The translations under genes were made by a program, and so were the position numbers. Of a DNA stretch of 64,000 nucleotides, positions 1-64,000 are shown piece by piece. The DNA lies in assembly GCA_964430945.1 (NCBI GenBank), contig CAYSHH010000004.1, positions 334 through 64,333 of the forward strand, written 5' to 3'. Below the pieces are notes generated by a model, which saw nothing but the letters and a program-made list of their open reading frames with translations, made no database searches and was not told where the DNA came from. Positions within the stretch are counted from its first letter, which is position 1; each line of letters begins with the position of its first letter. The DNA is from an uncultured Candidatus Saccharibacteria bacterium (GTDB taxonomy: Bacteria > Patescibacteriota > UBA1384 > JAMDBS01 > CAYSHH01).

Positions 1-342
1 ACTTCTAAAAGTTTTACAAATCTATCAACGTGCATCACATCAAAATCCCCACCTGCATCAAAAAAAGACACGATATTTCCATTGGCTTTTTTAACGCCGT
101 ACGTCAAAGCATATCCCTTACCTCTATTATTTGTGTAAGAATAAACCCGTATCCGTGAATCTTTTTTGGAGATCTCTCTTGCTTCTTTTTCTGTGTTGTC
201 TGTACACCCATCGCAAACCACGACTATTTCATACGGGTAGTTAGTTTTAAAATCATTTACAATATTCCGTATAGTTTTTTTTATACTACGTTCTTCGTTA
301 TAGGCAGGGACAACAATAGATATTTTGAGATTATTTATCATA
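1..342 (-). CDS. Glycosyltransferase family 2, N-terminal part (gene runs off the window start)
   Basis: The reverse-strand translation starts MINNLKISIVVPAYNEERSI...VVCDGCTDNT...FDAGGDF, a typical GT2 N-terminus (PAYNEE, DGSTDNT-like and D-x-D regions). The start codon is at 340-342. The C-terminus lies outside the window. Confidence 0.6.
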
Positions 343-350
343 AATTTATC

Positions 351-1640
351 TTAATCAGCTTGTGAGGATTCTAATACGTATTGCCTGATTGTTTCTTTCT
401 TATTATAAAGATAATAAATGATAAAGAGAAAAAGTAAAGTTGAAAAGGAAAACATTAGATCGGAAATAATCTGACCGATGTTCTGATGAAACAAATAAAA
501 GAGTATTATTTCCAAGATAAGCGTTGTAATTATAAACCATGCAAAGCGAGTTTTTTTTATTGACAAAAAATACTGAGTAAACATATTGCATAAAACTAAA
601 ATAAGCATAGCAAGCCCAATCTTAGCTAAATATGGACTAACAACTAGAAATTTTTCTCCATATAAAAGATTAACAATTTGACTTGGGAAATAATAATAAA
701 TAATGAGTGCTGGGGTTCCTAAAAGTAATATAAGTCCAACCGTTTGTGCCAAAAGAAAGAAATGTTTTTTACCCTTGGTATGATATTCGCTTATAATTGG
801 AAACATTACTAAAATTATTGGCGTAATCGCATAGAAAATAATCTTTCCCATATCTGAAAGAGCTGCATAGTATCCCGCATCGATTTCGGATAGAAAATAT
901 TTAGCAAGCGGTATATCAATAAATGCCAATACAGAGAAAAAACCAAGTGCCAAAAAAGTATTGGAAAAATACTTATACAAAGTTTTTAATTCTATCTTAT
1001 TGTCATTTTTTTGACGATATTTTCTTAATATTACGACCGTTGCCATAAAAAGTATTGCCGATGATCCAACTAGGCCGAATACTGCACTATTTACCTTCAA
1101 GCCAAGATAAAAGAAGGCAAAAAGAAGGATCAGTTTAGAAAGAGCTTCAAGTATATTTAGTCCAACAAATTTTGGAAACTCCTGTTTTCCTCTTAAAACA
1201 CCCTTCGCTACATTATTGGCAAATATAAATAAAAAAATCGCACTTAGATATTTTACATAGGCAGGATCAATTTTAAACCACAAACCAATTTTATTAGACA
1301 TAAGTAACACTATTATTGCAACAATAGCACCCATATATATTGCATATTTGGTAAGGGTACGATAAATAAAATTAATTTTCCCTTCTTCTTTTTTAGCAAT
1401 TGCCTCAGAGATAAATTTTGTAACTACGTTATCGATTGAAACGCTAAAAACTGTAAAAAACATAACAATTGATACTAAAAAACTAATAACGCCATAATCA
1501 ATTGGTCCAAGTAGCCTTCCGCTAAAAGTCTTAAATAAATAGTTTAAAATACTTACTAAAAAACTTCCTATAAATACGACAAAACTTGATTTCAGGAAGT
1601 TTTTATCTAGTCTAAATTTCGCAAAAATCTTATTTATCAT
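351..1640 (-). CDS. Polysaccharide biosynthesis flippase (MOP/Wzx-like), polytopic membrane protein
   Basis: The 429-aa ORF is highly hydrophobic with about 12-14 predicted TM segments. It sits between a GT2 gene and folD and has the general architecture of Wzx-like oligosaccharide flippases. Confidence 0.55.
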   Translation of the reverse strand: MINKIFAKFRLDKNFLKSSFVVFIGSFLVSILNYLFKTFSGRLLGPIDYGVISFLVSIVMFFTVFSVSIDNVVTKFISEAIAKKEEGKINFIYRTLTKYAIYMGAIVAIIVLLMSNKIGLWFKIDPAYVKYLSAIFLFIFANNVAKGVLRGKQEFPKFVGLNILEALSKLILLFAFFYLGLKVNSAVFGLVGSSAILFMATVVILRKYRQKNDNKIELKTLYKYFSNTFLALGFFSVLAFIDIPLAKYFLSEIDAGYYAALSDMGKIIFYAITPIILVMFPIISEYHTKGKKHFFLLAQTVGLILLLGTPALIIYYYFPSQIVNLLYGEKFLVVSPYLAKIGLAMLILVLCNMFTQYFLSIKKTRFAWFIITTLILEIILFYLFHQNIGQIISDLMFSFSTLLFLFIIYYLYNKKETIRQYVLESSQAD

Positions 1641-2487
1641 TCCGATTTCTTTCTATAGCCAGCTTAACTACGTTTTCAAGCATTTTTGCTACAGTGACTG
1701 GACCAATGCCCCCACGAGATGGAGTAATATAACCTGCTCTATCCTCAACATTATCAACATCAACGTCTCCCAAGATTTTACCACCAACTTTCGTAGTTCC
1801 CGCATCAATAACAATTGCATTCTTTTTGATCATCTCTCTTTTTATTAGATGAGCAGTTCCTGTGGCTGAAACTAAGATATCTGCCTTTTGCGTATAGTTG
1901 GATAGGTTCTCAGTCTTATGGTTACAAATTGTCAATGTGGCCATACGATTTGATAAGCTTATCATCGCTGCCAGTGGTTTACCAACTAATTTTCCATACC
2001 CCACAATTACCACATGCTTACCAGTTAAACTTATTTTATAATAGTCTAAAATTTCCAAGATCGCGGCTGGTGTAGGGGGTATGACATTTGGACTATCAAG
2101 GAGTAGCCTACCAAGATTTTCTGGACACAATCCGTCTACATCCTTTTTGGGATCAATACTATAGAGTACTTGATTAGTGTTTATTTCTTTTGGCAATGGA
2201 AGCTGGATAAGTATTGCATCAGTCATGTCATTGTTAAGTTTTTCAATGGTGGCTATGATCTCATATGTAGTAATATCTTTATCAAGAACAATATTTTCAG
2301 TAATAATTCCTAACTCTTGCGCTTTTTTTTCTTTAATAGATACATAAAGTTTACTAGCCGGATCATCTCCAACTAAAACAACGGCTAACTTAGGAATAAT
2401 ATTTTTAGCCTTGAGATTTAATATTTCTTTTTTGGTTTTAGTATTGATTTTTTTTGCTACTAAAACACCATCCAATATCTTAGACAT
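1630..2487 (-). CDS. folD: Bifunctional 5,10-methylene-tetrahydrofolate dehydrogenase/cyclohydrolase
   Basis: 285 aa with the FolD-characteristic N-terminus (ILDGVLVAKKI..., PKLAVVLVGDDPAS) and the Rossmann region (VVIVGYGKLVGKPLAAM). It is adjacent to glyA, the classic one-carbon gene pair. Confidence 0.9.
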   Translation of the reverse strand: MSKILDGVLVAKKINTKTKKEILNLKAKNIIPKLAVVLVGDDPASKLYVSIKEKKAQELGIITENIVLDKDITTYEIIATIEKLNNDMTDAILIQLPLPKEINTNQVLYSIDPKKDVDGLCPENLGRLLLDSPNVIPPTPAAILEILDYYKISLTGKHVVIVGYGKLVGKPLAAMISLSNRMATLTICNHKTENLSNYTQKADILVSATGTAHLIKREMIKKNAIVIDAGTTKVGGKILGDVDVDNVEDRAGYITPSRGGIGPVTVAKMLENVVKLAIERNRNDK

Positions 2488-2521
2488 TATAACAATATTC
2501 TAATCTGTTTTTTGGTATAAA

Positions 2522-3769
2522 TCAATTAATTCCAGGCACTGGAAAATTTTTACACATTTTTTTAACTTCTTTTTTGATTTTCGAAAGCTTGTCGTTGTCT
2601 TTATGATTTTTGCATGCTCCAAGTATCCAATTTCCGATAGTCACCATCTCTTTTTCCTTCATGCCTCGGGTAGTTATTGCAGGAGTTCCGAGTCTGACAC
2701 CGGATGGATCCATTGGTTTTCGCATATCATAGGGAATCATATTTTTGTTAGCTGATATTCCAGCTTTATCAAGTGCCCGCTCAGCAATTTTTCCAGTAAG
2801 ACCTATACTTGTCATATCACAAAGCATAAGATGATTATCGGTTCCTCCAGAAATGATTCTTATTCCACCGCCTTCTAGTGTTTTTGCCAAAACACGAGCA
2901 TTTTTAATAACTTGCTTAGCATAAGTTCTAAAACTCGGACTAAGCGCTTCTCCAAACGCTACAGCTTTTGCAGCATTGATGTGATCATGTGGTCCACCTT
3001 GAAGACCTGGAAAGACTGCTCGATCTATATCTTTAGCAAATTTACGCTTACACATTATCATTGCTCCCCGTGGACCCCGGAGAGTTTTATGAGTTGTAGT
3101 GGTGACCACATCAAATATTGGTACGGGGTTTTCTAGCTGCTTTCCGGCAATAAGTCCTGCTACATGAGCAATGTCAGCGAAAGTAACAGCGTTGATCTTT
3201 TTGGCAATTTTGGAAAATCTTTTCCAATCAAAATCACGGGAATATGCAGAAAATCCAGCTATGATCATTTTTGGCTTTTCTCGAAGAGCAATTTTTTCTA
3301 CCTCATCCATATCAACTTGTTCTGTTTTTTTATCAACGAAATAAGGGATAATTTTATAAAGCCTACCTGAAAAATTTAGTGGATGACCATGCGAAAGGTG
3401 ACCACCCTGATCAAGTGAAAATCCCATTACTTTATCACCTGGACTCAAAAGTGCGAAATACACAGCCATATTTGCAGGGCTTCCAGAGAGAGGTTGTATA
3501 TTTACGTGTTCTGCATCAAATAGCCTTTTAACTCTAGAAACTGCCAATTCTTCAACTTTATCAATCACTTGATTTCCAGCATAATATCTTTTTCCTGGAT
3601 AACCCTCGGAATATTTATTGGTCAGTACTGAACCCATGGCCTCCATAACCGATTCGGAAACATGGTTCTCCGAAGCGATTAATTCTATCCCTTCTTTTTG
3701 CCTTTTTGCCTCTTCTAATATAAAATTATATAATTTTTTGTCTGATTTTTTTAGATCGTCTAAGTACAT
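2522..3769 (-). CDS. glyA: Serine hydroxymethyltransferase
   Basis: 415 aa. The stretch ELIASENHVSESVMEAMGSVLTNKYSEGYPGKRYYAG and the PLP-binding region TTTTHKTLRGPRGAMI are SHMT hallmarks. Confidence 0.93.
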   Translation of the reverse strand: MYLDDLKKSDKKLYNFILEEAKRQKEGIELIASENHVSESVMEAMGSVLTNKYSEGYPGKRYYAGNQVIDKVEELAVSRVKRLFDAEHVNIQPLSGSPANMAVYFALLSPGDKVMGFSLDQGGHLSHGHPLNFSGRLYKIIPYFVDKKTEQVDMDEVEKIALREKPKMIIAGFSAYSRDFDWKRFSKIAKKINAVTFADIAHVAGLIAGKQLENPVPIFDVVTTTTHKTLRGPRGAMIMCKRKFAKDIDRAVFPGLQGGPHDHINAAKAVAFGEALSPSFRTYAKQVIKNARVLAKTLEGGGIRIISGGTDNHLMLCDMTSIGLTGKIAERALDKAGISANKNMIPYDMRKPMDPSGVRLGTPAITTRGMKEKEMVTIGNWILGACKNHKDNDKLSKIKKEVKKMCKNFPVPGIN

Positions 3770-3880
3770 ATGATACCCAACCTTTCTAAATATTAAAATT
3801 AGTTCTAATAAAAAACTGTTCTACTTTTATTAGAACAGTTTCGTATGATCTTTGCAATGTATAAATATTTCATTTATCTT

Positions 3881-4387
3881 TCAAAATTTGAACCACTTGG
3901 AAAATAGATCGGTCGCTGTGGCTTTAACATTCGTATTCTCAGGTAAATATATTCGTATAAAATCAACGATCTCTTTTTCATCGATACCCTCAATAAATAC
4001 ACTGACCGGTGCCGAAAATCTTTTAGTCATCTCAAAGTGTAGGTCGGGAGTGTTTTCGACATAAGTTATAAAATAAGTCTTAAAATCAGCCATCGGGTAA
4101 AATTTATCATTAATTTTTAAACCGTCTTTCGTGAGCTTACAAATCCTATTTTTTGGTTTCTGATTCGCAGTAATAAATAAAACAGCAACGGCCAATATAA
4201 CCATGATCATAGCCAAGATATTATTTACATAATAAAAAAGTATAGTCAGTGCTATCCCGACTGTTACAAGAATCACATACCACTGAGTATTCTTCTGATA
4301 TTGAATAAATTCTGGAGCTTGCCAGGAAAGTATCTTGTTATTAGTTTTCATTGGCATCGAATCGAGTTTTCTAATTTTTCTAATCAT
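3881..4387 (-). CDS. Hypothetical membrane protein (2 TM helices)
   Basis: The ORF has two clear hydrophobic helices (VILVTVGIALTILFYYV / MIMVILAVAVLFI). The start was chosen at the internal Met (MIRK) to limit overlap with the upstream gene. No family was recognised. Confidence 0.35.
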   Translation of the reverse strand: MIRKIRKLDSMPMKTNNKILSWQAPEFIQYQKNTQWYVILVTVGIALTILFYYVNNILAMIMVILAVAVLFITANQKPKNRICKLTKDGLKINDKFYPMADFKTYFITYVENTPDLHFEMTKRFSAPVSVFIEGIDEKEIVDFIRIYLPENTNVKATATDLFSKWFKF

Positions 4388-4853
4388 ATATTTCCCTCTT
4401 TTTATATAAGCCAATCAACTGAGCTTGATCAATAATATATACACTGATTTTATCATTAAAATTATTTTTGTCGATGTTCTCAATTTTCTCAATATTCAAG
4501 GCATAAATCTGAAAAATGTATCTATGTGTTCCAGATGGAGGGCAGGGACCACCATATTCTTTTCTTCCAAAATCATTCACGATATTCTGAGCACTATCTA
4601 TCATCATCGCACCTTTTGGTATATGAGTAATATTCATTGGAATATTAACAATTATCCAATGGACAAAATCATTACTTGGACTGTCTGGGTCTCGACAAAT
4701 CAGGGCAAAACTTCTAGTTTCTTTTGGGTAATCCTCCCAATAAATTTCTGGCGATATATTATCTCCACTACAGCCGTACTCAGACGGTATATTACCATTG
4801 TTCTTAAAACTAGTACTCCTGATTTTCATACTGTCTTTTGTTATTGTGTTCAA
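4380..4853 (-). CDS. YbhB/YbcL-family (PEBP / Raf-kinase-inhibitor-like) protein
   Basis: 157 aa with the PEBP signature region DPDSP...FVHWIIVNIP...GGPCPPSGTHRYIFQIYALN. Confidence 0.75.
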   Translation of the reverse strand: MNTITKDSMKIRSTSFKNNGNIPSEYGCSGDNISPEIYWEDYPKETRSFALICRDPDSPSNDFVHWIIVNIPMNITHIPKGAMMIDSAQNIVNDFGRKEYGGPCPPSGTHRYIFQIYALNIEKIENIDKNNFNDKISVYIIDQAQLIGLYKKREIYD

Positions 4854-6014
4854 TTAAATTGTACCACTTTTGCAAATCTTTGCATAAACTAGCGCCGACG
4901 ACCTTATATTTCTTTTTTGAGTTTTATAATCAATCTCAATAAGCCCGAATCTGGGTTTAAAACCATGTGTCCATTCAAAATTATCCATTAGCGACCAGTA
5001 AAGATAACCTTTTATATCTACCCCGTTTTTTATCGCACGATGGACATATCTCAAATGATTTACGATAAATTTAGCTCTTAATTTATCTTTGGCATCTGCT
5101 AGACCATTTTCTGTAATTATAATTGGTTTTTTGTATTTTTTGAGATCCATTAGTATATGGTAAATCCCCTCTGGATATATTTCCCATTTCATATCAGAAA
5201 CAAGTTTATTTTTATTTTTAACTTTAAAAAATGGGGGATTCATCATAGCGACAATATTGTCGTGAAAATAATAATTAAGACCGATAAAATCAAATTGAGT
5301 TTTGTCTAAAAAATAATGATTCCAATATTTTTTTAGTTTTTTGGCGATCAATCCACCCTCAAAATATGCATTATTCTTAGAAAATCCTACTAACGAGTCT
5401 GAGCAATTTTTCTTAATTATTTTATATACTTCATTGTGAGCTTCAATTATATTATTTACCACTTTGATGGCTAAAAATAAATTCTTTTTACCTGGAGGCC
5501 AAACTCCTTTTGCAAAGCTTCCGTTTGCATATACGCACGGCTCATTTAAGCTAATCCAATATTTCACACCCTCAATTTTTCGAGTCACTAGATTGACATA
5601 TTCTAAAAAATATTTGATATTTTCTTTTTTTTCCCAACCACCAAGATCAGAAAACCACTTTGGGTTTGTGAAGTGATGTAGAGTGACAAATGGCTCAATT
5701 CCTAAATTCTTACAATAATCTACTACGTCTTGGTAATGTTGAATCGCTGATTCATTGATCTGTTTATTTGACGGTTTAATTTTTGCCCACTCTATCGAAA
5801 ATCGAAAAGCATTTTGATTTAATTTTTTAGCCAAATCAAGATCTTCCCTATATCGGTTCCAAAAATCGCAAGCTTTACCAGACTTATCATTATTAGTAAT
5901 ATTTTTATCCTGTTCCCATTCCCACCAATCGCTATTAGAATTATCACCCTCAACTTGATGAGCGCTAGTAGCCGACCCCCAATAAAAATTTTTAGGAAAT
6001 TTTATTTCTTCCAT
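4854..6014 (-). CDS. Glycoside hydrolase family 1 (beta-glucosidase/beta-galactosidase-like)
   Basis: The N-terminus [18 protein letters not shown], the acid/base region LNEP, and the nucleophile motif ITENG are all GH1 hallmarks. It is somewhat short (386 aa) for the family. Confidence 0.8.
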
Positions 6015-6388
6015 AGTCCATGTATATTACAATATGCTCTTGTTATTATGTTTGTAGCATTGATTTGAAACTCTGCTTCTGGCTTGTCACCTGGTTTTAA
6101 AAACTTCTTATAGCATTTCCCGTCTGCGAGAATTTCAATCCATTCAATATAGTGCTCATCCTCCATAGGATGTTCAACTTTGCCAATTTTTACTTTTATC
6201 TTGTTGTCAGATTTTTCAACTATTGGTACATGTTTTTCTCCTACTTCGGGATCGGATGTTTTTTCCTCAAGGTGTTTCATCGGCTTACCACAACAAACAA
6301 GTTCTCCTCCACCAACGTGATTTACTTCAACAATATTTCCACAAATATTGCATTTATAAACTTCACCAATTTTTTTAACATTACTCAT
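6002..6388 (-). CDS. dfx: Desulfoferrodoxin-type superoxide reductase
   Basis: The N-terminal desulforedoxin-like Cys cluster ([10 protein letters not shown]...[10 protein letters not shown]) is followed by the neelaredoxin-like centre II region (EKHVPIVEK...[13 protein letters not shown]...CNIHGLW). Confidence 0.8.
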
Positions 6389-6420
6389 TTATAAACTCCT
6401 TTTCTTATTACTATTAATCT

Positions 6421-7263
6421 TTATTGTAAAAGTCCAATAAAATCCCCGATCTCGCTATACCCACTGACTCGTTCTCTATTGAGCTTGTAAATATCTTCAA
6501 TATTATTTGAATTTCCTTCGTTAGTAGTAACAGCACCTCGATATCCCGCTTTTTTTGTTAATTCGATTGTCTCGTCGTCGTATTTACCTGCGGGATAAGA
6601 AAGGAAAGTTACTACATTACCGACGCTTTCTTCGATAATTCTCTTGCTTTCAGATATTTGATTCTTTTCCTCTTCCTGTGAAATATTTGCAAGATTTGGG
6701 TGAGATAATGTATGCGATTCTATCTGCCAACCAGCTTGCTTTAATTCCCTAATCTCATTTAAATCAAGGTATCTATCTTCGCCAATATAATTAGTAATTA
6801 TAAATATTGTACCAGTGTAGTTGTATTTTTTCATAATTGGAAATGCATTTTCATAAATATCATGATAACCATCGTCAAATGTCAATACGATATTATTTTC
6901 ATTATCATCCATAAACAAATCGTCTAGACTTATTGTCTGATAATTATTTTCGTGCAAATATATCATCTGTTTGGAAAATTGTTCCAAGGGTATGCTTAAC
7001 CCTTTTTCAATATCGTCGTCATCGGTTTGGTGGTCTTTTACATGATGATACATGAGTATCGGAGTTTCGCTTGTTATCTTTTCCTTTTCGGGAAATATAT
7101 TACCAACCCAAGAGAATTTTTTACTCTTTTTGGCTGATTTGATATAGATATTTATTCTCTCGGTTGCGACATGACAAGCACTTGGGTTTGCCAAGACAAA
7201 TAATCCACCGGCAATAGTCAATAAAAAGATTATTAGAAAAAATGATTTACCAATTGATTTCAT
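6421..7263 (-). CDS. Polysaccharide deacetylase (NodB-homology domain), secreted/anchored
   Basis: An N-terminal signal/anchor is followed by NodB motifs: ILMYHHV, LTFDDGY, and the later LSYPAGK... region. Confidence 0.75.
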   Translation of the reverse strand: MKSIGKSFFLIIFLLTIAGGLFVLANPSACHVATERINIYIKSAKKSKKFSWVGNIFPEKEKITSETPILMYHHVKDHQTDDDDIEKGLSIPLEQFSKQMIYLHENNYQTISLDDLFMDDNENNIVLTFDDGYHDIYENAFPIMKKYNYTGTIFIITNYIGEDRYLDLNEIRELKQAGWQIESHTLSHPNLANISQEEEKNQISESKRIIEESVGNVVTFLSYPAGKYDDETIELTKKAGYRGAVTTNEGNSNNIEDIYKLNRERVSGYSEIGDFIGLLQ

Positions 7264-7338
7264 TCTTGTCCTCCTTGAAATAATTATAGCATTGGTATAG
7301 ATTATAAGCGATACAATATTAATAGCGGGGGTAAATTT

Positions 7339-7902
7339 ATGAAAAAAATAATCTTATCGTTGATCATTTTATTTTCGGTATTAATCTTATCTGGGTGCAC
7401 AAATACAAATACCAATAATGCTCCAGATAGTCTTAGTAATCCTGCAGAAAATCAATCGATCAGTTTTTCAAATCTCAAGGACGCATTCAATAGCAAGGAT
7501 AGTCTCAAGTGTACTTACGAATACAAAGATTCAGATAATTCCTTTCAGGGCAATATTTACATGAAAGACAATAAATTTAAAACTATTATGGGCATCGAAG
7601 GACAAAAAATAAATTCGCTTTTTGATGGGACTACATATTATTCATGGATGGACGGTCAAACTCAGGGGTTTAAGATGGATACACAGTGTCTGAAAGAAGT
7701 ATCACAAGAAGGAGTAAAAACGGACGAATTTGACCCCAGTCAATCATTTTTTTCGATGGATGACTTTGATTCTGCTTTTCAAGTAAGATGCGAGAAATCA
7801 AATATGGATTTATCTATACCGGGCAATATTGAATTTCAGGATATGTGCGAACTTCTTAAAAATCTAACAAGCGCTTTTGAAAATATGAATCTTTCTCAAT
7901 AG
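7339..7902 (+). CDS. Putative lipoprotein (function unknown)
   Basis: MKKIILSLIILFSVLILSGC has a signal peptide with a lipobox (LSGC). The mature part is hydrophilic. Confidence 0.5.
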   Translation: MKKIILSLIILFSVLILSGCTNTNTNNAPDSLSNPAENQSISFSNLKDAFNSKDSLKCTYEYKDSDNSFQGNIYMKDNKFKTIMGIEGQKINSLFDGTTYYSWMDGQTQGFKMDTQCLKEVSQEGVKTDEFDPSQSFFSMDDFDSAFQVRCEKSNMDLSIPGNIEFQDMCELLKNLTSAFENMNLSQ

Positions 7903-7928
7903 ACAGACAAGATATTTCAAAAAAATAA

Positions 7929-7955
7929 AACAGACTCATCTGGTCTGTTTTTATC
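7929..7955 (+). terminator. Rho-independent terminator after the lipoprotein gene
   Basis: The hairpin aacagac-tcatctg-gtctgtt is followed by tttatcttt. Confidence 0.5.
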
Positions 7956-7976
7956 TTTATAATTATCAAGCAAGTT

Positions 7977-8264
7977 CTATCTCTCTGGTCTAATTATTGT
8001 TTTACGTTGAGTAGCATTGACGACATAGGTTGAAATATCAACCAATATTGCTATACCAAGCCAGATCCAATCAAGTCCAAATATTGGGAAAACTAAAGTA
8101 TACATTAGCACTGTCCATGGCATAAATATTAGTCCCAAAACTGGCCAAAACCAATGACCGCTAAAGGCGGCAGTGGTTTTAAGCTGTCCATAAGGCAGAA
8201 GCCAATAAATCAAGAATGCCAAACGTGGGCCAAAAACTCCCAACACTGCTAAAAGACAACACAT
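7977..8264 (-). CDS. Small hypothetical membrane protein (95 aa)
   Basis: Three hydrophobic segments. No recognisable family. Confidence 0.3.
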   Translation of the reverse strand: MCCLLAVLGVFGPRLAFLIYWLLPYGQLKTTAAFSGHWFWPVLGLIFMPWTVLMYTLVFPIFGLDWIWLGIAILVDISTYVVNATQRKTIIRPER

Positions 8265-8290
8265 ATTTCCTTCTTAAATTAATATCTATC

Positions 8291-8383
8291 TGGCGGAGGC
8301 GAGAGGATTCGAACCTCTGTGGCGGCTTTTAGACCACCGACGGTTTAGCAAACCGTTCCCTTAAGCCACTCGGGCACGCCTCC
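8291..8383 (-). tRNA. tRNA-Ser (anticodon GCT)
   Basis: The reverse complement folds as GGAGGCG / D-arm / anticodon stem ACGGT-TTGCTAA-ACCGT / long variable arm / T-arm AGAGGTTCGAATCCTCT / CGCCTCC-G-CCA. It is a type II (long-arm) tRNA. Confidence 0.85.
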
Positions 8384-8389
8384 CTAATC

Positions 8390-8479
8390 TGGCGGAGAGA
8401 GAGGGATTCGAACCCCCGAGACCCGTGAGGGCCTAACGGTTTTCAAGACCGTCGCAATCGACCACTCTGCCATCTCTCC
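8390..8479 (-). tRNA. tRNA-Ser (anticodon TGA)
   Basis: The reverse complement reads GGAGAGATGGCAGAGTGG...ACGGT-CTTGAAA-ACCGT...GGGGGTTCGAATCCCTC-TCTCTCC-G-CCA. It has a long variable arm and an encoded CCA. Confidence 0.85.
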
Positions 8480-8490
8480 AAACTAAAGCG

Positions 8491-8519
8491 ATTATAACTT
8501 AAATTTCCTTGTAAATCAA
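8491..8519 (-). promoter_or_regulatory. Sigma70-like promoter for the minus-strand tRNA-Ser pair
   Basis: On the minus strand there is TTGATT, a 17-nt spacer, then TATAAT. This ends about 12 nt before the tRNA-Ser(TGA) 5' end. Confidence 0.45.
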
Positions 8520-8537
8520 CGATTTTACTGGTAAAAT
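8509..8537 (+). promoter_or_regulatory. Sigma70-like promoter (with TG-extended -10) for tRNA-Arg and tRNA-Ser(CGA)
   Basis: TTGTAA, a 17-nt spacer ending in TGg, then TAAAAT. The tRNA-Arg starts about 12 nt downstream. The -35 elements of the two divergent promoters overlap. Confidence 0.5.
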
Positions 8538-8549
8538 CTTATCTGTTAA

Positions 8550-8626
8550 GCGCTCGTAGCTCAGTTGGATAGAGCGTCAGATTGCGGATCTGAAGGTCGC
8601 AGGTTCAAATCCTGCCGGGCGCACCA
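8550..8626 (+). tRNA. tRNA-Arg (anticodon reads GCG)
   Basis: GCGCTCG-TA-GCTCAGTTGGATAGAGC-G-TCAGA-TTGCGGA-TCTGA-AGGTC-GCAGGTTCAAATCCTGC-CGGGCGC-A-CCA. The D-arm is typical of bacterial tRNA-Arg. Confidence 0.8.
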
Positions 8627-8661
8627 TATCTCATTAATTGTCTCAACATATAATTTATTCA

Positions 8662-8753
8662 GGAGAGGTCGCATAGTGGTCTAGTGCGCTTGTTTCGAAA
8701 ACAAGTGTCTTTTTTATTAAGGACCGTGGGTTCAAATCCCACCCTCTCCGCCA
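8662..8753 (+). tRNA. tRNA-Ser (anticodon CGA)
   Basis: GGAGAGG...CTTGT-TTCGAAA-ACAAG, a long variable arm, T-arm GTGGGTTCAAATCCCAC, then CCTCTCC-G-CCA. Confidence 0.85.
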
Positions 8754-8942
8754 GGTAGACTTTGGAACTTCTTATCCTGCTACAAAGGAGGATAAGAAGG
8801 GACAAAGATAGCAGAAGAACCTCATGTGGTTCTTTTTGTGTTTAAATAGCCCTGTTTTTGATGGACAGAGAATGGGTCTCGAACCATCCATCCAAACTAA
8901 AGAAGTTCCTTTAGTGTGGAACTTTTAAGCAATTATTAATAA

Positions 8943-9434
8943 TTAACTCATTTTGAGATCATTTTCTCGATATATTTCTTTAGGATGGAAATTTGCTTCA
9001 ATAAATTTTTTAGTTTCTCCATCAAAAGTAGCATTTCCTTCAATATCTTTTCCTTCAAAAAATATTGGCATCCATTCTTTATCAGCTGGCCACATCTTAT
9101 CATATGGAATATTCTCTTTATTAAACCACTTTGGAGCCATTTCTTCTGTTTCTTTAGGATCGCCTTCATAATCAGTTACTTCAAATATATGCATTTCTAT
9201 CTCTTTGTCAGTTCCTTGAAAGAAAAAGTTGATTACCCCTCTTTCTTTAAAATCTTTAGCAATTATACTAGATTCCTCTTCTAATTCTCTTATCATTGCT
9301 TTTTCAACTGTTTCATCTTTCTTAACTTTACCACCATACCCATTCCACCAGCCTTCTCCAAATCCACGTTTTTTCATAGCTAAAAGGACTTTATCGTCTT
9401 TTTCTATGATAGCTAATGTTGTGATTTGCTTCAT
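8943..9434 (-). CDS. Nudix hydrolase (MutT-like)
   Basis: Nudix box GGKVKKDETVEKAMIRELEEESSI (G-x5-E-x7-REUxEExGU). Confidence 0.8.
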   Translation of the reverse strand: MKQITTLAIIEKDDKVLLAMKKRGFGEGWWNGYGGKVKKDETVEKAMIRELEEESSIIAKDFKERGVINFFFQGTDKEIEMHIFEVTDYEGDPKETEEMAPKWFNKENIPYDKMWPADKEWMPIFFEGKDIEGNATFDGETKKFIEANFHPKEIYRENDLKMS

Positions 9435-9437
9435 GAA

Positions 9438-9944
9438 TTAGTCTTTATAAATTATTTTTACTTTTTCTAATATTTTTCTTTCGTCAAGATCGGATCTATC
9501 TTTATATCTTTTGGTTTGACTATCAATTTTTGTAATCAAATCATCTATTGTAAGGAACAATACTTTACTTCCAAATTCAGGATCATTTTTATCTCTTTTA
9601 GCAAGATCAAATTCTTTTAATTTGCATAGAAAATAGAGTGTAGTTTTTTCAATATTTTTTAGCTTATCTTCGTTGTAAAATCCCACTAGAGATCCGATAT
9701 ATTGCACAATATCTGTTTTTGCACCAAATTCTTCCATAAGACCTCTTTTAAGAGTCTGTTCTATAGATTCATTCTTTTCAGGAGATTCTCTCATAAGTAT
9801 ATATAATTGTTTTAATCCAGATATTTCATCAAAATAATGACACATAACTTGATTTTTATCGTTTAAGACTACAGCACCAATTGAATAGTGACATGGAAAT
9901 TGTTTTGTTTTTCTTAAATAATTTTTCATATTAGTTTTTTCCAT
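9438..9944 (-). CDS. Nudix hydrolase paralog
   Basis: Nudix-like box ...ESPEKNESIEQTLKRGLMEEFGAK. The start was placed at the internal Met (MEKTNMKNY) to reduce overlap with the upstream paralog. Confidence 0.65.
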   Translation of the reverse strand: MEKTNMKNYLRKTKQFPCHYSIGAVVLNDKNQVMCHYFDEISGLKQLYILMRESPEKNESIEQTLKRGLMEEFGAKTDIVQYIGSLVGFYNEDKLKNIEKTTLYFLCKLKEFDLAKRDKNDPEFGSKVLFLTIDDLITKIDSQTKRYKDRSDLDERKILEKVKIIYKD

Positions 9945-10398
9945 TATAATGGATAATCTTCTGAGATAAACCAACTTTGTTGATATAATTTTTGATTAAT
10001 TCTTTATCTGCTTTAAAGATAGTTTTTGGAAGATTATCCAAGTCAAACCATTTAATATCAATGTGATTATTTGGTTCTTTTATTTGAGCAATTCCTTTAA
10101 ATTTATTCGTTTTAGTTAAAAATGTAATCCAGTGGTCTTTATGATATTTCCAGTTTATTTCAAGTATTGAGATTAATCTACAATTTTTTACAGTCAATCC
10201 AACTTCTTCCTTTATTTCTCTTTTAGCGCAATCAGTAATTGATTCACCAACTTCAAATTTACCACCTGGTAAACTCCAGTGTTTGCCAGTATATTTTGAG
10301 CGTCTATCTGGAATATTTTTATTTAATAACATCAAGATCTTATTATCTTTTAAAATTAAATTAGCGACACCGATGCGAACATAATTTTTTCTTGTCAT
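9931..10398 (-). CDS. Nudix hydrolase paralog
   Basis: Nudix box GGKFEVGESITDCAKREIKEEVGL. Confidence 0.75.
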   Translation of the reverse strand: MTRKNYVRIGVANLILKDNKILMLLNKNIPDRRSKYTGKHWSLPGGKFEVGESITDCAKREIKEEVGLTVKNCRLISILEINWKYHKDHWITFLTKTNKFKGIAQIKEPNNHIDIKWFDLDNLPKTIFKADKELIKNYINKVGLSQKIIHYNGKN

Positions 10399-10844
10399 AA
10401 TAATTCCTTCTTAAAATGAGTGTAACAATTGTGCAAAGGTTATTCAAATAAAATTATTGTTTTATTTTTAATTAGAAGTTGTTTATCAAAACAATCTATC
10501 AACTCTCTCTTTTGCTCCCTAGTACCTTGTTTTAAGATGTATTTAACAAAATTTTCAATACAATATTGTGTTTTTCTGTCATTTTTGCTCAAGGTGTTGT
10601 GAATAAGTAAGAATTTATCTAGTTCTGGTTTTAGTAGTGGTTTTGAATTTATTTTCTCAATAGATATATCTTTTAATAATTCTGTAAGTTGTTTTACAAT
10701 ATCGACTTCTCTTATATATGGTTCTTTGCGATGTCTATTATTAAACTTCGTACAGTGATAATAGATATATTTTTTAATCTTTCCACTTTTATATCTCTTA
10801 AAATATTTTCAATTATGTATTTGCTTCTCTCTTGTTCATCATCT

Positions 10845-10853
10845 GTTATAATC
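10845..10853 (+). promoter_or_regulatory. TG-extended -10 element (TGtTATAAT) upstream of rsgA
   Basis: TGTTATAAT lies 5 nt before the ATG of MKENSISK. If real, it implies a leaderless or near-leaderless transcript. No good -35 is present. Confidence 0.35.
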
Positions 10854-10858
10854 GAAAT

Positions 10859-11947
10859 ATGAAAGAAAATAGTATATCAAAAATTAAACTTACAGATTTG
10901 GGCTACAATGATTTTTTTGACTCGCAGCTTGCAAAATTAGATTTAACAAACCTTTTGATCGCTCGTGTCATATCTGAGTCCAAAGAAATATATAAAGTAA
11001 AAACTGTTAACGGAGAATATCTAGCTAAAATTACTGGAAAACAAAGATTTCATGCCAGAAGTAGAATTGATTATCCTGCTGTTGGTGATTGGGTGATCGT
11101 TAGAAAAATTGATCAAGAAAAAATGATTATTAAAAGTATTTTATCCAGAAAAACGATACTTCAAAAAAAATACAGCAATAAAGAAGACACTCAAATTATT
11201 GCTACAAATATTGACGTAGCATTTATTGTTGAGTCATTGGATAGGGATTTTAGCCTTAATCGCTTTGAAAGATATATCGTATTGGCTAGTGAAGGGAAAG
11301 TCAGACCAGTCATATTGTTAAATAAAATAGATTTGGTGTCCACGGCTAGACTCAATGAAAAAATTAAACAAATAAAAGATAGATTTACTGATATCGATAT
11401 TATTTTAACTAGTACTGTCACGGGTGATGGATTGAATAAACTGCTAGCTTATATCGGTAGAGGAAAAACATATTGTTTTCTCGGTTCTTCTGGGGTAGGT
11501 AAATCTTCAATAATCAATCATCTACTCAAAAAAAATAATATTACAACTCAGGAAATCAGTACATCCAATCAGCGAGGTAAACACACAACTACTGCACGCG
11601 GAATGTATTTTTTGGAAAATGGTGGAATTGTTATTGATAATCCTGGTACGAGAGAGGTAGGTATTATAAATGCAAGCACCGGTATTAAAAATACATTCAA
11701 TGAAATAATGCTTTTATCTAAACAATGTAAATATGCTGATTGTACTCATACACATGAGCCTGGTTGCGCAGTATTGAAAGCCATGCAAAATAATATTTTA
11801 GACGAAAACGAATATCACAATTTTATCAAACTCAATAAAGAAAATGATTTTCATCAAATGACTGATTTTGAAAAAAGAGAAAAAGATCGAAAGTTTGGTA
11901 AATTCATAAAGAAATCAAAAAATAAATTTAAAAAGATGCAGTATTAA
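10859..11947 (+). CDS. rsgA: Ribosome small-subunit-dependent GTPase A (RsgA/YjeQ)
   Basis: N-terminal OB fold, circularly permuted GTPase motifs (VILLNKIDLV ... GSSGVGKSSIIN) and a C-terminal zinc finger (CKYADCTHTHEPGCAV). The ATG at 10859 is preferred over the TTG at 10832. Confidence 0.85.
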   Translation: MKENSISKIKLTDLGYNDFFDSQLAKLDLTNLLIARVISESKEIYKVKTVNGEYLAKITGKQRFHARSRIDYPAVGDWVIVRKIDQEKMIIKSILSRKTILQKKYSNKEDTQIIATNIDVAFIVESLDRDFSLNRFERYIVLASEGKVRPVILLNKIDLVSTARLNEKIKQIKDRFTDIDIILTSTVTGDGLNKLLAYIGRGKTYCFLGSSGVGKSSIINHLLKKNNITTQEISTSNQRGKHTTTARGMYFLENGGIVIDNPGTREVGIINASTGIKNTFNEIMLLSKQCKYADCTHTHEPGCAVLKAMQNNILDENEYHNFIKLNKENDFHQMTDFEKREKDRKFGKFIKKSKNKFKKMQY

Positions 11948-12021
11948 TCAAATGCTGATGCATAAAATTGTATCAGTCTAGTATATTGATTATCAGATAA
12001 ATATCATTAAGTATAGACAAG

Positions 12022-12579
12022 ATGGAAAAAATAAAATCAAATCTACATGATCAAATTTTTAAGATTATAAATCAGTCGATTTGTGACAATAAAAAGACAT
12101 ATGCTAGTTATTTGAAAAGATTGCACGAAGGTCATTTTACCAGAAGTGAAAATCAAAAATCTCATTTTTGTGTATATTTTTTTCCCTATAATCCCAAAAA
12201 CAAAAAAGTATTTATTGTGCATCACAAGAAGTCAGGGCTTTGGATTTCCCCTGGTGGACACATTGATGAAAACGAAGGACTTTTAGAGACATTAAATAGA
12301 GAAATATTTGAAGAGCTTGGTGTAAAAGACTTTTATAAAAAAGTACCATCTCCTTTTTTATTAACAATTACTCCAATTGATAATAAAATACAAAAATGCA
12401 AAAAACATTTTGATATATGGTATCTGATGCAAACAAACGGAAATCAATTTAATGTAGATCTGAAAGAATTTCACGATACAAAATGGGTAACAATCGATAA
12501 AGCAGAAAAAATAGTTACCAATATTGCCAATCAAAAAGCACTAAAAGTGATAAAAACAATGAGTAAGATCAATCTGTAG
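12022..12579 (+). CDS. Nudix hydrolase (fourth paralog in the neighbourhood)
   Basis: Nudix box PGGHIDENEGLLETLNREIFEELGV. Confidence 0.7.
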   Translation: MEKIKSNLHDQIFKIINQSICDNKKTYASYLKRLHEGHFTRSENQKSHFCVYFFPYNPKNKKVFIVHHKKSGLWISPGGHIDENEGLLETLNREIFEELGVKDFYKKVPSPFLLTITPIDNKIQKCKKHFDIWYLMQTNGNQFNVDLKEFHDTKWVTIDKAEKIVTNIANQKALKVIKTMSKINL

Positions 12580-14590
12580 TACTAGCCACAAATTGACTAT
12601 TGTATAGTGAAGTATAAAAACCTTTTTTAGCAAGTAGTTTCTCGTGAGTTCCCTGCTCGACAATATTTCCATCTTTCATGACCAGTATTAGATCTGCATC
12701 TTTGATTGTCGAAAGTCGATGGGCAATCACGAAACTAGTTTTTCCTTTCATAAGATTTTCCATTGCTTTTTGAATGAGAATTTCTGTACGTGTATCAACA
12801 GAGCTTGTTGCTTCATCCAATATTAACATGGGAGTTTTGACAAGCATTGCTCGAGTAATAGTCAGTAGCTGCTTCTCACCTTGAGAAATATTGTCTGCTT
12901 CTTCATTGAGTTCTAAATTATATCCTTGAGGCAAAGCGTGGATAAAATGATCTGCATGCGCGTGTTTTGCGGCATTTGCAATTTCTTTTTGGGTTGCATC
13001 TGGTTTTCCGTAAGCGATATTATCACGAATTGTTCCATTGAATAACCACGTATCTTGTAAAACCATACCAAATAATTTTCTAACATCAGATCTCTTCAAA
13101 TCATTTATATTAACTCCATCAATCTTAATCGATCCTTCGTTTACATCATAAAATCTCATAAGTAGATTGACCATTGTGGTTTTTCCCGCACCAGTTGGTC
13201 CAACGATAGCAACCTTTTGTCCTGATTTAATATGAGCATTAAATCCTTTGATAATTGCCTTATTTGGATCATAGCCGAAAACTACATTATCAAAACTAAT
13301 CTCACCTTTGACTGTTTGTAGAGCATTTTCTTTGGTGTCTTCTCTACTTTCTTCTTTCTCCTCAAGAAATTCAAAAACACGTTCTGCTGCAGCTGCAGTT
13401 GATTGTAACACATTTGTGATATTGGCAATTTGCGCAATTGGTTGATTAAATTGGTTTACATATTGGATAAATGCTTGAATGTCTCCGATTTGTAGCTTTC
13501 CATTGATAGCTAACCATCCACCCAGTACTGATACACCAACAAAACCTAAATTACCGACAAAGGTCATAATTGGCATCATTAGACCGGATAAAAATTGAGA
13601 TTTCCATGCACTACCGAAAAGTTTGGAATTAATTTTTCTAAATTTTCTAATTGATTCTTGTTTTCCATTAAATACTCTCATCACATTATGTCCAGCGTAC
13701 ATTTCTTCAATATGACCATTGAGTTTACCTAGCGAATCCTGTTGCTCTTTGAAAAAATGTTGTGACTTTTTAATAATCATCGCAATAAGTACAAAACTTA
13801 GAGGAAGCAGTATGAGAGATACAATTGTCATCTGCCAAGAAATTGAAAACATCATGATTAGAATACCGATCACCATAGTGATAGAGGTAATAATTTGAGA
13901 TAAGCTTTGATTGAGTGTTTGGCTTACAGTATCTACATCATTGGTAACTCGGGAAAGTATTTCTCCATAAGTTCTTTTATCAAAATATGACAACGGTAGA
14001 CGATTAATTTTTTTAGAAATGTCTCGGCGCAACTGATATGTTATTTTTTGCGAAACACCAGTCATAATCCATCCCTGTATATAGTTAAAAATCGCACTTA
14101 CAAGATATAAAATCAAAAGCTTGATAGCAAAATCTTTCAATATATTAAAATCAATTTGTGGTTTTATGGATAGATCAAGTTTTTTAATCCGATCAACCAT
14201 ATTAGATGGAATTTTTTGAGCTACATCTTCTGGCATATATTGCAACAATACTTCACCAGTCATGCCAGGAGCTATCTCAAATTTTTCTGGTAATTTCTTG
14301 GTAATCTCATCATATGATTTCATATCTACATAATCACTGACGATCTGATTAGTCATATTGCCTAATATTTTTGGACTTACGATTGCAAAAATTGTACTGG
14401 CGATTGCAAATACAAAAACAAAAATTATTGGAACCCAAAATGGTTTCATGTATGTAACCAATTTATTTATTGTTGACCAAAAATCTTTTGGCTTTTCAAT
14501 CGCACCCATTCCCATGCCGCCTGGCCCTCCTCTTGGCATGGCTTTTGGTTTATTCATGTTTTGATCAACTCGGATCTTGTCTTTACTCAT
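12569..14590 (-). CDS. ABC transporter, fused permease/ATP-binding subunit (heterodimeric multidrug-exporter type)
   Basis: An N-terminal 6-TM domain is followed by an NBD with Walker A GPTGAGKTT, the signature motif LSQGEKQLL and Walker B ILDEATS. Confidence 0.85.
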   Translation of the reverse strand: MSKDKIRVDQNMNKPKAMPRGGPGGMGMGAIEKPKDFWSTINKLVTYMKPFWVPIIFVFVFAIASTIFAIVSPKILGNMTNQIVSDYVDMKSYDEITKKLPEKFEIAPGMTGEVLLQYMPEDVAQKIPSNMVDRIKKLDLSIKPQIDFNILKDFAIKLLILYLVSAIFNYIQGWIMTGVSQKITYQLRRDISKKINRLPLSYFDKRTYGEILSRVTNDVDTVSQTLNQSLSQIITSITMVIGILIMMFSISWQMTIVSLILLPLSFVLIAMIIKKSQHFFKEQQDSLGKLNGHIEEMYAGHNVMRVFNGKQESIRKFRKINSKLFGSAWKSQFLSGLMMPIMTFVGNLGFVGVSVLGGWLAINGKLQIGDIQAFIQYVNQFNQPIAQIANITNVLQSTAAAAERVFEFLEEKEESREDTKENALQTVKGEISFDNVVFGYDPNKAIIKGFNAHIKSGQKVAIVGPTGAGKTTMVNLLMRFYDVNEGSIKIDGVNINDLKRSDVRKLFGMVLQDTWLFNGTIRDNIAYGKPDATQKEIANAAKHAHADHFIHALPQGYNLELNEEADNISQGEKQLLTITRAMLVKTPMLILDEATSSVDTRTEILIQKAMENLMKGKTSFVIAHRLSTIKDADLILVMKDGNIVEQGTHEKLLAKKGFYTSLYNSQFVASTTD

Positions 14591-16389
14591 GCATTACCCC
14601 CAAGTACAACTTCCTTACTCTTCATTTTTCTATTTTTGAGATCACTATTGATTTGATAATCCAATAATTCCTTTTCTGAAAGTTGTGAGTAGGCAATCTC
14701 GCGATAAACTTTACAGTTCTTTAATAATTGTTGATGAGTGCCTTTTCCGACCATTTTTCCATCATCAAGTACAATTATTTTTTCTGCTGATAATATCGTC
14801 GATATTCTTTGAGTAACAATAAGAACTGTCTTATTTTTGATTTTACTTTTAAGTGCTTTGCGAAGCATAGCATCGGTTTTAAAATCAAGCGCTGAAAAAC
14901 TATCATCAAAAATATATATCTCTGGTTTTCTAATGATAGCTCGAGCGATTGAAAGCCTTTGCTTCTGACCACCAGAAACATTTGTTCCTCCCTGGGAAAT
15001 CGGTGCTTCAAATTTACCATCTAAATTTTTGATAAATTCTTCTGATTGGGATACTCGAGCGATTTCTTGCATTTCAATATCGCTTGCTTCAAGTGCTCCA
15101 TATTTAATATTTGAGCTTACTGTACCAGAAAATAAAACTCCTTTTTGAGGCACATAGCCAATTTTTGAGTAAAGATCTTCAAGTTTGTATTGACGTATAT
15201 CAACTCCATCAATTACAATCTCACCAGACGTCACATCGTAAAAACGGGGTATTAAATTAATAAGTGTTGATTTACCAGAACCTGTTGATCCAATAAAAGC
15301 AGTTGTTTCACCAGGGTTTGCTTTAAAGGAAATATTTTCAAGTACTGGAGTATCTGCACCCGGGTATGTAAAATTTACATTTTTAAATTCTAGTTCACCA
15401 ACTGTTTGTCTTTTTGCTTTTATTGGTTTTTTAGGATCTTTTATCGATGGTTTAGTTTCAATCACGTCGTTTACTCTTCCGGCTGAAACAGATGCGCGTG
15501 GTATCATGATAAATACAATCGAGATCATAAGAAATGCCATAATGACCTGCATTGCATATTGCATAAAAGCAATCATGTTACCCACTTCAAGATTTCCAGT
15601 ATTAATCCAGCTTGCCCCCACCCATACAATAAGTACCGATGTTAGATTGAGAATCAACATCATTACTGGTTGCATAATTACCATTAGACGATTCACAAAA
15701 AGATTTGTGGCGGTCAGCTCAACATTAGTTTTATCAAATTTTTCTTGTTCCACGTGCTCATTGTTAAAAGCACGGATTACCCGAAGTCCAGTCAAATTTT
15801 CTCGTGTGACTCGATTGAGTTTATCAATAAGCTTTTGCAATAATTTAAATTTGGGCATAGCCACGGTAAACAATACAATAATTACGCCAAGCAGTACGGT
15901 TACCGCTAGTGCGATTATCCACGACATAGATGGTGACAGATGATAAGCTTTAATTATTGCCCAAATACCAGTGATTGGCGCTTGTAAAATCATCCTTAGG
16001 ATAAGCACCGTTACCATTTGTATTTGCTGAATATCGTTTGTCGAACGAGTTATAAGCGAGGCTGTCGAGAATTTATTAAATTCTACTGATGAAAAATTTT
16101 CAACTTTAGAAAATACCTTGTCTCTAATATCTCTACTAAATCCTGTAGCGATTTTTGAAGAAAAATAGCCTACTCCTACAGTACAAAGCGCACCACCAAG
16201 TGCGACGAGTAGCATTAGAAGCCCAGTATTAAGAATTAAATTATTATTCTGGTTGACGATACCATCATTAATTATTTTTGCCATATAATCGGGTAGCTGA
16301 AGCGTTGCAGCTACTGAGCCAAAGACTAAAACAATCAGAAAAATGATTTGTAGAGTATAAGGTTTTAAATATTTAAATAATTTAAGCAT
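14587..16389 (-). CDS. ABC transporter, fused permease/ATP-binding subunit (partner of the preceding gene)
   Basis: TMD plus NBD with Walker A GSTGSGKST, signature motif VSGGQKQRL and Walker B IFDDSFSALD. It overlaps the downstream ABC gene by 4 nt. Confidence 0.85.
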   Translation of the reverse strand: MLKLFKYLKPYTLQIIFLIVLVFGSVAATLQLPDYMAKIINDGIVNQNNNLILNTGLLMLLVALGGALCTVGVGYFSSKIATGFSRDIRDKVFSKVENFSSVEFNKFSTASLITRSTNDIQQIQMVTVLILRMILQAPITGIWAIIKAYHLSPSMSWIIALAVTVLLGVIIVLFTVAMPKFKLLQKLIDKLNRVTRENLTGLRVIRAFNNEHVEQEKFDKTNVELTATNLFVNRLMVIMQPVMMLILNLTSVLIVWVGASWINTGNLEVGNMIAFMQYAMQVIMAFLMISIVFIMIPRASVSAGRVNDVIETKPSIKDPKKPIKAKRQTVGELEFKNVNFTYPGADTPVLENISFKANPGETTAFIGSTGSGKSTLINLIPRFYDVTSGEIVIDGVDIRQYKLEDLYSKIGYVPQKGVLFSGTVSSNIKYGALEASDIEMQEIARVSQSEEFIKNLDGKFEAPISQGGTNVSGGQKQRLSIARAIIRKPEIYIFDDSFSALDFKTDAMLRKALKSKIKNKTVLIVTQRISTILSAEKIIVLDDGKMVGKGTHQQLLKNCKVYREIAYSQLSEKELLDYQINSDLKNRKMKSKEVVLGGNA

Positions 16390-16394
16390 AGTAT

Positions 16395-16832
16395 TTATTT
16401 ATATAATCCCTGAAAAGTTGATATTCTTTTTACTAAACGCACAAGTTCTTTGGTGTCTTCTTCTCCCAAAAAATTCGCAATTGCCTGGGTTTTATCTACA
16501 AATTCCTTTTTAAGCTTTGCAACCTCACCAATCCCTTTTTTAGTCAATTTTACCAATACAATTCTTTTATCATTTTTATCTGAAAAGCGCTTGATAAGAC
16601 CTTGGTTTTCCAAAGTGTTTATTTGGTGGGTCACTGCAGCGAGTGTTACACCAATTTCATTTGCTAATTTTGTGATGGTAATTGATTGTTCACGTGTAAG
16701 TTTATTAATCAGAAACAATATATGTCGCTCGGCTCCTTTTATAGTTGGATGATTACATTTAAACATTTTTGTTTTTGCAAGTTTTAGCATTGCATTATGT
16801 AGCTCAAATGTTGTTTTTCTATCGGTTTTCAT
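16395..16832 (-). CDS. MarR-family transcriptional regulator
   Basis: 145 aa with a winged-HTH region (ITITKLANEIGVTLAAVTHQINTLENQGLIKR). It is upstream of and co-oriented with the ABC exporter pair. Confidence 0.8.
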   Translation of the reverse strand: MKTDRKTTFELHNAMLKLAKTKMFKCNHPTIKGAERHILFLINKLTREQSITITKLANEIGVTLAAVTHQINTLENQGLIKRFSDKNDKRIVLVKLTKKGIGEVAKLKKEFVDKTQAIANFLGEEDTKELVRLVKRISTFQGLYK

Positions 16833-16852
16833 AGTTTAATTTTTTTAGATAG

Positions 16853-16865
16853 TTTACTAAGTAAA
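16853..16865. promoter_or_regulatory. Perfect 6-1-6 inverted repeat (TTTACTaAGTAAA), candidate MarR operator
   Basis: It lies 21 nt upstream of the marR start codon. A GTAAA unit is repeated once more immediately after it. Confidence 0.3.
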
Positions 16866-16989
16866 GTAAATTATATTGCATAAAAAAATAATTGTCAATA
16901 TATCAAATATTACTTTTCAACTTTACGAATTTTGTCTGGTACGAGATAATACATACACACATTGTCAATATTAGCTAAATAAAAATGCT

Positions 16990-18183
16990 ATGAAAAAATA
17001 TACAAAAACAATTATTCTAATAGTTATTATCGTTCTTGTCGGTGGTTTAGTGTTTTGGACGATCGGAAAACCAATGCCAAGTCTAACAGCTCAAGCAAGA
17101 GATATTGAGATGCCTACAACGAAAGTCGGAGCGATTACCTGGCCAACGCGTGGGCAATCGGCAATTGGTGCCAAAGGCTATGGCGTAGTAGCGACTGATG
17201 GTGAGCAAAAAGGCGTGCCGATCGCTAGTATCGCCAAAACTATGTTGGCGCTATCTGTTTTGCAGAAAAAACCATTAGCTATGGGTGAGCAAGGGCCACA
17301 GGTTAATTTTACTCAATCGGATATTGATAAATACAATGATTTTTTGGCACAAAATCAATCAGTAGTACCAATTGCTATCGATGAGCCAATTACTGAGTAT
17401 CAAGCCTTGCAGGCACTTATGCTTCCTTCTGGGAATAATATCGCTGATGCTCTTGCTGCATGGGCTTTTGGATCTGTAAATAATTATTTAGATTTTGCCA
17501 ATGAACAAGCAAAAAGCTGGGGACTCACGGAAACTCATTTTGCTGATGCCAGTGGATTTTCTCCAAAAACCGTAAGTAGTGCTCAAGATTTAGTTATGCT
17601 TGGTGAACATGTTTACGATGAGCCGGTTCTGGCTGATATTGTTAGTCAAGAGGAAGTCACTCTTCCGGTCGCAGGAACAGTCTATAATGTTAATACCCTT
17701 CTTGGTCAGGAAAATATTATTGGCATTAAGACAGGTAATACTGATGAAGCTGGCGGATGTTTCTTGTTTGCCACTAAAAATAATATTGATGGGCAGGATG
17801 TGACAATAATAAGTGCAATTCTTGGTGATACCGATCTTGCAACTGTATTGTATGATTCATTAGTTTTTGCCCAAAATAATTCCCAAAGTCTTGAACTACT
17901 AACCATTCTTTCTAAGGATCAAGTTGTTGGCGAGTTCAATGTTCCTTGGGATAGCACAGTCAATGTAATTCCCGAAGAGGAAGTAACTATTCTTGCTACA
18001 AAAGATGAAGAATTTACCACAGAAGTAGCTATTGATACGGTAAGTACTGCAAAATCAGCAGGTGATAAAGTCGGAGAAATTACGATTAAATCCAAAGATG
18101 CGACCAAAACTGTTCCATTAGTTCTAGAAAATTCTATTTCTACGCCATCGTTCTTTTGGAAATTCACTCATTTGTTTAACTAA
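16990..18183 (+). CDS. D-alanyl-D-alanine carboxypeptidase (S11 peptidase / PBP5-like)
   Basis: N-terminal membrane anchor, the SxxK motif (ASIAKTM), the SGN motif (LPSGNN) and the KTG motif (IKTGNT). Confidence 0.8.
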   Translation: MKKYTKTIILIVIIVLVGGLVFWTIGKPMPSLTAQARDIEMPTTKVGAITWPTRGQSAIGAKGYGVVATDGEQKGVPIASIAKTMLALSVLQKKPLAMGEQGPQVNFTQSDIDKYNDFLAQNQSVVPIAIDEPITEYQALQALMLPSGNNIADALAAWAFGSVNNYLDFANEQAKSWGLTETHFADASGFSPKTVSSAQDLVMLGEHVYDEPVLADIVSQEEVTLPVAGTVYNVNTLLGQENIIGIKTGNTDEAGGCFLFATKNNIDGQDVTIISAILGDTDLATVLYDSLVFAQNNSQSLELLTILSKDQVVGEFNVPWDSTVNVIPEEEVTILATKDEEFTTEVAIDTVSTAKSAGDKVGEITIKSKDATKTVPLVLENSISTPSFFWKFTHLFN

Positions 18184-18378
18184 AATTTATGACAATAGAT
18201 TACTATTAAAGAGGACAAGCCGTGGAATTACCATATAAATTGATAAATAATCTAGATGAAAAGATTAAAGCTAGATGGCAAAAACAGTTTGTCAATCCTG
18301 GGCGTGCCTCGATAGATGGTATATGGCGTCGAACTCAGTGTGCTGAAAATAAAATCTGGTTGGAAAAATAATAACGAT

Positions 18379-19387
18379 ATGCGTAGAAAAATGGTTCATT
18401 ATTTTGATACATTCGATGTGCAAAAGAGTAAAAATAAATATTCTTTTGTAATAACAGAGCCATTTCTTTGGGTGCACTATACTTTTCCTAAAAATGAAAT
18501 CAAATCATTCGATGCCTTAGTAACCAGATCGCTTAAAAGATGGGAACGTATTTCTGAAAATAAATATGTTCTCGGAGATCTTTCTTTCAGTATTGATATG
18601 GCCAAACCCCTAGATGATTTTATGACATTTCCTAAAAATTATTTGTATCGTTCTTACACATTATCGAAAAAAGATTACCAATTAAATGCCGATATTGAGC
18701 ATGAGCCATGGGATGTATTGAAGACAGGTATACGTCCTATTATGAAACGTGGTAATCCGCTAATGACAACTAAAATTAAGGACATACAAAAATATTTTCC
18801 AGCCCACTTTGAATTGGGGTGCGGGCCATCAATTGAGGCTGGCATTCCTCCACTTCATTTTCTGCATGAAGTATTTGGTATATCAGATCCTAAAACTGGT
18901 ATGTTTATTCTTGATCTAGCCAAAGACAAACTTATACCATTCATCTTAACTGATCCAAAATCATTTTATTTACAATCATCTTTGCCGTACCGAAAAGCCC
19001 TTATTTCTCCAGCTACTAAATTTTATCGCACCATGAGTATATTAAAAGATAAAAATCTCTTGATAGAGCCGATAATAACAAATAATTTTGATGGATTTTC
19101 TTCTCTAATGGGATTGAAAGAACAATATGTTAGACGTTATAAGGAAAGTGAAATCATGCCCAAGCTAGATATTGACCCAAGAGCAAAATCATTGATTGTG
19201 GTTGGAGCACATGCAGACAGAAGGCATACATAAGAAGCTGCACGTCTTGCTGGTTTAAAAGTAATATATATTGATCCAGAACAATTTGGTAAAAACCACC
19301 CATACCCTCTTGAATCACCACAGGATGAAGATATCGTCATGAATATGACTGCATATGAATTTGCGACTGCATTGAGAAAAATATTTT
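18379..19387 (+). pseudogene. SIR2-like (DHS-like NAD-binding fold) protein with an N-terminal extension, interrupted by an in-frame TAA at 19231-19233
   Basis: GCGPSIEAGIPP corresponds to the sirtuin GAGIS..GIP motif, and IITNNFDGFS to the TQNIDGL motif. SLIVVGAHAD...(TAA)...LKVIYIDPEQ corresponds to the sirtuin LVIGTSL...KLVIINLEPT motifs. The reading frame continues for 51 codons after the stop. A second short GTG ORF in another frame immediately upstream (18222-18371) suggests additional decay. Confidence 0.45.
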
Positions 19388-19505
19388 GACATAAAAATAT
19401 CAATCACAATATTGCAATCGAAATTTAAAAAAAATAGCCAAATATATTATTCCAAATAAAAGGATGTTCTAGACCGAGTACATGAATTATCAGTAGATAT
19501 CCAAC

Positions 19506-19534
19506 AAAAAAAAGAACCCCATAAAATAGGGTTC
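19506..19534 (-). terminator. Hairpin terminator (gaaccc...gggttc) with a T-run on the minus strand, downstream of the 19559-20209 gene
   Basis: The stem gaaccc/gggttc has a 9-nt loop. A run of A8 on the plus strand gives a U-run for the minus-strand transcript. Confidence 0.4.
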
Positions 19535-19558
19535 GTAAAATCGATACACGATATATGA

Positions 19559-20209
19559 TTAGACTATGTAGGCAGAGGCAAAGTCCAACCCGAATTGCCA
19601 ATCGTTTTCTTCTTCATAGTCTAATTCAAATTCTCCCGTCTCTACTCTATGCACAAAATAGAGAATATTAGACTTATTACCGTCCACAATCAGTCTGGCC
19701 CCATTACAACCGATCCAAGTTTCGGGATCGTCTAATCGATCCTCATGAGCGATGAGGTGGATTCCCACCTCATATGGACCAAGAAAAATTTCATTTTGGC
19801 TGAGTTCTCTTTTCTTGTCCCTTTCCATATTTGTTTCCATACAATAACTAGAAGGGACAATAATTACCCGCTTATTTTTTTGTTTTTTCTGATAATGCTT
19901 ATACATGCGCATGAGATCGGTCGACGGGGAGATTATTTTTTGAGTTGTTGAAAATGTTTCGAGAATATTGAAAAAATCTGAGAACAGGATTCGATCAATA
20001 ATCGAAGCCACCCTGTTTGTTGCCTCTTCGTATGTTGCACCCAGCATCGACCAAACCGGGATGCAAGCTAATCCCTCAGCTTGTACTGGTTGGTTAGTTT
20101 TTATTATTTCCAGAGAAATTCCTCTCAGTTCTGGGAAATAACTTCCCAAAATATTGATTTGCTCGCCTAAGCTTTTCATTATAGCCATTTTTCTTACCTC
20201 TTTATGCAA
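19559..20209 (-). CDS. Hypothetical protein (216 aa), convergent with the SIR2-like gene
   Basis: Intact ORF with no family recognised by eye. Confidence 0.35.
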   Translation of the reverse strand: MHKEVRKMAIMKSLGEQINILGSYFPELRGISLEIIKTNQPVQAEGLACIPVWSMLGATYEEATNRVASIIDRILFSDFFNILETFSTTQKIISPSTDLMRMYKHYQKKQKNKRVIIVPSSYCMETNMERDKKRELSQNEIFLGPYEVGIHLIAHEDRLDDPETWIGCNGARLIVDGNKSNILYFVHRVETGEFELDYEEENDWQFGLDFASAYIV

Positions 20210-20528
20210 TAGTCCTTCGAAAGATTAATTCTCCCAAAAGCCCAGCTGAATATTTATTGCTAAATCGTAAATACTCAACTGATCGTATGGGAGAAAATAT
20301 TTTTAAGATACAATCATGAACTCAACTAAAATACACAAATTTCTCTGTTTTGTCAATTTGGTCAAAATATATTTTTCTTGTTCAATCTAAAGTCTCTTGG
20401 TTTTTATAGAAAGTCATTCTAATTTTCATTGCTTCTTATACCCTAAAAATGCTATAATCAAACTGAAATTACTTCGGTTTTTTTATTGTTACCAAAACAT
20501 TATTTACCAGCAGATTATTCTTACAAAT

Positions 20529-22007
20529 ATGAAAGAAGATCGAGAAAAAATTAGTTACACCAAAAAAGTCGCTTACAATACTTTTATCCAAATTATTGGA
20601 AAGATTATTACTACTGCAACTTCATTGGTACTTATTGCGGCCCTTACCAGATATCTAGGTGTTTATGGCTATGGACAATACACTACAATATTTTCTTATG
20701 TTTCATTTGTAGCTGTATTTGCCGATCTTGGTTTCTTCTGGATAATGGTGCGTGAACTTTCAAAGCCCGATACGGATCACGAAGATATTTTCAATAATAT
20801 TATGACATTAAGATCGTGTCTTGGTCTTATTGTCTTTATTTTAGGTTTCTTGATTTGTCTTCTTATACCTTCATATAGTCCTGTTATAAAATACGGTATC
20901 GGTGTGACATCACTAAGTTGGTTTTTTATCACAGTAAATTCTACATACGTTGGTCTTTTCCAGTCACGTCACAAGATGGATCGAGCAACTATTTCTGAGA
21001 TCATTGGTAGATTGATAATCCTAGTTTTTGTTCTCTGGTTTATTAAGCTTGGTTATGGACTTTTGGCACTTGTATCGGCATATGCGATTGGAAATGTTGT
21101 CAATCTAATCGTTAGTATGTTCTTTGGTGCCAAATTTCTTAAATTCAAATTTAAATTTAATATCCCAACGTGGAAAAAAATGTTTGCCGAGGCCTGGCCG
21201 ATAGGTGTAATATTGGTATTTCATGTAATTTATCTTCGAGTCGATTCGGTAATGCTTTCAATCATGAAAACACCAGAAGATGTTGGTATCTACGGAGCGC
21301 CATATAAAATACTTGAAATATTGATATTAATTCCTGGTATTTTTATGGGCAATGTCTTTCCGATAATTACCAAGTATTTTCATGAGAAATCTGACAAAGT
21401 TTATGATGCTATCCAAAAAGCATTTGATTTCCTCTCAACTCTTGCCTTGCCAGTCGTAGTTGGAGTCTTCATGCTTGCTACTCCAATTGTTGCTTTTGTA
21501 GCTGGAGATAAATTCCTTACAAGCTCTACCATCGGAGATTTTATGGGGCATTATGCCAATTCTGCTTTGACTTTACAGATTTTGATATTTGCAACTGGTA
21601 TTATATTTTTCTCAAATATTTTCAATTCAGTAGCATACTCTATCGGCAAACAAAAGAGCCTTGTTTGGCCCAATGTAATATTTGCATTAGCCAACGTAGT
21701 TTTAAATCTCATATTTATTCCAAAGTATTCTTATATCGGAGCAAGTATCGCTACGGTAGTTACCGAATTTACGGTGCTTTTAGTGATATATTTCATTGTT
21801 AGTAAAAATCTACCTAAGCTCAAAATTAATTTCGGAGTATTCCTTAAGGCAATTATCGCGTCAATTATCATGGGGATATTTATTTATTACTTTATCTATT
21901 TAAACATGTTCCTTGTGATCGGCGCATCAATACTCGTTTATTTTTCAGCCTTATATATACTTGGTGGATTTACTAAGGATACTATTCGAATGCTTGTGAG
22001 AAAATAA
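20529..22007 (+). CDS. Wzx-like polysaccharide flippase (MOP superfamily)
   Basis: About 490 aa with about 12-14 TM helices. It is followed by two GT4 genes and a Wzy-like gene. The start at MKEDREK is preferred over the long N-terminal extension. Confidence 0.65.
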   Translation: MKEDREKISYTKKVAYNTFIQIIGKIITTATSLVLIAALTRYLGVYGYGQYTTIFSYVSFVAVFADLGFFWIMVRELSKPDTDHEDIFNNIMTLRSCLGLIVFILGFLICLLIPSYSPVIKYGIGVTSLSWFFITVNSTYVGLFQSRHKMDRATISEIIGRLIILVFVLWFIKLGYGLLALVSAYAIGNVVNLIVSMFFGAKFLKFKFKFNIPTWKKMFAEAWPIGVILVFHVIYLRVDSVMLSIMKTPEDVGIYGAPYKILEILILIPGIFMGNVFPIITKYFHEKSDKVYDAIQKAFDFLSTLALPVVVGVFMLATPIVAFVAGDKFLTSSTIGDFMGHYANSALTLQILIFATGIIFFSNIFNSVAYSIGKQKSLVWPNVIFALANVVLNLIFIPKYSYIGASIATVVTEFTVLLVIYFIVSKNLPKLKINFGVFLKAIIASIIMGIFIYYFIYLNMFLVIGASILVYFSALYILGGFTKDTIRMLVRK

Positions 22008-22077
22008 TATTAGAATAAAATATTTATTAATTGATCTATATTAAGTCGTAAAACAAGATCAGTGGGACATATTACAT

Positions 22078-23154
22078 ATGAAAATAGGTATCGATATTCA
22101 AACAACATTAGGACAAAAAACAGGATTTGGTTTTTATGTTGAAAATCTCGTGAATCATCTAAAAAAATACAATCACAAAAACACTTATAAACTCTATAAA
22201 CCAGATTCAACAACTGATTTTAATGCCCCAAAACGTTTCCGTTGGGATCAATTTACATTTCCCGGAATGGCCAAAAAAGATCATGTCGATATTCTCCACC
22301 AACCATGCTTTTCGGCTCCAGTATTTTATAGTGGAAAAATAGTTGTAACAATCCATGATCTGATTGCTATAAAATTTGGCCAAGATATTCCCCTATACTC
22401 TCGCCAATTCTTTGGTAAATGGATGCCATTTTCATATCGTTTTGCAGATCGTATCATTGCCATTTCTGAGCATACAAAAAAGGATATTATTGATATACTA
22501 AAAATTCCCGAAGAAAAAATAACTGTGATTTATGAGGCAGCCGATGAAGCATGTAAATACGTTGCTGACCAAAAAATTATCGATAGTGTAAAATCAAAAT
22601 ACGGTATCAGTGGAAATTATCTTATCCATATTGGCACGATAAACCCCAGAAAAAATCTTGAGTTTTTGATCAAAGTATTTTCTGAAGTTGTCAAAAAACA
22701 CCACGATCTCAAGCTAGTCATTACTGGTAAAAAAGGGTGGTATTACGAAGGTCTTTTTAAATTAGTTGAAGAACTTAGTCTCAAAAAAAACGTGATATTT
22801 ACTGGATACATTGAAGATGACGAGAAACCCGCTCTCTATACTGGCGCAAAAATATTTCTTTTTCCATCTCTCTATGAAGGTTTTGGACTTCCAATTCTCG
22901 AATCAATGGCTTGTCATACACCAGTGATCTCATCAAATACTTCTTCACTTCCTGAACTAATCGGAGATGCTGGAATAAAAATTAGCCCCCACAAAAAAGA
23001 CCAATGGGTACAGTCAATTAACAAACTTCTTGCCAATGAAGAATATCGCCAAGAACTGGTAGCTAAATCACTAGTACAACTTAAAAAATTTTCTTGGGAC
23101 AAATGCGCTAAAGAAACCATAAAAGTTTACGAAGATCTATATCATGACAAATAA
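22078..23154 (+). CDS. Glycosyltransferase family 4
   Basis: GT4 signature EGFGLPILESMACHTPVISSNTSSLPELIGDAG (E-x7-E region). Confidence 0.85.
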   Translation: MKIGIDIQTTLGQKTGFGFYVENLVNHLKKYNHKNTYKLYKPDSTTDFNAPKRFRWDQFTFPGMAKKDHVDILHQPCFSAPVFYSGKIVVTIHDLIAIKFGQDIPLYSRQFFGKWMPFSYRFADRIIAISEHTKKDIIDILKIPEEKITVIYEAADEACKYVADQKIIDSVKSKYGISGNYLIHIGTINPRKNLEFLIKVFSEVVKKHHDLKLVITGKKGWYYEGLFKLVEELSLKKNVIFTGYIEDDEKPALYTGAKIFLFPSLYEGFGLPILESMACHTPVISSNTSSLPELIGDAGIKISPHKKDQWVQSINKLLANEEYRQELVAKSLVQLKKFSWDKCAKETIKVYEDLYHDK

Positions 23155-24274
23155 ACCAAAATTAATAATTGTTACAGAAGGGCTTAGAAGAGATAATCAA
23201 AAACCTCTTCAATATTTTTATAAAATAAATGTTACTCATCTTTATGAATCTGCTCCATATGGTAATGAGACAAAAGAAGATTTAAAAGGTGCTATCAAAT
23301 TTTCTGGCGCCCAGGATCTTTATAATAAATTATTAAAATTTAAGCCAGACATAATCCAAGGTCCCGAACCATATGGATCACGCAAAATGTTTATGTATTC
23401 AATAGCATCATATAGGGCTGCCAAAAAACTTAAAGTTCCATTGATTTTTCCTTTCTGGGAAAACAGGCCACCCGAAAAAAGATTTAATTGGGCACAAAGA
23501 GTGATAGTTAACTTATTTGCTAAAATTTATATCAACTATGCATCTCTTGTGATTTATATAAATAATGGTGCTCTAAAAAATATTAAAGCGCTTGGTATAA
23601 AAGACAAGACAAAATTGGTCAAATTCCTTTGGGGAACATGGGGAGTAGATGTTGATGAATTTAAGCCATCGAAAACAACTATAAAAAACAAAGTTCAAGA
23701 TAAGACAATCCTTTACGTTGGGCGCATTGTCAGAGAAAAGGGTATTCAGTATCTTCTTGAGGCATTTTCCAAAGTACACAAACAATTTCCCAAAACCAAG
23801 TTGCTCATCATTGGTTCAGGTGATATGAAGGACTATGTCGAAGAATTTCGTACAAAAAAACATCTAGAAAACAGCATTATTCTAAAAAGACCGGTAAAAA
23901 ATGAAGATATTCCAATCTATTATCAAAATGCCACAATATTTTGTTCCCCAGCTATTACTATTTCTTGGTGGGCAGAACAGGTCGGCATGACCAATATCCA
24001 AGCTATGGCCTGTGGTACACCAGTAGTCTCGACCAATTCAGGAGGTATTCCAGAATATGTTCCCAATAAAATTACTGGATTTCTAGTACCAGAGAAAGAT
24101 TCTTCTCGACTTGCCTCGGCCATGATACGACTTCTTGATGATGACGAACTAAGAAATAAGATTTCTCAACAATGTGTGGCTTACGCTAGGCAACACTATG
24201 ATGCACAAAAAAATATCCATAAAGCACAAAATATGATATTGGAGATATTAAGAAATGAAAAACATAAAAAATAA
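23144..24274 (+). CDS. Glycosyltransferase family 4
   Basis: VGRIVREKGI ... QAMACGTPVVSTNSGGIPEYV, a GT4 C-terminal domain. Confidence 0.8.
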   Translation: MTNKPKLIIVTEGLRRDNQKPLQYFYKINVTHLYESAPYGNETKEDLKGAIKFSGAQDLYNKLLKFKPDIIQGPEPYGSRKMFMYSIASYRAAKKLKVPLIFPFWENRPPEKRFNWAQRVIVNLFAKIYINYASLVIYINNGALKNIKALGIKDKTKLVKFLWGTWGVDVDEFKPSKTTIKNKVQDKTILYVGRIVREKGIQYLLEAFSKVHKQFPKTKLLIIGSGDMKDYVEEFRTKKHLENSIILKRPVKNEDIPIYYQNATIFCSPAITISWWAEQVGMTNIQAMACGTPVVSTNSGGIPEYVPNKITGFLVPEKDSSRLASAMIRLLDDDELRNKISQQCVAYARQHYDAQKNIHKAQNMILEILRNEKHKK

Positions 24275-25673
24275 TTGGTTTTACTTTCTCTTAAGTGCGG
24301 TATTTGCACTAATTTTTGGATACATTCTCGCGATGTACAACATTTACGCAATTTTTGTATTAGTTGGTATTATTGGATTTTTTGTCATTACTCACTATGT
24401 TTTTAAAAACCCATTCACAGGACTTCTTATGATTTTCTTTTTTCTTCCTTTTACTAGAATTCCAAATATTGATATCGGACCAATAAGTTTACAGATCAAT
24501 CAGCTTGTAGGATTGATCACGCTTCTTGCGTTTGCTCTTTCTGTTTTAGTCAACAAAGAAAAAATCCGTTCTTTCGCACTCACTTGGCCACTTATTTTTT
24601 TCTGGACAGCTCTAATAATCTCACTCTTTTTTACTGGTGATATTTCTCGCTCACTCACCGTACTAATATTTGTCATCTTTACGTCACTTTTTTCAATATT
24701 ACCTAATCAATATATTGACAATAAAGAAAAACTAGAAAAAGTAATTATCATACTTTTTTGGTCGACACTCATGGTTTGTATATTTGGCATATTTCAGTTT
24801 CTCGGAGATGTGATTGGCCTGCCCACATCAATTACTGGGCTTAGAGAAGGATATACTAGTGCGGTCTTTGGATTTCCTCGTGTCCAAGCATTTTCTATCG
24901 AACCATTATATCTAGGAAATTATTTATTATTTCCACTTAGTATATTTTTGGCCCTTTTTCTAACTCGCACCAGGGTCAAATTTCTTACTAGACCGATTCT
25001 TTTTGGGATCATATTTTTAATCCTTCTTATCATTGCTCTTACTGTTTCTCGTGGAGCTTATCTTGCGCTTGGAATTATGATCATGGTTATGTTTATTTTT
25101 ATGGCCAAAAAATTTATTACTCCAAAGATTATTACTGTTGCCGTGATTACTATACTCCTTGGTGGTACTGCCATAATTTGGTTTATAAATAAAGGTGAAG
25201 ATAAGGCTTATGATGAATTTATCAAGCATATCACGGTTGAAGATTTCTCCCAGGGAGAATCAGTTCAAGGAAGATTCATCGAATACGAACGAGCACTAGA
25301 GCTAGCCGAAGGCAATGAAACATTTGGCGTCGGAATTGGTGCTTATGGGGTGACTAAAAAAGGATTTCCAGACCACGATGATATATCTGATTACGATATC
25401 GTAAACAATCAATACATCGAACTTTTGACTGAAACAGGCTGGATTGGACTTGGTGCATTTGTATTTATGATTATTTTCATTGCTTGGCGAGGGATCATAG
25501 CTTTCTACAAATCTAAAGACCCACTTATAAAATACGTTCTTGTCGGACTTCTTGGCGCCTTTATTGCCACTATGTTTCAATACAATTTCTTCTCAACTCT
25601 CTATATCATTCCTATCTGGATCCTGATTGGCGTCTTTATAGCTGTGCAGAATTTAGGACTAGAAGATAAATAG
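24255..25673 (+). CDS. O-antigen ligase / Wzy-type polymerase family membrane protein
   Basis: About 11 TM helices plus the Wzy_C-type region (TVSRGAYLALGIMI) and a periplasmic loop. Confidence 0.65.
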   Translation: MKNIKNNWFYFLLSAVFALIFGYILAMYNIYAIFVLVGIIGFFVITHYVFKNPFTGLLMIFFFLPFTRIPNIDIGPISLQINQLVGLITLLAFALSVLVNKEKIRSFALTWPLIFFWTALIISLFFTGDISRSLTVLIFVIFTSLFSILPNQYIDNKEKLEKVIIILFWSTLMVCIFGIFQFLGDVIGLPTSITGLREGYTSAVFGFPRVQAFSIEPLYLGNYLLFPLSIFLALFLTRTRVKFLTRPILFGIIFLILLIIALTVSRGAYLALGIMIMVMFIFMAKKFITPKIITVAVITILLGGTAIIWFINKGEDKAYDEFIKHITVEDFSQGESVQGRFIEYERALELAEGNETFGVGIGAYGVTKKGFPDHDDISDYDIVNNQYIELLTETGWIGLGAFVFMIIFIAWRGIIAFYKSKDPLIKYVLVGLLGAFIATMFQYNFFSTLYIIPIWILIGVFIAVQNLGLEDK

Positions 25674-25692
25674 GAAATGAAAAATATTTGAC

Positions 25693-26316
25693 ATGAATAT
25701 CTATGAAATATTTCTAAAAATTATTTGGATTGTTGTAGCATTATCTTTGGTACCGATATGTACCTACACGATTTTCTATATAATAACTAGGCTTATAGCA
25801 CTCTTTACAATAATCGGTGGATCAATATCTGCAATTTTGGGATTTAATCATCAAAGTACAGACAAAAAAACAAAAAAAATTATTTTAAATATTGATAAAA
25901 TATTTTGGATAAGCGAGACTATATTGCTATTGGCAATCATAATATTTTATTTTTTCAAAGTGCAATACTCTTCTATCATGTTATATCTCGTAGGCGCGAT
26001 AATTGCTATTCACATAATTGTATCCATCATCGTTGGACTGATATACGGCCCAAAAATTAAAATACATTTTTTTAAAAACAACCAAAGGTGCAAGACATCA
26101 TTAAATAGTGACAAGATGGAAGAAGAACAAAAGAAAAAGGATGATGAGAAATATAAAACTGAGCTAGCATACGAAAAGAAATTCAAAAAAAGGTATGGAA
26201 AGATCGCTTGGGAATTGTACAACGATCTCAAAATACTTGGTTGTGTTTTTTATTTGATATATGGATTGTGGATGATGTTTAGTTACATGATTATTGATAT
26301 GATTGAAAGTGATTGA
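25693..26316 (+). CDS. Hypothetical membrane protein
   Basis: Four hydrophobic helices and a Lys/Glu-rich loop. Confidence 0.35.
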   Translation: MNIYEIFLKIIWIVVALSLVPICTYTIFYIITRLIALFTIIGGSISAILGFNHQSTDKKTKKIILNIDKIFWISETILLLAIIIFYFFKVQYSSIMLYLVGAIIAIHIIVSIIVGLIYGPKIKIHFFKNNQRCKTSLNSDKMEEEQKKKDDEKYKTELAYEKKFKKRYGKIAWELYNDLKILGCVFYLIYGLWMMFSYMIIDMIESD

Positions 26317-26404
26317 TAAATCACCAAATATTGTGCAAATCCCGAAACAAGAATCCATTTTAAAATAAAATAATCACTGAGCACATAAAAAATGTTAAAT
26401 AATC

Positions 26405-26436
26405 AAAAGTACACCCCGCGGGGTGTACTTTTTTGG
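26405..26436 (+). terminator. Strong Rho-independent terminator (perfect palindrome)
   Basis: aaaagtacaccccg|cggggtgtactttt is followed by tttgg. It marks the boundary before the AT-rich defense island. Confidence 0.6.
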
Positions 26437-26783
26437 GTTAGGAAATTAAGGAATCGGTTGAAAATATAACAGGTTGGGAGTATGATTTAGATATGTTATT
26501 TAGACAAAGTAAGAAGTCTGGTAAACCAGCTAAGATGATGAAATTAGAATCGATCAAAGAGCTTAGTTTTGATTTGGAAAAAGATATCCAAACTCTTACA
26601 GAAAAAACTCTGCCGAGATAAAAAATTGAATTAATCTGAAAAAATAAAAAAACAAGGACCTAAAATGTCAAAAGATCAGAAAGCCAAACAAAAACCAAAC
26701 TTGTCCACATAGTTAATAATTTATTATTTGATATAATATATTATATACATACCCGGAAGTCGTGAGTATTGTAGGAGGGAAAA

Positions 26784-27821
26784 ATGAAAAAATATACGGT
26801 TGTTGATTTGTTTTCAGGATCTGGAGGTTTGTCTCTTGGTTTTGAACAAGTCGGATTTAAAAATGTATTTTCAGTAGATTTTATGAAAGATTATTGTGAT
26901 ACTTATAGAAAAAATTTCCCTCATCATAAATTAATCCAAAAAGATATAAGTAAAATATCTGATAAAGAAATATTGAAATTATCTAAAAATAAAGAGATTA
27001 ATGTTGTTGTTGGAGGTCCTCCTTGTCAAGGATTTAGTATGGCTGGAAAAATAGGCAGAACTTTTGTTGATGATCCTAGAAACCATTTATTTAAGGAATT
27101 TGCAAGAATAGTTTCGCTAACTAAACCTAAAATTTTTGTTATGGAAAATGTAGCAAGATTATATACACATAACAATGGAAAAACTAGGAAAGAAATTATT
27201 GATAAATTTCATCAATTAGGTTATGAAGTTAAATGTAAAATTTTATGTTCTGCTGATTATGGTGTACCTCAAATTAGAAATAGAATTATTTTTATTGGTA
27301 ATAGATTAGGACTAAAAAATACTTTTCCTGAAAAAACATACAATAAGGATACACAAACCACAATCGGAAATAAAAAAATAAAAAAATGGAAATCAATCAA
27401 AGAAGCAATAGATGATTTACCCAAACTTAAATCAGGAGAAAGTTCAGATATTCCTAATCACGAAGCTATGTCACACACACAAGAGATGTTAAATAAGATG
27501 GATTTTATTAAAGATGGTGGAGATAGAAATCAAATTCCTATTAATCTTAGACCTAAAACAGGAGATATAAGAAAATATATTAAATATAATAGTTCAAAAC
27601 CTTCAATTTGTATCACAGGAGATATGAGAAAAGTCTTTCACTATAATCAAAATAGAGCTTTAACTGTTAGAGAATTGGCGAGAATTCAATCATTTCCAGA
27701 TTCCTTTGTCTTTAATGGAAATAAGATTTCACAACAACAACAAGTAGGAAATGCGGTTCCTCCGTTAATGGCTAAAGCCATTGCAGAAGGAATAAAAGAG
27801 ATGTTAAAACAAAATGAATAA
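26784..27821 (+). CDS. DNA (cytosine-5)-methyltransferase
   Basis: Motif I DLFSGSGG, motif IV GGPPCQGFS, motif VI ENV, motif VIII QIRNR and motif X GNAVPP are all present. There is a strong SD (AGGAGGG) 6 nt upstream. Confidence 0.9.
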   Translation: MKKYTVVDLFSGSGGLSLGFEQVGFKNVFSVDFMKDYCDTYRKNFPHHKLIQKDISKISDKEILKLSKNKEINVVVGGPPCQGFSMAGKIGRTFVDDPRNHLFKEFARIVSLTKPKIFVMENVARLYTHNNGKTRKEIIDKFHQLGYEVKCKILCSADYGVPQIRNRIIFIGNRLGLKNTFPEKTYNKDTQTTIGNKKIKKWKSIKEAIDDLPKLKSGESSDIPNHEAMSHTQEMLNKMDFIKDGGDRNQIPINLRPKTGDIRKYIKYNSSKPSICITGDMRKVFHYNQNRALTVRELARIQSFPDSFVFNGNKISQQQQVGNAVPPLMAKAIAEGIKEMLKQNE

Positions 27822-28821
27822 ATTACCTAAAATAAATTTTATTGGAAATAAAGAAAAAATTGTCGATTGGATTTGTGATAATATTCCAAAAAATGTTAAT
27901 TCCGTATTTGATGCTTTTTCAGGTGGTGCTTCAGTTAGTTTTGAAGCAAAAAAAAGAGGATTTAAAGTTTTAAGTAATGATATATTAGAAATCAATTATT
28001 TACTTTCAAAAGCACTGATTGAAAATAATAAAATCACTCTTAATGAAAAAGATATCAAAACTATTTTTTCAGGTAATCCAGTAAAGGGATTTATGTATAA
28101 AAATTATTCGGAAGTTTATTTCTTCTCAGAAGAGTGTATGGAACTAGATTTGTATCGAAAAAATATTGAAAAATTAGATTCAGATTATAAAAAAGCTTTA
28201 GCTTTCTCTTTGATTAGAAGGTCAATGATTAGAAAAATGCCCTATTCGAGATTTACTCTTCCGTGGGATAAGATTAAACAATTAAGAGATGAAGAATATA
28301 GTTATAAAAAATATAAACGAAGAAGAGCCTATCACAATCAAAGTTTTAAAGAACATTTTTTAGATAATCTTAACGAGTACAATAAAGCAATTTTTGATAA
28401 TAAGAAAGATAATAAAGCGTTTAATTCAGACATTTTTCAATTAATACCGAAGATTAATGCTGATTTAATTTATCTCGATCCTCCATACACTGGAACAATG
28501 AATAATTATTTTGGTTTTTATGGTCTTATAGATGAATATTTGAAACAGAAAAAATTAAAGCCTTTTGAAAATGATTTTATTGATAAAAATATAGCATTGG
28601 ATTTATTTGATAATTTATTCTCTAAGTTAGGAAAATACAAATATTGGTTTTTGAGTTATAATAATTCTTCATATCCAACTAAAGAACAATTACTTAGTTT
28701 ATTGAAGAAATATTCCAAAGATGTTAAGGTAATAGAACGAAAACATAATTATCAAGTAACAGGAAAAACAAAGAAGACTAAAAATAAAGAATATTTATTT
28801 ATTGTTAAAACAAAGAAGTAA
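27814..28821 (+). CDS. Dam-family (D12-class, alpha-type) N6-adenine DNA methyltransferase
   Basis: Motif I region NFIGNKEKI...DAFSGGASV near the N-terminus and motif IV LDPPY at about residue 215. It overlaps the m5C methyltransferase by 8 nt. Confidence 0.8.
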   Translation: MNKLPKINFIGNKEKIVDWICDNIPKNVNSVFDAFSGGASVSFEAKKRGFKVLSNDILEINYLLSKALIENNKITLNEKDIKTIFSGNPVKGFMYKNYSEVYFFSEECMELDLYRKNIEKLDSDYKKALAFSLIRRSMIRKMPYSRFTLPWDKIKQLRDEEYSYKKYKRRRAYHNQSFKEHFLDNLNEYNKAIFDNKKDNKAFNSDIFQLIPKINADLIYLDPPYTGTMNNYFGFYGLIDEYLKQKKLKPFENDFIDKNIALDLFDNLFSKLGKYKYWFLSYNNSSYPTKEQLLSLLKKYSKDVKVIERKHNYQVTGKTKKTKNKEYLFIVKTKK

Positions 28822-28822
28822 A

Positions 28823-29902
28823 ATGACAAAATCAAAAAAACAAATATATGAGAATTATTGGAGTATAACTCTTGCATATACTGATTTAAATTCTAAAAAG
28901 TTTATTGAGACTTTAAGGGCAATTGTTAATTTTATTGATTCTCACAATACTTTAAAATTTGATTCTAGAATGTATCAAGATCTACAAGAAGAAGTAGGAG
29001 AAGTAAATGGTTTGTCTGGAACTTCATTAAGAAAAAGTATTAATCAATTTGTTAAGTTGGGTTTTATAAATTATAAATTACATTCATATCACAAAGATTG
29101 TAAAATATTTCTAGAAGCTAGAGCTTGTAGAAAAAGAAGAACGATATTTTCCAAAATTGTTTACGAAAATTCTTCATTTAATAGAGATATAACTAAAGAT
29201 TCTCAAGAAAGAGAAGTAAACTTTTTATTGAAGACTCTAGAAGAAGTTGGGCAATTAAGGAAAGAAGATATTGCTGCATTAATGACTCAAAAAATTAGTG
29301 AATATCCAAAGGGATATCTAACCGAAGAAGAATTGGAAGATGCAAAACAAAACGCAAATGAAATAAAATTTTATGAAAGAAAATATAATCAAGTAAGTCA
29401 TCTTAGAACAGTCTTAAGTAAACTTGATGATTTAGTTATGGTATCTGGAACAATATATTTTGAAGAAGATGCAAAAGTTGCATTTGGAGAAGATTTTAAA
29501 GCTCAACTTAGAGTAAGGGATAATTATTTACATAGACTATACAAAAATCAGCTTAAAGAAGAATCTGAAGAAAGAGAAGGAGAAATTATGTGTATGGTAG
29601 AATTGTTAGATTATCCTTCATTAGTTGCTAGTCATATTAAACCATTCATAAAATCAAATGATGAAGAAGCATATGACCCTGAAAATGGTTTATTACTCAG
29701 CAGAAATATGGATGTTTTATTTGACCAAGGTTATATTTCTTTTACAGATGAAGGAAAAATTATTCTATCCAAAGAGCTTTCAGAAGATTTAAAAGAGTTT
29801 TTAAAAGATTATGGTTTAAAGAAAATATACTTAACAAAAAAGAGATTGAAATTTTTAAAATTCCATAGGCAAAGAGTGTTTAAAAAAAATAATTTTACAT
29901 AA
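28823..29902 (+). CDS. HNH-type endonuclease, probable restriction endonuclease of the RM module
   Basis: The C-terminal region CMVELLDYPSLVASHIKPF...ENGLLLSRNMDVLFDQGYISF matches the HNH_2-type (PF13391-like) motif H-I-x-P...N-G-L...H-x-x-F-D. The N-terminal roughly 250 aa are unassigned and could be the DNA-recognition part. The start is placed at the ATG immediately after the methyltransferase stop. Confidence 0.6.
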   Translation: MTKSKKQIYENYWSITLAYTDLNSKKFIETLRAIVNFIDSHNTLKFDSRMYQDLQEEVGEVNGLSGTSLRKSINQFVKLGFINYKLHSYHKDCKIFLEARACRKRRTIFSKIVYENSSFNRDITKDSQEREVNFLLKTLEEVGQLRKEDIAALMTQKISEYPKGYLTEEELEDAKQNANEIKFYERKYNQVSHLRTVLSKLDDLVMVSGTIYFEEDAKVAFGEDFKAQLRVRDNYLHRLYKNQLKEESEEREGEIMCMVELLDYPSLVASHIKPFIKSNDEEAYDPENGLLLSRNMDVLFDQGYISFTDEGKIILSKELSEDLKEFLKDYGLKKIYLTKKRLKFLKFHRQRVFKKNNFT

Positions 29903-30149
29903 AGATAAAGCACAAGAAATTTTTACTTTATCTGCATATCACTATTTTGGTAGAAAACAGACAGAGGAAAAAATCATGGGTAAAAGATCGTATTCTAAGT
30001 ATGCTTGAAGACACAATGTATGTACGCCTTAAAACAACTCTAAACAATAAAATTGAACCAGATGACCAACATTGGCAAAAAAAAGGAAAATCGTATTATA
30101 AATTTTTAAAAAATATTATGAACAAATCCCATTATTAATATAGGAAAAA

Positions 30150-30230
30150 ATGGAAATTGATAAAATAGTTTATCGTCTTTATGGTCTAAATTCAAATGAA
30201 TTTATTGTAATAGAAAATTCAATCAAATAA
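30150..30230 (+). pseudogene. 26-codon relic resembling the conserved C-terminal tail of Type IIG/PglX/Eco57I-like N6-adenine methyltransferase-restriction proteins
   Basis: MEIDKIVYRLYGLNSNEFIVIENSIK resembles the ...IDxxVYxLYGLTxEEIxIVE* tail seen at the C-terminus of many large gamma-class m6A methyltransferase/restriction fusion proteins. This is remembered from known families, not searched. An in-frame stop lies immediately upstream. Confidence 0.3.
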
Positions 30231-30235
30231 TTATT

Positions 30236-30991
30236 ATGTCAGATTATTACAACCCTCAAAGAACAAGAAATTTGTATGATCCGAACTCTAGCAATCCATT
30301 TAAATTAAGTAGATCTAAACTAGAGCTATTTTTAAATTGTCCTCGTTGTTTTTATTTAGATAGAAGATTAGGAGTCAGACAACCTCCTGGATATCCTTTC
30401 GCATTGAATAGCGCAGTTGATCACTTGCTAAAAAAAGAATTTGATCTATATAGAAAAAATGGAGATACGCATCCGCTTATTGCTAAATACAAAGTAGATG
30501 CAAAGCCAGTAAATCACAAAATGCTCGATATTTGGCGAGAGAACTTTAAAGGTGTTCAATATCTGCATGAGCCGACTAATCTTTTAATTACAGGTGCAAT
30601 AGATGACCTATGGATTAATTCTAAGGGCGAATATATTGTCGTTGATTACAAGGCTACAAGCAAGGACGAAGATATTACTTCTCTAAATAAATCATGGCAT
30701 GACGGATATAAACGCCAAATGGAAATATATCAGTGGCTATTAAGAAAAAACGGTCTAAAAGTGTCTGATATTGGGTATTTTGTATATTGTAACGGTTGCA
30801 CAGATCGAGACATTTTTGATTGTAAATTAGATTTTAATTTAACTCTGATTGCACATAAAGGCAACGACTCATGCGTCGAAAAAGCAGTCATCGATGCTCA
30901 CAAATGTCTAAACAGAAACCAAATCCCTGAAGCATCACCTGATTGTGATTACTGTAGGTATGTCAGTGCAAGAAAGAAAATAAGTGCATAA
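30236..30991 (+). CDS. PD-(D/E)XK nuclease of the RecB/Cas4-like (Fe-S cluster, DUF83-type) family
   Basis: N-terminal Cys pair (LNCPRCFYL), motif II/III GAIDDL...IVVDYKAT, the QxxxY motif (RQMEIYQWL) and C-terminal Cys (CNGC ... CDYCRY). This is the Cas4-like four-Cys arrangement. Confidence 0.65.
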   Translation: MSDYYNPQRTRNLYDPNSSNPFKLSRSKLELFLNCPRCFYLDRRLGVRQPPGYPFALNSAVDHLLKKEFDLYRKNGDTHPLIAKYKVDAKPVNHKMLDIWRENFKGVQYLHEPTNLLITGAIDDLWINSKGEYIVVDYKATSKDEDITSLNKSWHDGYKRQMEIYQWLLRKNGLKVSDIGYFVYCNGCTDRDIFDCKLDFNLTLIAHKGNDSCVEKAVIDAHKCLNRNQIPEASPDCDYCRYVSARKKISA

Positions 30992-31009
30992 TAGCTTTTG
31001 GAAAGTATA

Positions 31010-32677
31010 ATGTATATAGAAAAAATTAAAATTTATAATTTTAAATGCTTCGAGGAATTTTCACTTAACTTAAAAGATGGTTTAAATATTCTTGTGGGCG
31101 ATAATGAGGCGGGTAAATCTACTATTTTAGAGGCAATACACCTGGCTCTGACTGGTTTATTGAATGGAAAATATTTAAAATTAGAGTTAACTCCAGATTT
31201 ATTTAACAATCAAACAAAAAGAAAATACATTAAGAGTTTACATAAAACTATTCTGCCAGAAGCAATTCCCGTACCCCCAGAAATAGTAATCGAATTATAT
31301 TTTAATGGATTTAAGCCAGAAGATGATTCATTAAAAGCATTATTTGAAGGTACAGGCAATACAGATAAAACAAAGTCTTGTGGTATTAAATTTAAAATTA
31401 ATTTTAATGAAACATATAGAGAATATTATGAAGAGCTAGTGAAGCAAGATGATGCAATACAATCAATACCAACAGAGTATTATGAATTTTCTTGGGCTTC
31501 TTTTGCTAGAGATGAAAAAGTAACTCCTTTTAATATCCCAATTAAATCTGCTCCTATAGATTCTTCAACCATAAGATATAAAAGCGGATCCGATGTTTAT
31601 ATATCTAGAATAGTTAGAGATCACTTAGAAAATGAAGACAAAATTAAGGTCGATCATGCTTATCGTAGGTTGAAGGATAAATTTATAGAAGATAGTTCAA
31701 TTAAAAACGTTAATGAAGTCATAAAGAAAGCTATAGACATATCTAGTAAAAAGGTGGAAATTTCCTTAGATTTATCGGTGAATGCCTGGGAAACTAGCCT
31801 TACAACTTATCTCGATGATGTGCCTTTTCATTATATTGGAAAGGGTGAACAATGTGTTGTTAAAACCAAATTAGCATTGAGTCATAAAAAATCACAAGAA
31901 GCTAATGTTCTATTAATTGAGGAATTGGAAAATCATTTATCATACACAAAACTTAACAGTCTTATTGGTGATATAAAGAAAAATAGTAAAAAGCAGATAA
32001 TAATTTCAACGCATAGTAGTTTTGTTGCCAATAAATTGGGTTTAGATCACATAATAATGATTAACGTAAAAGCTGATAGAAGCACTAGAGCAATAGCAAT
32101 GCTTAAAGATTTGTCAAATGACACCCAATTGTTTTTTGAAAAGTTATCTGGATACGATACACTCCGATTGATACTATGCAAAAAAGCAATACTTGTCGAA
32201 GGTGATTCTGATGAGTTAATTATTCAGCGTGCATATTTGGATAAATTCACTCGATTGCCAATTGAAAATCAAATAGATGTTATTTCTGTAGGAACAGCAT
32301 TTCTAAGATTTTTAGAAATAGCCGATAAATTAGACAAAAATACTTGTGTAGTAACAGACAATGATGGAGACTATAAAACTAAGATTGAAAATAAATATAG
32401 CAAATATAAAGATAGCGAGTGTATTAAAATTTGTTACGATAAAAATGATGACTTAAATACACTGGAACCTCAACTTGTTGAAGCAAATAGTGATAATCTC
32501 GATAATTTAAGAAAAGTATTAGATATTTTAGAAAAAAACTATCCAGGAAAGGACGATATTATTAAATACATGATAAATAATAAAACTAAGAGTGCTTTAA
32601 AAATATTCCAGTCCGAAGAATGTATTAACTATCCAGAATATATTTTAAATGCAATTAAGGGTGGCGATGATTCTTAA
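31010..32677 (+). CDS. gajA: OLD-family ATP-dependent endonuclease (ABC-type ATPase + Toprim), GajA-like
   Basis: N-terminus MYIEKIKIYNFKCFEEF...LNILVGDNEAGKSTILEAI (Walker A), Toprim glutamate in ILVEGDSDELI and the DxD motif in VVTDNDGD. SD ggaaag lies 5 nt upstream. A UvrD-like gene follows immediately. Confidence 0.75.
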   Translation: MYIEKIKIYNFKCFEEFSLNLKDGLNILVGDNEAGKSTILEAIHLALTGLLNGKYLKLELTPDLFNNQTKRKYIKSLHKTILPEAIPVPPEIVIELYFNGFKPEDDSLKALFEGTGNTDKTKSCGIKFKINFNETYREYYEELVKQDDAIQSIPTEYYEFSWASFARDEKVTPFNIPIKSAPIDSSTIRYKSGSDVYISRIVRDHLENEDKIKVDHAYRRLKDKFIEDSSIKNVNEVIKKAIDISSKKVEISLDLSVNAWETSLTTYLDDVPFHYIGKGEQCVVKTKLALSHKKSQEANVLLIEELENHLSYTKLNSLIGDIKKNSKKQIIISTHSSFVANKLGLDHIIMINVKADRSTRAIAMLKDLSNDTQLFFEKLSGYDTLRLILCKKAILVEGDSDELIIQRAYLDKFTRLPIENQIDVISVGTAFLRFLEIADKLDKNTCVVTDNDGDYKTKIENKYSKYKDSECIKICYDKNDDLNTLEPQLVEANSDNLDNLRKVLDILEKNYPGKDDIIKYMINNKTKSALKIFQSEECINYPEYILNAIKGGDDS

Positions 32678-33797
32678 GAATAAGTTAATCATTGCAGCTG
32701 CGGGATCGGGAAAAACTACCCATATCGTTGAGGATGCTCTCCAACAAGATAATAAAGTTCTTATAACAACTTTTACCGAAGCGAATAGAGATGAAATAGA
32801 AAGAAAAATATTAAAATATAAAAAATATATTCCTAAGAATATAACAATTCAAACATGGTTTTCGGTTTTATTGCAACATGGAGTAAGACCCTATCAAGAC
32901 AAAATGAACGACGCACTATACGATAAGAAAGTAGGATTTTATTTATGTGAAGGAAAATCAGGGCTAAAAGCTAAGAATAAGTCGGGTATACCAATTTACT
33001 GGGGAGAAAAAGATTTTTTTCATTTCTATTTTACTAAAGATTTAAAAATATATTCAGATAAGATATCTAAATTTGTTTATAACTGTAATAAAAAAACCAA
33101 TAATGAAGTTGTAAATAGGCTTACAAGAATATATCAAAATATTTATATAGATGAGATTCAAGACTTAGCTGGGTGGGATTTAGATTTAATAAAATTATTA
33201 TTAAAATCATCATCTCAGGTAGTTATGGTTGGAGATCCTAGACAAGCAACTTATACGACTAATGACTCCTCTCGATTTAAAAAGTATCGAGGTAGAATTG
33301 ATAATTTTATAATTAATGAATGTTCTAAAAATATCTGTGATATTGACTTAAAAACATTAAATAAATCTCATAGAAATTGTGAAAATATTTGCAAATTTTC
33401 TTCAAAATTATATCCCGAATATCAAGAGTGTGTTTCGTGTGGTTGTGATACTTGTAAAAAAGATAATCAGGGACATGAAGGAATATTTTTAGTTAGCCCG
33501 GATGACGTTTCAGATTATTGTAGTAAATACGAAAATATTAAAAAATTACGTTATAGTAAAGCTAAAAATACGGAAATTAATTTTGGAGCATCTAAAGGAT
33601 TGGGATTTGATAGAATAATTATTTTTCCAACTCAAAATATCCTAAAATATTTAAAATCCGGAAATATATCAGACATAGAGTCAATAAAAGCAAAATTTTA
33701 CGTTGCCTTGACGAGAGCAAGACATAGTGTTGCTATTGTTTGTAATTATAAAAAAGAAGATCAATATATTGAAGGAATTAATAAGTATTTAGAATAA
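32667..33797 (+). CDS. gajB: UvrD/Rep-like SF1 helicase, compact; GajB-like
   Basis: Motif I IIAAAGSGKTT, motif II IDEIQD, motif III VGDPRQA and motif VI VALTRARHSV. It overlaps gajA by 11 nt and is about 377 aa from this start. Confidence 0.7.
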   Translation: MILKNKLIIAAAGSGKTTHIVEDALQQDNKVLITTFTEANRDEIERKILKYKKYIPKNITIQTWFSVLLQHGVRPYQDKMNDALYDKKVGFYLCEGKSGLKAKNKSGIPIYWGEKDFFHFYFTKDLKIYSDKISKFVYNCNKKTNNEVVNRLTRIYQNIYIDEIQDLAGWDLDLIKLLLKSSSQVVMVGDPRQATYTTNDSSRFKKYRGRIDNFIINECSKNICDIDLKTLNKSHRNCENICKFSSKLYPEYQECVSCGCDTCKKDNQGHEGIFLVSPDDVSDYCSKYENIKKLRYSKAKNTEINFGASKGLGFDRIIIFPTQNILKYLKSGNISDIESIKAKFYVALTRARHSVAIVCNYKKEDQYIEGINKYLE

Positions 33798-34005
33798 TAT
33801 TTATACTGGATAGTCTCCCTTCCACCTAGTCCTCTAAGTGTAAGAACAGGTCTAAAATTATTAACATAAAAAAATAACCATAATTGTAAAAACTATGAGC
33901 AAGACAAATTTACTTAACTATAAAAAAGTATAACGTAGTACATAATTTATATTATATATAGTGACTTTGGCAAAAATGTGCTAATGCAATAATTAAAGTT
34001 ATTTT

Positions 34006-34014
34006 TGATATAAT
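34006..34014 (+). promoter_or_regulatory. TG-extended -10 (TGaTATAAT) immediately upstream of the ydcF-like gene
   Basis: TGATATAAT ends 9 nt before the ATG, implying a very short or no leader. An identical TGATATAAT occurs at 26729-26737 upstream of the RM operon. Confidence 0.3.
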
Positions 34015-34023
34015 TTAATTATA

Positions 34024-34611
34024 ATGAAAAAATATGACGCAGTACTTATACTAGGCAGGGGGATTGATGAGCATGGAAACATGCCAGAAGTTGCCTATGG
34101 TCAAGTTCGAAAAGCAGTCAAACTTTTTAAAAATGACCAAACCAAAAATCTCATTTTTTGTGGCAGATGGTCATATCATGACAAATACGATCACGTGGCA
34201 ACCGAAGCTGAAACCATGGCCAAATATGCGAGCGATCTTGGTGTACCAGATGAGTCAATTCACATCGAAGACAAGTCAGAGGCAACTGTTATAAATATCT
34301 GTAATGCCAAACGAGAATTTCTAAAACCAAAGGGTTGGAAAAACATTGCTTTTATCACTTTGTATCCACTCGTTCCAAGGATCAAGCTCAATGCCGAGTA
34401 TGTACTTGGAGATGAGTATACTTGTGACTACATCGATGCTGGTATAAGATATCCCAAAGACATAGAAGCTAAAAAACTTGCCTCCGAAACTCGCAAGATG
34501 AAAGGCGAAGCAGTAAGTTTTATAAAAACTTTTACCAAAGGTGACGACGAAGCAATCTATAAAGCCGCCACCCTCGAACTTGCCAAACGCAAACAAAAAA
34601 TTAATAAATAA
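34024..34611 (+). CDS. YdcF/ElyC-family (DUF218) protein
   Basis: The pattern AVLILGRGIDEHG...NLIFCGRWSYH...ETMAKYASDLGVPDESIHIEDKSEATVIN matches the DUF218 pattern (ILGGG...SGG...EA..M......GV....I..E..S.nT). Confidence 0.55.
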   Translation: MKKYDAVLILGRGIDEHGNMPEVAYGQVRKAVKLFKNDQTKNLIFCGRWSYHDKYDHVATEAETMAKYASDLGVPDESIHIEDKSEATVINICNAKREFLKPKGWKNIAFITLYPLVPRIKLNAEYVLGDEYTCDYIDAGIRYPKDIEAKKLASETRKMKGEAVSFIKTFTKGDDEAIYKAATLELAKRKQKINK

Positions 34612-34693
34612 TATTACTTAGTATTTTTATTATTATTTAATATGTTATTTTTTGTATGTTATAATTTTAATATACTAAATAAGGCAAGAAACC

Positions 34694-35101
34694 ATGTGGA
34701 AATGCAAAAAATGCAATCGTGAATTTCAAAAAGTAAATCAAATGCACTCATGTAGGTCTTTTGCACTCGTGGATCATTTTAAAAACAAAGAAAAAGCCAA
34801 GGAACTTTTTGAGTGTTTAAAGTCTAAAATTACAAAAGAAATCGGACCCGTGAAAATCGAATCTTTGCCATGCTGTATCCACTTTGTAAGCTCATACACT
34901 TTTGGCGCATGTTGGGCTATGAAAGATAAAATTCGAGTTGATTTTCGCCTTGAGCATCCGATTAAAACTGATAGACCTCACAAATTAAATAAAATCTCTG
35001 CAAATAGATATTTGTATTATTTTGATATCTCCGAAAAATCCGAAATTGATAGAGATCTTATCGGCTGGTTTCGTGATTCTTACAAACTTAAAAATAGTTA
35101 A
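34694..35101 (+). CDS. Hypothetical protein with N-terminal CxxC pair
   Basis: 135 aa beginning MWKCKKCNREF...HSC. No confident family. Confidence 0.3.
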   Translation: MWKCKKCNREFQKVNQMHSCRSFALVDHFKNKEKAKELFECLKSKITKEIGPVKIESLPCCIHFVSSYTFGACWAMKDKIRVDFRLEHPIKTDRPHKLNKISANRYLYYFDISEKSEIDRDLIGWFRDSYKLKNS

Positions 35102-35159
35102 TTCACAATATTTAATCACCAATATTAATTAATTGTGTTATTTATAATGCAAGGAAGGG

Positions 35160-36779
35160 ATGAGAATCATGTCTCAAAAAACAAAACCGGATTTAACGCT
35201 TTTTAAAAATGCGACTATTTACATAGACGCAGACACAAAAGCAAAAAATCTCTTAGTGGAAAATGGCAAAGTCAAAGCATATGATGTTGACGAAAAAGAT
35301 TACAAAGACGCAAAAGTTATTGACTTGAAAGGCAAGTTTATTTATCCAGGTTTTTGCGATAGTCACGTGCATCTTGTTGAAGTCGGATCAATACTAGGCG
35401 CTGCTAATCTTTTTGGCTCAGTTACATCCGACCAAATTGCTAAAAAAATGGCACCAGTTGCCAAGAAAACTCCTAAGGGAAAACTTGTGGTCGGAAATGG
35501 TTTTTATCCAAAAGATTATACTGCTTGGTCACTCGAAGATTTGGCAAAAATTGACAAAGCTACTAAAGGACATCCTGCAGTAATGTTTGATCAGTTAGGT
35601 CACAATTGTATTGTCAATTCAGAGGGTATGAAAAAATGTGGAATTACCACTAAAACCCCAGTACCAATTGGTGGCAGAATGATTATTAAAGACGACAAGC
35701 CAAGCGGAATGTTTATGGAAACCGGAATGCTTTTAGTTGGAAATAAACTTTTAAGATTCTTAGATCCAAAAATTGCCAAAAAAGGCATCAAACAGCTTTT
35801 CGATCTTTGGGCATCAACTGGCTACACTGCAATAGTTGATCTCATGGGAGCTCCATTTGGCCGCATTATGAATCCAGAAATTTGTATGGAGCTGGAAAAA
35901 GAAGGAAAACTTCCTTTAAGAATTAATTATCGCTATACTTTTTATGATTTAAATGATATAGACAATGCTTTAAAATATAAAAATAAAAATACCGATATGG
36001 TTCGTTTCGCAGGACTTAAGCTTTTTGTAGATGGTGCGTATTCAGCTGGGGACGCTTGGACAACAAAGAAAAATTTGCAAGGAAACAATGGCCTTCACTG
36101 CGTTTATATTAATGATAAATTCGGAAAAATTTATAATATTTATAGAATCGTAGAAAAAGCCAATAAACTGAGTTTAAATGTTCATTATCATGTTCAAGGA
36201 GACAAGGCAATTGGTGTAGTACTTGATGCAATTGAAAAAGCCAAAAAGAAAACAGGAAAATTAAATAGTGTTCACACACTTATCCATCTAGCTTTTCCAA
36301 CAGATGCCCAGTTAAAACAAATTAAAAAATTAGCCCCGCATGTAAATACAACAACTCAGCCAGGATTTTGGGCAGTCGAGTCCGCATCAACTAGGTATTA
36401 TGGAGATAAGGCCAAAAAATGCTACCCAGCTAAAAAAATGATGGATATGGGCATCTCAACTGGTCTTTCAACTGACTTTAGTGTTTCACCTTTGAAGTTT
36501 GCTCCAGCTACTGAAGTAATGAGTATCGCACTAACTGGAGCAGGAGATCCTAAAAATCATCCACCATTGGTAATGAAAGATCTGATTAGAGGATTTGGAG
36601 AAGGAAGTGCTAACACAACAGGAATTGATGACGCTGGAAAACTAGAGTCAGGACGTTGGGCTGATTTTGTCGTTTATGACCAAGATTTATTTAGTGTACC
36701 GGTCAAGAAATTTACTGCCAAAAATCCAAAAGTATTAGCTACTTGGGTAGGGGGTAAAAAGGCTTTTGGAAAAGTGTAA
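35160..36779 (+). CDS. Metal-dependent amidohydrolase (amidohydrolase_3-like)
   Basis: GFCDSHVHL metal-binding motif near the N-terminus, about 540 aa, and later His/Asp residues (HYHVQGD, HLAFP, DFSVSP). Confidence 0.7.
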   Translation: MRIMSQKTKPDLTLFKNATIYIDADTKAKNLLVENGKVKAYDVDEKDYKDAKVIDLKGKFIYPGFCDSHVHLVEVGSILGAANLFGSVTSDQIAKKMAPVAKKTPKGKLVVGNGFYPKDYTAWSLEDLAKIDKATKGHPAVMFDQLGHNCIVNSEGMKKCGITTKTPVPIGGRMIIKDDKPSGMFMETGMLLVGNKLLRFLDPKIAKKGIKQLFDLWASTGYTAIVDLMGAPFGRIMNPEICMELEKEGKLPLRINYRYTFYDLNDIDNALKYKNKNTDMVRFAGLKLFVDGAYSAGDAWTTKKNLQGNNGLHCVYINDKFGKIYNIYRIVEKANKLSLNVHYHVQGDKAIGVVLDAIEKAKKKTGKLNSVHTLIHLAFPTDAQLKQIKKLAPHVNTTTQPGFWAVESASTRYYGDKAKKCYPAKKMMDMGISTGLSTDFSVSPLKFAPATEVMSIALTGAGDPKNHPPLVMKDLIRGFGEGSANTTGIDDAGKLESGRWADFVVYDQDLFSVPVKKFTAKNPKVLATWVGGKKAFGKV

Positions 36780-36940
36780 TAAAAAAGTGAATCTCCCGCA
36801 AGCTTACGCTCAGGGAATTAATTTATTTTTAAATGGGCTCCAACATAACCAATTTTACACTTCTAAGGAGTTGAAACCCACTTCGGGGACGTTTTTTTAT
36901 TTGTGATACAATATAATAAATTAAAATGTTTAGGAGGTAA

Positions 36941-37954
36941 ATGAAAAACAAAGTACTAATCTTTGCGTTGATAATCATCCTGATCGGTTTATGTGTTTAC
37001 CTTTTTATCAATTTTAAAAACAAAAAACAAAATCGAATGGGAATAACGAATACTGAAACAAATTCCAATCAAACAGTTGATAATCTAAAATTCGATAATC
37101 CTGATAGTAATAACGATATTTCCAATGATCCAGTCGGTCCATTTTATCATAAAGTTTATAAAGCACTATCCGCCGATGGTTTAGATTTCTCACAAAGCAA
37201 TGAATTGGTTTTGGATAAAGCTTCTGTTCCCGATGCCGTAGAATCAAGTGATGGCAATATTTATGTTTATGCAGTAGATGGTGCTGGACGTAGTAATTCT
37301 GGTGCCATGGTGGCCGTTTCAAACGATAATGGTAAAAGTTGGAAGCAGGGATCAGTACAGATCAAAAGTGATGATAATCATCAGATGTGCGCAGATCCAC
37401 AGGCAATTATCTTAGAAGACGGTTCAATTCGCTTATTCTATCTGGTCGTCACTGGCTTGCCAAATAAGAAAAATGGACAACAAATAAATAATAATCAAGG
37501 CACCTTTTCTATCAAAAGCGCAATTTCCAAAGATGGTATTAACTTCGTTGAAGAAAAAGGAGATAGATATCAATCGGTGGGCGAAATGATCACCGACCCT
37601 GATGTGATCAAAATTGATAATAAATGGTATATGTATTTATCTAAAGGTCCTGAACTGATCGTCACCTCATCGGACGATGGCGAAACATTTGAATTTTTGC
37701 AAAGCATACGTCAAAATGGCTCAGTATCCAAAACTGTACCACTAGGCAACAATCAATTCCGTCAGTATTTTTGTTCGAATGGAATCTCAAGTGCTATATC
37801 TACAGATGGACTCAATTGGACAGACGAATCTGGTATAAGGATTGAACAAGATTCAGGTGAAACAGTTTGTGACCCATCTCCAGTAAAAATCGATAGTGGT
37901 TGGCTGATGTTTTACAAAACAGCACCAGCTCAAAGAATGTCTCAACCACAATAA
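36941..37954 (+). CDS. Secreted BNR/Asp-box repeat protein (sialidase/glycoside-hydrolase-like beta-propeller)
   Basis: Signal peptide followed by three Asp-box-like repeats (VSNDNGKSW, SSDDGETF, STDGLNW). Confidence 0.5.
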   Translation: MKNKVLIFALIIILIGLCVYLFINFKNKKQNRMGITNTETNSNQTVDNLKFDNPDSNNDISNDPVGPFYHKVYKALSADGLDFSQSNELVLDKASVPDAVESSDGNIYVYAVDGAGRSNSGAMVAVSNDNGKSWKQGSVQIKSDDNHQMCADPQAIILEDGSIRLFYLVVTGLPNKKNGQQINNNQGTFSIKSAISKDGINFVEEKGDRYQSVGEMITDPDVIKIDNKWYMYLSKGPELIVTSSDDGETFEFLQSIRQNGSVSKTVPLGNNQFRQYFCSNGISSAISTDGLNWTDESGIRIEQDSGETVCDPSPVKIDSGWLMFYKTAPAQRMSQPQ

Positions 37955-37976
37955 ATATTAATAAAATATTTTAAAT

Positions 37977-38005
37977 AAAAGCAGCTATTTCCTAGCTGCT
38001 TTTAT
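37977..38005. terminator. Bidirectional hairpin terminator between the convergent BNR-protein and MFS genes
   Basis: aaaagcagcta-tttcc-tagctgctttt, with A/T runs on both sides. Confidence 0.5.
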
Positions 38006-38084
38006 TATTTGAATTTTGATCATAAATCAACTACTTCAGTTTCACTTTACTTGTTCCATCTGGAATATGTCTTTTTTTATTAAA

Positions 38085-39698
38085 TTATTCTTTTATTGTC
38101 TTAGGAATATCCCCTGTCGCCAAAAGTAAAAGTATCATTGTTGCGACTAATACCATGAAAGCCTTTTTGACCCCGTCAGCTCTACTTTTGGCATTGATAG
38201 AAACGATATCGGATTGTTGCTGACCAGTAATTTCCTTTTTGTCTAAATAATCTATCAATTGTTTATTGCTAATGAGTGGAATGGAATCGGCAGTTTGCGC
38301 TAGATGTTTTTCTGTCGCATCTGTTGCTGAATCCTTAATTATGTCTTTTTTATCAACATTGGTAATGCTCATGAGTAGCACTACTCCTAGAAGTGCAATC
38401 CCAAATGCTTGTCCCAAATTTCTCATTGTGCCTTGTACGCCACCAGATTGCTTGGCAAAATTAAGAGGAATTGCTGAGGTTACAATGACTCCGGACATTG
38501 AACCCAGTAAACCCAATCCAGAACCGAGAATAAATAACCCAACATAATATATCCATGAGATTGTACTAGTCCCCAAGCCATATGAAATCAATAAGGCGCC
38601 AATGGCATTAAAGACTAAACCAATTTGTATCAATCTTTGCGGATTTGGTTTTTTAAGAAGTGCGGGTGCGCCAATAGAAAAGATTATCATCCCAACTGCC
38701 AATATCATTCCTAGTAACCCTGAATGCACCGCATTGTAGCCTAAAGCAATTTGAAGATATGAAACATTAACAAAACCAACCCCGCCAGTTACAAAGAATA
38801 TTACAGCTGTAAAAATTAGACCTGCTCTGACTTGCTTAGATTTTAAAAATGTTGAAGGAAATAATACGATTTTTCTTGTCTTCTCCAATTGGGATTCCCA
38901 CCAAAAGAAAATAACCAAAACTAAAATTCCAATGCCAATTAATATCGGGCTTAACGAAATCCCAGCGAGTTGAAAGGTGTCAGTCATCGCTTTCCAAATA
39001 CCCCATGTACTAATATTTAAAAGTCCAAATGTAATCATAATCATGCTAAAAGCAAAAAACATTACTCCGATAAAATCAAATTTTGGTTTTGTTGTTTCGG
39101 CACTATCTTTTAGAATCCAAAACGAACCCACTAATAGTAATGCAAACAAGCCTGCAAGTAGTGCAAAAACTATTCTCCAGCCATAGTTATCAATTACATA
39201 ACCACCAGCAATCGGTCCAATTGCCGAAGCAATACCAGTTGAAGCAGCAATTGCACCAAATCCGATTGCTACTTCTTTTCCCTTAAAAGTTGCCGGTATA
39301 AGACCAAGTACTGCAGGAATGGCCAAACTTCCTCCAATACCAGCTAAAATTCTAGCGACATAAGTAAATATAAAAATATTCGGACTCAAAAAAGCGATGA
39401 TCTCGGCAATAGCAAAAGTTATTATGCCAATTTGAAGCAACTTTTTCCAACCAATAATTAGTCCAAGAAGTCCACCGGCAATCATGAATGACCCAGCAAC
39501 AAGTGGATAAATTGAATTTGCAAGTTGCACAGAATTAATAGTCGTATGAAAACTTTCAACCAATGACGAAACTGCATTGTTTAATATTCCATTGTCTGCC
39601 GAAATCACGATTTGAATCAAACAAAAAATAGCCAGCGAATACCATTTTAAACTAGAGTATCTATTTTGCTGGCTATCTGATTCTTTAGAATTCTGCAC
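38085..39698 (-). CDS. MFS transporter (DHA2-like, 14 TM)
   Basis: 537 aa with about 14 hydrophobic helices and MFS-type loops (GRLADRxG-like region WKKLLQIGI...). Confidence 0.75.
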   Translation of the reverse strand: MQNSKESDSQQNRYSSLKWYSLAIFCLIQIVISADNGILNNAVSSLVESFHTTINSVQLANSIYPLVAGSFMIAGGLLGLIIGWKKLLQIGIITFAIAEIIAFLSPNIFIFTYVARILAGIGGSLAIPAVLGLIPATFKGKEVAIGFGAIAASTGIASAIGPIAGGYVIDNYGWRIVFALLAGLFALLLVGSFWILKDSAETTKPKFDFIGVMFFAFSMIMITFGLLNISTWGIWKAMTDTFQLAGISLSPILIGIGILVLVIFFWWESQLEKTRKIVLFPSTFLKSKQVRAGLIFTAVIFFVTGGVGFVNVSYLQIALGYNAVHSGLLGMILAVGMIIFSIGAPALLKKPNPQRLIQIGLVFNAIGALLISYGLGTSTISWIYYVGLFILGSGLGLLGSMSGVIVTSAIPLNFAKQSGGVQGTMRNLGQAFGIALLGVVLLMSITNVDKKDIIKDSATDATEKHLAQTADSIPLISNKQLIDYLDKKEITGQQQSDIVSINAKSRADGVKKAFMVLVATMILLLLATGDIPKTIKE

Positions 39699-39952
39699 CT
39701 TTCCCTCCTTTAATATTTGAGACGATTAATAAAAAAAATTATGTATTAGCTTGCCTATAACACTTATCTTCATTATAGGTATTTAATAATTAATTTGCAA
39801 AAATATAAAAATGAATATCAAATACTTAACGGCTTACTTATTGTTCAAACACTGGATGTGACAATATTTCGTAAATATCTTGTACTATAATCTACAAATC
39901 GGGTAAAATAAGGGGAGAAGAAACTCTGAAATAAATCGGATAAGTTTTTTTT

Positions 39953-41197
39953 ATGAAAAAAATTAATTACTACTTAATTCTTGCGATTTGTTTTTTACTA
40001 CCAAGCTACTTGGTCAGATTTAGTATTTTTGGTGTGCCAACGACATTATTAGAAATTCTAATTTACGTTTCTACTTTTGTAACAATAATTTTAAATATAA
40101 TAAATAATGATTCTTCGACTCCGTTTGAAATAACAAAAAAAATATCGTGGAAAACTTGGCTACCGATTGTACTATTTTTAATAGCAGGTACCATCGGTGT
40201 TGTGATAAGTCCAGACAAACGCGTGGCACTTGGACAGTTTAAAGGATTTATTCTTGACCCAATATTATTTTTTTGGGTGATTATTACTAATCTCAAAACC
40301 GAAAAACAATTTAAAAATATTCTTTGGGCTTTTATTTTCTCTGGTATTTATGTCTCAATATTTGCAATTTATCAAAAACTAACTGGTGAGCTTACGACTG
40401 ATTCTCGTATTATTGGGCTTTTCGGCTACTCCCCTAATTATTTAGCATTTTACATAACCCCTCTAGCACTTCTTACTTTATTCGTTCCGACACTTGATAC
40501 GAAAAGTATATTTCAAAAAAGCATGAAGATGCTCTTGGTATTGATTTTTATTTATGTGATTTATCTAACTGCCTCACGTGCCGGACTTATCGCATTTTTT
40601 GGTGGAGCATTTGGAGCGCTAGCAATAAAAAATATTATTAATTTAAAAACTTCCAGTGCAATAAAAGCAATCGTGATTATTGCCCTAATTGTCTTGGCAG
40701 GTTTTGTCGGCTACAAATACTTAAAGCCTGACTTTTCACTTTCGCCTAGCGATGGTGGTCGAATCACCTCATCAAACAACGTCCGTTTCCAGATCTGGGA
40801 GACTACGATTACTAAAATAGTACCAATTGACAATAATTGGATTCTAGGGATCGGTTTGGGAAATTATCAGCCATATTTCACAACCCTAACTTCTGATTGG
40901 GTCAATTATCCAGAGTGGATTTCTCCTTGGGCACTCACAGCGCATAATTTATTCTTGCATACACTCTTAAACGTTGGTATTTTAGGATTAATCGCTTTTG
41001 TATGGCTACTGGTCATATTTTTTAGAAATATCAAATTTGATTCGGGTACAAGTTATGCAGTTTTTGCAGCAATGTTGGCTATTATGGTACAAGGTCTTAT
41101 CGATACACCTTACTGGAAAAATGATTTATCGGTGATGTTTTTTATATTTCTCGCTACGGTAATAATAATTAAAAATAACTATGAAAAATCTAAATAA
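39953..41197 (+). CDS. O-antigen ligase-like (Wzy_C) membrane protein
   Basis: Polytopic, with the LTASRAGLIAFFGGAFGA region and a periplasmic loop. Confidence 0.5.
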   Translation: MKKINYYLILAICFLLPSYLVRFSIFGVPTTLLEILIYVSTFVTIILNIINNDSSTPFEITKKISWKTWLPIVLFLIAGTIGVVISPDKRVALGQFKGFILDPILFFWVIITNLKTEKQFKNILWAFIFSGIYVSIFAIYQKLTGELTTDSRIIGLFGYSPNYLAFYITPLALLTLFVPTLDTKSIFQKSMKMLLVLIFIYVIYLTASRAGLIAFFGGAFGALAIKNIINLKTSSAIKAIVIIALIVLAGFVGYKYLKPDFSLSPSDGGRITSSNNVRFQIWETTITKIVPIDNNWILGIGLGNYQPYFTTLTSDWVNYPEWISPWALTAHNLFLHTLLNVGILGLIAFVWLLVIFFRNIKFDSGTSYAVFAAMLAIMVQGLIDTPYWKNDLSVMFFIFLATVIIIKNNYEKSK

Positions 41198-43634
41198 GTT
41201 TTTGTATAAGTATCGATATTGGATAGTGCTTGTTTTGGCGCTTATCTCTCGTTTTGCTTTTACTTCTGGATATAAAGATTTTTTTGATTCTATGCAATAT
41301 GTTTGGCGCACTGACTCAGGAACTTTGCTTGATGCGCTCTCTACAGGACATGCACCATTCCATCCAGGATATATCTTCTTCACTTATTGTTCCAATGGGC
41401 TTTTACATCTTTTTTCAATTCACAATACTGAACTTGCAGCTAGCTTACCATCGCTCTTTTTTGGTTCGCTTACACTTCTGATATTTTTTGCTTTTACTGA
41501 AAAATTATTTGATACCAAAACTGCAGTGCTTGCATCAATATTTGCAGCATTTGTCCCATATTTTTGGATTTCCAATATGAGTATCATTGTCGACCCGACA
41601 ATGATATTTTTTTATCTTTTGTCTATGTACTTGTATCTTATTTGGCTTGATAAAAAAGGTGGAAAATGGTACTGGCTTATTTTATCTGGATTTTCATTTG
41701 GATGGGCAATGTGGGCTCATACTCAAATTGCCTTTTGGGCGCTTGGATTTGTTGGACTTCTAATCTATAAAATACAGCCAAAAGAATGGATCAGATATGT
41801 TCTAAAAAGCATCCCATGGATTATCGGACCAATATTTTTTATTTGTATTTATTTATTTCTCTTGGTCCATTCTGGATATACTGCTACTTATGCCGAAGCT
41901 GCTCATTATTTGTTTCTCGGTAACGCTGGAGATAGGATGTCTCCTTCACTTATGCCAGGTTTTAGAAATTATATATTGGTTATGAGTCTATTTTTGGCCA
42001 TACTTTCAGCTATAGGTATGATAAAGCTTTTTATTAAAAACTCAAAAATGGCAATATTTCTTACTCTTTGGCTAGTACCAGGATTGTTTTTGGGTGCATT
42101 GTATCTTTATGCCAATCTCTATGGCCGGGCATCAATTATCGCCATGTTTCCAGGTATCATGGCTGCAGCATATCTACTTACCAGTTGGCAGCCAAAACAG
42201 AAATTTATTTTAGCGATGAAATATTTGCTAATATTTCTTGCTATTTTCCAACTGCTTTATATTAGTTTCCCGATAGTAAACTCATATGCTCGTGAACGAT
42301 CAGCTTATGACGAGATGGATAAACTTAGAAAAACGCTCAAGCCGGATGGTGGGCTTATCATCCTTTCCAATCTTGAGAAAACTCTTGTTGGTTATGAAGG
42401 GGATAATGCAGTGGTTTGGGAAATGCCAAAAGATGAAATCAATTCAAAAATTGAGAAAGCTCAAAAGGCTGGAAAACCAATATTTGTTGATATGGATGCT
42501 ATGCGTTTTCCATATTATCAATACGATGGGCATAATTGGGAGATCAAATCGACCAATTTTGATTTTGATGCCAAAGATAAATCATTCGTTTCTTATCTTT
42601 ATTCGATATACAATTTTGATCTTGCACTTACATCTTCACTTGGCAATAAAGTCGGCACTTATTTGGCCTACAAAGATAACCTTTCTACTTCAGAGAGATT
42701 AAAAAATAATATTTCCGTTCTTGAGTCCACTCAGTCTCTTATCTTCGGTCGACTATACGATGATGACTCTAGTAGCCCAGCAAGCCAAATTTCGGTTGAT
42801 ATTTACTCTTCTAACGAAGTTGTGTCACGACAAAAAATAAATTATCATGATTGGCTTTACTATATGCTAAATAGTTGGCAAAAAAACAATGGCTATGAGC
42901 CAAATGATCCTCTAAATTGGGCATATACTGACAAAAGTGGATTTTTTATTACTGCAATTCCTGAAAACGAAACCGAAAATACTTATCTAAAAGCAACTAC
43001 TTACAATTTGCCTCTTAAAGATGTTGTATCTAAGATCAATGACGAATCAACTTTTAATTTTGTAAATCTTACTCAATCGAATATTAAACAGCAATTGGTT
43101 TCTGAGGGAGAGATCAGTATCGATAATATCGATTCGCTGGTCAATGCATTCCCATCTGAGACAGGATATTATGTGGTTTTAAACAAATCTGATGATAATA
43201 ATATCAACTACAAAATATATAAACTCAATTACTCGCTTGATATTGGCAATACTCTCAATGCCGAGTTATTACCCCATGAAATAGGAGAACTTACTAGCGA
43301 AGGAATATTTACCGAAAAAAGTGGCAAAGGATATCTTACATATGGTCCCTGGATACAATTAGATACTGGAAATTATGATATTTCTTTTCGACTCAAAACA
43401 TCCAAAAATACTGACGATGATATTATTGGGAAATTAGAAGTAACGACTAAAAATGTCGACACTCCACTGGCAAGTCGCGATCTTAAGTATGAAGATTTTC
43501 CTGAAGCAAACAAATTTTATGACATTGCTTTATCTTTTGATACCGATAAGCCTTTGGACGAAATCGAATTTAAAACTATCGCCAATGGAGTAGTAGATCT
43601 TACAATAGAAGGAATATCAATAAATAAAAAATAA
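41181..43634 (+). CDS. Large membrane protein with an N-terminal GT-C-like polytopic domain and a C-terminal extracytoplasmic domain
   Basis: 817 aa. The first roughly 380 aa have about 11 TM helices resembling PMT_2/ArnT-like glycosyltransferases, followed by a roughly 430-aa soluble domain. Confidence 0.4.
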   Translation: MKNLNKFLYKYRYWIVLVLALISRFAFTSGYKDFFDSMQYVWRTDSGTLLDALSTGHAPFHPGYIFFTYCSNGLLHLFSIHNTELAASLPSLFFGSLTLLIFFAFTEKLFDTKTAVLASIFAAFVPYFWISNMSIIVDPTMIFFYLLSMYLYLIWLDKKGGKWYWLILSGFSFGWAMWAHTQIAFWALGFVGLLIYKIQPKEWIRYVLKSIPWIIGPIFFICIYLFLLVHSGYTATYAEAAHYLFLGNAGDRMSPSLMPGFRNYILVMSLFLAILSAIGMIKLFIKNSKMAIFLTLWLVPGLFLGALYLYANLYGRASIIAMFPGIMAAAYLLTSWQPKQKFILAMKYLLIFLAIFQLLYISFPIVNSYARERSAYDEMDKLRKTLKPDGGLIILSNLEKTLVGYEGDNAVVWEMPKDEINSKIEKAQKAGKPIFVDMDAMRFPYYQYDGHNWEIKSTNFDFDAKDKSFVSYLYSIYNFDLALTSSLGNKVGTYLAYKDNLSTSERLKNNISVLESTQSLIFGRLYDDDSSSPASQISVDIYSSNEVVSRQKINYHDWLYYMLNSWQKNNGYEPNDPLNWAYTDKSGFFITAIPENETENTYLKATTYNLPLKDVVSKINDESTFNFVNLTQSNIKQQLVSEGEISIDNIDSLVNAFPSETGYYVVLNKSDDNNINYKIYKLNYSLDIGNTLNAELLPHEIGELTSEGIFTEKSGKGYLTYGPWIQLDTGNYDISFRLKTSKNTDDDIIGKLEVTTKNVDTPLASRDLKYEDFPEANKFYDIALSFDTDKPLDEIEFKTIANGVVDLTIEGISINKK

Positions 43635-43635
43635 T

Positions 43636-45609
43636 ATGAAATCAATTATTGAAAAAATTACAAAAAATAAATGGAGTGAATTTATCCTACTCATCATCAA
43701 TTCCTATCTTCTAGGAATCCTCGGCTGGCAAGTAGTTCACAAAGAGGTTAGTATTACGCCATTTATCACCCAAAATATTGAACCAGCGATCAATAACCCC
43801 TTTTTGTCAGTGAAAATATTTATTATATTAACAGTAATATTAGTGCTTGTTGGATTTTTTATTAAACTTATTAATAATCATTCCAAAACAAATATTCGTC
43901 TGCAGTTCATTATACTTTTATCGCTCGTAGTAGGAATAAATTTTTTTAGCATAGTATCTCACCTGCCAATACTTGAAGCTTCTATATTTGGAATCACCTT
44001 AAATGATTTTTTGTCAAAAACATGGTATTGGCAAAATCTAATCTTTGTTTTTGTCTTAGTTTATTATCTTGTTTTTTATTATGCTATGCCACTAGCCAAA
44101 AGATTCAATGTTTTTATAAAGCGCGATTTATGGATCTACGTACTCATCGCTCTATCAATAGTTGCTTACTCTGTACTTTCTATTGGAAAACACAACAATC
44201 TTCAAACCAACACGATGGATCTTGGTGGATATGATCAGGCTGTATGGAAGCTCTCGCACTTTGAAGCACCACTTTCTACAATCTATGCTGACGATATTTC
44301 TAATGGCGATGTTAGTGTCCGTGACTATAGTAATGAAAGGATAAAACAATTTTTTCCAAATATGTTGGGTGATCACTTTGAACCAGTACTCGCAATAATC
44401 TCACCAATTTTTTGGATCTACAACGATATTAGAATGCTTTTATTTATTCAAGTTCTAATAGTTTGCTTGGGTGCGTGGCCAATCTATATGCTTGCGAAGG
44501 AAAAATTGGGTTCAAAATTCGCGGGTCTTTGTATCGCAGCATCTTACCTTTTTTTTATCGGTGTACAAACTGCAATCGAATTTGATTTTCATCCATTGGC
44601 TTTTGTTGCTCCGATCTTAGCGTATCTTTACTATTTTCTGGAAAAGAAAAAATATGCTTGGGTTTATGTGTTTACTGCCCTGGCACTCCTTTGTAAAGAG
44701 GTGGCATCGCTTTATATTTTCTTTTTCGGACTCTATGCTTTCTTTGTAAAAAAAGAACGAAAAGCAGGTATCATCATGATGATTTCTGGCGTACTTTGGT
44801 TCATATTGGTTATCAATATTATTATTCCGCATGTGTTTCATAGAGAATATGGCCATATGAGTGCCTATGATGCTCTTGGTAGTACTACTCCAGAAATTTT
44901 AAAAACAATGATTACAAATCCAATCTATACTATCAATATTTTGTTTAATCCTGGTAACAAGATAGATACTTGGATAGCTATGTTTGGGGCTACTGGATTT
45001 TTAGCTTTCTTATCCCCAGCAACACTTATACTGGCAATACCCATGATCGGTGAAAAATTTTTAACCATGTCCAAGTCAAGTTGTTGGACACTTTGGTGGC
45101 ATTATTCTATTACGATTACACCTATACTTATGATTGCTGCTACTAATGGTATTTATAATTTAAAAAATAAATATAAAAATATTGATTTTAATTGGAGCAT
45201 GTTTGGTGCTCTAATTGTTATCATTTCTACTCTTACTATTTCCTTCATCTATAGTAATAATCCAGATCGCACCACTCCACTTACCAGAATTTTAAATCAA
45301 AAATTCTATACAAAAACCCAAGATATTACTGACTTTGAGGCAGTAAAAAATATAATTCCCGAAGACGCTTCGCTGGCTACCACAGATACGCTACTTCCTC
45401 ATCTCGCTCATCGTGAGCAAGTTTATAGAGTTCACCCAACAGTTCCAGACGTAGACTATGTTTTGATCAATACCCATCAAGGTTTTTGGCCGTGGTCAAA
45501 AGAAGATATTCTGAGGGTTACCCAAGAACTTAAAGATGATCCAAGTTTTGTTTTAAAGGAAAACAAAGGCAGTATCTATCTTTTTGAAAATGCAAATATC
45601 AGAAACTAA
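43636..45609 (+). CDS. Polytopic membrane protein, possible GT-C-type glycosyltransferase (DUF2079-like)
   Basis: 657 aa with more than 12 TM helices and a soluble C-terminal domain. It abuts the previous gene with a 1-nt gap. Confidence 0.35.
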   Translation: MKSIIEKITKNKWSEFILLIINSYLLGILGWQVVHKEVSITPFITQNIEPAINNPFLSVKIFIILTVILVLVGFFIKLINNHSKTNIRLQFIILLSLVVGINFFSIVSHLPILEASIFGITLNDFLSKTWYWQNLIFVFVLVYYLVFYYAMPLAKRFNVFIKRDLWIYVLIALSIVAYSVLSIGKHNNLQTNTMDLGGYDQAVWKLSHFEAPLSTIYADDISNGDVSVRDYSNERIKQFFPNMLGDHFEPVLAIISPIFWIYNDIRMLLFIQVLIVCLGAWPIYMLAKEKLGSKFAGLCIAASYLFFIGVQTAIEFDFHPLAFVAPILAYLYYFLEKKKYAWVYVFTALALLCKEVASLYIFFFGLYAFFVKKERKAGIIMMISGVLWFILVINIIIPHVFHREYGHMSAYDALGSTTPEILKTMITNPIYTINILFNPGNKIDTWIAMFGATGFLAFLSPATLILAIPMIGEKFLTMSKSSCWTLWWHYSITITPILMIAATNGIYNLKNKYKNIDFNWSMFGALIVIISTLTISFIYSNNPDRTTPLTRILNQKFYTKTQDITDFEAVKNIIPEDASLATTDTLLPHLAHREQVYRVHPTVPDVDYVLINTHQGFWPWSKEDILRVTQELKDDPSFVLKENKGSIYLFENANIRN

Positions 45610-45612
45610 TTT

Positions 45613-47148
45613 ATGCGTAACAAAAAAATATTAAATTGGCTGTTACCTGTTGTTATTTTCCTAATCGCACTCGGTGTGCGTTTTTGGGGACTCAATATTC
45701 ATGGCCAAACATGGGACGAGGCAGCGTACTACGATGGTGGCTCCCAGTACATTGAAAATTTAGAAGCCGGGGATTTTGATCCAGATCATTGGTACAGAAA
45801 CTTTGAACACCCTCCAGTTGCTAAGTGGATATATGGTGTCTCGAATGCACTGCTCAAAAATAATGGATTAGTGCATCTCGGTAAATATACACCAGGTAGG
45901 GCTACAAGTGCTTGCATGGGTGCTTTAACAATTGTCCTGGTTTACTTTTTTGTTATTGAATTATGTAAATCCAAACGCGTTGCTTTGGTCGCCTCGTTTA
46001 TCCTAATATTTTTGCCAACTTTTATTGCCCACAATCAAGTACTTGGCCTAGAGACCCCGTCGGCACTTTTTTACACTTGGGCATTGTATTGGTTTTATAT
46101 CGGTCTAACTAGAAAAAAATATTTTTTGCTTCTTTCGGCTATTCCGGCAGGACTATCGATTGGTACCCGGTTTAATAATGGTCATATAATGTTTTTTATG
46201 GCAATAATGATCCTGATGTATTATTTTATTCCATTTAAGGATTTGAAAAATAAAAAATTTCCCTGGATCGCGATTTTAATTCCTATTATCTCTTTACTAG
46301 TAGTTTGGGTTATCTGGCCTTGGTATTGGGGAAATATTGCCAATCATCTAGATCTCAATCATAGATTTCTTACCACTCAATTAAATTCCCAAGCTGATGG
46401 AGCATCGACCGATTGGTTTTTGGGGGCAAATGTTATACCTCCGTGGTATTATTTCATCTATTATTTTGTTGCCACTACCCCACTTCTAATTTTGATTTTA
46501 CTGATTACCTATTTGATTAAATATTTTAGAAACATAACTTTTGCGAAAACTTATTTGTTGGGTTGGTTTTTGATATTTTTTGTAATGAGTTTCGTTGGCT
46601 TCAAACAAGATGGAATTCGTTATATCTACCCGATTTTAGTACCCATGGCTATTATGGCTTCATATGCTCTAGAAAAATTATTTAAAAATATAAAATACTA
46701 TTATACCGCGGCAATCATACTTATTCTCTATCTTATTTATTTTTGCATTGTGTATCATCCATATTATCTTGATTATTATCAAGAACTTTTTGGTGGTGTT
46801 CAAGGGGTATACAAAAATCAAACTTTTGAAGTCGGTTGGTGGGGAGAAGGTCTAGAAGCATCATACGAGAAAATAAATACAAGACTTACAGAAAATGATT
46901 CGGTACTCCTGCTTACCTGTCCAGATTTTTCCAGAGGACTCATTGAAAAAGCCGGCTATATAAAAACTTACGAGGACATTGAAAAAGACAGTTACGACAA
47001 AGATAAAAAATTTGATTATATTATTACTAACCCTGCCTTTTATTGGTTTAAACCTATTGATGAATATGTAGATATCGAAAATTATTCTGTTGTCGATGAA
47101 GTAAAAGTTGATAGAGTGCCGATAGTTAGTGTCTATAAAAGAAATTAG
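45613..47148 (+). CDS. GT39/GT83-like (PMT/ArnT family) membrane glycosyltransferase
   Basis: A DE motif in the first extracytoplasmic loop (HGQTWDEAAYYDGG) follows TM1. It is polytopic. Confidence 0.6.
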   Translation: MRNKKILNWLLPVVIFLIALGVRFWGLNIHGQTWDEAAYYDGGSQYIENLEAGDFDPDHWYRNFEHPPVAKWIYGVSNALLKNNGLVHLGKYTPGRATSACMGALTIVLVYFFVIELCKSKRVALVASFILIFLPTFIAHNQVLGLETPSALFYTWALYWFYIGLTRKKYFLLLSAIPAGLSIGTRFNNGHIMFFMAIMILMYYFIPFKDLKNKKFPWIAILIPIISLLVVWVIWPWYWGNIANHLDLNHRFLTTQLNSQADGASTDWFLGANVIPPWYYFIYYFVATTPLLILILLITYLIKYFRNITFAKTYLLGWFLIFFVMSFVGFKQDGIRYIYPILVPMAIMASYALEKLFKNIKYYYTAAIILILYLIYFCIVYHPYYLDYYQELFGGVQGVYKNQTFEVGWWGEGLEASYEKINTRLTENDSVLLLTCPDFSRGLIEKAGYIKTYEDIEKDSYDKDKKFDYIITNPAFYWFKPIDEYVDIENYSVVDEVKVDRVPIVSVYKRN

Positions 47149-48288
47149 TTATTGATCTAATTTATTTATAAAGTTTTGAAAGACGTAATATGCGTCTTTT
47201 GGGTCTGATATATCACACCCACTTATCGTACTATCTGATGACTTGTCTCTGACAATGCCTAGATGGCTTGTTGGATGGTCGCCTTCTGTGCAAATTGTGT
47301 CTGCAAAACGGTATACAAATATTCCGTTGATATTGCCAGAGTTATAACTATTTTTAAGAATTTCTTCAAAAAAACTAGCCTGTTCTTTCTCGCCATCCAT
47401 ATCTCCTCCACTATGATTTAGTTCAACTATCCAAAAAGGTTTGTTGTATTTTGCAAAATGACCAGGTATATCTATCATACCTTCTTCATCAGTTTGTTTC
47501 TTGGTTAAATCATCTCCCATCTCTGAGTACCAATTCCAACCTATAACATCAAACTGAAGCCCATCTCTTATTAGCATATCGATTACCGCAAAACAGATCC
47601 AGTGAGCACTAACAATAAATTTAGCATTGGGATCTGCATCGTGAATACCATCTCGAAGGCCCATAAGATAATCTTTCATTATTGCATATTTTTCTTGGTC
47701 GTAATCTTCTTCTTTCATGCCATTGCCTGATTTAATCAGCGTTCCAGATACTTCATTGGCCAATTGATAATAATCAACTTTACCTGGATAGCTAGAGCCT
47801 ACTTTCTTTCCCCAGTCATATCCACTAGTATAATTTGCTTCAGCAAAGAAATCCTTAAATGGGTGTTCAACGATAAAAGTGAAATACCAGTTGTTGTCTT
47901 TGGCTGTTTTTACCATTAAATCATTAGCCCATTTGATAGGCGTTTTTCCGTTTATCTCAAAATTAGTTCTTAAGTGATTTATGCCAAGCTCTTGCAAATC
48001 ATTTACTTGATTATCAAATACTGATTGATCAAATTTTTCTCCAGGATTTGCCGCAAACACGTTTGTCAATGCTCCGACATTCCATCCTGACAAAGTTTTA
48101 TGTTTATCTAAGCCAATACTCTTTGTGACCTGAGAAAGAGCACTGTTTGCTTTTATGATAATTGGTACATTTGCCAGTGTTTTACTCTGAAAGTATATAT
48201 ACACACCGAGAATCACTAGTATAAATATGAAGATTATCGTGAATGATTTTAGATAATTTTTTTTATTCACCTTTGCGCCCTCCAACAA
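47149..48288 (-). CDS. Membrane-anchored glycoside hydrolase, TIM-barrel (GH5-like)
   Basis: N-terminal anchor. Candidate acid/base residue in QLANEVSG and candidate nucleophile in FWIVELNHSG. Confidence 0.45.
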   Translation of the reverse strand: MLEGAKVNKKNYLKSFTIIFIFILVILGVYIYFQSKTLANVPIIIKANSALSQVTKSIGLDKHKTLSGWNVGALTNVFAANPGEKFDQSVFDNQVNDLQELGINHLRTNFEINGKTPIKWANDLMVKTAKDNNWYFTFIVEHPFKDFFAEANYTSGYDWGKKVGSSYPGKVDYYQLANEVSGTLIKSGNGMKEEDYDQEKYAIMKDYLMGLRDGIHDADPNAKFIVSAHWICFAVIDMLIRDGLQFDVIGWNWYSEMGDDLTKKQTDEEGMIDIPGHFAKYNKPFWIVELNHSGGDMDGEKEQASFFEEILKNSYNSGNINGIFVYRFADTICTEGDHPTSHLGIVRDKSSDSTISGCDISDPKDAYYVFQNFINKLDQ

Positions 48289-48331
48289 TTTATTATAATA
48301 TAAGTAAGTAGAAATCTAGATAAAAATATTT

Positions 48332-49060
48332 ATGAAAAAAATAAAAAACAGTTTATCCATATTTTTTCCAGCATACAACGAAGAAGAAAATGTCACCGAA
48401 TCATGTATGCAGGCTCTAAAACTTGCAAAAGAAATTACCGATGACTATGAAGTTATCATAGTTAATGATGGTAGCACGGATAATACTGGAAAAATACTAG
48501 ATAATCTCCAAAAAAAGTACAAGTATTTTTTGCCAATTCACCACAAAAAAAATCAAGGATATGGTGGCGCAGTATGGACTGGTATTACTAATTCTACCAA
48601 AGATCTTATATTTTTTACAGATGTGGATTTACAATTTAATATAAATGAACTCAAAAAATTTCTTCCATATATAGATAACTACGATGCTGTTATCGGCTAC
48701 AGAAATCCGCGACGTGATCCGTTCATGCGCTTGGTAAATGCCTGGGGATGGAAGGTGCTTACTCGGCTTATGTTTAATCTCAGAGTGAAAGATATTGATT
48801 GTGCCTTTAAGCTTTTTCATAGAGAAATATTTGATCAAATTAATGTTAATTCTCGGGGCGCTATGATATCGGCAGAACTACTTATCAGAATGCAAAGGAA
48901 AAACATGCGTATAAAAGAACTCCCAGTTAAGCATTATCCTAGAAAAGCCGGCAGCCCAACTGGAGCAAAACCAGAAGTTATAATAAGAGCTTTTAAGGAG
49001 TTAGTGGATGTTAGACGTCAACTTAAAAAAGAGGGGGAAGAGAGCAAAAGCCATAAATGA
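48332..49060 (+). CDS. GT2 polyprenol-phosphate glycosyltransferase (DPM1/Ppm1-like)
   Basis: IFFPAYNEEENV, VIIVNDGSTDNT and FFTDVDLQF. It is short (242 aa) and soluble, like dolichol-phosphate mannose synthases. Confidence 0.8.
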   Translation: MKKIKNSLSIFFPAYNEEENVTESCMQALKLAKEITDDYEVIIVNDGSTDNTGKILDNLQKKYKYFLPIHHKKNQGYGGAVWTGITNSTKDLIFFTDVDLQFNINELKKFLPYIDNYDAVIGYRNPRRDPFMRLVNAWGWKVLTRLMFNLRVKDIDCAFKLFHREIFDQINVNSRGAMISAELLIRMQRKNMRIKELPVKHYPRKAGSPTGAKPEVIIRAFKELVDVRRQLKKEGEESKSHK

Positions 49061-50785
49061 ATGAAAAAAATTTTCTCCAGAAAAATACTTGATTATACTA
49101 TCGTACTAACCATTTTTACTATATTGGCAATTATTTTTACCTATCCATTGGTATGTAACTTTTCTACTAGTACTTCCGGTTGGCAATCCATGAACGACAG
49201 CGAATTATTCCTTTGGAATTTCTGGTGGGTAAAACACGCAATCTTTGATCTTAAATCAAATCCGTTTTATACACATTATCTTTATTATCCGCAACAGGTG
49301 AGTCTAACTCTTCACACGCTTACTTTATTCCCTGCACTCATTTCTTCAATATTCCAGTTTTTTACTCAAAATATTATTATTGTTTATAATTTATTATTTT
49401 TACTAACTTTTACTTTCTCAGGTTTTGGTACGTATTTGCTAATAAATTATTTATACAAAAATAAGCTTGTTGCCTATATTTCCGGTGTTGCTTTTGCCTT
49501 TTGTCCATACGTTTTTGCCCACGTGTATGCGGGGCATTTCAACCTCATGAATACTTGGACTATTCCGTTTTATCTATATTTCTTTTTTCGCATGCTCGAT
49601 CGAAAAAAAACTATTGATATTATACTTGCTTCTCTTATCGTCACGATACAAATATATACTGATTTTCATTATCTTCTGTTTATGTTTATTATCTCGCTGA
49701 TTGTTCTTGCATATTATATATTTATTACTAAGAAATTTACCTTAATTGATTTTAAAAATTCATTTTATATGGTTATGATTATTATTTTATTATCCATACC
49801 ATTATTTGTGCCAACTTATCAATTTTCTAAAGTATACAATGCATATCAAGCCGCAAGATTGGATTACACACCCGCCACTGAATACACCGACTTAAGTCAT
49901 TATCTGCTCGGACCAGATTATCAAAATAAATTACTCGTCAGCGACGAAAAAAGAGATGATATGGAGAGAAATTATCAAGGAGGTATTCGAGAAAACAATA
50001 TCTTCTTTGGTTATACAGTTATAATACTTGCTTTCTTTGGGCTGATCCTTGTGTCCCCAAAACAAAAATGGCTATTCTTTGTCATCGGTTTAATATTTTT
50101 TATTTTGTCTCTCGGGTTTTATTTGTATTGGCAGAAAGAGCAAATTATAGATGTAAAATTGCCAGCTTATTATATTTCGCAATATATACTCAAAAACTCA
50201 GACCTAGTATTTTCTAGATTTTCTGTTGTTACTATACTTATGCTTATTGTTCTTGCCGCAGGATTTTTGTCGCGTATGGTTAAAAGAAATAAGCAAGCAG
50301 TAAAAATTATTTTGCCTATCTTTCTAGTATTGATAATTATAGAATTTATAAATGCTCCAATCCTCCTTACCAAATATCAAAGTTCTGATTACCTAAATGA
50401 ACTTGCCAACGACCCAACGGATTTTAGAATTATTACTTTGCCTAATAACCTCTATTACCAAATAATTATCAATAAGCCACAGCTTGTTGGTGCACTAGGA
50501 AGACGCGCACACGATTATTATCAGGATAATGGTCATTATAAAGATATTCCTGGTATTAGGCTATTTTATTCTGTAAATAATTCTGCAATAGTTCCAAACG
50601 ACGATGATAGAAATCAGCAAATTTTGTCAGATCAATTCAAAAAATACAATGTCAAATATATAATCCTAGAAAAAAAACAGACTCCACCAGCTGAAGTTAT
50701 CAAATATCGTAATATTTCTGAAAATATTATGCAACTCAATATATACTTTGAAGATAGCGATATTGTTGTTTACAAAACATTGTAA
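49061..50785 (+). CDS. Polytopic membrane protein, possible GT-C glycosyltransferase
   Basis: 574 aa with about 12 TM helices. Its start abuts the preceding GT2 stop. Confidence 0.35.
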   Translation: MKKIFSRKILDYTIVLTIFTILAIIFTYPLVCNFSTSTSGWQSMNDSELFLWNFWWVKHAIFDLKSNPFYTHYLYYPQQVSLTLHTLTLFPALISSIFQFFTQNIIIVYNLLFLLTFTFSGFGTYLLINYLYKNKLVAYISGVAFAFCPYVFAHVYAGHFNLMNTWTIPFYLYFFFRMLDRKKTIDIILASLIVTIQIYTDFHYLLFMFIISLIVLAYYIFITKKFTLIDFKNSFYMVMIIILLSIPLFVPTYQFSKVYNAYQAARLDYTPATEYTDLSHYLLGPDYQNKLLVSDEKRDDMERNYQGGIRENNIFFGYTVIILAFFGLILVSPKQKWLFFVIGLIFFILSLGFYLYWQKEQIIDVKLPAYYISQYILKNSDLVFSRFSVVTILMLIVLAAGFLSRMVKRNKQAVKIILPIFLVLIIIEFINAPILLTKYQSSDYLNELANDPTDFRIITLPNNLYYQIIINKPQLVGALGRRAHDYYQDNGHYKDIPGIRLFYSVNNSAIVPNDDDRNQQILSDQFKKYNVKYIILEKKQTPPAEVIKYRNISENIMQLNIYFEDSDIVVYKTL

Positions 50786-50840
50786 GATGATTTATCTCTT
50801 GGTATGATTTACATATTACATCTAAATAATTTTTTTAATT

Positions 50841-51956
50841 ATGAAAACAAAAAAATATTTACTTTGCATTCCAACTTACAATGAGGCAGAAAATCTCAAG
50901 AAACTTTTGCCTACCATCTCAAAGTTAAATCTTAAAAACACTGATATATTGATTATTGATGATAGCTCACCAGATGGATCCTCAAAACTAGCTAAAGAAA
51001 TGGATGCTTCGGGAAAAATAAAAAATAAAATTTATGTTCTTGATCGTAGAAAGAAGGAAGGTCTTGGTAAAGCATATATCGCAGGTTTCAAATGGGCGCT
51101 AGCTAGAAATTATGACTATATGTTTTCCATGGACGCTGATTTTTCACATGATCCAAAATATTTGCCCAAGATGAAAGAAAAATCAGCTGACTATGATGTT
51201 GTTATAGGTTCCCGTTATGTTCCTGGTGGAAAAATTGTTGGCTGGGAATGGTTCAGATATGCAAATTCCTATGGAGCTAATTTTGTTACTCGTATGGTTT
51301 TAGGTCTAAAACCAAAAGATGCTACAGCAGGATTTAAATGTTATTCAGCTCGATTTTTGCGATCACTAGATCTTGATAAAATTATTGCTGGAGGATATGC
51401 ATTTCAGGTAGAGATGCTGAATCTTGCTCAAGATGGTGGATTTAGTTTCACTGAAATTCCTATTACTTTTGTTGATCGTAGAGTCGGAGAGTCAAAAATT
51501 TCAGGAGAGCTTTCTCGTTCAGCCAAAACTGTATTTCAACTTGCTGCCAGAAAAAAAACTTATCGTCAATTTATCAAATTTGCAATTGTTGGAGCCATAA
51601 ATACTCTAGTTGATTGGGCAGTGTATTGGATAATAATTCATTTTACTGGTTGGAGTACACAAAATCTAAAACAAATTGCCAAAGCCTTATCTTTTATAGT
51701 ATCTGCAACCTCAAATTATATTATGAATCGCGTTTGGACATTTCGTTCTCGCGACAAAAAAGTTCTCAAGCAAGCCAGCAAATTTTTTGCCGTTGCCCTT
51801 GTTGGTTTGATATTAAATAATGCAATATTTTATGTTGTTACGGGTATTCTGCATTGGAAAGATTTTTATGGCTTAGCTGTCGCTACCGCTCTAGTACTAT
51901 TTTGGAATTTCTTTGCTAATAAGAGGTGGACTTTTAAAGAGAAAAATAATAATTAA
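50841..51956 (+). CDS. GT2 polyprenol-phosphate mannosyltransferase-like domain fused to a GtrA-like C-terminal membrane domain
   Basis: LCIPTYNEAENL, ILIIDDSSPDGS and MDADFSHDP, followed by 4 TM helices (FIKFAIVGAINTLVDWAVYW...) typical of GtrA. Confidence 0.8.
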   Translation: MKTKKYLLCIPTYNEAENLKKLLPTISKLNLKNTDILIIDDSSPDGSSKLAKEMDASGKIKNKIYVLDRRKKEGLGKAYIAGFKWALARNYDYMFSMDADFSHDPKYLPKMKEKSADYDVVIGSRYVPGGKIVGWEWFRYANSYGANFVTRMVLGLKPKDATAGFKCYSARFLRSLDLDKIIAGGYAFQVEMLNLAQDGGFSFTEIPITFVDRRVGESKISGELSRSAKTVFQLAARKKTYRQFIKFAIVGAINTLVDWAVYWIIIHFTGWSTQNLKQIAKALSFIVSATSNYIMNRVWTFRSRDKKVLKQASKFFAVALVGLILNNAIFYVVTGILHWKDFYGLAVATALVLFWNFFANKRWTFKEKNNN

Positions 51957-51969
51957 ATTAATACTAAAA

Positions 51970-53241
51970 ATGAAAAAAATTTTACTTATTCTATTGGTTA
52001 TTATCTTATTAGGTACAGTTGGATTTTATTTATTTGATTATTATCAAGATAAAAATACAAATAATTCATCTAATAAAAACAATATTGTCAATCAAGATAG
52101 TAATCTAAGTTTATCTCAGGCAAATAATCAATTTGCTTTCAAATTATATTCACAAATTAAAAAAAATGATCAGAATATTCTTTTTTCACCATATAGTATT
52201 ATGGATGCTTTCGGTATGGTTTATGAAGGATCTCAAGGTGATACTGCAAATCAAATTGCTAATGTTTTTCAATTCACAACCAATGACCAGAAAAGAAGAG
52301 ATGAGTTTTTGTCGTTTCAAAATAATCTAGTAGCTACGGACAATTTATATACACTAAGAAGTGCAAATTCTTTATGGGTTGAAAAAACTTATTCTGTATT
52401 AGATTCTTATCTTGAGGTTATTGAAAAATATTATGGTGGTGATGCTCAAAATATTGATTTTAAAAACAATCCTCAGATTTCACGTCAAACGATTAATCAA
52501 TGGGTCTCAAATCAAACAAACAATAAAATCAAAGATTTATTCGGAGAAAAATCGATTACTGAAGATACTAAATTAGTACTGGCAAATGCTATATATTTTA
52601 AGGGTGAATGGATAAATAAATTTTATCCAAATAATACGCATAATGATACTTTTACTTTAGCAAATGGTAATACTATTGATACTAAGATGATGTCTATCAA
52701 GAACGACGAAACAAATTTTGATTATTATGAAGATGATAATTTACAAGTGTTAAAAATGCCCTATGTGGGAAATAAGTTATCGATGGTATTACTTTTACCT
52801 AAGAGCAATAATCTATCATCTCTAGAGCAATCTCTTACAGATACTAGCTTAAATCAATGGCAGCAAGGATTAACAAATCAGGCAGTAAATGTTTATTTGC
52901 CTAAATTTACATTCAATGATAAATACGATTTAGTTGATACTTTAAAACAAATGGGAATAACAGATTCCTTTGACGCTAGAAAAGCTAATTTTTCTGGGAT
53001 AAGTCAAAAGAATGATTTATTTATTAATGCTGTCGAACATCAGGTATATATTGGAGTAAATGAATTAGGTACTGAAGCTGCGGCTGCAACAGGGATTGGT
53101 ATGTCAGCGACTTCGGTATCAATGGTTTCTCCAAAAGCTGTGCCAGTCTTTAGAGCTGATCATCCTTTTATGTTTCTGATTCAAGATGACACTACCAAAA
53201 CTATCTTATTTATGGGTTCAGTGAACAATCCGACCTTGTAA
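51970..53241 (+). CDS. Serpin (serine protease inhibitor), signal-anchored
   Basis: FSPYSIMDAFGMVYEGSQGDTANQI in the N-terminal region, the hinge/RCL region GTEAAAATG, and the C-terminal FRADHPFMFLI serpin signature. Confidence 0.85.
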   Translation: MKKILLILLVIILLGTVGFYLFDYYQDKNTNNSSNKNNIVNQDSNLSLSQANNQFAFKLYSQIKKNDQNILFSPYSIMDAFGMVYEGSQGDTANQIANVFQFTTNDQKRRDEFLSFQNNLVATDNLYTLRSANSLWVEKTYSVLDSYLEVIEKYYGGDAQNIDFKNNPQISRQTINQWVSNQTNNKIKDLFGEKSITEDTKLVLANAIYFKGEWINKFYPNNTHNDTFTLANGNTIDTKMMSIKNDETNFDYYEDDNLQVLKMPYVGNKLSMVLLLPKSNNLSSLEQSLTDTSLNQWQQGLTNQAVNVYLPKFTFNDKYDLVDTLKQMGITDSFDARKANFSGISQKNDLFINAVEHQVYIGVNELGTEAAAATGIGMSATSVSMVSPKAVPVFRADHPFMFLIQDDTTKTILFMGSVNNPTL

Positions 53242-53273
53242 TTATTTCACGTAAAAATTATAAAAAATAATAA

Positions 53274-54725
53274 ATGATATGGATAAATGTTTTTATTGGA
53301 GTTGTTTTAAGACTTCTCAATTTAGGAGCCCGTCCTTTTGATGGTGATGAAGGTATCATATTGAAGCTCACAGAAGGAAGTTGGAGCAATCTATTTACAC
53401 AAACCACTCATGATGTTCACCCACCTCTCTATCACGTATTAGTTAAGCTTATGACGGTTTCTGGGGTAAATGAATGGACAGCACGTATTGGTTCTGTCCT
53501 TTTGGGAATACTAGCAATATATCTTATTTATATTTTTTCTAAAAATATTTTTGATAAGAAGATCGCTTTGGTTGCATCATTTCTGGCTGCAATTTCTCCG
53601 TATCTTCTATATCCCGCACAAGAAGCCAGGATGTATGCATTATTTTTAGTATTATCGCTTTTGTCATTTTATTTCTTTTTCAAGCTGCTTTTAAAGAACA
53701 ATACCAAAGATTTCATTTGGTTGACTATTTTTTCAGTGCTTCTTCTATATACCCAATATCTAGGTTTTGTGATCATTGGCAGCCAGATAATCTATTTATT
53801 ATTTAGACGAGATCAATATAAATTTTGGAAATCCTACTTAATCTCATATTTAGCAATTGCAGTATTATTTATCCCGCAGTTTTCGACTATGATTGATCAG
53901 TTTCAGTCACGTGTTGCCGAGCAGTCTCAAGCAGTATCGCTTATCGATAATTTTAAGGGTTTAATAGGTGCGTTTTATCGTTTTGGTGCTGGTAGATTGT
54001 TTCTTGATATTAATCCAAGCAGTATAAAAGATTTAGCATCTACAAATATTTGGTTATTTATATTATTTTTAGTAAGCATATTAGTTCCATTTGGTATTTT
54101 TGGTTACGGTAAAGTAAAATTATATTTTCATGATAAGAAGAAATTTTGGCTTTTGTTTACTCCCATCGCGATAGCCGTTATGCTCGCATTGGTCTCCAGC
54201 GAAGTTGGTTCGCGAGCATCACGTTATCTTATTTATATCTATCCATTTTATATCATTGTTGTGAGCTACGCATTTTTAGACTTCTGGAAGGCTTGGTGGG
54301 GAAAGATGCTGGCCATTACTTTTATAATTATAAATCTAATGGGGATTTATACTTATTTTTCTCGTGATGTTGCATCCCCTGGAGCAAATAAAATTGCAGA
54401 TTTCATACATCAAAATTACAAAGAAGGCGATGCGATTTTGGTCCGTGGAGGATTTGGTGGAGGAGAGACATGGGTTTTGAATTATTATCTTGATCAAAAA
54501 ATACCAGCGATCTATGATATGTTCGGAGATTATCAACCGGGAAATTTGGCTGATCTTAAAGCCATAAAGCCAGAAAATAAGATAAACGAACTTCTTGAAA
54601 AATATAATACAGTATATTTCTATGATATGACTTATCAAACAAATGAAATTCCAAATTCTAAAGCACATGAATTGGGAAAAGACAAAGAAGATAAATCACT
54701 TACTGTCTGGGAAATTAATAAATAA
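53274..54725 (+). CDS. GT39/GT83-like (ArnT/PMT family) membrane glycosyltransferase
   Basis: N-terminal TM, then LGARPFDGDEGIILK (DE motif), then about 11 TM helices. Confidence 0.6.
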   Translation: MIWINVFIGVVLRLLNLGARPFDGDEGIILKLTEGSWSNLFTQTTHDVHPPLYHVLVKLMTVSGVNEWTARIGSVLLGILAIYLIYIFSKNIFDKKIALVASFLAAISPYLLYPAQEARMYALFLVLSLLSFYFFFKLLLKNNTKDFIWLTIFSVLLLYTQYLGFVIIGSQIIYLLFRRDQYKFWKSYLISYLAIAVLFIPQFSTMIDQFQSRVAEQSQAVSLIDNFKGLIGAFYRFGAGRLFLDINPSSIKDLASTNIWLFILFLVSILVPFGIFGYGKVKLYFHDKKKFWLLFTPIAIAVMLALVSSEVGSRASRYLIYIYPFYIIVVSYAFLDFWKAWWGKMLAITFIIINLMGIYTYFSRDVASPGANKIADFIHQNYKEGDAILVRGGFGGGETWVLNYYLDQKIPAIYDMFGDYQPGNLADLKAIKPENKINELLEKYNTVYFYDMTYQTNEIPNSKAHELGKDKEDKSLTVWEINK

Positions 54726-54747
54726 ACTTACGTATTGGAGATTAAAT

Positions 54748-55872
54748 ATGAAAATTGGGATTGACGCAAGATTTTATCGAAGTTCAACTGCTGGCATTGG
54801 AAGATACACTCGTGGACTACTCAAAAATTTGGCGAAAATAGACAAAAAGGATTTATACACAATTTTTATTACACCCGAAGATGATAAAGAATACGATATT
54901 GTGGCTGATAATTTTAAAAAAGTTGTTATCCCAATCGTTCATTACTCATTATCAGAACAAACAAAATTCTTAAGTTTACTTAATAAAGGTAGATTTGATC
55001 TTGTCCATTTTTTGAATTTTAATCACCCGATTATGTATAATCGTCCGTTTATTACCACTATCCACGATCTTACAATGCTCTTGTACCCAGTCGGAAGATC
55101 ACAAAAGTCTTGGATGAGAAAAGCGGCCTTTCAAAAAGTTATGAAAAACGCTGCTCAAAAAAGCTCGGAAGTTATAGCAGTGTCTAATGAAACCAAAAAA
55201 GACATTATCAAATATCTCGGTGCGCACGAAGAAAAAATCAAGGTTATCTATGAGGCATATGATGGTATTTACCACGACCAATATGCCAAATCAAAACTCG
55301 TAAATTTTAGAAAGAAATATTCTCTTACTGATAGATATATTCTTTTTGTTTCTCAATGGAGACCACATAAAGGATTGCCCGAGCTTATCGAATCATTTAA
55401 AATTTTAAAAGAAAAATACAATATTCCACACAAATTAGTAATAACTGGGAAACCTAATGAGCATTTTCCTCAAATTATTTCTTCTATTGATAAATCAAAA
55501 TTTAAAAAAGATATAGTACTACCCGGTTTTGTCCCAGATCTTGATTTGCCTCTTTTTTATAATGCCGCAGAACTTTTTGTTTTTCCCTCTCTTTATGAAG
55601 GGTTTGGACTTGGTCCACTTGAGGCTATGGCTTGTGGAACGCCAGTTGCTTCTTCAAACTTATCATGCATGCCTGAAATTTTAGGAGACGCAGCAGTTTA
55701 TTTTAATCCAACAAATGTCCATGGCATGGCCAAAACTATAAATGAAGTTCTTTCAGATAAAAATCTACGTGAAAAAATGAGTAAATCTAGCCTTCATCGT
55801 GTCAAAAAATATTCCTGGGAAAAGATGGCTAAAGAAACTCTTGAGTTATATCAAAACGTATATCGCATCTAG
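54748..55872 (+). CDS. Glycosyltransferase family 4
   Basis: MKIGIDARFY start and EGFGLGPLEAMACGTPVASSNLSCMPEILGDAA. Confidence 0.85.
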   Translation: MKIGIDARFYRSSTAGIGRYTRGLLKNLAKIDKKDLYTIFITPEDDKEYDIVADNFKKVVIPIVHYSLSEQTKFLSLLNKGRFDLVHFLNFNHPIMYNRPFITTIHDLTMLLYPVGRSQKSWMRKAAFQKVMKNAAQKSSEVIAVSNETKKDIIKYLGAHEEKIKVIYEAYDGIYHDQYAKSKLVNFRKKYSLTDRYILFVSQWRPHKGLPELIESFKILKEKYNIPHKLVITGKPNEHFPQIISSIDKSKFKKDIVLPGFVPDLDLPLFYNAAELFVFPSLYEGFGLGPLEAMACGTPVASSNLSCMPEILGDAAVYFNPTNVHGMAKTINEVLSDKNLREKMSKSSLHRVKKYSWEKMAKETLELYQNVYRI

Positions 55873-55942
55873 ATTGACTATTTTACATTTTATGGGTAAT
55901 ATTAAAATAAAATCAAGCAAAGGTACTTGGTAAGTTTTGTAT

Positions 55943-56182
55943 ATGAGCAAAAAAAACAATAAATTAACTTGCGTATTAGAAAAATACGAAAAATCTCAAG
56001 CTGTTCTCGTATTTGAAATATCAAAAGAAAATACTCAAAAAATTATTCTTCCCAAAAGGTATTTACCAAAAAATGCAAAAATAAACAGTACTCTACATTT
56101 TGAAATATATACTGATTACATGGCAGGTATGAATCAAAAAAGGATTGCTCAATACGTGCTAGACGAAATTATTAACAACTAA
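55943..56182 (+). CDS. DUF3006-like small protein
   Basis: About 80 aa, immediately upstream of a VanW gene. This pairing is typical for DUF3006, and the identification rests on that neighbourhood. Confidence 0.4.
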   Translation: MSKKNNKLTCVLEKYEKSQAVLVFEISKENTQKIILPKRYLPKNAKINSTLHFEIYTDYMAGMNQKRIAQYVLDEIINN

Positions 56183-56204
56183 TAATTAATGATTAGTAAG
56201 TGTT

Positions 56205-58331
56205 ATGAAAAAAAATAAAAATATATCTTTGACAAAAAAAGAAAAACTAGCAAGCAACCGAATTACAACAAACACTATTAAGCGAAGAAAATTTATTCCT
56301 TTTATTATTGCTGGTGTTATTTTTGCAGTTTTGATCTTTTCATATGGTTGGTATTCGCTAGTCTATGTTAATAGAATATATCCGAATGTTGTCATTGGCA
56401 GTACTGATTTTTCTGGTCTATCTCAAGAAAATGCTATAAAAAAATTGGACGAACAAGTCAAAAAGATAAACAGTAACGACATTAAGCTCATTCTTTCTGG
56501 TAATACTTGGGACATTAAAACTAGTGATATCGGTCTAAACTATGATATTGAAGGTACAATAGAAAAAATATATTCCGTTGGACGTAGAGGAAATTTTTTC
56601 GATAATCTTAAAGAACGAGTTTCCCTTCTTTTTAAAAACAAAAATATAGATGCAATTTATTCATTAGATCAAAATGTAATCAGTGGCAAACTCGCAGAAA
56701 TATATAGTGAAAATGAAACACCAGTGTCAGATGCTAAATTTATATATAGCAATGACGTAGTAACAATCGAGCCCGAGAAAAGTGGTCAAACGATTGATAA
56801 GGCAAAGCTTTATGCTGATCTTGACCAAAATTTATCTCAGCTCAACAGTGTGTATGATATCAATATCATACTTGAAGATACATATCCCAAAATCACTGAA
56901 AATATGTTAAATAATTTAAAAGATCAATATGTTCGAGCTCTTAATAACGTTATTATATTAAACTCTGAAGTAAAAAATATTACTATAAGTAAATCACAAA
57001 TTTCTTCATGGATTTATACTGCAGCAGTATTCAATGAAGATCAAACTGGATTCATACCAAAAGCACATGCAGAAGAAGAATCTGGCAATTTTTCAGCTCA
57101 ACTAGAAATAAATCAAGAAGAAATTAGAAAATTTATAGATAGTATTGCTGGAGATATCAATCACGATCCCAAGGATGCACGCTTAAGTTTTTCCAATGGC
57201 AATGTTTCTGTATTTCAAACACCAGAGAAGGGATACAAAGTTGATGAAGATCAAACTGTTGCTGATATCACAAATTTACTTATATCGCGCATGAATGTTT
57301 CGAGAGCTTCAAATGATAAAAATACAGATGAAAATAATAATATTGAATTACCGCTGGAAATTACTGATCCCGAAGTGTCTGATGTAAATTCTGAAACATT
57401 GGGAATCAAGGAAAGGATTGGAACAGGCACAACTAGTTTTTCTGGTAGCCCAGACAACAGGATTCATAATATTAAAAATGGCGCCAATATGTTTCATGGA
57501 GTTGTCATTAAGCCTGGCGAAACACTTTCCGCCATTTCAATACTGGGAAATCCTAGTGCTGAAACTGGTTATTTACCTGAACTTGTTATTAAAGAAAATA
57601 AAACACTTCCTGAATATGGCGGTGGACTTTGCCAGGTATCAACTACACTTTTTAGAGCAGCTTTAAACGCTGGTCTAGAAATTTTGGAGAGAACGAATCA
57701 TGCTTATAGAGTAAGTTATTATGAGCCGCCAGTGGGTATGGATGCTACAGTGTATTATCCTCAACCAGATTTGGTAATCAAAAACAACACAGATCATTAC
57801 ATACTTATTCAAACATCGGTAGTTGGTACACAAATAACATTTGATTTATATGGCACAAAAGATGGTCGTAATGTAGAAATGTCTGAACCAGTAGTTTCAG
57901 AGACAATTTCTCCACCAAAAGATGTATATATTGAGTCGTCTGACTTACCAGCAGGTACAATTAAAAAACAAGAAAGCTCACACGCTGGAGCAAAGGCATC
58001 ATTTTATTACAAAGTAATTAAAGATGGCAAAACATTGTTTGAAAAAACATTCAACAGTGTTTATAAAGCCTGGCAGGGTGTTTATCTTTTCGGTACTGGC
58101 ACGACGCTTCCCGATGGTGTTGACGCAAAAGATAAAGATGGCAACAAAGTTGAAGGTCAAAAAGACGCCGGTGGCAATAAATGTTCTAATGAATGTGAGG
58201 AGGGGTGGACTGAGTGTAAAGATGGTGGTATAAGACGTTGTAATAAAGACGGTGATTGTCTCAAATGGTCAGCAGTTTCCAGTTGCGGTGACGGACAGAC
58301 TTGTTCTAACAATCAATGCGTAAATCAGTAA
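56205..58331 (+). CDS. VanW-family protein with a C-terminal Cys-rich domain
   Basis: N-terminal anchor. VanW core GVVIKPGETLSAISILG...YGGGLCQVSTTLFRAALNAGLEILERTNH. The C-terminal roughly 60 aa are Cys-rich (CSNECEEGWTECKDG...CSNNQC). Confidence 0.75.
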   Translation: MKKNKNISLTKKEKLASNRITTNTIKRRKFIPFIIAGVIFAVLIFSYGWYSLVYVNRIYPNVVIGSTDFSGLSQENAIKKLDEQVKKINSNDIKLILSGNTWDIKTSDIGLNYDIEGTIEKIYSVGRRGNFFDNLKERVSLLFKNKNIDAIYSLDQNVISGKLAEIYSENETPVSDAKFIYSNDVVTIEPEKSGQTIDKAKLYADLDQNLSQLNSVYDINIILEDTYPKITENMLNNLKDQYVRALNNVIILNSEVKNITISKSQISSWIYTAAVFNEDQTGFIPKAHAEEESGNFSAQLEINQEEIRKFIDSIAGDINHDPKDARLSFSNGNVSVFQTPEKGYKVDEDQTVADITNLLISRMNVSRASNDKNTDENNNIELPLEITDPEVSDVNSETLGIKERIGTGTTSFSGSPDNRIHNIKNGANMFHGVVIKPGETLSAISILGNPSAETGYLPELVIKENKTLPEYGGGLCQVSTTLFRAALNAGLEILERTNHAYRVSYYEPPVGMDATVYYPQPDLVIKNNTDHYILIQTSVVGTQITFDLYGTKDGRNVEMSEPVVSETISPPKDVYIESSDLPAGTIKKQESSHAGAKASFYYKVIKDGKTLFEKTFNSVYKAWQGVYLFGTGTTLPDGVDAKDKDGNKVEGQKDAGGNKCSNECEEGWTECKDGGIRRCNKDGDCLKWSAVSSCGDGQTCSNNQCVNQ

Positions 58332-58447
58332 TAACTGTCTATTCTCACGAAGGTTTACAGTTTGCTAATAATTGGTTAAGTAATATATAATTAGTATGAC
58401 GATGTCATACTTTTTATTTAATATTAATTATTTTGCTAGGAGAAAAT

Positions 58448-59818
58448 ATGAAAATAGCAGAATCAATCTTTAAAGCATACGATATCAGAGGAATTTATCC
58501 AAAAGAACTCGATGAAAAATTAGCTGAAAAAATAGCTCGAGGATATGCCAAGCTTATTAAAAACGAGCTTAAGAAAAAACGCATCACGATTGTTGTTGGT
58601 AAAGACATGAGAAAAAGCTCGACTCCATTGATAAAATCTGTGATCAAGGGGCTTACAAAATCTGGCATTGATGTAGTTGATGTCGGGTTGGTATCAACTC
58701 CTACATTTTATTATGCAGTTTCCAAATACGGTTATGATGGCGGTATGATGGTGACTGCATCTCACAATCCTAAGGAATATAATGGCATTAAGATGACTCG
58801 TGCCAAAGCAGTACCTGTATCTGGTGAAACTGGTATTGATGACATTAAAAATATGGTCAAGGCTGATGATTTTAGTGATGAAAAGAAAGCGGGAAAAGTT
58901 ATTAAAAAGGCAAATGTTTTGAAAGATCAAGTCAAAGACGAGCTTAAATATGTTGATGTTAAAAAAATTAAACCATTAAAAATTGTTGTCGATGCAGCCA
59001 ATGGCATGGGGGCACAATATCTTACCGAACTTTTTAAACATCTTCCATGTAAACTTGTTAAACTATATTTTACACTCGACGGATCATTTCCCAATCACGA
59101 AGCAGACCCTTTGAAGGATGAGACACTAGACGATCTTAAGAAAAAAGTTCTTAAGGAAAAAGCAGATCTTGGTGTAGCCACTGACGGAGATGGAGATAGA
59201 ATTTTCTTTGTTACCAACGATGGTAGATCTCTTTATCAGCCAATTACTCGTGGACTTATGGCCCAAAGTTTTCTTAAAAGTAATCCCAAAGCAGTAGTTT
59301 GCTATGATATTCGCCCTGGTAAAATTACTCGAGAGATGATTATTGAAGCTGGTGGCAAGCCATCAGTTACCAGAGTCGGTCACTCTCTTATCAAAGAACA
59401 AATGATAAAAACTGGCGCAGTTTTTTCTGGTGAATCATCTGGACACTTTTTCGCGCGAGTCCCTTACGGAGTTTATGAGACACCGATGATTGTCGTTTTA
59501 AAGATGCTTGAGCTTATTTCTACTGCTGGCAAATCAATATCAGAGATTATTGAGCCATACGAAAAATATTATGCTTCTGGTGAAATAAATTCTGAAGTTA
59601 AAGATCCTCAAGCCAAGATGAAAGAATTAGTCAAAAAATATAAAAAATCTGCTAAAGATTTTACAGATATGGATGGAGTGAGTTTCGAATTTGATGACTA
59701 TTGGTTTAATGTCCGACCTTCTAACACCGAACCAAAATTAAGATTAAATTTAGAGGCAGTGTCAAAAAAAATTATGGAAGGGAAAAGAGACGAAATCCTA
59801 AAGCATATTAGATCATAA
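58448..59818 (+). CDS. Phosphomannomutase/phosphoglucomutase
   Basis: Active-site loop TASHNPKEYNGIK, metal-binding DGDGDR and sugar-binding GESSGH. Confidence 0.85.
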   Translation: MKIAESIFKAYDIRGIYPKELDEKLAEKIARGYAKLIKNELKKKRITIVVGKDMRKSSTPLIKSVIKGLTKSGIDVVDVGLVSTPTFYYAVSKYGYDGGMMVTASHNPKEYNGIKMTRAKAVPVSGETGIDDIKNMVKADDFSDEKKAGKVIKKANVLKDQVKDELKYVDVKKIKPLKIVVDAANGMGAQYLTELFKHLPCKLVKLYFTLDGSFPNHEADPLKDETLDDLKKKVLKEKADLGVATDGDGDRIFFVTNDGRSLYQPITRGLMAQSFLKSNPKAVVCYDIRPGKITREMIIEAGGKPSVTRVGHSLIKEQMIKTGAVFSGESSGHFFARVPYGVYETPMIVVLKMLELISTAGKSISEIIEPYEKYYASGEINSEVKDPQAKMKELVKKYKKSAKDFTDMDGVSFEFDDYWFNVRPSNTEPKLRLNLEAVSKKIMEGKRDEILKHIRS

Positions 59819-59831
59819 TAAGGGTTAAAAC

Positions 59832-60594
59832 ATGAAAAAATATTTAAATTATGCTCTTGCTACTCTTAAAAAAAACAGACTCAATTATTTTAGATTATTA
59901 TCATAAATCTAGTCTTGCTATTTCTAGAAAATCTGACAATAGCCCAGTTACCGAGGCAGACAAGCGTGCTGAAAAATTATTCATATCGGAAATGAAATCT
60001 CAGTTTCCAGACCATAATTTTTTTGGCGAGGAAACTGGTGGCAAATTAGACCAAAGTAAATTTACTTGGATTATTGACCCAATCGATGGTACAAAAAATT
60101 TTACCAAACATATTCCTTATTTTTCCACTTTGATAGCGTTAGTCAAAGACAGTGAAGTACTACTGGGTATTTCTCATACACCTTATTTAAAAACTACAAT
60201 GTATGCACTCAAAAGAAAAGGTGCTTTTCTAGACAATAAGAAAATCAGTGTCAGTAAAACTGATAAAATCTCAGAATCTTGGATTAATCACGGTGGGATA
60301 AATCATTTTTCACAAGGGAAATATATTAAAGGGCTGTATAATCTTTCAAAAGATTGTAATCGAGATAGAGGTTTTGGCGATTTTTGGATGCATGAACTAG
60401 TTGCTCAAGGTAAATTTGAAATTTCTGTTGAAGCTAAAACACATTTTTGGGATGTCGCATGTTTTAAAGTTATTATCGAGGAAGCTGGTGGCAAAGTCAC
60501 CGATCTTAATGGTAACCCACTTACGCCAGATAGTACGTCTATACTTGCAACAAACAGAATATTGCATAATAAAGTTGTAAAATATTTCAAATAA
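59832..60594 (+). CDS. Inositol monophosphatase family (SuhB-like), with an apparent +1 frameshift in an A7 run at 59869-59875
   Basis: IMPase motifs WIIDPIDGTKNF and later WDVAC. An ATG at 59832 with a good context gives MKKYLNYALATLKK in one frame. The conserved body is in the +1 frame, starting inside or after the A7 homopolymer. Confidence 0.65.
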
Positions 60595-60656
60595 AAATAA
60601 TGCATAAGGCAATGAATTAGATTAATTTTACGCCTTGATATTTATTTAACTGATCA

Positions 60657-60684
60657 AAAACAGGCAACTAATTGCCTGTTTTTA
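60657..60684. terminator. Bidirectional hairpin terminator
   Basis: aaaacaggcaa-ctaa-ttgcctgtttttat, between convergent genes. Confidence 0.5.
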
Positions 60685-60706
60685 TAGTCTAAAATTTTTA
60701 TGAAAT

Positions 60707-61282
60707 TTAGGTTTTCTTTTCTCTCATAATAAGATATCCGACAATTGTGCTTGCTACTAGAGCTAAAAGTAGATAAAACCAAATATTTGTACCGGTGGAG
60801 GCCAGTGAATTGATAGAGCTTATGTCAGATGATGCTCCTATTTCATTATCACCAACCATCATTGAATTCATATTTACATTTTCTTCAATAGTACTGGTTT
60901 GTCCTCCGATATCATATGTAATTCTATAGCCCTTGATTACTGGAGTATATTGAGAGGTGCTTTCTAGCTGAATTTTAAATTTAACACGATCGCTTTTTGT
61001 TATTTCACCAACACTATTTAGGTCAATCCTTCCATCACTAAGGCTAAGTGGGCCTGACCAAGTTTCAAAATTACTTTGATTACCAGTAAAGTAAAAATTT
61101 ATTGAAGAATTTTCGGGAATATAAACATCTATTGCTGTAAGTTCCAAAAAGTGCGCATTGTCTTCTCCCATTTCATTTGAAACATATAGTCCAGTGTTCA
61201 TTGGTACTGCATCGGCATGCGCTGTTTGAGAGAAAACCATCATACACATCATTCCAATAGTCATTATAAGAATTTTTTTCAT
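60707..61282 (-). CDS. Secreted surface protein with a C-terminal LAXTG-like sorting signal
   Basis: N-terminal signal peptide. The C-terminus is ...SLASTGTN + hydrophobic helix + REKKT, a LAxTG motif / TM / basic tail arrangement. Confidence 0.4.
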   Translation of the reverse strand: MKKILIMTIGMMCMMVFSQTAHADAVPMNTGLYVSNEMGEDNAHFLELTAIDVYIPENSSINFYFTGNQSNFETWSGPLSLSDGRIDLNSVGEITKSDRVKFKIQLESTSQYTPVIKGYRITYDIGGQTSTIEENVNMNSMMVGDNEIGASSDISSINSLASTGTNIWFYLLLALVASTIVGYLIMREKKT

Positions 61283-61300
61283 ATTTTAATGTTTCCTTAA

Positions 61301-62329
61301 TTAATATCCAAATCCCATATTGAGTTTCTCGTAGCTATTGGTACCAGTAGATCGATAGTATCCAGCTCCGTCTGGCCCCGTTGCATTGTATAGATCGACC
61401 GGCACTTCAAAATGTTCGCCAGTAGAAGGTGAGTATGCATTTTCATATCCCATGATAGCTTCTCTATCTTTTTCGGCTACAGCTGCAATATCAGATCCAG
61501 AAGAGCCTTTATTATTATTTTCTTTATCGGGTCCATCTGCAGTAGAGTACAGACTTTTATTACATTTTATGGATACTGCTGAATCAAACACGATGGCACT
61601 ATTATCTTTCCATAAATTAGCTTCTATAATTCCAGACCTTATGGCAATAATATAATGAGAATCGGGCATTGTAAATGTAGTATAATATGAAAAACCTTTA
61701 ACAGGTTTCTTATTGAATATACCAGTCCAAAAAGCTAGTTTATAATTATTATCCATAGTATATGGCGAACTAGTGTATTTAAAATCAGAAATATTGTTTA
61801 ATGGAATGAAAAACGTTTGAATATATTTTTCAGGAGATGTGCCATCATATTCTAAACTTACTGCATTGGTTACTAATGCTAATAAATATGAAGCGCTCAT
61901 AGTTATATCATTTTTATATGTTTCACAAGCTATACTAAGTGCATCTTCTTTGGTTACCATTGTCCAATTATCAGGAAGATATCCTGAACAACCACCATCA
62001 CTTTTTTGTCGCATAGGGATTGTATTTGATGTCTGTGCTAGTTTGAGATTAGATTTATTATTTTGATTTTGGTTCTCAACTATTGGTGTCACCTTATATT
62101 GACTATCAATGCCAAGCCCTTTAATAATTAATCCTTTTGGATCAAAGTTTAGATTCTCCAAGCTACCGCTTGCCTCCCATTGTGATTGACTCTCGACGGC
62201 TATTGCCTTGACTTCACCTGAGGCAAATATTCCAAATTTTTTATTTTTATATGCCCAAGCGATAATCGAGATGCTAAAAATTAATACCACACTTATAATG
62301 CAATAAATTATTTTATGATTTTTATTCAT
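61301..62329 (-). CDS. Hypothetical N-terminally anchored extracytoplasmic protein
   Basis: One N-terminal TM (IIYCIISVVLIFSISIIAWAY). The remainder is hydrophilic. No family recognised. Confidence 0.35.
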   Translation of the reverse strand: MNKNHKIIYCIISVVLIFSISIIAWAYKNKKFGIFASGEVKAIAVESQSQWEASGSLENLNFDPKGLIIKGLGIDSQYKVTPIVENQNQNNKSNLKLAQTSNTIPMRQKSDGGCSGYLPDNWTMVTKEDALSIACETYKNDITMSASYLLALVTNAVSLEYDGTSPEKYIQTFFIPLNNISDFKYTSSPYTMDNNYKLAFWTGIFNKKPVKGFSYYTTFTMPDSHYIIAIRSGIIEANLWKDNSAIVFDSAVSIKCNKSLYSTADGPDKENNNKGSSGSDIAAVAEKDREAIMGYENAYSPSTGEHFEVPVDLYNATGPDGAGYYRSTGTNSYEKLNMGFGY

Positions 62330-62349
62330 ATTTTGTATTTAATTATTTT

Positions 62350-62934
62350 TTATTGAGTTATCTGTCCAGTATCTAGACAGGTAATTGTTTTAATTTTCCA
62401 ACCATCCTCACCATTTATTAGTTCAAATTCCCATGGTGTTTGCCATTCGCCACCCCAACTGGCTTTAACTTTGACTATCGCTTCCATATTATCATAAATA
62501 TCCTCAGAAGCGATCTTAATCTCATCAGGACCCTGCTGGATACAAAGCGCTTGCGGTATGAAAGCACTATTATCCATTTTTTGTGCAAGTTCATAGCTCA
62601 CTAGGTCTTTGGCAGCTTCGTTGTCTAGCGAAGAGCCGGTAATCGTACCTACCGTATACCACAAGAAATCTTTGGCTACATCAGATGGTGGTAATTCAAA
62701 ATCACTATCCGTTGTTGCAACAGGTATAGGGTTGATATTTGATTTAGTACTTTCGCTTGCAGTAGGTGAAGGGCTTATACTTGCAATAGTATCTTTTGCT
62801 TTATCATACATATACCAGCAGCCAAATCCTGCAAGTCCAGCCAGGATGACAACTACAAGCAATACAATGATTACGATAAGTGCGGTATTTGAGCCACCTT
62901 GTTTTGGCGGTTCACCTTCTTTTTGAGTCGACAT
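62350..62934 (-). CDS. Hypothetical N-terminally anchored protein
   Basis: One TM (ALIVIIVLLVVVILAGLAGFGCW), a Ser/Thr/Pro-rich linker and a roughly 110-aa C-terminal domain. Confidence 0.35.
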   Translation of the reverse strand: MSTQKEGEPPKQGGSNTALIVIIVLLVVVILAGLAGFGCWYMYDKAKDTIASISPSPTASESTKSNINPIPVATTDSDFELPPSDVAKDFLWYTVGTITGSSLDNEAAKDLVSYELAQKMDNSAFIPQALCIQQGPDEIKIASEDIYDNMEAIVKVKASWGGEWQTPWEFELINGEDGWKIKTITCLDTGQITQ

Positions 62935-62961
62935 AATTCCCCTCCTTATTTTTTTGTATAT

Positions 62962-63948
62962 TTATCTCACAAGCCCAATTTTATCTTTTACATCATCCAA
63001 AGTTTTTCTAGCAATTACTCTTGCTTTTTTGGCACCTTCGGCAAGTATTTTATCTAAATAATCTTTGTCTTTAATAAGCTTATTGTATTTATCTTGTATT
63101 GGAGTCAAATTTTCAATAATTAAATTTGCCAGATCTTCTTTAAATTCCTTATATCCCTTACCAACATACTTTTTCTCAATATCTTGAGGTATCAAACCCG
63201 AAAATAAGCTGTAGATTGTCATTAGATTATATAATCCTGCACGTTTGGGGTCGAGATTAATTGTTTTTTCGGAGTCAGTTACTGCGCGAGAAATTTTTCT
63301 CTGAATATCTTCTGGTTTGTCTAACATAAGGATGTAATTATATTGACTGTCGGCAGTCTTTTCCATTTTCTTTTTGGGATCATCAAGTGCCATGATGCGA
63401 GCCCCAGAATCACGAAGAAGAACCTGTGGCAGTTTGAATAATTGACCATATCTATTGTTAAATCTTTTTGCAATATCGCGAGTAAATTCTACATGCTGAA
63501 TTTGGTCTTCACCTACCGGAACAAAATCAGTTTGATATAGGAGAATATCAGCAGCCATAAGAGCTGGGTAGTCGAAAAGTCCAACAGTAGATTTGTCGGC
63601 GCCACCTTTTTGAGTCTTGTCTTTATATTGGATCATTCTCCCAAGCTCACCCATATATGCGTGACAATTTATAATCCATGTAAGTTCTGCGTGCTCTGGA
63701 ATATGTGATTGAACAAAAAAACTAGCTTTCTTAGGGTCAAGACCTGATGCTATGTATAGCGCCAATATATTGTAAGTGCGATCATGCAGTTGTTTTGGAT
63801 CGTGTCCTACGGTGATAGCATGAAGATCGACGATACAGAATATACTTTCATACTGTTCGTATATTTTCACCCAATTTTCAATCGCCCCCAAATAATTACC
63901 AAGAGTCAATTCTCCAGACGGTTTAACACCAGAAAAAATTCGTTTCAT
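62962..63948 (-). CDS. trpS: Tryptophan--tRNA ligase
   Basis: N-terminus FSGVKPSGELTLGNYLGA (HIGH-region equivalent) and the KMSKS-equivalent KKKMEKT. 328 aa. Confidence 0.9.
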   Translation of the reverse strand: MKRIFSGVKPSGELTLGNYLGAIENWVKIYEQYESIFCIVDLHAITVGHDPKQLHDRTYNILALYIASGLDPKKASFFVQSHIPEHAELTWIINCHAYMGELGRMIQYKDKTQKGGADKSTVGLFDYPALMAADILLYQTDFVPVGEDQIQHVEFTRDIAKRFNNRYGQLFKLPQVLLRDSGARIMALDDPKKKMEKTADSQYNYILMLDKPEDIQRKISRAVTDSEKTINLDPKRAGLYNLMTIYSLFSGLIPQDIEKKYVGKGYKEFKEDLANLIIENLTPIQDKYNKLIKDKDYLDKILAEGAKKARVIARKTLDDVKDKIGLVR

Positions 63949-64000
63949 AATAGTACCTTTCTATATTATAATTTACCATAGGCCCATCCATATCTCAAGA

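What the first reader, a model, noticed from the sequence alone, without database searches (positions are those of the whole stretch)
26440..33800. AT-rich defense island, likely horizontally acquired, between a strong terminator and ydcF
From the palindromic terminator at 26405-26436 to about 33800 the sequence is visibly more AT-rich than both flanks. By eye, 60-nt samples are about 23% GC inside against about 40% GC in the amidohydrolase gene downstream. The island contains only defense functions: an RM module, a relic of a second RM gene, a Cas4-like nuclease and a Gabija-like pair. No integrase or flanking direct repeats were found.
Basis: seen in the sequence. Interest (0 to 1): 0.6.

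Follow-up and report, generated by a model that had tools for sequence, protein, structure and literature searches.

The report
Mosaic defence island in CPR bacterium
A roughly 8 kb stretch of an uncultured ultra-small (Patescibacteria) bacterium's genome is a patchwork of separately acquired anti-virus genes, including a restriction-modification cassette also found in tiny archaea and in Neisseria; it is a clear but ordinary example of a horizontally acquired defence island.

Summary
It is also uneven. A three-gene Type IIS restriction-modification (RM) cassette (26777-29887, 26.2% GC) causes most of the dip. The Gabija-type pair is only mildly AT-shifted, at 28.4%. The "Cas4-like" PD-(D/E)XK gene has host-like composition, at 34.3%. 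The RM cassette is 83.5% nt-identical to copies in DPANN archaeal contigs, and a protein-level homologue (46-63% aa) lies in Neisseria gonorrhoeae. In both it is a low-GC insert, so it is clearly mobile. In the one close relative found, homology to the window stops exactly at the end of Wzy_C (25670) and resumes 29 bp before the DUF218 gene (33995), with unrelated AT-rich cargo on the inner side of each break. The variable segment is therefore about 25671-33994, wider than proposed. Stubs of a type IIG RM gene and of a candidate defence gene point to turnover. The PD-(D/E)XK gene belongs to an abundant, conserved family with no general link to defence genes, so "only defence functions" is overstated. 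No integrase, tRNA or att repeats were found. Verdict: a horizontally acquired mosaic defence island, a new member of a known kind, of modest interest.

The parts
25693..26316 (+). 207-aa predicted membrane protein with no homologues.
   Evidence: The only match among 5.8 billion proteins is itself. GC is 28.5%. The relative L108 has unrelated DNA directly after Wzy_C.
26405..26436 (.). Perfect palindromic hairpin with an A-run and a T-run; looks like a bidirectional terminator.
   Evidence: Sequence. The scan gives 12 pairs, 5 of them G-C.
26493..26621 (+). Possible 5' stub of a lost candidate defence gene (PDC-S18-like N-terminus).
   Evidence: The 42-aa peptide matches positions 8-33 of 302 in PADLOC model PDLC04945, E 1e-4. 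A stop follows, and no continuation appears in other frames.
26784..27821 (+). C5 cytosine DNA methyltransferase, first gene of the Type IIS RM cassette.
   Evidence: PF00145 2.6e-81. PADLOC MTase_II 373 bits. Motifs FSGSGG, PCQ, ENV and QIRNR are present. It sits in a >=90% identity cluster with 12 members, one named from a Nanoarchaeota MAG. GC3 is 13.6%.
27814..28821 (+). D12-class N6-adenine DNA methyltransferase, second gene of the cassette.
   Evidence: PF02086 1.9e-36. PADLOC PDLC03385 502 bits, full length. DPPY motif present. 84% aa identity to the DPANN copy.
28823..29902 (+). HNH-type Type II restriction endonuclease, third gene. The ATG at 28823 is the likely start; the ORF opens at a TTG at 28802.
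   Evidence: PADLOC REase_II PDLC03529 353 bits, full length. PF13391 HNH_2. PDB 6yex 'HNH endonuclease' E 5e-17. 84% aa identity to the DPANN copy and 46% to the N. gonorrhoeae copy.
26777..29887 (+). Extent of the mobile RM cassette as defined by nucleotide homology.
   Evidence: 83.5% nt identity over 3115 bp to L020, L021, L023 and L024. GC 26.2% and dinucleotide delta* 144 against 50 +/- 16; none of 129 background windows is as extreme on either measure.
30150..30230 (+). 3' stub of a lost type IIG RM gene. The rest of the 29903-30235 spacer is full of stops.
   Evidence: The peptide matches the last positions of PADLOC REase_MTase_IIG models (1041-1064 of 1066, E 0.0036; 1223-1245 of 1247, E 0.014). 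tblastn hits lie under genes annotated as TaqI-like C-terminal domain or N-6 methylase. Frames are shown.
30236..30991 (+). Stand-alone PD-(D/E)XK nuclease of the Cas4-like fold family. It has host-like composition and is not shown to be a defence gene.
   Evidence: PF12705 3.6e-12. The cas4 TIGR00372 score is 33 bits against a cut-off of 65. GC 34.3%, delta* normal. 91.5% nt and 95% aa identity to L015-L018, which have no Gabija. The family is abundant, with no conserved neighbours.
31010..32677 (+). GajA-type OLD-family ABC ATPase with a TOPRIM nuclease domain. The ATG at 31010 is the likely start; the ORF opens at a TTG at 30998.
   Evidence: PADLOC GajA PDLC00102 683 bits, full length. AAA_15 and OLD-like_TOPRIM domains. 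Motifs GDNEAGKS, EELE, STHS, VEGDSD and DND are present. 54% identity to the pBM69 homologue.
32649..33797 (+). Short (382 aa) GajB-type UvrD-like SF1 helicase. It overlaps the GajA-type gene by 29 bp.
   Evidence: PADLOC GajB PDLC00148 418 bits, full length against a 369-position model. UvrD-helicase and UvrD_C domains. Motifs GSGKT, DEIQD, GDPRQ and TRA are present. 52% identity to the 372-aa pBM69 partner.
33814..33864 (+). 51-bp conserved non-coding element of unknown role, shared with the L015-type loci.
   Evidence: 88% identity to L015 13585-13634 and to L016-L018. Single copy in the window. No Rfam match and no stable fold, z = 0.79. Absent from viral contigs and from the other loci.
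33995..34611 (+). Right anchor: the point where homology to the close relative resumes, followed by the DUF218 (YdcF-family) gene at 34024-34611.
   Evidence: L012 2049-2667 matches window 33995-34608 at 94%. PF02698 9e-14.
24255..25673 (+). Left anchor: the Wzy_C (O-antigen ligase-like) gene. Homology to the close relative ends at 25670.
   Evidence: L108 5-1310 matches window 24364-25670 at 79%. PF04932 is listed for this gene.

Best explanation
The window comes from a Patescibacteria (CPR) bacterium. Between a Wzy_C gene and a DUF218 gene lies a variable segment of about 8.3 kb (about 25671-33994). It holds a patchwork of modules that appear to have arrived separately rather than as one island.

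(1) An intact three-gene Type IIS RM cassette of the NgoAXVI/HphI kind. By analogy with NgoAXVI, the m6A methylase would mark one strand of an asymmetric site and the m5C methylase the other, and the HNH enzyme would cut unmodified incoming DNA. This step is inferred. The cassette is a gene-boundary-precise mobile unit, also found as AT-rich foreign DNA in DPANN archaea and in Neisseria.

(2) Two stubs of older defence genes: the 3' end of a type IIG gene and the 5' end of a PDC-S18-like gene. These show earlier occupants were overwritten.

(3) A stand-alone Cas4-like PD-(D/E)XK nuclease with host-like composition. It is more probably a repair or recombination gene than a defence gene, and it is not a Gabija or RM accessory.

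(4) A Gabija-type pair of a divergent short-GajB subfamily that is common on plasmids. From published Gabija work, recalled and not tested here, the ATPase-TOPRIM nuclease is held inactive by cellular nucleotides and cuts DNA when phage replication depletes them, with the helicase partner assisting.

Insertion left no integrase, tRNA or att repeats. The most likely route is therefore recombination-driven cassette replacement at a hotspot, not site-specific integration. Shown: composition, gene identities, intact catalytic motifs, homology boundaries, and different cargo in a relative. Inferred: enzyme specificities, anti-phage activity, and the order and mechanism of insertion.
For: Composition. 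Gene identities. Intact catalytic motifs.

RM cassette: 83.5% nt identity to DPANN contigs, whose flanks carry archaeal genes (S28e, L7Ae) and where the cassette is 26.1% GC inside 39-43% GC. The same gene order occurs in N. gonorrhoeae at 63, 60 and 46% aa identity, as a 33-39% GC block inside 52-60% GC. NgoAXVI is described as a 5mC MTase, a 6mA MTase and a REase, Type IIS, motif GGTGA (PMC6789123).

Relative from sample SRR22388161: homology stops at window 25670 and resumes at 33995. The DNA on the inner side of each break is unrelated and AT-rich (27.3% and 23.0% GC).

Stubs.

PD-(D/E)XK independence.

Gabija subfamily on plasmids with the same two-gene layout.

Host is Patescibacteria: with bacterial cell-wall and ribosome genes.

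No integrase, tRNA or repeats.

Independent assembly: the Logan contigs tile the same order, and one contig links D12 MTase, HNH, PD-(D/E)XK, GajA and GajB.
Against: Only one close relative was found, and it is seen as two short, unlinked contigs. So absence of the block in relatives rests on a single population and on assumed synteny.

The Gabija pair's dinucleotide signature is not distinguishable from the host. Nothing closer than 54% identity was found in the plasmid or viral collections, and its >=90% identity clusters hold only this genome's sequences. Its foreign origin therefore rests on mild AT bias, its position and its patchy distribution.

Neither Gabija-type protein matches the solved B. 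cereus Gabija chains in pairwise search, even at E <= 10.

The stubs have weak E-values (0.0036 and 1e-4).

The left and right junctions with the CPR flanks are spanned only by the deposited contig plus 12-13 nt overlaps between Logan contigs.

GGTGA is not depleted in the window, so there is no support for that specificity.
Confidence: 0.8

Rival explanations
1. The whole block arrived in one event as the cargo of a single integrative or conjugative element. That element has since lost its integrase and ends. On this view the island was not built piecemeal.
For: All genes are on one strand with short gaps. The PD-(D/E)XK gene and the 51-bp element at 33814-33864 both recur in L015-L018, next to relaxase, coupling-protein and T4SS pilin genes. 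This suggests descent from an ICE-like segment with swapped cargo.
Against: The modules differ sharply in composition: RM 26.2% GC with an aberrant signature, PD-(D/E)XK 34.3% and host-like, Gabija 28.4%. Their closest relatives are in different places: DPANN for the RM cassette, ICE-adjacent loci for PD-(D/E)XK, and nothing close for Gabija. RM homology ends within 7-15 bp of the gene ends, with no shared flanks. Gene stubs lie between modules. No integrase or repeats were found.
Confidence: 0.12
2. The region is native. Its low GC reflects ordinary within-genome variation in an AT-rich, streamlined genome, not horizontal transfer.
For: Another stretch (9438-12579) is 26-30% GC and contains the core gene rsgA. 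The PD-(D/E)XK gene and the Gabija pair have dinucleotide signatures within the background range.
Against: The RM cassette is more extreme than all 129 background windows in both GC and signature. It is 83.5% nt-identical to copies in archaea, where it is also foreign. The close relative has different DNA at both junctions. GajA's nearest homologues found are on Bacillus and Rhizobium plasmids at 50-54% identity.
Confidence: 0.04
3. The island is an assembly or binning artefact. DNA from other organisms in the sample, for example a DPANN archaeon, was joined by mistake into a CPR contig.
For: The independent Logan assembly of the same run breaks at 26655, 27985 and 33619, and the next contig starts at 33794, all close to module edges. 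The RM cassette resembles DPANN DNA.
Against: The Logan contigs tile the window at 100% identity in the same order. One of them joins D12 MTase, HNH, PD-(D/E)XK, GajA and GajB. The unique spacer 26644-26776 is present upstream of the MTase in L109, and 26317-26655 follows the CPR flank in L002. Identity to the DPANN copies is 83.5%, not about 100%, and no archaeal flank is present. Two assemblies give the same order.
Confidence: 0.04
4. The PD-(D/E)XK nuclease is a functional third component, either of this Gabija variant or of RM systems in general.
For: It ends 6-18 bp before the GajA-type gene. In three contexts it lies next to methylase or restriction-type genes: the window; L015, with two MTases and an SNF2/ResIII helicase; and L025, with an N6_N4 MTase and a ResIII protein.
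Against: None of 46 metagenome loci with flanks has GajA, GajB or this RM nearby. Among 149 neighbours there are 209 Pfam families, none in more than 4 members, and most are housekeeping. The same Gabija subfamily on plasmid pBM69 has no such gene. The 95%-identical copy in L015 has no Gabija. Its composition differs from both neighbours.
Confidence: 0.04

Closest known systems
NgoAXVI / HphI-type Type IIS restriction-modification systems
   Same: Three genes in the same order: an m5C MTase, an m6A (D12-class) MTase and a REase. There is full-length homology to the three-gene N. gonorrhoeae locus at 63, 60 and 46% aa identity. The two-methylase logic fits an asymmetric site (PMC6789123). The REase is HNH-type.
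   Different: The REase is only 46% identical, so specificity cannot be assumed. That the gonococcal locus I matched is NgoAXVI is inferred from the paper's description, not from an annotation. The host is a CPR bacterium, and the nearest copies are in DPANN archaea.
Gabija (GajA/GajB), that is, class 2 OLD-family nuclease plus UvrD-like helicase
   Same: An ABC-ATPase plus TOPRIM protein is followed by an overlapping SF1 UvrD-like helicase. There are full-length top hits to PADLOC GajA and GajB subfamily models. All ATPase, TOPRIM and helicase motifs are intact.
   Different: GajB is short (382 aa; the matching PADLOC model is 369 positions). Neither protein hits the solved B. cereus Gabija chains by pairwise search. 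The subfamily is the one spread on Rhizobium, Bacillus and enterobacterial plasmids. I found no record of anti-phage testing for it, though I did not search specifically.
Solo Cas4-family / PDDEXK_1 nucleases of small-genome bacteria and archaea (Hudaiberdiev et al. 2017, PMC5704561)
   Same: It is a PD-(D/E)XK fold with conserved cysteines and lies outside any CRISPR-cas locus. It is abundant and conserved, with non-specific neighbourhoods, and occasionally sits on mobile elements. This matches the paper's picture of solo Cas4 behaving like a 'regular' gene in CPR and DPANN genomes.
   Different: It falls in Pfam PF12705, not the Cas4 family proper (PF01930), and is below the TIGR00372 cut-off. 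Its cysteine pattern (CPRC...CNGC...C...CDYC) does not follow the Cas4 spacing as I recall it.
Defence islands and genomic islands carrying RM systems in Patescibacteria (PMC12455944; PMC12259885)
   Same: Several defence systems are clustered in an AT-shifted variable region of a CPR genome. There is evidence of exchange with DPANN archaea, as those papers report in general terms.
   Different: Here the exchanged unit is pinned down to gene-boundary resolution, and the island can be seen to be a mosaic with gene stubs. There is no integrase or tRNA target.

Membership tests
Type II(S) RM, NgoAXVI/HphI type | m5C methyltransferase with conserved motifs I, IV, VI and VIII | tested here: met
   PF00145 2.6e-81, full length. 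FSGSGG, PCQ, ENV and QIRNR are present.
Type II(S) RM, NgoAXVI/HphI type | A second methyltransferase, of the N6-adenine class, with the DPPY motif | tested here: met
   PF02086 1.9e-36. PADLOC MTase_II 502 bits. DPPY at residue 222.
Type II(S) RM, NgoAXVI/HphI type | Cognate restriction endonuclease adjacent to the methylases | tested here: met
   PADLOC REase_II PDLC03529 353 bits over 10-362. HNH_2 domain. PDB 6yex 5e-17. The reading frames overlap the methylase genes.
Type II(S) RM, NgoAXVI/HphI type | Homology and synteny with the characterised gonococcal system | tested here: inconclusive
   All three proteins match one N. gonorrhoeae locus in the same order. That record is unannotated. 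Equating it with NgoAXVI rests on the description in PMC6789123.
Type II(S) RM, NgoAXVI/HphI type | Recognition of GGTGA with cleavage at a distance | not testable with these tools
   GGTGA O/E in the window is 0.95, which is uninformative. Methylome or enzyme data are needed.
Gabija | GajA: N-terminal ABC-type ATPase plus C-terminal TOPRIM nuclease with catalytic acidic residues | tested here: met
   AAA_15 1.7e-17 and OLD-like_TOPRIM 6.8e-12. GDNEAGKS, EELE, STHS, VEGDSD and DND are present.
Gabija | GajB: UvrD-like SF1 helicase encoded immediately downstream | tested here: met
   UvrD-helicase 2.7e-16 and UvrD_C. The genes overlap by 29 bp. GSGKT, DEIQD, GDPRQ and TRA are present.
Gabija | Match to curated Gabija profiles | tested here: met
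   GajA PDLC00102 683 bits (5-554 against 1-530 of 532). GajB PDLC00148 418 bits (10-372 against 2-360 of 369).
Gabija | Detectable sequence similarity to the experimentally characterised B. cereus GajA and GajB | tested here: not met
   No Gabija chain appears among PDB hits even at E <= 10. The best hits are class 1 OLD 6p74 (1.2e-7) and Rep 1uaa (0.008). Pairwise search only; a profile or fold comparison was not possible.
Gabija | Anti-phage activity and nucleotide-gated DNA cleavage | not testable with these tools
   Requires experiment.
Cas4 | Score above the curated Cas4 equivalog threshold | tested here: not met
   TIGR00372 gives 33.3 bits against a cut-off of 65. PADLOC Cas4 models give only 20-41 bits.
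Cas4 | PD-(D/E)XK catalytic motif and QxxxY | tested here: met
   D123...D137-Y-K139 and QMEIY are present. These residues are invariant in the three-sequence alignment.
Cas4 | Four-cysteine Fe-S cluster signature (one N-terminal and three C-terminal Cys) | tested here: inconclusive
   The conserved cysteines are C35, C38, C185, C224, C237 and C240. This pattern does not obviously match the Cas4 spacing. No structure was made.
Cas4 | Association with cas1/cas2 or a CRISPR array | tested here: not met
   There is no CRISPR-like array in the window. No Cas family is among the commonest neighbour families in 46 related loci.
Integrative genomic island | Integrase or recombinase gene | tested here: not met
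   None among the ORFs between 25671 and 33994.
Integrative genomic island | Insertion next to a tRNA/tmRNA gene, with flanking direct repeats | tested here: not met
   The only tRNAs are at 8291-8753. No significant boundary repeats exist; the best is a low-complexity 13-mer at two start codons.
Integrative genomic island | Atypical composition | tested here: met
   The whole segment is 28.0% GC with delta* 63 against 30.5 +/- 9.4; none of 38 background windows is as extreme. The effect comes mainly from the RM cassette.
Integrative genomic island | Absent or different in close relatives | tested here: met
   In the SRR22388161 relative, homology stops at 25670 and resumes at 33995, with unrelated sequence on the inner side. 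This is one relative, seen as two unlinked contigs.
Defence island | Two or more distinct defence systems clustered together | tested here: met
   An RM cassette and a Gabija-type pair lie within 7 kb, together with stubs of a type IIG gene and a PDC-S18-like gene.

The most novel reading that the evidence does not exclude
The gap between Wzy_C and DUF218 may be an integrase-independent defence 'slot' in this CPR lineage. On this reading, cassettes are swapped with gene-boundary precision by recombination, drawing on a pool of AT-rich defence cassettes shared across domains with DPANN archaea. The 37-bp duplicated DUF218 5' end in the relative (L012 1338-1376 and about 2075-2113) and the 51-bp element shared with ICE-adjacent loci would be footprints of that exchange.
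Probability: 0.2. Interest if true: 0.5.

Novelty: new member of a known kind. Interest (0 to 1): 0.3.

Why it matters
CPR bacteria and DPANN archaea have tiny genomes and are reported to carry few defence systems and very few defence islands (PMC12259885). This locus is a concrete case, resolved to the base pair. A complete Type IIS RM cassette is shared at 83.5% nucleotide identity between a Patescibacteria bacterium and DPANN archaea, and it is compositionally foreign in both. It sits in a mosaic with a plasmid-type Gabija pair and the remains of earlier defence genes. That illustrates how streamlined episymbionts turn over defence genes without integrases. It also marks a candidate recombination hotspot that could be followed in population metagenomes. 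None of the components or processes is new in kind. The value is as a well-documented example, and as a caution that 'Cas4-like' genes in such islands need not be defence genes.

Tried and rejected
1. GTDB species representatives, scanned with the amidohydrolase flank gene, gave only hits at 23-36% identity and no synteny. That used the single genome-contig scan to no effect.

2. The 58-64% amidohydrolase homologues on long contigs (L013, L014) showed unrelated contexts, some with transposases. They were useless for synteny.

3. The 207-aa left-flank protein has no homologues, so it could not be used to trace the left junction. Wzy_C's cluster mate was used instead.

4. att-like repeats were sought in three ways: the repeat finder, a pattern search with the DUF218 5' end, and blastn-short between the boundaries. 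Nothing turned up beyond a low-complexity 13-mer.

5. The 51-bp element has no Rfam family, no stable fold, no other copy in the window, and no copy in viral contigs or other loci. Its role is unexplained.

6. Viral contigs hold no relatives of the GajA-type protein.

7. The hypothesis that PD-(D/E)XK is a Gabija or RM accessory was tested on 46 loci and 149 neighbours and rejected.

8. Pairwise PDB searches failed to link the Gabija-type proteins to the solved Gabija chains. Structure prediction was not attempted. No permitted homologue alignment was available, and single-sequence models would have been unreliable.

9. GGTGA depletion was tested as a hint to specificity. O/E was 0.95, which is uninformative.

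10. Promoter-like sites are not enriched over shuffles (49 against 55.8), so no operon structure was inferred from them.

Full report
OBSERVATION. A sliding-window profile and per-gene statistics show that 26440-33800 is 27.9% GC, against 33.6% for the rest of the window. It is the lowest-GC 7.4 kb stretch in the window (0.5% rank), and none of 45 size-matched background windows is as low. Mean GC3 of the six genes is 18.0%, against 26.7% for 47 other genes (Mann-Whitney p = 0.0002). The AT-richness is therefore real and beyond chance. The palindromic hairpin at 26405-26432 is confirmed, with 12 pairs and an A-run and T-run on either side. Low GC alone is not proof of foreign origin in this genome. 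A second stretch at 9438-12579 is 26-30% GC and contains the core GTPase gene rsgA among four NUDIX genes.

GENE CONTENT. All genes are on the + strand.
- 26784-27821: C5 cytosine methyltransferase (PF00145, 2.6e-81).
- 27814-28821: D12-class N6-adenine methyltransferase (PF02086, 1.9e-36; PADLOC MTase_II 502 bits).
- 28823-29902: HNH restriction endonuclease (PADLOC REase_II PDLC03529, 353 bits full length; PDB 6yex 5e-17).
- 30236-30991: PD-(D/E)XK nuclease (PF12705).
- 31010-32677: OLD-family ATPase-TOPRIM protein (PADLOC GajA PDLC00102, 683 bits full length).
- 32649-33797: 382-aa UvrD-like helicase that overlaps the previous gene (PADLOC GajB PDLC00148, 418 bits full length).
Catalytic and nucleotide-binding motifs are intact in all six. 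The ORF finder opens the HNH and GajA frames at TTG codons. An independent gene call on the same sequence uses the ATGs at 28823 and 31010.

STUBS OF OLDER GENES. The 333-bp spacer between the HNH and PD-(D/E)XK genes is full of stops, but it ends with a 26-codon frame at 30150-30230. That peptide aligns to the very last positions of two PADLOC type IIG REase-MTase models: 1041-1064 of 1066 (E 0.0036) and 1223-1245 of 1247 (E 0.014). Its weak tblastn hits in plasmids lie under genes annotated as TaqI-like C-terminal domain or N-6 methylase. Just after the hairpin, a 42-codon frame at 26493-26621 matches the N-terminus (positions 8-33 of 302) of the PADLOC candidate system PDC-S18 (E 1e-4). It may be a second stub. 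Both E-values are modest. The position-specific nature of the matches is what makes them credible.

HOST. Every top hit to the SHMT gene at 2522-3769 that carries an organism name (70-75% identity) is from Patescibacteria/CPR: Doudnabacteria, Levybacteria, Parcubacteria, Liptonbacteria and "Patescibacteria group". The window also encodes bacterial cell-wall and ribosome-biogenesis functions: Peptidase_S11, VanW with PG_binding_4, and RsgA. No close relative exists among GTDB species representatives. The sequence matches Logan contigs of run SRR13007709 and a 68.5 kb NCBI contig.

THE ISLAND IS A MOSAIC. Exact-sequence cluster look-ups followed by context retrieval and blastn give sharply bounded modules.

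(i) RM cassette. Window 26777-29887 aligns at 83.5% nt identity over 3115 bp to DPANN archaeal contigs (L020, L021, L023, L024) and to NCBI DUFN01000011.1 "Nanoarchaeota archaeon" (L019). Gene order is the same, and protein identities are 87, 84 and 84%. Homology begins 7 bp before the first ATG and ends 15 bp before the last stop, with no shared flanks. In the archaeal contigs the neighbours include ribosomal S28e and L7Ae genes and a class-1c tRNA synthetase. There the cassette is 26.1% GC inside 39-43% GC DNA. The same three genes in the same order also occur in N. gonorrhoeae at 63, 60 and 46% aa identity, as a 33-39% GC block within 52-60% GC flanks. In the window the cassette is more extreme than all 129 background windows, both in GC (26.2%) and in dinucleotide signature (delta* 144 against 50 +/- 16). 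This is strong evidence for a mobile, AT-rich cassette that is foreign to all three hosts. PMC6789123 describes the gonococcal NgoAXVI system as two methylases (5mC and 6mA) plus a restriction enzyme, Type IIS, motif GGTGA. That matches this architecture, so I file the cassette as NgoAXVI/HphI-type. The identity of the gonococcal locus is inferred, because the record is unannotated. Specificity is untested, and GGTGA is not depleted in the window (O/E 0.95).

(ii) PD-(D/E)XK gene. Window 30231-30961 is 91.5% nt-identical (95% aa) to L015-L018. There the gene lies beside two other methylases, an SNF2/ResIII helicase, a PLD-family gene, lexA, and conjugation genes (relaxase, coupling protein, T4SS pilin). 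No Gabija is present.

(iii) 51-bp element. A non-coding element just after the GajB-type gene (33814-33864) recurs in those same loci, 2.8 kb downstream of the PD-(D/E)XK gene. The nuclease gene and this element thus bracket different cargo in the two genomes. The element is single-copy, matches no Rfam family and does not fold stably. Its role is unexplained.

(iv) Gabija-type pair. It has no near-identical relatives. GajA is 50-54% identical to homologues on 1,714 plasmid records, from Bacillus methanolicus, Rhizobium, Agrobacterium and enterobacteria, most of them conjugative. Plasmid pBM69 has the same layout, an approximately 549-aa ATPase overlapping a 372-aa UvrD-like gene, with no PD-(D/E)XK gene upstream. 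Its GC (28.4%) is lower than 98.6% of background windows, but its dinucleotide signature is ordinary.

IS THE "CAS4-LIKE" GENE A DEFENCE GENE? Its composition is host-like: 34.3% GC, GC3 25.8%, normal signature. It scores 33 bits against the Cas4 equivalog cut-off of 65. A metagenome scan found at least 579 homologues at 58-74% identity. In 46 loci with usable flanks, none had GajA, GajB or this RM nearby. The 149 nearest neighbours fell into 209 Pfam families, none present in more than 4 members, and most were housekeeping. One 60% homologue lies on a predicted viral contig after an N6_N4 methylase and a ResIII/TnsA-like protein, and before a PIF1-like helicase and a terminase. This fits the published picture of stand-alone Cas4-family genes in CPR and DPANN genomes, which behave as ordinary, mostly vertically inherited genes occasionally picked up by mobile elements (PMC5704561). 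The claim that the island holds "only defence functions" is therefore not supported for this gene. Nor is it supported for the 207-aa membrane ORFan at 25693-26316, which has no homologue anywhere.

RELATIVES AND BOUNDARIES. The amidohydrolase flank gene has a 92% homologue in sample SRR22388161. That contig (L012) keeps the DUF218, DUF5655 and amidohydrolase genes in order at 87-94% nt identity. Homology to the window starts abruptly at L012 2049, which is window 33995, 29 bp before the DUF218 start. Upstream, L012 has unrelated 219-, 175- and 92-aa ORFs with no significant family or defence hits, at 23.0% GC against 32.7% for the rest of the contig. From the same sample, L108 carries the Wzy_C orthologue (79% nt identity). 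Homology there ends at window 25670, the end of that gene, and is followed by unrelated 27.3% GC DNA. The variable segment in the window is therefore about 25671-33994, and the relative carries different, also AT-rich, cargo at both junctions. Three caveats apply. This is one relative. The two contigs are not linked. The middle of its segment is unseen. L012 also has a 37-bp direct repeat of the DUF218 5' end flanking about 735 bp, which looks like an insertion footprint. The window has no second copy of it.

MOBILITY SIGNATURES. There is no integrase or recombinase. The only tRNAs are at 8291-8753. No significant flanking repeats were found. Together with the gene-boundary-precise homology limits and the gene stubs, this favours recombination-driven cassette replacement over site-specific integration. 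This is an inference.

GABIJA MEMBERSHIP. Architecture, motifs and PADLOC subfamily profiles are all met. However, neither protein hits the solved B. cereus Gabija chains in pairwise search, even at E <= 10. The best hits are a class 1 OLD nuclease (6p74, 1.2e-7) and Rep (1uaa, 0.008). I therefore call it a Gabija-type pair (class 2 OLD nuclease plus UvrD-like helicase) of a divergent short-GajB subfamily. The mechanism I assign is nucleotide-gated DNA cleavage, activated when phage replication depletes nucleotides. That comes from the Gabija literature as I recall it and is untested for this subfamily.

ASSEMBLY CHECK. The Logan contigs of the same run tile the window at 100% identity: 14255-26655, 26644-27985, 27973-33619 and 33794-39214. 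One contig links D12 MTase, HNH, PD-(D/E)XK, GajA and GajB. The junctions to the CPR flanks are spanned only by short overlaps plus the deposited contig. A chimera is therefore unlikely but not excluded.

COMPARISON WITH WHAT IS KNOWN, AND VERDICT. RM systems as mobile, AT-rich cargo, Gabija on plasmids, defence islands, defence-enriched HGT in Patescibacteria, and Patescibacteria-DPANN gene exchange are all documented (PMC12455944; PMC12259885). This locus is a well-resolved instance of those patterns, not a new kind of system. Its most notable feature is the complete RM cassette shared at 83.5% nt identity across domains, compositionally foreign in both, inside a mosaic that preserves remnants of earlier occupants. 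Novelty: a new member of a known kind. Interest: 0.3.

Noticed in passing
window 9438-12579 (tRNA cluster at 8291-8753): This is a second low-GC stretch (26-30%). It holds four NUDIX hydrolase genes and the core GTPase gene rsgA, next to a cluster of four tRNA genes (3 Ser, 1 Arg). It shows that low GC is not by itself a sign of foreign DNA in this genome.
   Followed up: partly
window 26493-26621: A 42-codon frame just after the hairpin matches the N-terminus (positions 8-33 of 302) of PADLOC candidate defence model PDC-S18 (E 1e-4). It may be the 5' stub of a lost defence gene.
   Followed up: partly
window 33814-33864; L015 13585-13634 (also L016-L018): A 51-bp non-coding element is conserved at 88% between the window and the ICE-adjacent loci that share the PD-(D/E)XK gene. 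In L015 a terminator-like hairpin follows it, and further downstream there is a sequence complementary to its 5' part. No Rfam match; function unknown.
   Followed up: partly
L012 1338-1376 and about 2075-2113: In the close relative, the first 37 or so nt of the DUF218 gene are duplicated about 735 bp upstream of the gene. The two copies flank a small zinc-finger-like ORF of 92 aa. This looks like an insertion footprint at the same junction as the window's island.
   Followed up: partly
L012 4056-5070, against window 35101-35160: The relative has two extra genes between DUF5655 and the amidohydrolase gene: a 148-aa RF-1-domain protein and a 152-aa ORF. The window lacks both. This is a second indel close to the island.
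   Followed up: no
L019 (NCBI DUFN01000011.1) 9034-9903: In the deposited Nanoarchaeota MAG the D12 methylase of the shared cassette is disrupted. The blastn alignment is split, about 140 bp of the window sequence has no counterpart, and the 289-aa product has no Pfam hit. The other DPANN contigs keep it intact, so the cassette is decaying in one lineage.
   Followed up: no
L025 781-9909 (IMG/VR UViG_3300042876_001093): This predicted viral contig carries, in order, an N6_N4 methylase (839 aa), a ResIII/TnsA-like protein (895 aa), a 60% homologue of the PD-(D/E)XK nuclease, and a PIF1-like helicase, next to a terminase gene. It is a type III-like RM module on a phage-like element.
   Followed up: partly
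window 51913-53241: A full-length serpin gene (PF00079, 9e-121) has low GC (28.8%, GC3 19.6%). It is another candidate for horizontal acquisition in this CPR genome.
   Followed up: no
window 35160-36779; L013, L014: Beyond its two close relatives, the amidohydrolase flank gene's homologues (50-64% identity) come from very diverse lineages, including methanogens and Desulfovibrio relatives. In L013 it lies next to transposase genes. The gene may itself be prone to transfer.
   Followed up: no
L108 1-1346: In the relative, the Wzy_C orthologue is called as two ORFs (127 aa and 308 aa). It is only 79% nt-identical to the window's gene, more diverged than the right-flank genes (87-94%).
   Followed up: no
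window 26783-26795 and 34023-34035: The C5 methylase gene and the DUF218 gene begin with the same 13 nt (AATGAAAAAATAT). This is low-complexity and probably chance, but it sits at the two places where cassette homology starts.
   Followed up: partly

What the first reader, a model, noticed from the sequence alone, without database searches (positions are those of the whole stretch)
30236..33797. Gabija-like pair (OLD-family GajA + compact UvrD-like GajB) directly preceded by a Cas4/RecB-like Fe-S nuclease: a possible undescribed three-gene variant
Three co-oriented genes have minimal gaps: the nuclease ends at 30991, gajA starts at 31010, and gajB overlaps gajA by 11 nt. GajA shows an N-terminal Walker A (GDNEAGKST) and C-terminal Toprim E/DxD motifs. 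GajB has SF1 motifs I, II, III and VI but is only about 377 aa, well short of the typical roughly 490-aa GajB. Canonical Gabija is two genes. Here a four-Cys PD-(D/E)XK nuclease (QxxxY motif, N-terminal CPRC and C-terminal CDYC) sits immediately upstream, apparently in the same transcription unit. This could be an accessory or sensor nuclease for a Gabija variant, or a separate single-gene defense or repair nuclease. Either way the architecture is not one I recognise as described.
Basis: partly seen in the sequence, partly recalled or inferred. Interest (0 to 1): 0.78.

Follow-up and report, generated by a model that had tools for sequence, protein, structure and literature searches.

The report
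Ordinary Gabija beside an unrelated nuclease
The region holds a normal two-gene Gabija anti-phage system that sits by chance next to a widespread stand-alone Cas4-like nuclease of Patescibacteria, so it is not a new three-gene defence system.

Summary
The three ORFs, their spacing and all quoted motifs are real. GajA and GajB match PADLOC Gabija profiles full-length (GajA E=6e-206; GajB E=1e-125 on a 369-position profile). The short GajB is therefore a subfamily that is already modelled, not an oddity.

The three-gene idea fails both synteny tests:
- 0 of 86 loci carrying a relative of the nuclease (58-95% identity) encode GajA or GajB.
- 0 of 80 loci carrying the compact GajB encode the nuclease, while 79 of 80 keep GajA directly upstream.

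The nuclease belongs to a very large, highly conserved family of stand-alone ~250-aa Cas4/RecB-like proteins, mostly from Patescibacteria, with no conserved neighbour.

In its closest relatives (92-95% identity), DNA similarity to the window covers only two pieces: the nuclease gene and a ~47-nt element just after gajB. The stretch between them holds Gabija here, SIR2-HerA in one relative, and a LexA-like repressor gene plus a candidate metallo-beta-lactamase defence cassette (PDC-M48B) in another. Gabija therefore looks like a swappable cassette beside a conserved gene.

Verdict: a known Gabija subtype plus a known kind of solo Cas4-like nuclease. The only mildly new point is the hot-spot pattern around the nuclease.

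The parts
30236..30991 (+). Stand-alone Cas4/RecB-like PD-(D/E)XK nuclease, 251 aa, with six conserved Cys. It is a conserved gene of a large, mainly Patescibacteria family and is not part of Gabija.
   Evidence: PF12705 at 47.2 bits. Weak Cas4 hits. More than 8000 homologues, the best 120 at 70% identity or more. AF2 model with pLDDT 89, whose best fold matches are AdnAB, Cas4, MGME1, lambda exonuclease and Exo5. No conserved neighbour.
31010..32677 (+). gajA: OLD-family ABC ATPase plus TOPRIM nuclease, 555 aa.
   Evidence: PADLOC GajA PDLC00102, E=5.8e-206, full length. Pfam AAA_15 plus OLD-like_TOPRIM. Catalytic residues are invariant in 25 relatives.
32667..33797 (+). gajB: compact SF1 UvrD-like helicase/NTPase. 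It is 376 aa from the ATG at 32667 (11-nt overlap with gajA), or 382 aa from 32649.
   Evidence: PADLOC GajB PDLC00148, E=9.6e-126. Homologues are 367-444 aa. The AF2 model's best PDB fold hit is GajB 8tk1_F, E=3.2e-13. GajA lies directly upstream in 79 of 80 related loci.
33817..33864 (.). Conserved ~47-nt intergenic element. It forms the right-hand boundary of the variable slot that holds Gabija here.
   Evidence: 88-90% identical to L167 11585-11634 and L171 4628-4675, directly after unrelated cassettes. It occurs once in the window, with 0 expected by chance.
30151..30232 (+). Remnant of the C-terminal tail of a type IIG / Eco57I-like restriction-methylase gene (MEIDKIVYRLYGLNSNEFIVIENSIK*). 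It ends 3 nt before the nuclease ATG.
   Evidence: Sequence read. tblastx matches the C-terminal ends of large upstream genes in L029, L045 and L046 (E=0.003-0.01). Intact Eco57I-family genes sit in this position in L175 and L003.
26784..29902 (+). Neighbouring type II restriction-modification cassette: C5-cytosine methyltransferase 26784-27821, D12 N6-adenine methyltransferase 27814-28821, HNH endonuclease 28802-29902. This is context and not part of Gabija.
   Evidence: PADLOC MTase_II 5.9e-112 and 2e-151, REase_II 7.7e-106. Pfam DNA_methylase, MethyltransfD12, HNH_2. GC is 24-29% here against about 34% in the flanks.

Best explanation
The interval contains two functionally independent units that are neighbours only because both lie in a defence island.

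Unit 1, gajA plus gajB, is a complete two-gene Gabija system of a compact subfamily. The following mechanism is inferred by homology to the Bacillus cereus system. GajA (ABC ATPase plus TOPRIM) is a DNA endonuclease held inactive by normal nucleotide levels. GajB (UvrD-like NTPase) binds GajA in a hetero-oligomer, senses DNA ends and hydrolyses purine nucleotides, which releases GajA to cut invading DNA.

Unit 2 is a solo Cas4/RecB-like nuclease with conserved Cys that probably hold a metal or iron-sulfur cluster. It most likely trims DNA ends as an exonuclease in repair, recombination or degradation of linear DNA, and it acts on its own.

In the lineage nearest the window, this nuclease gene is a fixed landmark in a defence island, and in some relatives it lies next to conjugative-element genes. 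Restriction-modification cassettes turn over on its 5' side and other defence cassettes on its 3' side. Gabija is simply the cassette occupying the 3' slot in this genome.
For: Shown:
- Gabija identity: full-length PADLOC hits at 6e-206 and 1e-125.
- Pair conservation: GajA lies directly upstream of GajB in 79 of 80 related metagenome loci.
- No link to the nuclease, reverse direction: 0 of those 80 loci carry a nuclease relative, and 44 have at least 2.5 kb upstream of gajB, enough room for gajA plus the nuclease. Their upstream neighbours are heterogeneous and are often type I R-M subunits.
- No link, forward direction: 0 of 86 nuclease loci carry GajA or GajB at E<=1e-5.
- No conserved partner: the 143 immediate neighbours in about 77 of the species-representative loci fall into 126 Pfam families, and none occurs more than 3 times.
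- The nuclease is highly conserved. More than 8000 homologues were found, the best 120 at 70-100% identity, and the named ones come from Magasanikbacteria, Taylorbacteria, Nealsonbacteria, Buchananbacteria and Parcubacteria. There are 302 clusters at 50% identity with E<=1e-30.
- Cassette swap: against the 92-95% identical relatives L167/L007 and L171, nucleotide similarity to the window is limited to 30231-30961 and 33814-33864. The slot between them holds Gabija in the window. In L171 it holds SIR2 (5e-51) plus HerA (5e-172). In L167 it holds a reverse-strand LexA-like gene, PDC-M48B (1e-81) and two more genes.
- In L167 the gene after the nuclease is on the opposite strand, so the nuclease needs no co-transcribed partner.
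- Eleven of the 12 distinct loci sampled among the closest relatives (nuclease 72% identical or more) have R-M-type methyltransferase or restriction genes just upstream. In the twelfth, L171, the contig ends 981 nt upstream. Downstream genes are varied defence or candidate defence genes: PDC-S06, LmuB-like, HerA-like, TIR, DndB.
- Nuclease fold: pLDDT 89, with best matches to AdnAB nuclease domains, Cas4, MGME1, lambda exonuclease, Exo5 and AddB.

From the literature:
- Solo Cas4 is over-represented in CPR genomes, mostly inherited vertically, sometimes next to R-M, and of unknown function (PMC5704561).
- Gabija mechanism (PMC8136825, PMC10781630, PMC10822852, bioRxiv 10.1101/2023.05.02.539174).
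Against: - The 18-nt gap with no predicted terminator leaves co-transcription of the nuclease with gajAB possible.
- In three relatives the nuclease stop overlaps the start of the downstream defence gene: L001 by 8 nt, L006 and L171 by 4 nt. That could hint at operon membership rather than mere packing.
- The window's GajA and GajB are very distant from the only experimentally studied Gabija. A GajA profile does not reach B. cereus GajA at E<=1e-3. The GajB profile matches B. cereus GajB no better than Rep, UvrD or PcrA. The mechanism is therefore extrapolated.
- The biochemical activity and metal cluster of the nuclease were not tested.
- Loci at 72% identity or more were sampled from the top of one hit list and are not a random sample.
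Confidence: 0.85

Rival explanations
1. Three-gene Gabija variant. The Cas4-like nuclease would be a dedicated accessory or sensor subunit of this compact Gabija, co-transcribed and co-evolving with gajA and gajB.
For: The three genes are co-oriented with an 18-nt gap and an 11-nt overlap. No terminator-like site lies between them.
Against: - 0 of 80 compact-Gabija loci have the nuclease, and 44 of them have room for it.
- 0 of 86 nuclease loci have GajA or GajB.
- The 92-95% identical nuclease genes are followed by SIR2-HerA or by a reverse-strand LexA-like gene instead.
- Sequence similarity between these loci breaks about 30 nt before the nuclease stop.
- No paper in the library links Gabija with Cas4 as one system.
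Confidence: 0.03
2. Generic helper. The nuclease would be a shared DNA-end-processing enzyme, a functional stand-in for RecBCD/AddAB. It would co-operate with whatever restriction or defence cassette lies beside it, for example by degrading cleaved invader DNA or protecting self DNA ends. On this reading its island position is functional, though not specific to Gabija.
For: - Eleven of the 12 closest-relative loci have R-M genes directly upstream, and most have defence genes downstream.
- Start/stop overlaps with downstream defence genes occur in L001, L006 and L171.
- The fold is of the RecB/AddB/AdnAB/Cas4 type.
- In Pseudomonas, Gabija targeting depends on whether RecBCD is present on DNA ends (PMC12407980).
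- Solo Cas4 next to R-M in small-genome archaea (the DPANN group) was noted earlier as a possible defence link (PMC5704561).
Against: - Among 80 species-representative loci, only 12 have R-M-like genes within 6 kb: 3 of 3 at 71% identity or more, and 9 of 77 below that.
- Most neighbours are housekeeping genes such as YceG, alanyl-tRNA synthetase, UDG and UPRTase.
- The partner systems (R-M, SIR2-HerA, Gabija) work without such a nuclease in other phyla (established knowledge).
- Whether these genomes lack RecBCD/AddAB was not checked.
Confidence: 0.1
3. The pair is not Gabija but another OLD-family system, such as class 1 OLD, PARIS AriA/AriB or retron/Septu PtuA, that merely resembles it.
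For: - A profile of the GajA relatives hits PtuA (1e-12), class 1 OLD 6p74 (5e-11) and AriA (3e-7) in the PDB, but not B. cereus GajA at E<=1e-3.
- There is a weak NCBIfam hit to MADS3, 50.5 bits against a cut-off of 420.
Against: - The GajA PADLOC profile scores 683 bits, against 74 for AriA and 68 for Old.
- The protein has a C-terminal TOPRIM domain, which the AriA and PtuA matches do not cover (AriA profile matched to residue 340, PtuA to 357).
- It is fused by overlap to a UvrD-like helicase, and that pairing is kept in 79 of 80 relatives. This pairing is the defining architecture of class 2 OLD / Gabija.
- The best PDB fold hit for the helicase is GajB.
Confidence: 0.02

Closest known systems
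Gabija (GajA/GajB) of Bacillus cereus VD045; class 2 OLD nuclease with tandem UvrD-like helicase
   Same: - Two overlapping, co-oriented genes.
- GajA has an N-terminal ABC-type ATPase and a C-terminal TOPRIM domain with the acidic catalytic residues.
- GajB is an SF1 UvrD-like protein with motifs I, Ia, II, III and VI.
- PADLOC files both proteins under Gabija.
   Different: - Sequence is very distant. Single-sequence and profile searches do not single out the B. cereus proteins.
- GajB is about 115 aa shorter. B. cereus GajB carries a 103-aa C-terminal accessory subdomain at residues 314-416 (PMC10681800). The model here has no room for it and instead has five invariant Cys: C225, C248, C264, C266, C269.
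- Anti-phage activity and the 4:4 assembly are untested for this subfamily.
Solo Cas4 / PDDEXK_1 nucleases of Candidate Phyla Radiation bacteria (Hudaiberdiev et al. 2017, PMC5704561)
   Same: - A stand-alone Cas4-like PD-(D/E)XK protein.
- Found in small-genome Patescibacteria with no CRISPR nearby.
- Strongly conserved, and sometimes adjacent to restriction-modification genes.
   Different: - This family scores best with PF12705, not the Cas4 family PF01930.
- It is below the TIGR00372 cas4 cut-off, 33 bits against 65.
- Its Cys pattern is CxxC ... C ... C ... CxxC, rather than one N-terminal Cys plus a C-terminal CxxCx5C (the Cas4 pattern is from general knowledge).
Iron-sulfur RecB-family nuclease domains (AddB, AdnA/AdnB, Cas4, Exo5) and related exonucleases (MGME1, lambda exonuclease)
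   Same: Best structural matches of the AF2 model. It shares the D...(D/E)xK...QxxxY catalytic motifs, with Cys at both ends of the domain.
   Different: TM-scores are only 0.35-0.51 and sequence identity 10-20%. It is a single-domain protein with no attached helicase. The cluster and the direction of nuclease action are untested.
Defence hot spots bounded by conserved genes (for example the P2/P4 satellite hot spots, SXT ICE hotspot 5, and core defence hot spots of E. coli and Pseudomonas); comparison from general knowledge
   Same: Conserved flanks with unrelated defence cassettes between them in close relatives. Here the flanks are the nuclease gene and a 47-nt element, and the cassettes are Gabija, SIR2-HerA and a PDC-M48B-containing cassette.
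   Different: - Seen here in Patescibacteria. In some relatives it lies next to conjugation or relaxase-type genes: Replic_Relax, TraG-like, T4SS pilin.
- The window itself shows no such backbone genes.
- Only three cassette types share the exact 47-nt boundary so far.

Membership tests
Gabija | GajA is an OLD-family protein with an N-terminal ABC-type ATPase and a C-terminal TOPRIM nuclease domain | tested here: met
   PADLOC GajA PDLC00102, E=5.8e-206, over residues 1-550. Pfam AAA_15 and OLD-like_TOPRIM are above their cut-offs. Walker A, the signature/Walker B region and the TOPRIM E397, D401, E402, D450, D452 are invariant in 25 relatives.
Gabija | GajB is an SF1 UvrD-like helicase/NTPase | tested here: met
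   PADLOC GajB PDLC00148, E=9.6e-126. Pfam UvrD-helicase, with UvrD_C exactly at its cut-off of 25.6 bits. Motif residues are invariant. Top fold hit is 8tk1_F GajB at 3.2e-13, followed by UvrD, PcrA and Rep.
Gabija | The two genes are adjacent, co-oriented and conserved as a pair | tested here: met
   The genes overlap by 11 nt. GajA is directly upstream of GajB in 79 of 80 related loci; the exception is cut by the contig end.
Gabija | Detectable sequence relationship to the experimentally validated B. cereus GajA/GajB beyond the generic superfamily | tested here: inconclusive
   The GajA profile does not hit B. cereus GajA at E<=1e-3. The GajB profile hits 8sm3_B only at the P-loop (1.5e-7), no better than Rep or UvrD. 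The fold search puts GajB first, but only marginally.
Gabija | Anti-phage protection, nucleotide-regulated DNA cleavage and the GajA4:GajB4 assembly | not testable with these tools
   Needs cloning with phage challenge, biochemistry, or prediction of the complex.
   0 of 80 compact-Gabija loci and 0 of 86 nuclease loci show the combination.
Cas4 (CRISPR-associated, TIGR00372 / PF01930) | Scores above the curated family cut-off | tested here: not met
   TIGR00372 scores 33.3 bits against a cut-off of 65. Pfam reports only PF12705 for this protein. PADLOC Cas4 profiles reach only E=6e-11 to 1e-4.
Cas4 (CRISPR-associated, TIGR00372 / PF01930) | Genomic association with cas1/cas2 or a CRISPR array | tested here: not met
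   No CRISPR-like tandem array in the 64-kb window and no CRISPR RNA family. No cas genes were seen among the neighbours of relatives.
PD-(D/E)XK nuclease superfamily, RecB/Cas4-like branch (PF12705) | Catalytic D ... (D/E)xK and QxxxY motifs and the characteristic fold | tested here: met
   PF12705 at 47.2 bits against a cut-off of 22. D123/D124, D137-Y-K139 and Q161...Y165 are invariant. Fold matches to AdnAB, Cas4, Exo5, lambda exonuclease and AddB.
PD-(D/E)XK nuclease superfamily, RecB/Cas4-like branch (PF12705) | A Cys-ligated iron-sulfur cluster | not testable with these tools
   Six invariant Cys are present: C35, C38, C185, C224, C237, C240. Which of them bind a cluster, and which metal, needs spectroscopy or a solved structure.

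The most novel reading that the evidence does not exclude
The solo Cas4-like nuclease gene is the fixed anchor of a dedicated site where defence cassettes are exchanged, on a family of Patescibacteria islands or conjugative elements. The last ~30 nt of the nuclease gene and a conserved 47-nt element would act as the recombination boundaries. The nuclease itself would serve as a shared DNA-end processor, a RecBCD substitute, for whichever system is installed. That would include Gabija, whose choice of targets depends on RecBCD in Pseudomonas.
Probability: 0.12. Interest if true: 0.6.

Novelty: new member of a known kind. Interest (0 to 1): 0.27.

Why it matters
As proposed, a new three-gene Gabija would have mattered, because Gabija is among the commonest anti-phage systems and no accessory nuclease is known for it. 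The evidence removes that claim.

What remains is useful but modest:
- It documents a compact Gabija subtype in a Patescibacteria-type genome. This subtype has a GajB without the C-terminal accessory subdomain and with a conserved Cys cluster, and it has not been studied experimentally.
- A very strongly conserved solo Cas4-like nuclease sits in the middle of fast-changing defence islands in one lineage of these small-genome bacteria. That gives a practical landmark for finding defence cassettes in metagenomes.
- It raises a testable question about what replaces RecBCD-type end processing in these organisms.

Tried and rejected
- Single-sequence search of the nuclease against PDB sequences gave only chance hits with E>0.7.
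- Single-sequence searches of GajB and GajA did not find the B. cereus Gabija proteins. Profile searches did not single them out either.
- The 47-nt element has no match in the viral contig collection. It is absent from the other 85 loci held at that point. It matches no Rfam family. As RNA it folds no better than shuffled sequence, z=0.66. A structured RNA or a terminator is therefore unsupported, and its role as a recombination site is only an inference.
- The promoter scan found fewer sigma-70-like sites than the shuffles (43 against 49), so it says nothing about operon structure.
- The nuclease has no match in 50,697 phage records and one 45% match in plasmids, so a phage origin was rejected.
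- I considered that the nuclease could be the restriction enzyme of the upstream R-M. I rejected this because that cassette already has an HNH endonuclease, and because a protein at least 72% identical sits beside R-M systems of types I, II, IIG and III.
- A literature search for Gabija with Cas4 found no paper that appears to describe such a system. A search for Gabija in Patescibacteria found nothing relevant.
- Backbone genes of the mobile element seen in relatives (DUF3768, Replic_Relax, TraG-like) were sought in the window by tblastx and not found.

Full report
**1. The observation**

- The PD-(D/E)XK nuclease lies at 30236-30991 (251 aa).
- gajA runs from the ATG at 31010 to 32677 (555 aa).
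- gajB ends at 33797. That start also fits the consensus N-terminus of homologues.

No ORF of 60 aa or more lies on the opposite strand. All quoted motifs are present in the translations and are invariant in alignments of relatives. The nuclease family in fact conserves six Cys (C35, C38, C185, C224, C237, C240), not four.

**2. The pair is Gabija, and the short GajB is normal for its subfamily**

- GajA matches PADLOC GajA profile PDLC00102 end to end (E=5.8e-206).
- GajB matches PDLC00148, a profile of only 369 positions, end to end (E=9.6e-126).
- The best hits to other OLD-type systems are about 180 orders of magnitude weaker: AriA 5.5e-21, Old 1.9e-19, PtuA 3.3e-19.
- Pfam gives AAA_15 plus OLD-like_TOPRIM for GajA, and UvrD-helicase plus UvrD_C for GajB.
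- A search of 5.8 billion proteins found 3523 relatives of GajB at E<=1e-10. All 120 best are 367-444 aa, and the named ones include Pacebacteria, Nitrospirae, Desulfobacterium, Cloacimonetes and Epulopiscium.
- In 80 metagenome loci fetched with a GajB alignment, 79 have a GajA relative immediately upstream. The one exception starts at the contig edge.

This is a widespread, tightly conserved two-gene module.

It is, however, far from the experimentally studied Bacillus cereus system. Single sequences do not find the B. cereus proteins in the PDB. A GajA profile finds PtuA, class 1 OLD and AriA but not B. cereus GajA at E<=1e-3. The GajB profile matches B. cereus GajB only at the P-loop, no better than Rep or UvrD.

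An AF2 model of GajB (pLDDT 88) has B. cereus GajB (8tk1_F) as its best PDB match at E=3.2e-13, just ahead of UvrD and PcrA. B. cereus GajB has a 103-residue C-terminal accessory subdomain at residues 314-416 (PMC10681800). The compact protein has no room for that subdomain. In that region it carries five invariant Cys instead. The loss of the subdomain is my inference from lengths and the secondary-structure map, not from a superposition.

**3. The nuclease is not part of Gabija**

I ran two independent synteny tests.

*Forward.* The nuclease has more than 8000 homologues. The best 120 are 70-100% identical, and those that carry names are labelled Magasanikbacteria, Taylorbacteria, Nealsonbacteria, Buchananbacteria, Parcubacteria or Patescibacteria. 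Scanning one genome per GTDB species returned 329 relatives, of which 80 loci were kept at 58-95% identity. They are mostly Patescibacteria, with a few records labelled Vicinamibacteria, Woeseiaceae, Spirochaetes or Chloroflexota. With six loci from direct look-ups, that makes 86 loci. None has a GajA or GajB match at E<=1e-5. The only weaker hits are P-loop or helicase-motif matches to unrelated ATPases and UvrD. The 143 immediate neighbours in about 77 of the species-representative loci fall into 126 Pfam families, and none is present more than three times. Most are housekeeping: YceG, alanyl-tRNA synthetase, UDG, UPRTase, T2SS ATPase.

*Reverse.* None of the 80 compact-Gabija loci contains a relative of the nuclease at E<=1e-3, although 44 have at least 2.5 kb upstream of gajB. 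The genes flanking gajAB are heterogeneous. The commonest are type I R-M subunits: HsdS upstream in 7 loci, and HsdR-like genes nearby in 6 (5 downstream, 1 upstream). This compact Gabija is therefore often embedded in type I R-M operons.

**4. Why the two are neighbours here**

The nuclease's closest relatives give the answer.

Against L007/L167 (95% aa, 91.5% nt) and L171 (92% aa, 86% nt), nucleotide similarity to the window covers only two stretches. One is 30231-30961, which is the nuclease gene without its last ~30 nt. The other is a short element at 33814-33864, beginning 17-20 nt after the gajB stop.

What lies between these two conserved pieces differs:

| Locus | Content of the slot |
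|---|---|
| Window | gajA + gajB |
| L171 | SIR2 (PADLOC 5e-51) + HerA (5e-172) |
| L167 | reverse-strand LexA-like repressor, metallo-beta-lactamase protein PDC-M48B (1e-81), a 231-aa protein, DUF2188 |

In L167 and L171 the element is followed by two DUF3768 genes, a Replic_Relax gene and a TraG/TrwB-like coupling-protein gene. This suggests a conjugative or mobilisable element. The window lacks these genes.

I sampled further distinct loci whose nuclease is 72-80% identical. Each shows variable cassettes on both sides of the nuclease:
- L001: D12 methyltransferases and an OLD/AriA-like ATPase | nuclease | 886-aa ATPase
- L003: two Eco57I-type methyltransferases and UvrD | nuclease | LmuB-like ATPase
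- L006: two C5-methyltransferases and BpuJI-like | nuclease | HerA-like
- L008: | nuclease | PDC-S06 (2e-200)
- L172: type I R-M with a reverse transcriptase | nuclease | unknown 332-aa protein
- L173: type III-like R-M and a reverse transcriptase | nuclease | the same 332-aa protein
- L174: D12 methyltransferase | nuclease | DksA-like, LepA
- L175: SNF2 helicase and a type IIG enzyme | nuclease | MBL cassette, then T4SS genes
- L177: type III-like R-M and a reverse transcriptase | nuclease | TIR protein
- L179: Eco57I-type methyltransferase | nuclease | DndB

Eleven of these twelve loci have R-M-type genes just upstream. In the twelfth, L171, the contig ends 981 nt upstream. By contrast, among the 80 species representatives only 12 have R-M-like genes within 6 kb: 3 of 3 at 71% identity or more, and 9 of 77 below that.

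The window also keeps a scar of earlier turnover. At 30151-30232, ending 3 nt before the nuclease ATG, is an orphan 26-codon ORF (MEIDKIVYRLYGLNSNEFIVIENSIK*). It resembles the C-terminal tails of the large type IIG-like genes that sit upstream of the nuclease in L029, L045 and L046 (E=0.003-0.01). The whole block 26.3-34 kb is 24-32% GC against about 34% around it.

Taken together, the nuclease gene is a conserved landmark in a defence island. Gabija is one of several cassettes that can occupy the slot on its 3' side.

**5. What the nuclease is**

- It passes the Pfam PDDEXK_1 threshold (47.2 bits against 22).
- It fails the curated Cas4 threshold (TIGR00372, 33.3 against 65).
- The AF2 model (pLDDT 89) best matches the nuclease domains of AdnAB, then Cas4 (4r5q, 8d3l, 4ic1), MGME1, lambda exonuclease, Exo5 and AddB. 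TM-scores are modest at 0.35-0.51.
- The family has 302 clusters at 50% identity with E<=1e-30, almost all single-domain proteins of about 250 aa.
- It is absent from the phage collection and nearly absent from plasmids.
- No CRISPR array or cas gene is nearby.

This matches the 'solo Cas4' class that Hudaiberdiev et al. described as over-represented in CPR genomes, mostly vertically inherited, sometimes adjacent to R-M genes, and of unknown function (PMC5704561).

My best inference is a Cys-ligated, metal- or iron-sulfur-containing exonuclease that processes DNA ends. Its activity, polarity and cofactor are untested.

**6. How the Gabija part most likely works (inferred by homology)**

The mechanism comes from the papers found, taken from their abstracts; I read part of only one of them (PMC10681800):
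- GajA and GajB form a 4:4 complex (PMC10781630, PMC10822852).
- GajB senses the DNA ends made by GajA and hydrolyses (d)ATP/(d)GTP, which reinforces GajA activity (bioRxiv 10.1101/2023.05.02.539174).
- In Pseudomonas, Gabija targets linear DNA that RecBCD cannot load on (PMC12407980).

Whether the compact subfamily assembles and senses in the same way, without the accessory subdomain, is unknown.

**7. Rivals**

- The three-gene variant is contradicted by both synteny tests.
- A 'generic helper' role for the nuclease is not excluded. In its favour are the island position in the nearest lineage, start/stop overlaps with downstream defence genes in three relatives, the RecB-like fold and the RecBCD-Gabija link. 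Against it are the housekeeping contexts of most family members and the known self-sufficiency of the neighbouring systems elsewhere.
- Reassigning the pair to another OLD-type system is contradicted by the PADLOC score gap, the TOPRIM domain and the conserved helicase partner.

**8. Verdict**

- Observation: confirmed.
- Interpretation: partly supported.
- Novelty: a new member of known kinds, namely a PADLOC-modelled compact Gabija subtype and a solo Cas4-like nuclease.

The by-product worth recording is the cassette-exchange pattern around a highly conserved nuclease gene in Patescibacteria defence islands.

Noticed in passing
window 33817-33864; L167 11585-11634; L171 4628-4675: A ~47-nt sequence (CCCTTCCRCCTAGTCCTCTAAGTRTAAGAACAG..CTAAAATTAT) is conserved directly after three unrelated defence cassettes. 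It shows no RNA-family match and no significant fold. It may be a recombination boundary or part of a promoter region for the next gene.
   Followed up: partly
window 30151-30232: An orphan 26-codon ORF resembles the C-terminal tail of type IIG / Eco57I-like restriction-methylases and ends 3 nt before the nuclease start. It is probably a scar of a replaced upstream cassette. The 63-aa ORF at 29947-30138 may be another fragment.
   Followed up: partly
window 32649-33797 (GajB residues 225-269) and alignment A3: The compact GajB subfamily has five invariant cysteines (C225, C248, C264, C266, C269) where the B. cereus protein carries its C-terminal accessory subdomain. This may be a small zinc-binding insert.
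   Followed up: no
L087-L166 (e.g. L111 3229-4365, L118 7191-10394): Compact Gabija pairs are repeatedly embedded in type I restriction-modification operons. An HsdS-like gene lies upstream in 7 loci, and HsdR-like genes lie nearby in 6 (5 downstream, 1 upstream).
   Followed up: partly
L172 1769-3343; L173 5657-6541; L177 5571-6995: Reverse-transcriptase genes (RVT_1) lie upstream of the conserved nuclease in three separate islands, directly adjacent in L177. They sit inside or beside type I or type III R-M operons and may be defence-associated reverse transcriptases.
   Followed up: no
L167 11773-16689; L171 4812-8786; L001 9635-12765; L175 10177-14768: The nuclease-centred islands of close relatives are followed by DUF3768 genes, a Replic_Relax gene, TraG/TrwB-like and VirB4-like ATPases, and a T4SS pilin. 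This suggests conjugative elements in Patescibacteria. The window has none of these.
   Followed up: partly
window 26300-34000: The block carrying the R-M cassette, the nuclease and Gabija is 24-32% GC against about 34% in the flanks. A strong 12-bp-stem hairpin at 26405-26432 (AAAAGTACACCCCGCGGGGTGTACTTTT) lies at its left edge.
   Followed up: no
L117 840-2492; L140 1674-3332; L115 4377-6002: Three GajA relatives contain one or two in-frame stop codons under code 11. They may be pseudogenes, assembly errors or a different genetic code.
   Followed up: no
window 8291-8753: A cluster of four tRNA genes (Ser-GCT, Ser-TGA, Arg-GCG, Ser-CGA) on both strands coincides with a local GC peak of 42%.
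   Followed up: no
window 18316-19233 (+) and 19559-20209 (-): Two sizeable ORFs (305 and 216 aa) have no Pfam match at E<=0.001.
   Followed up: no
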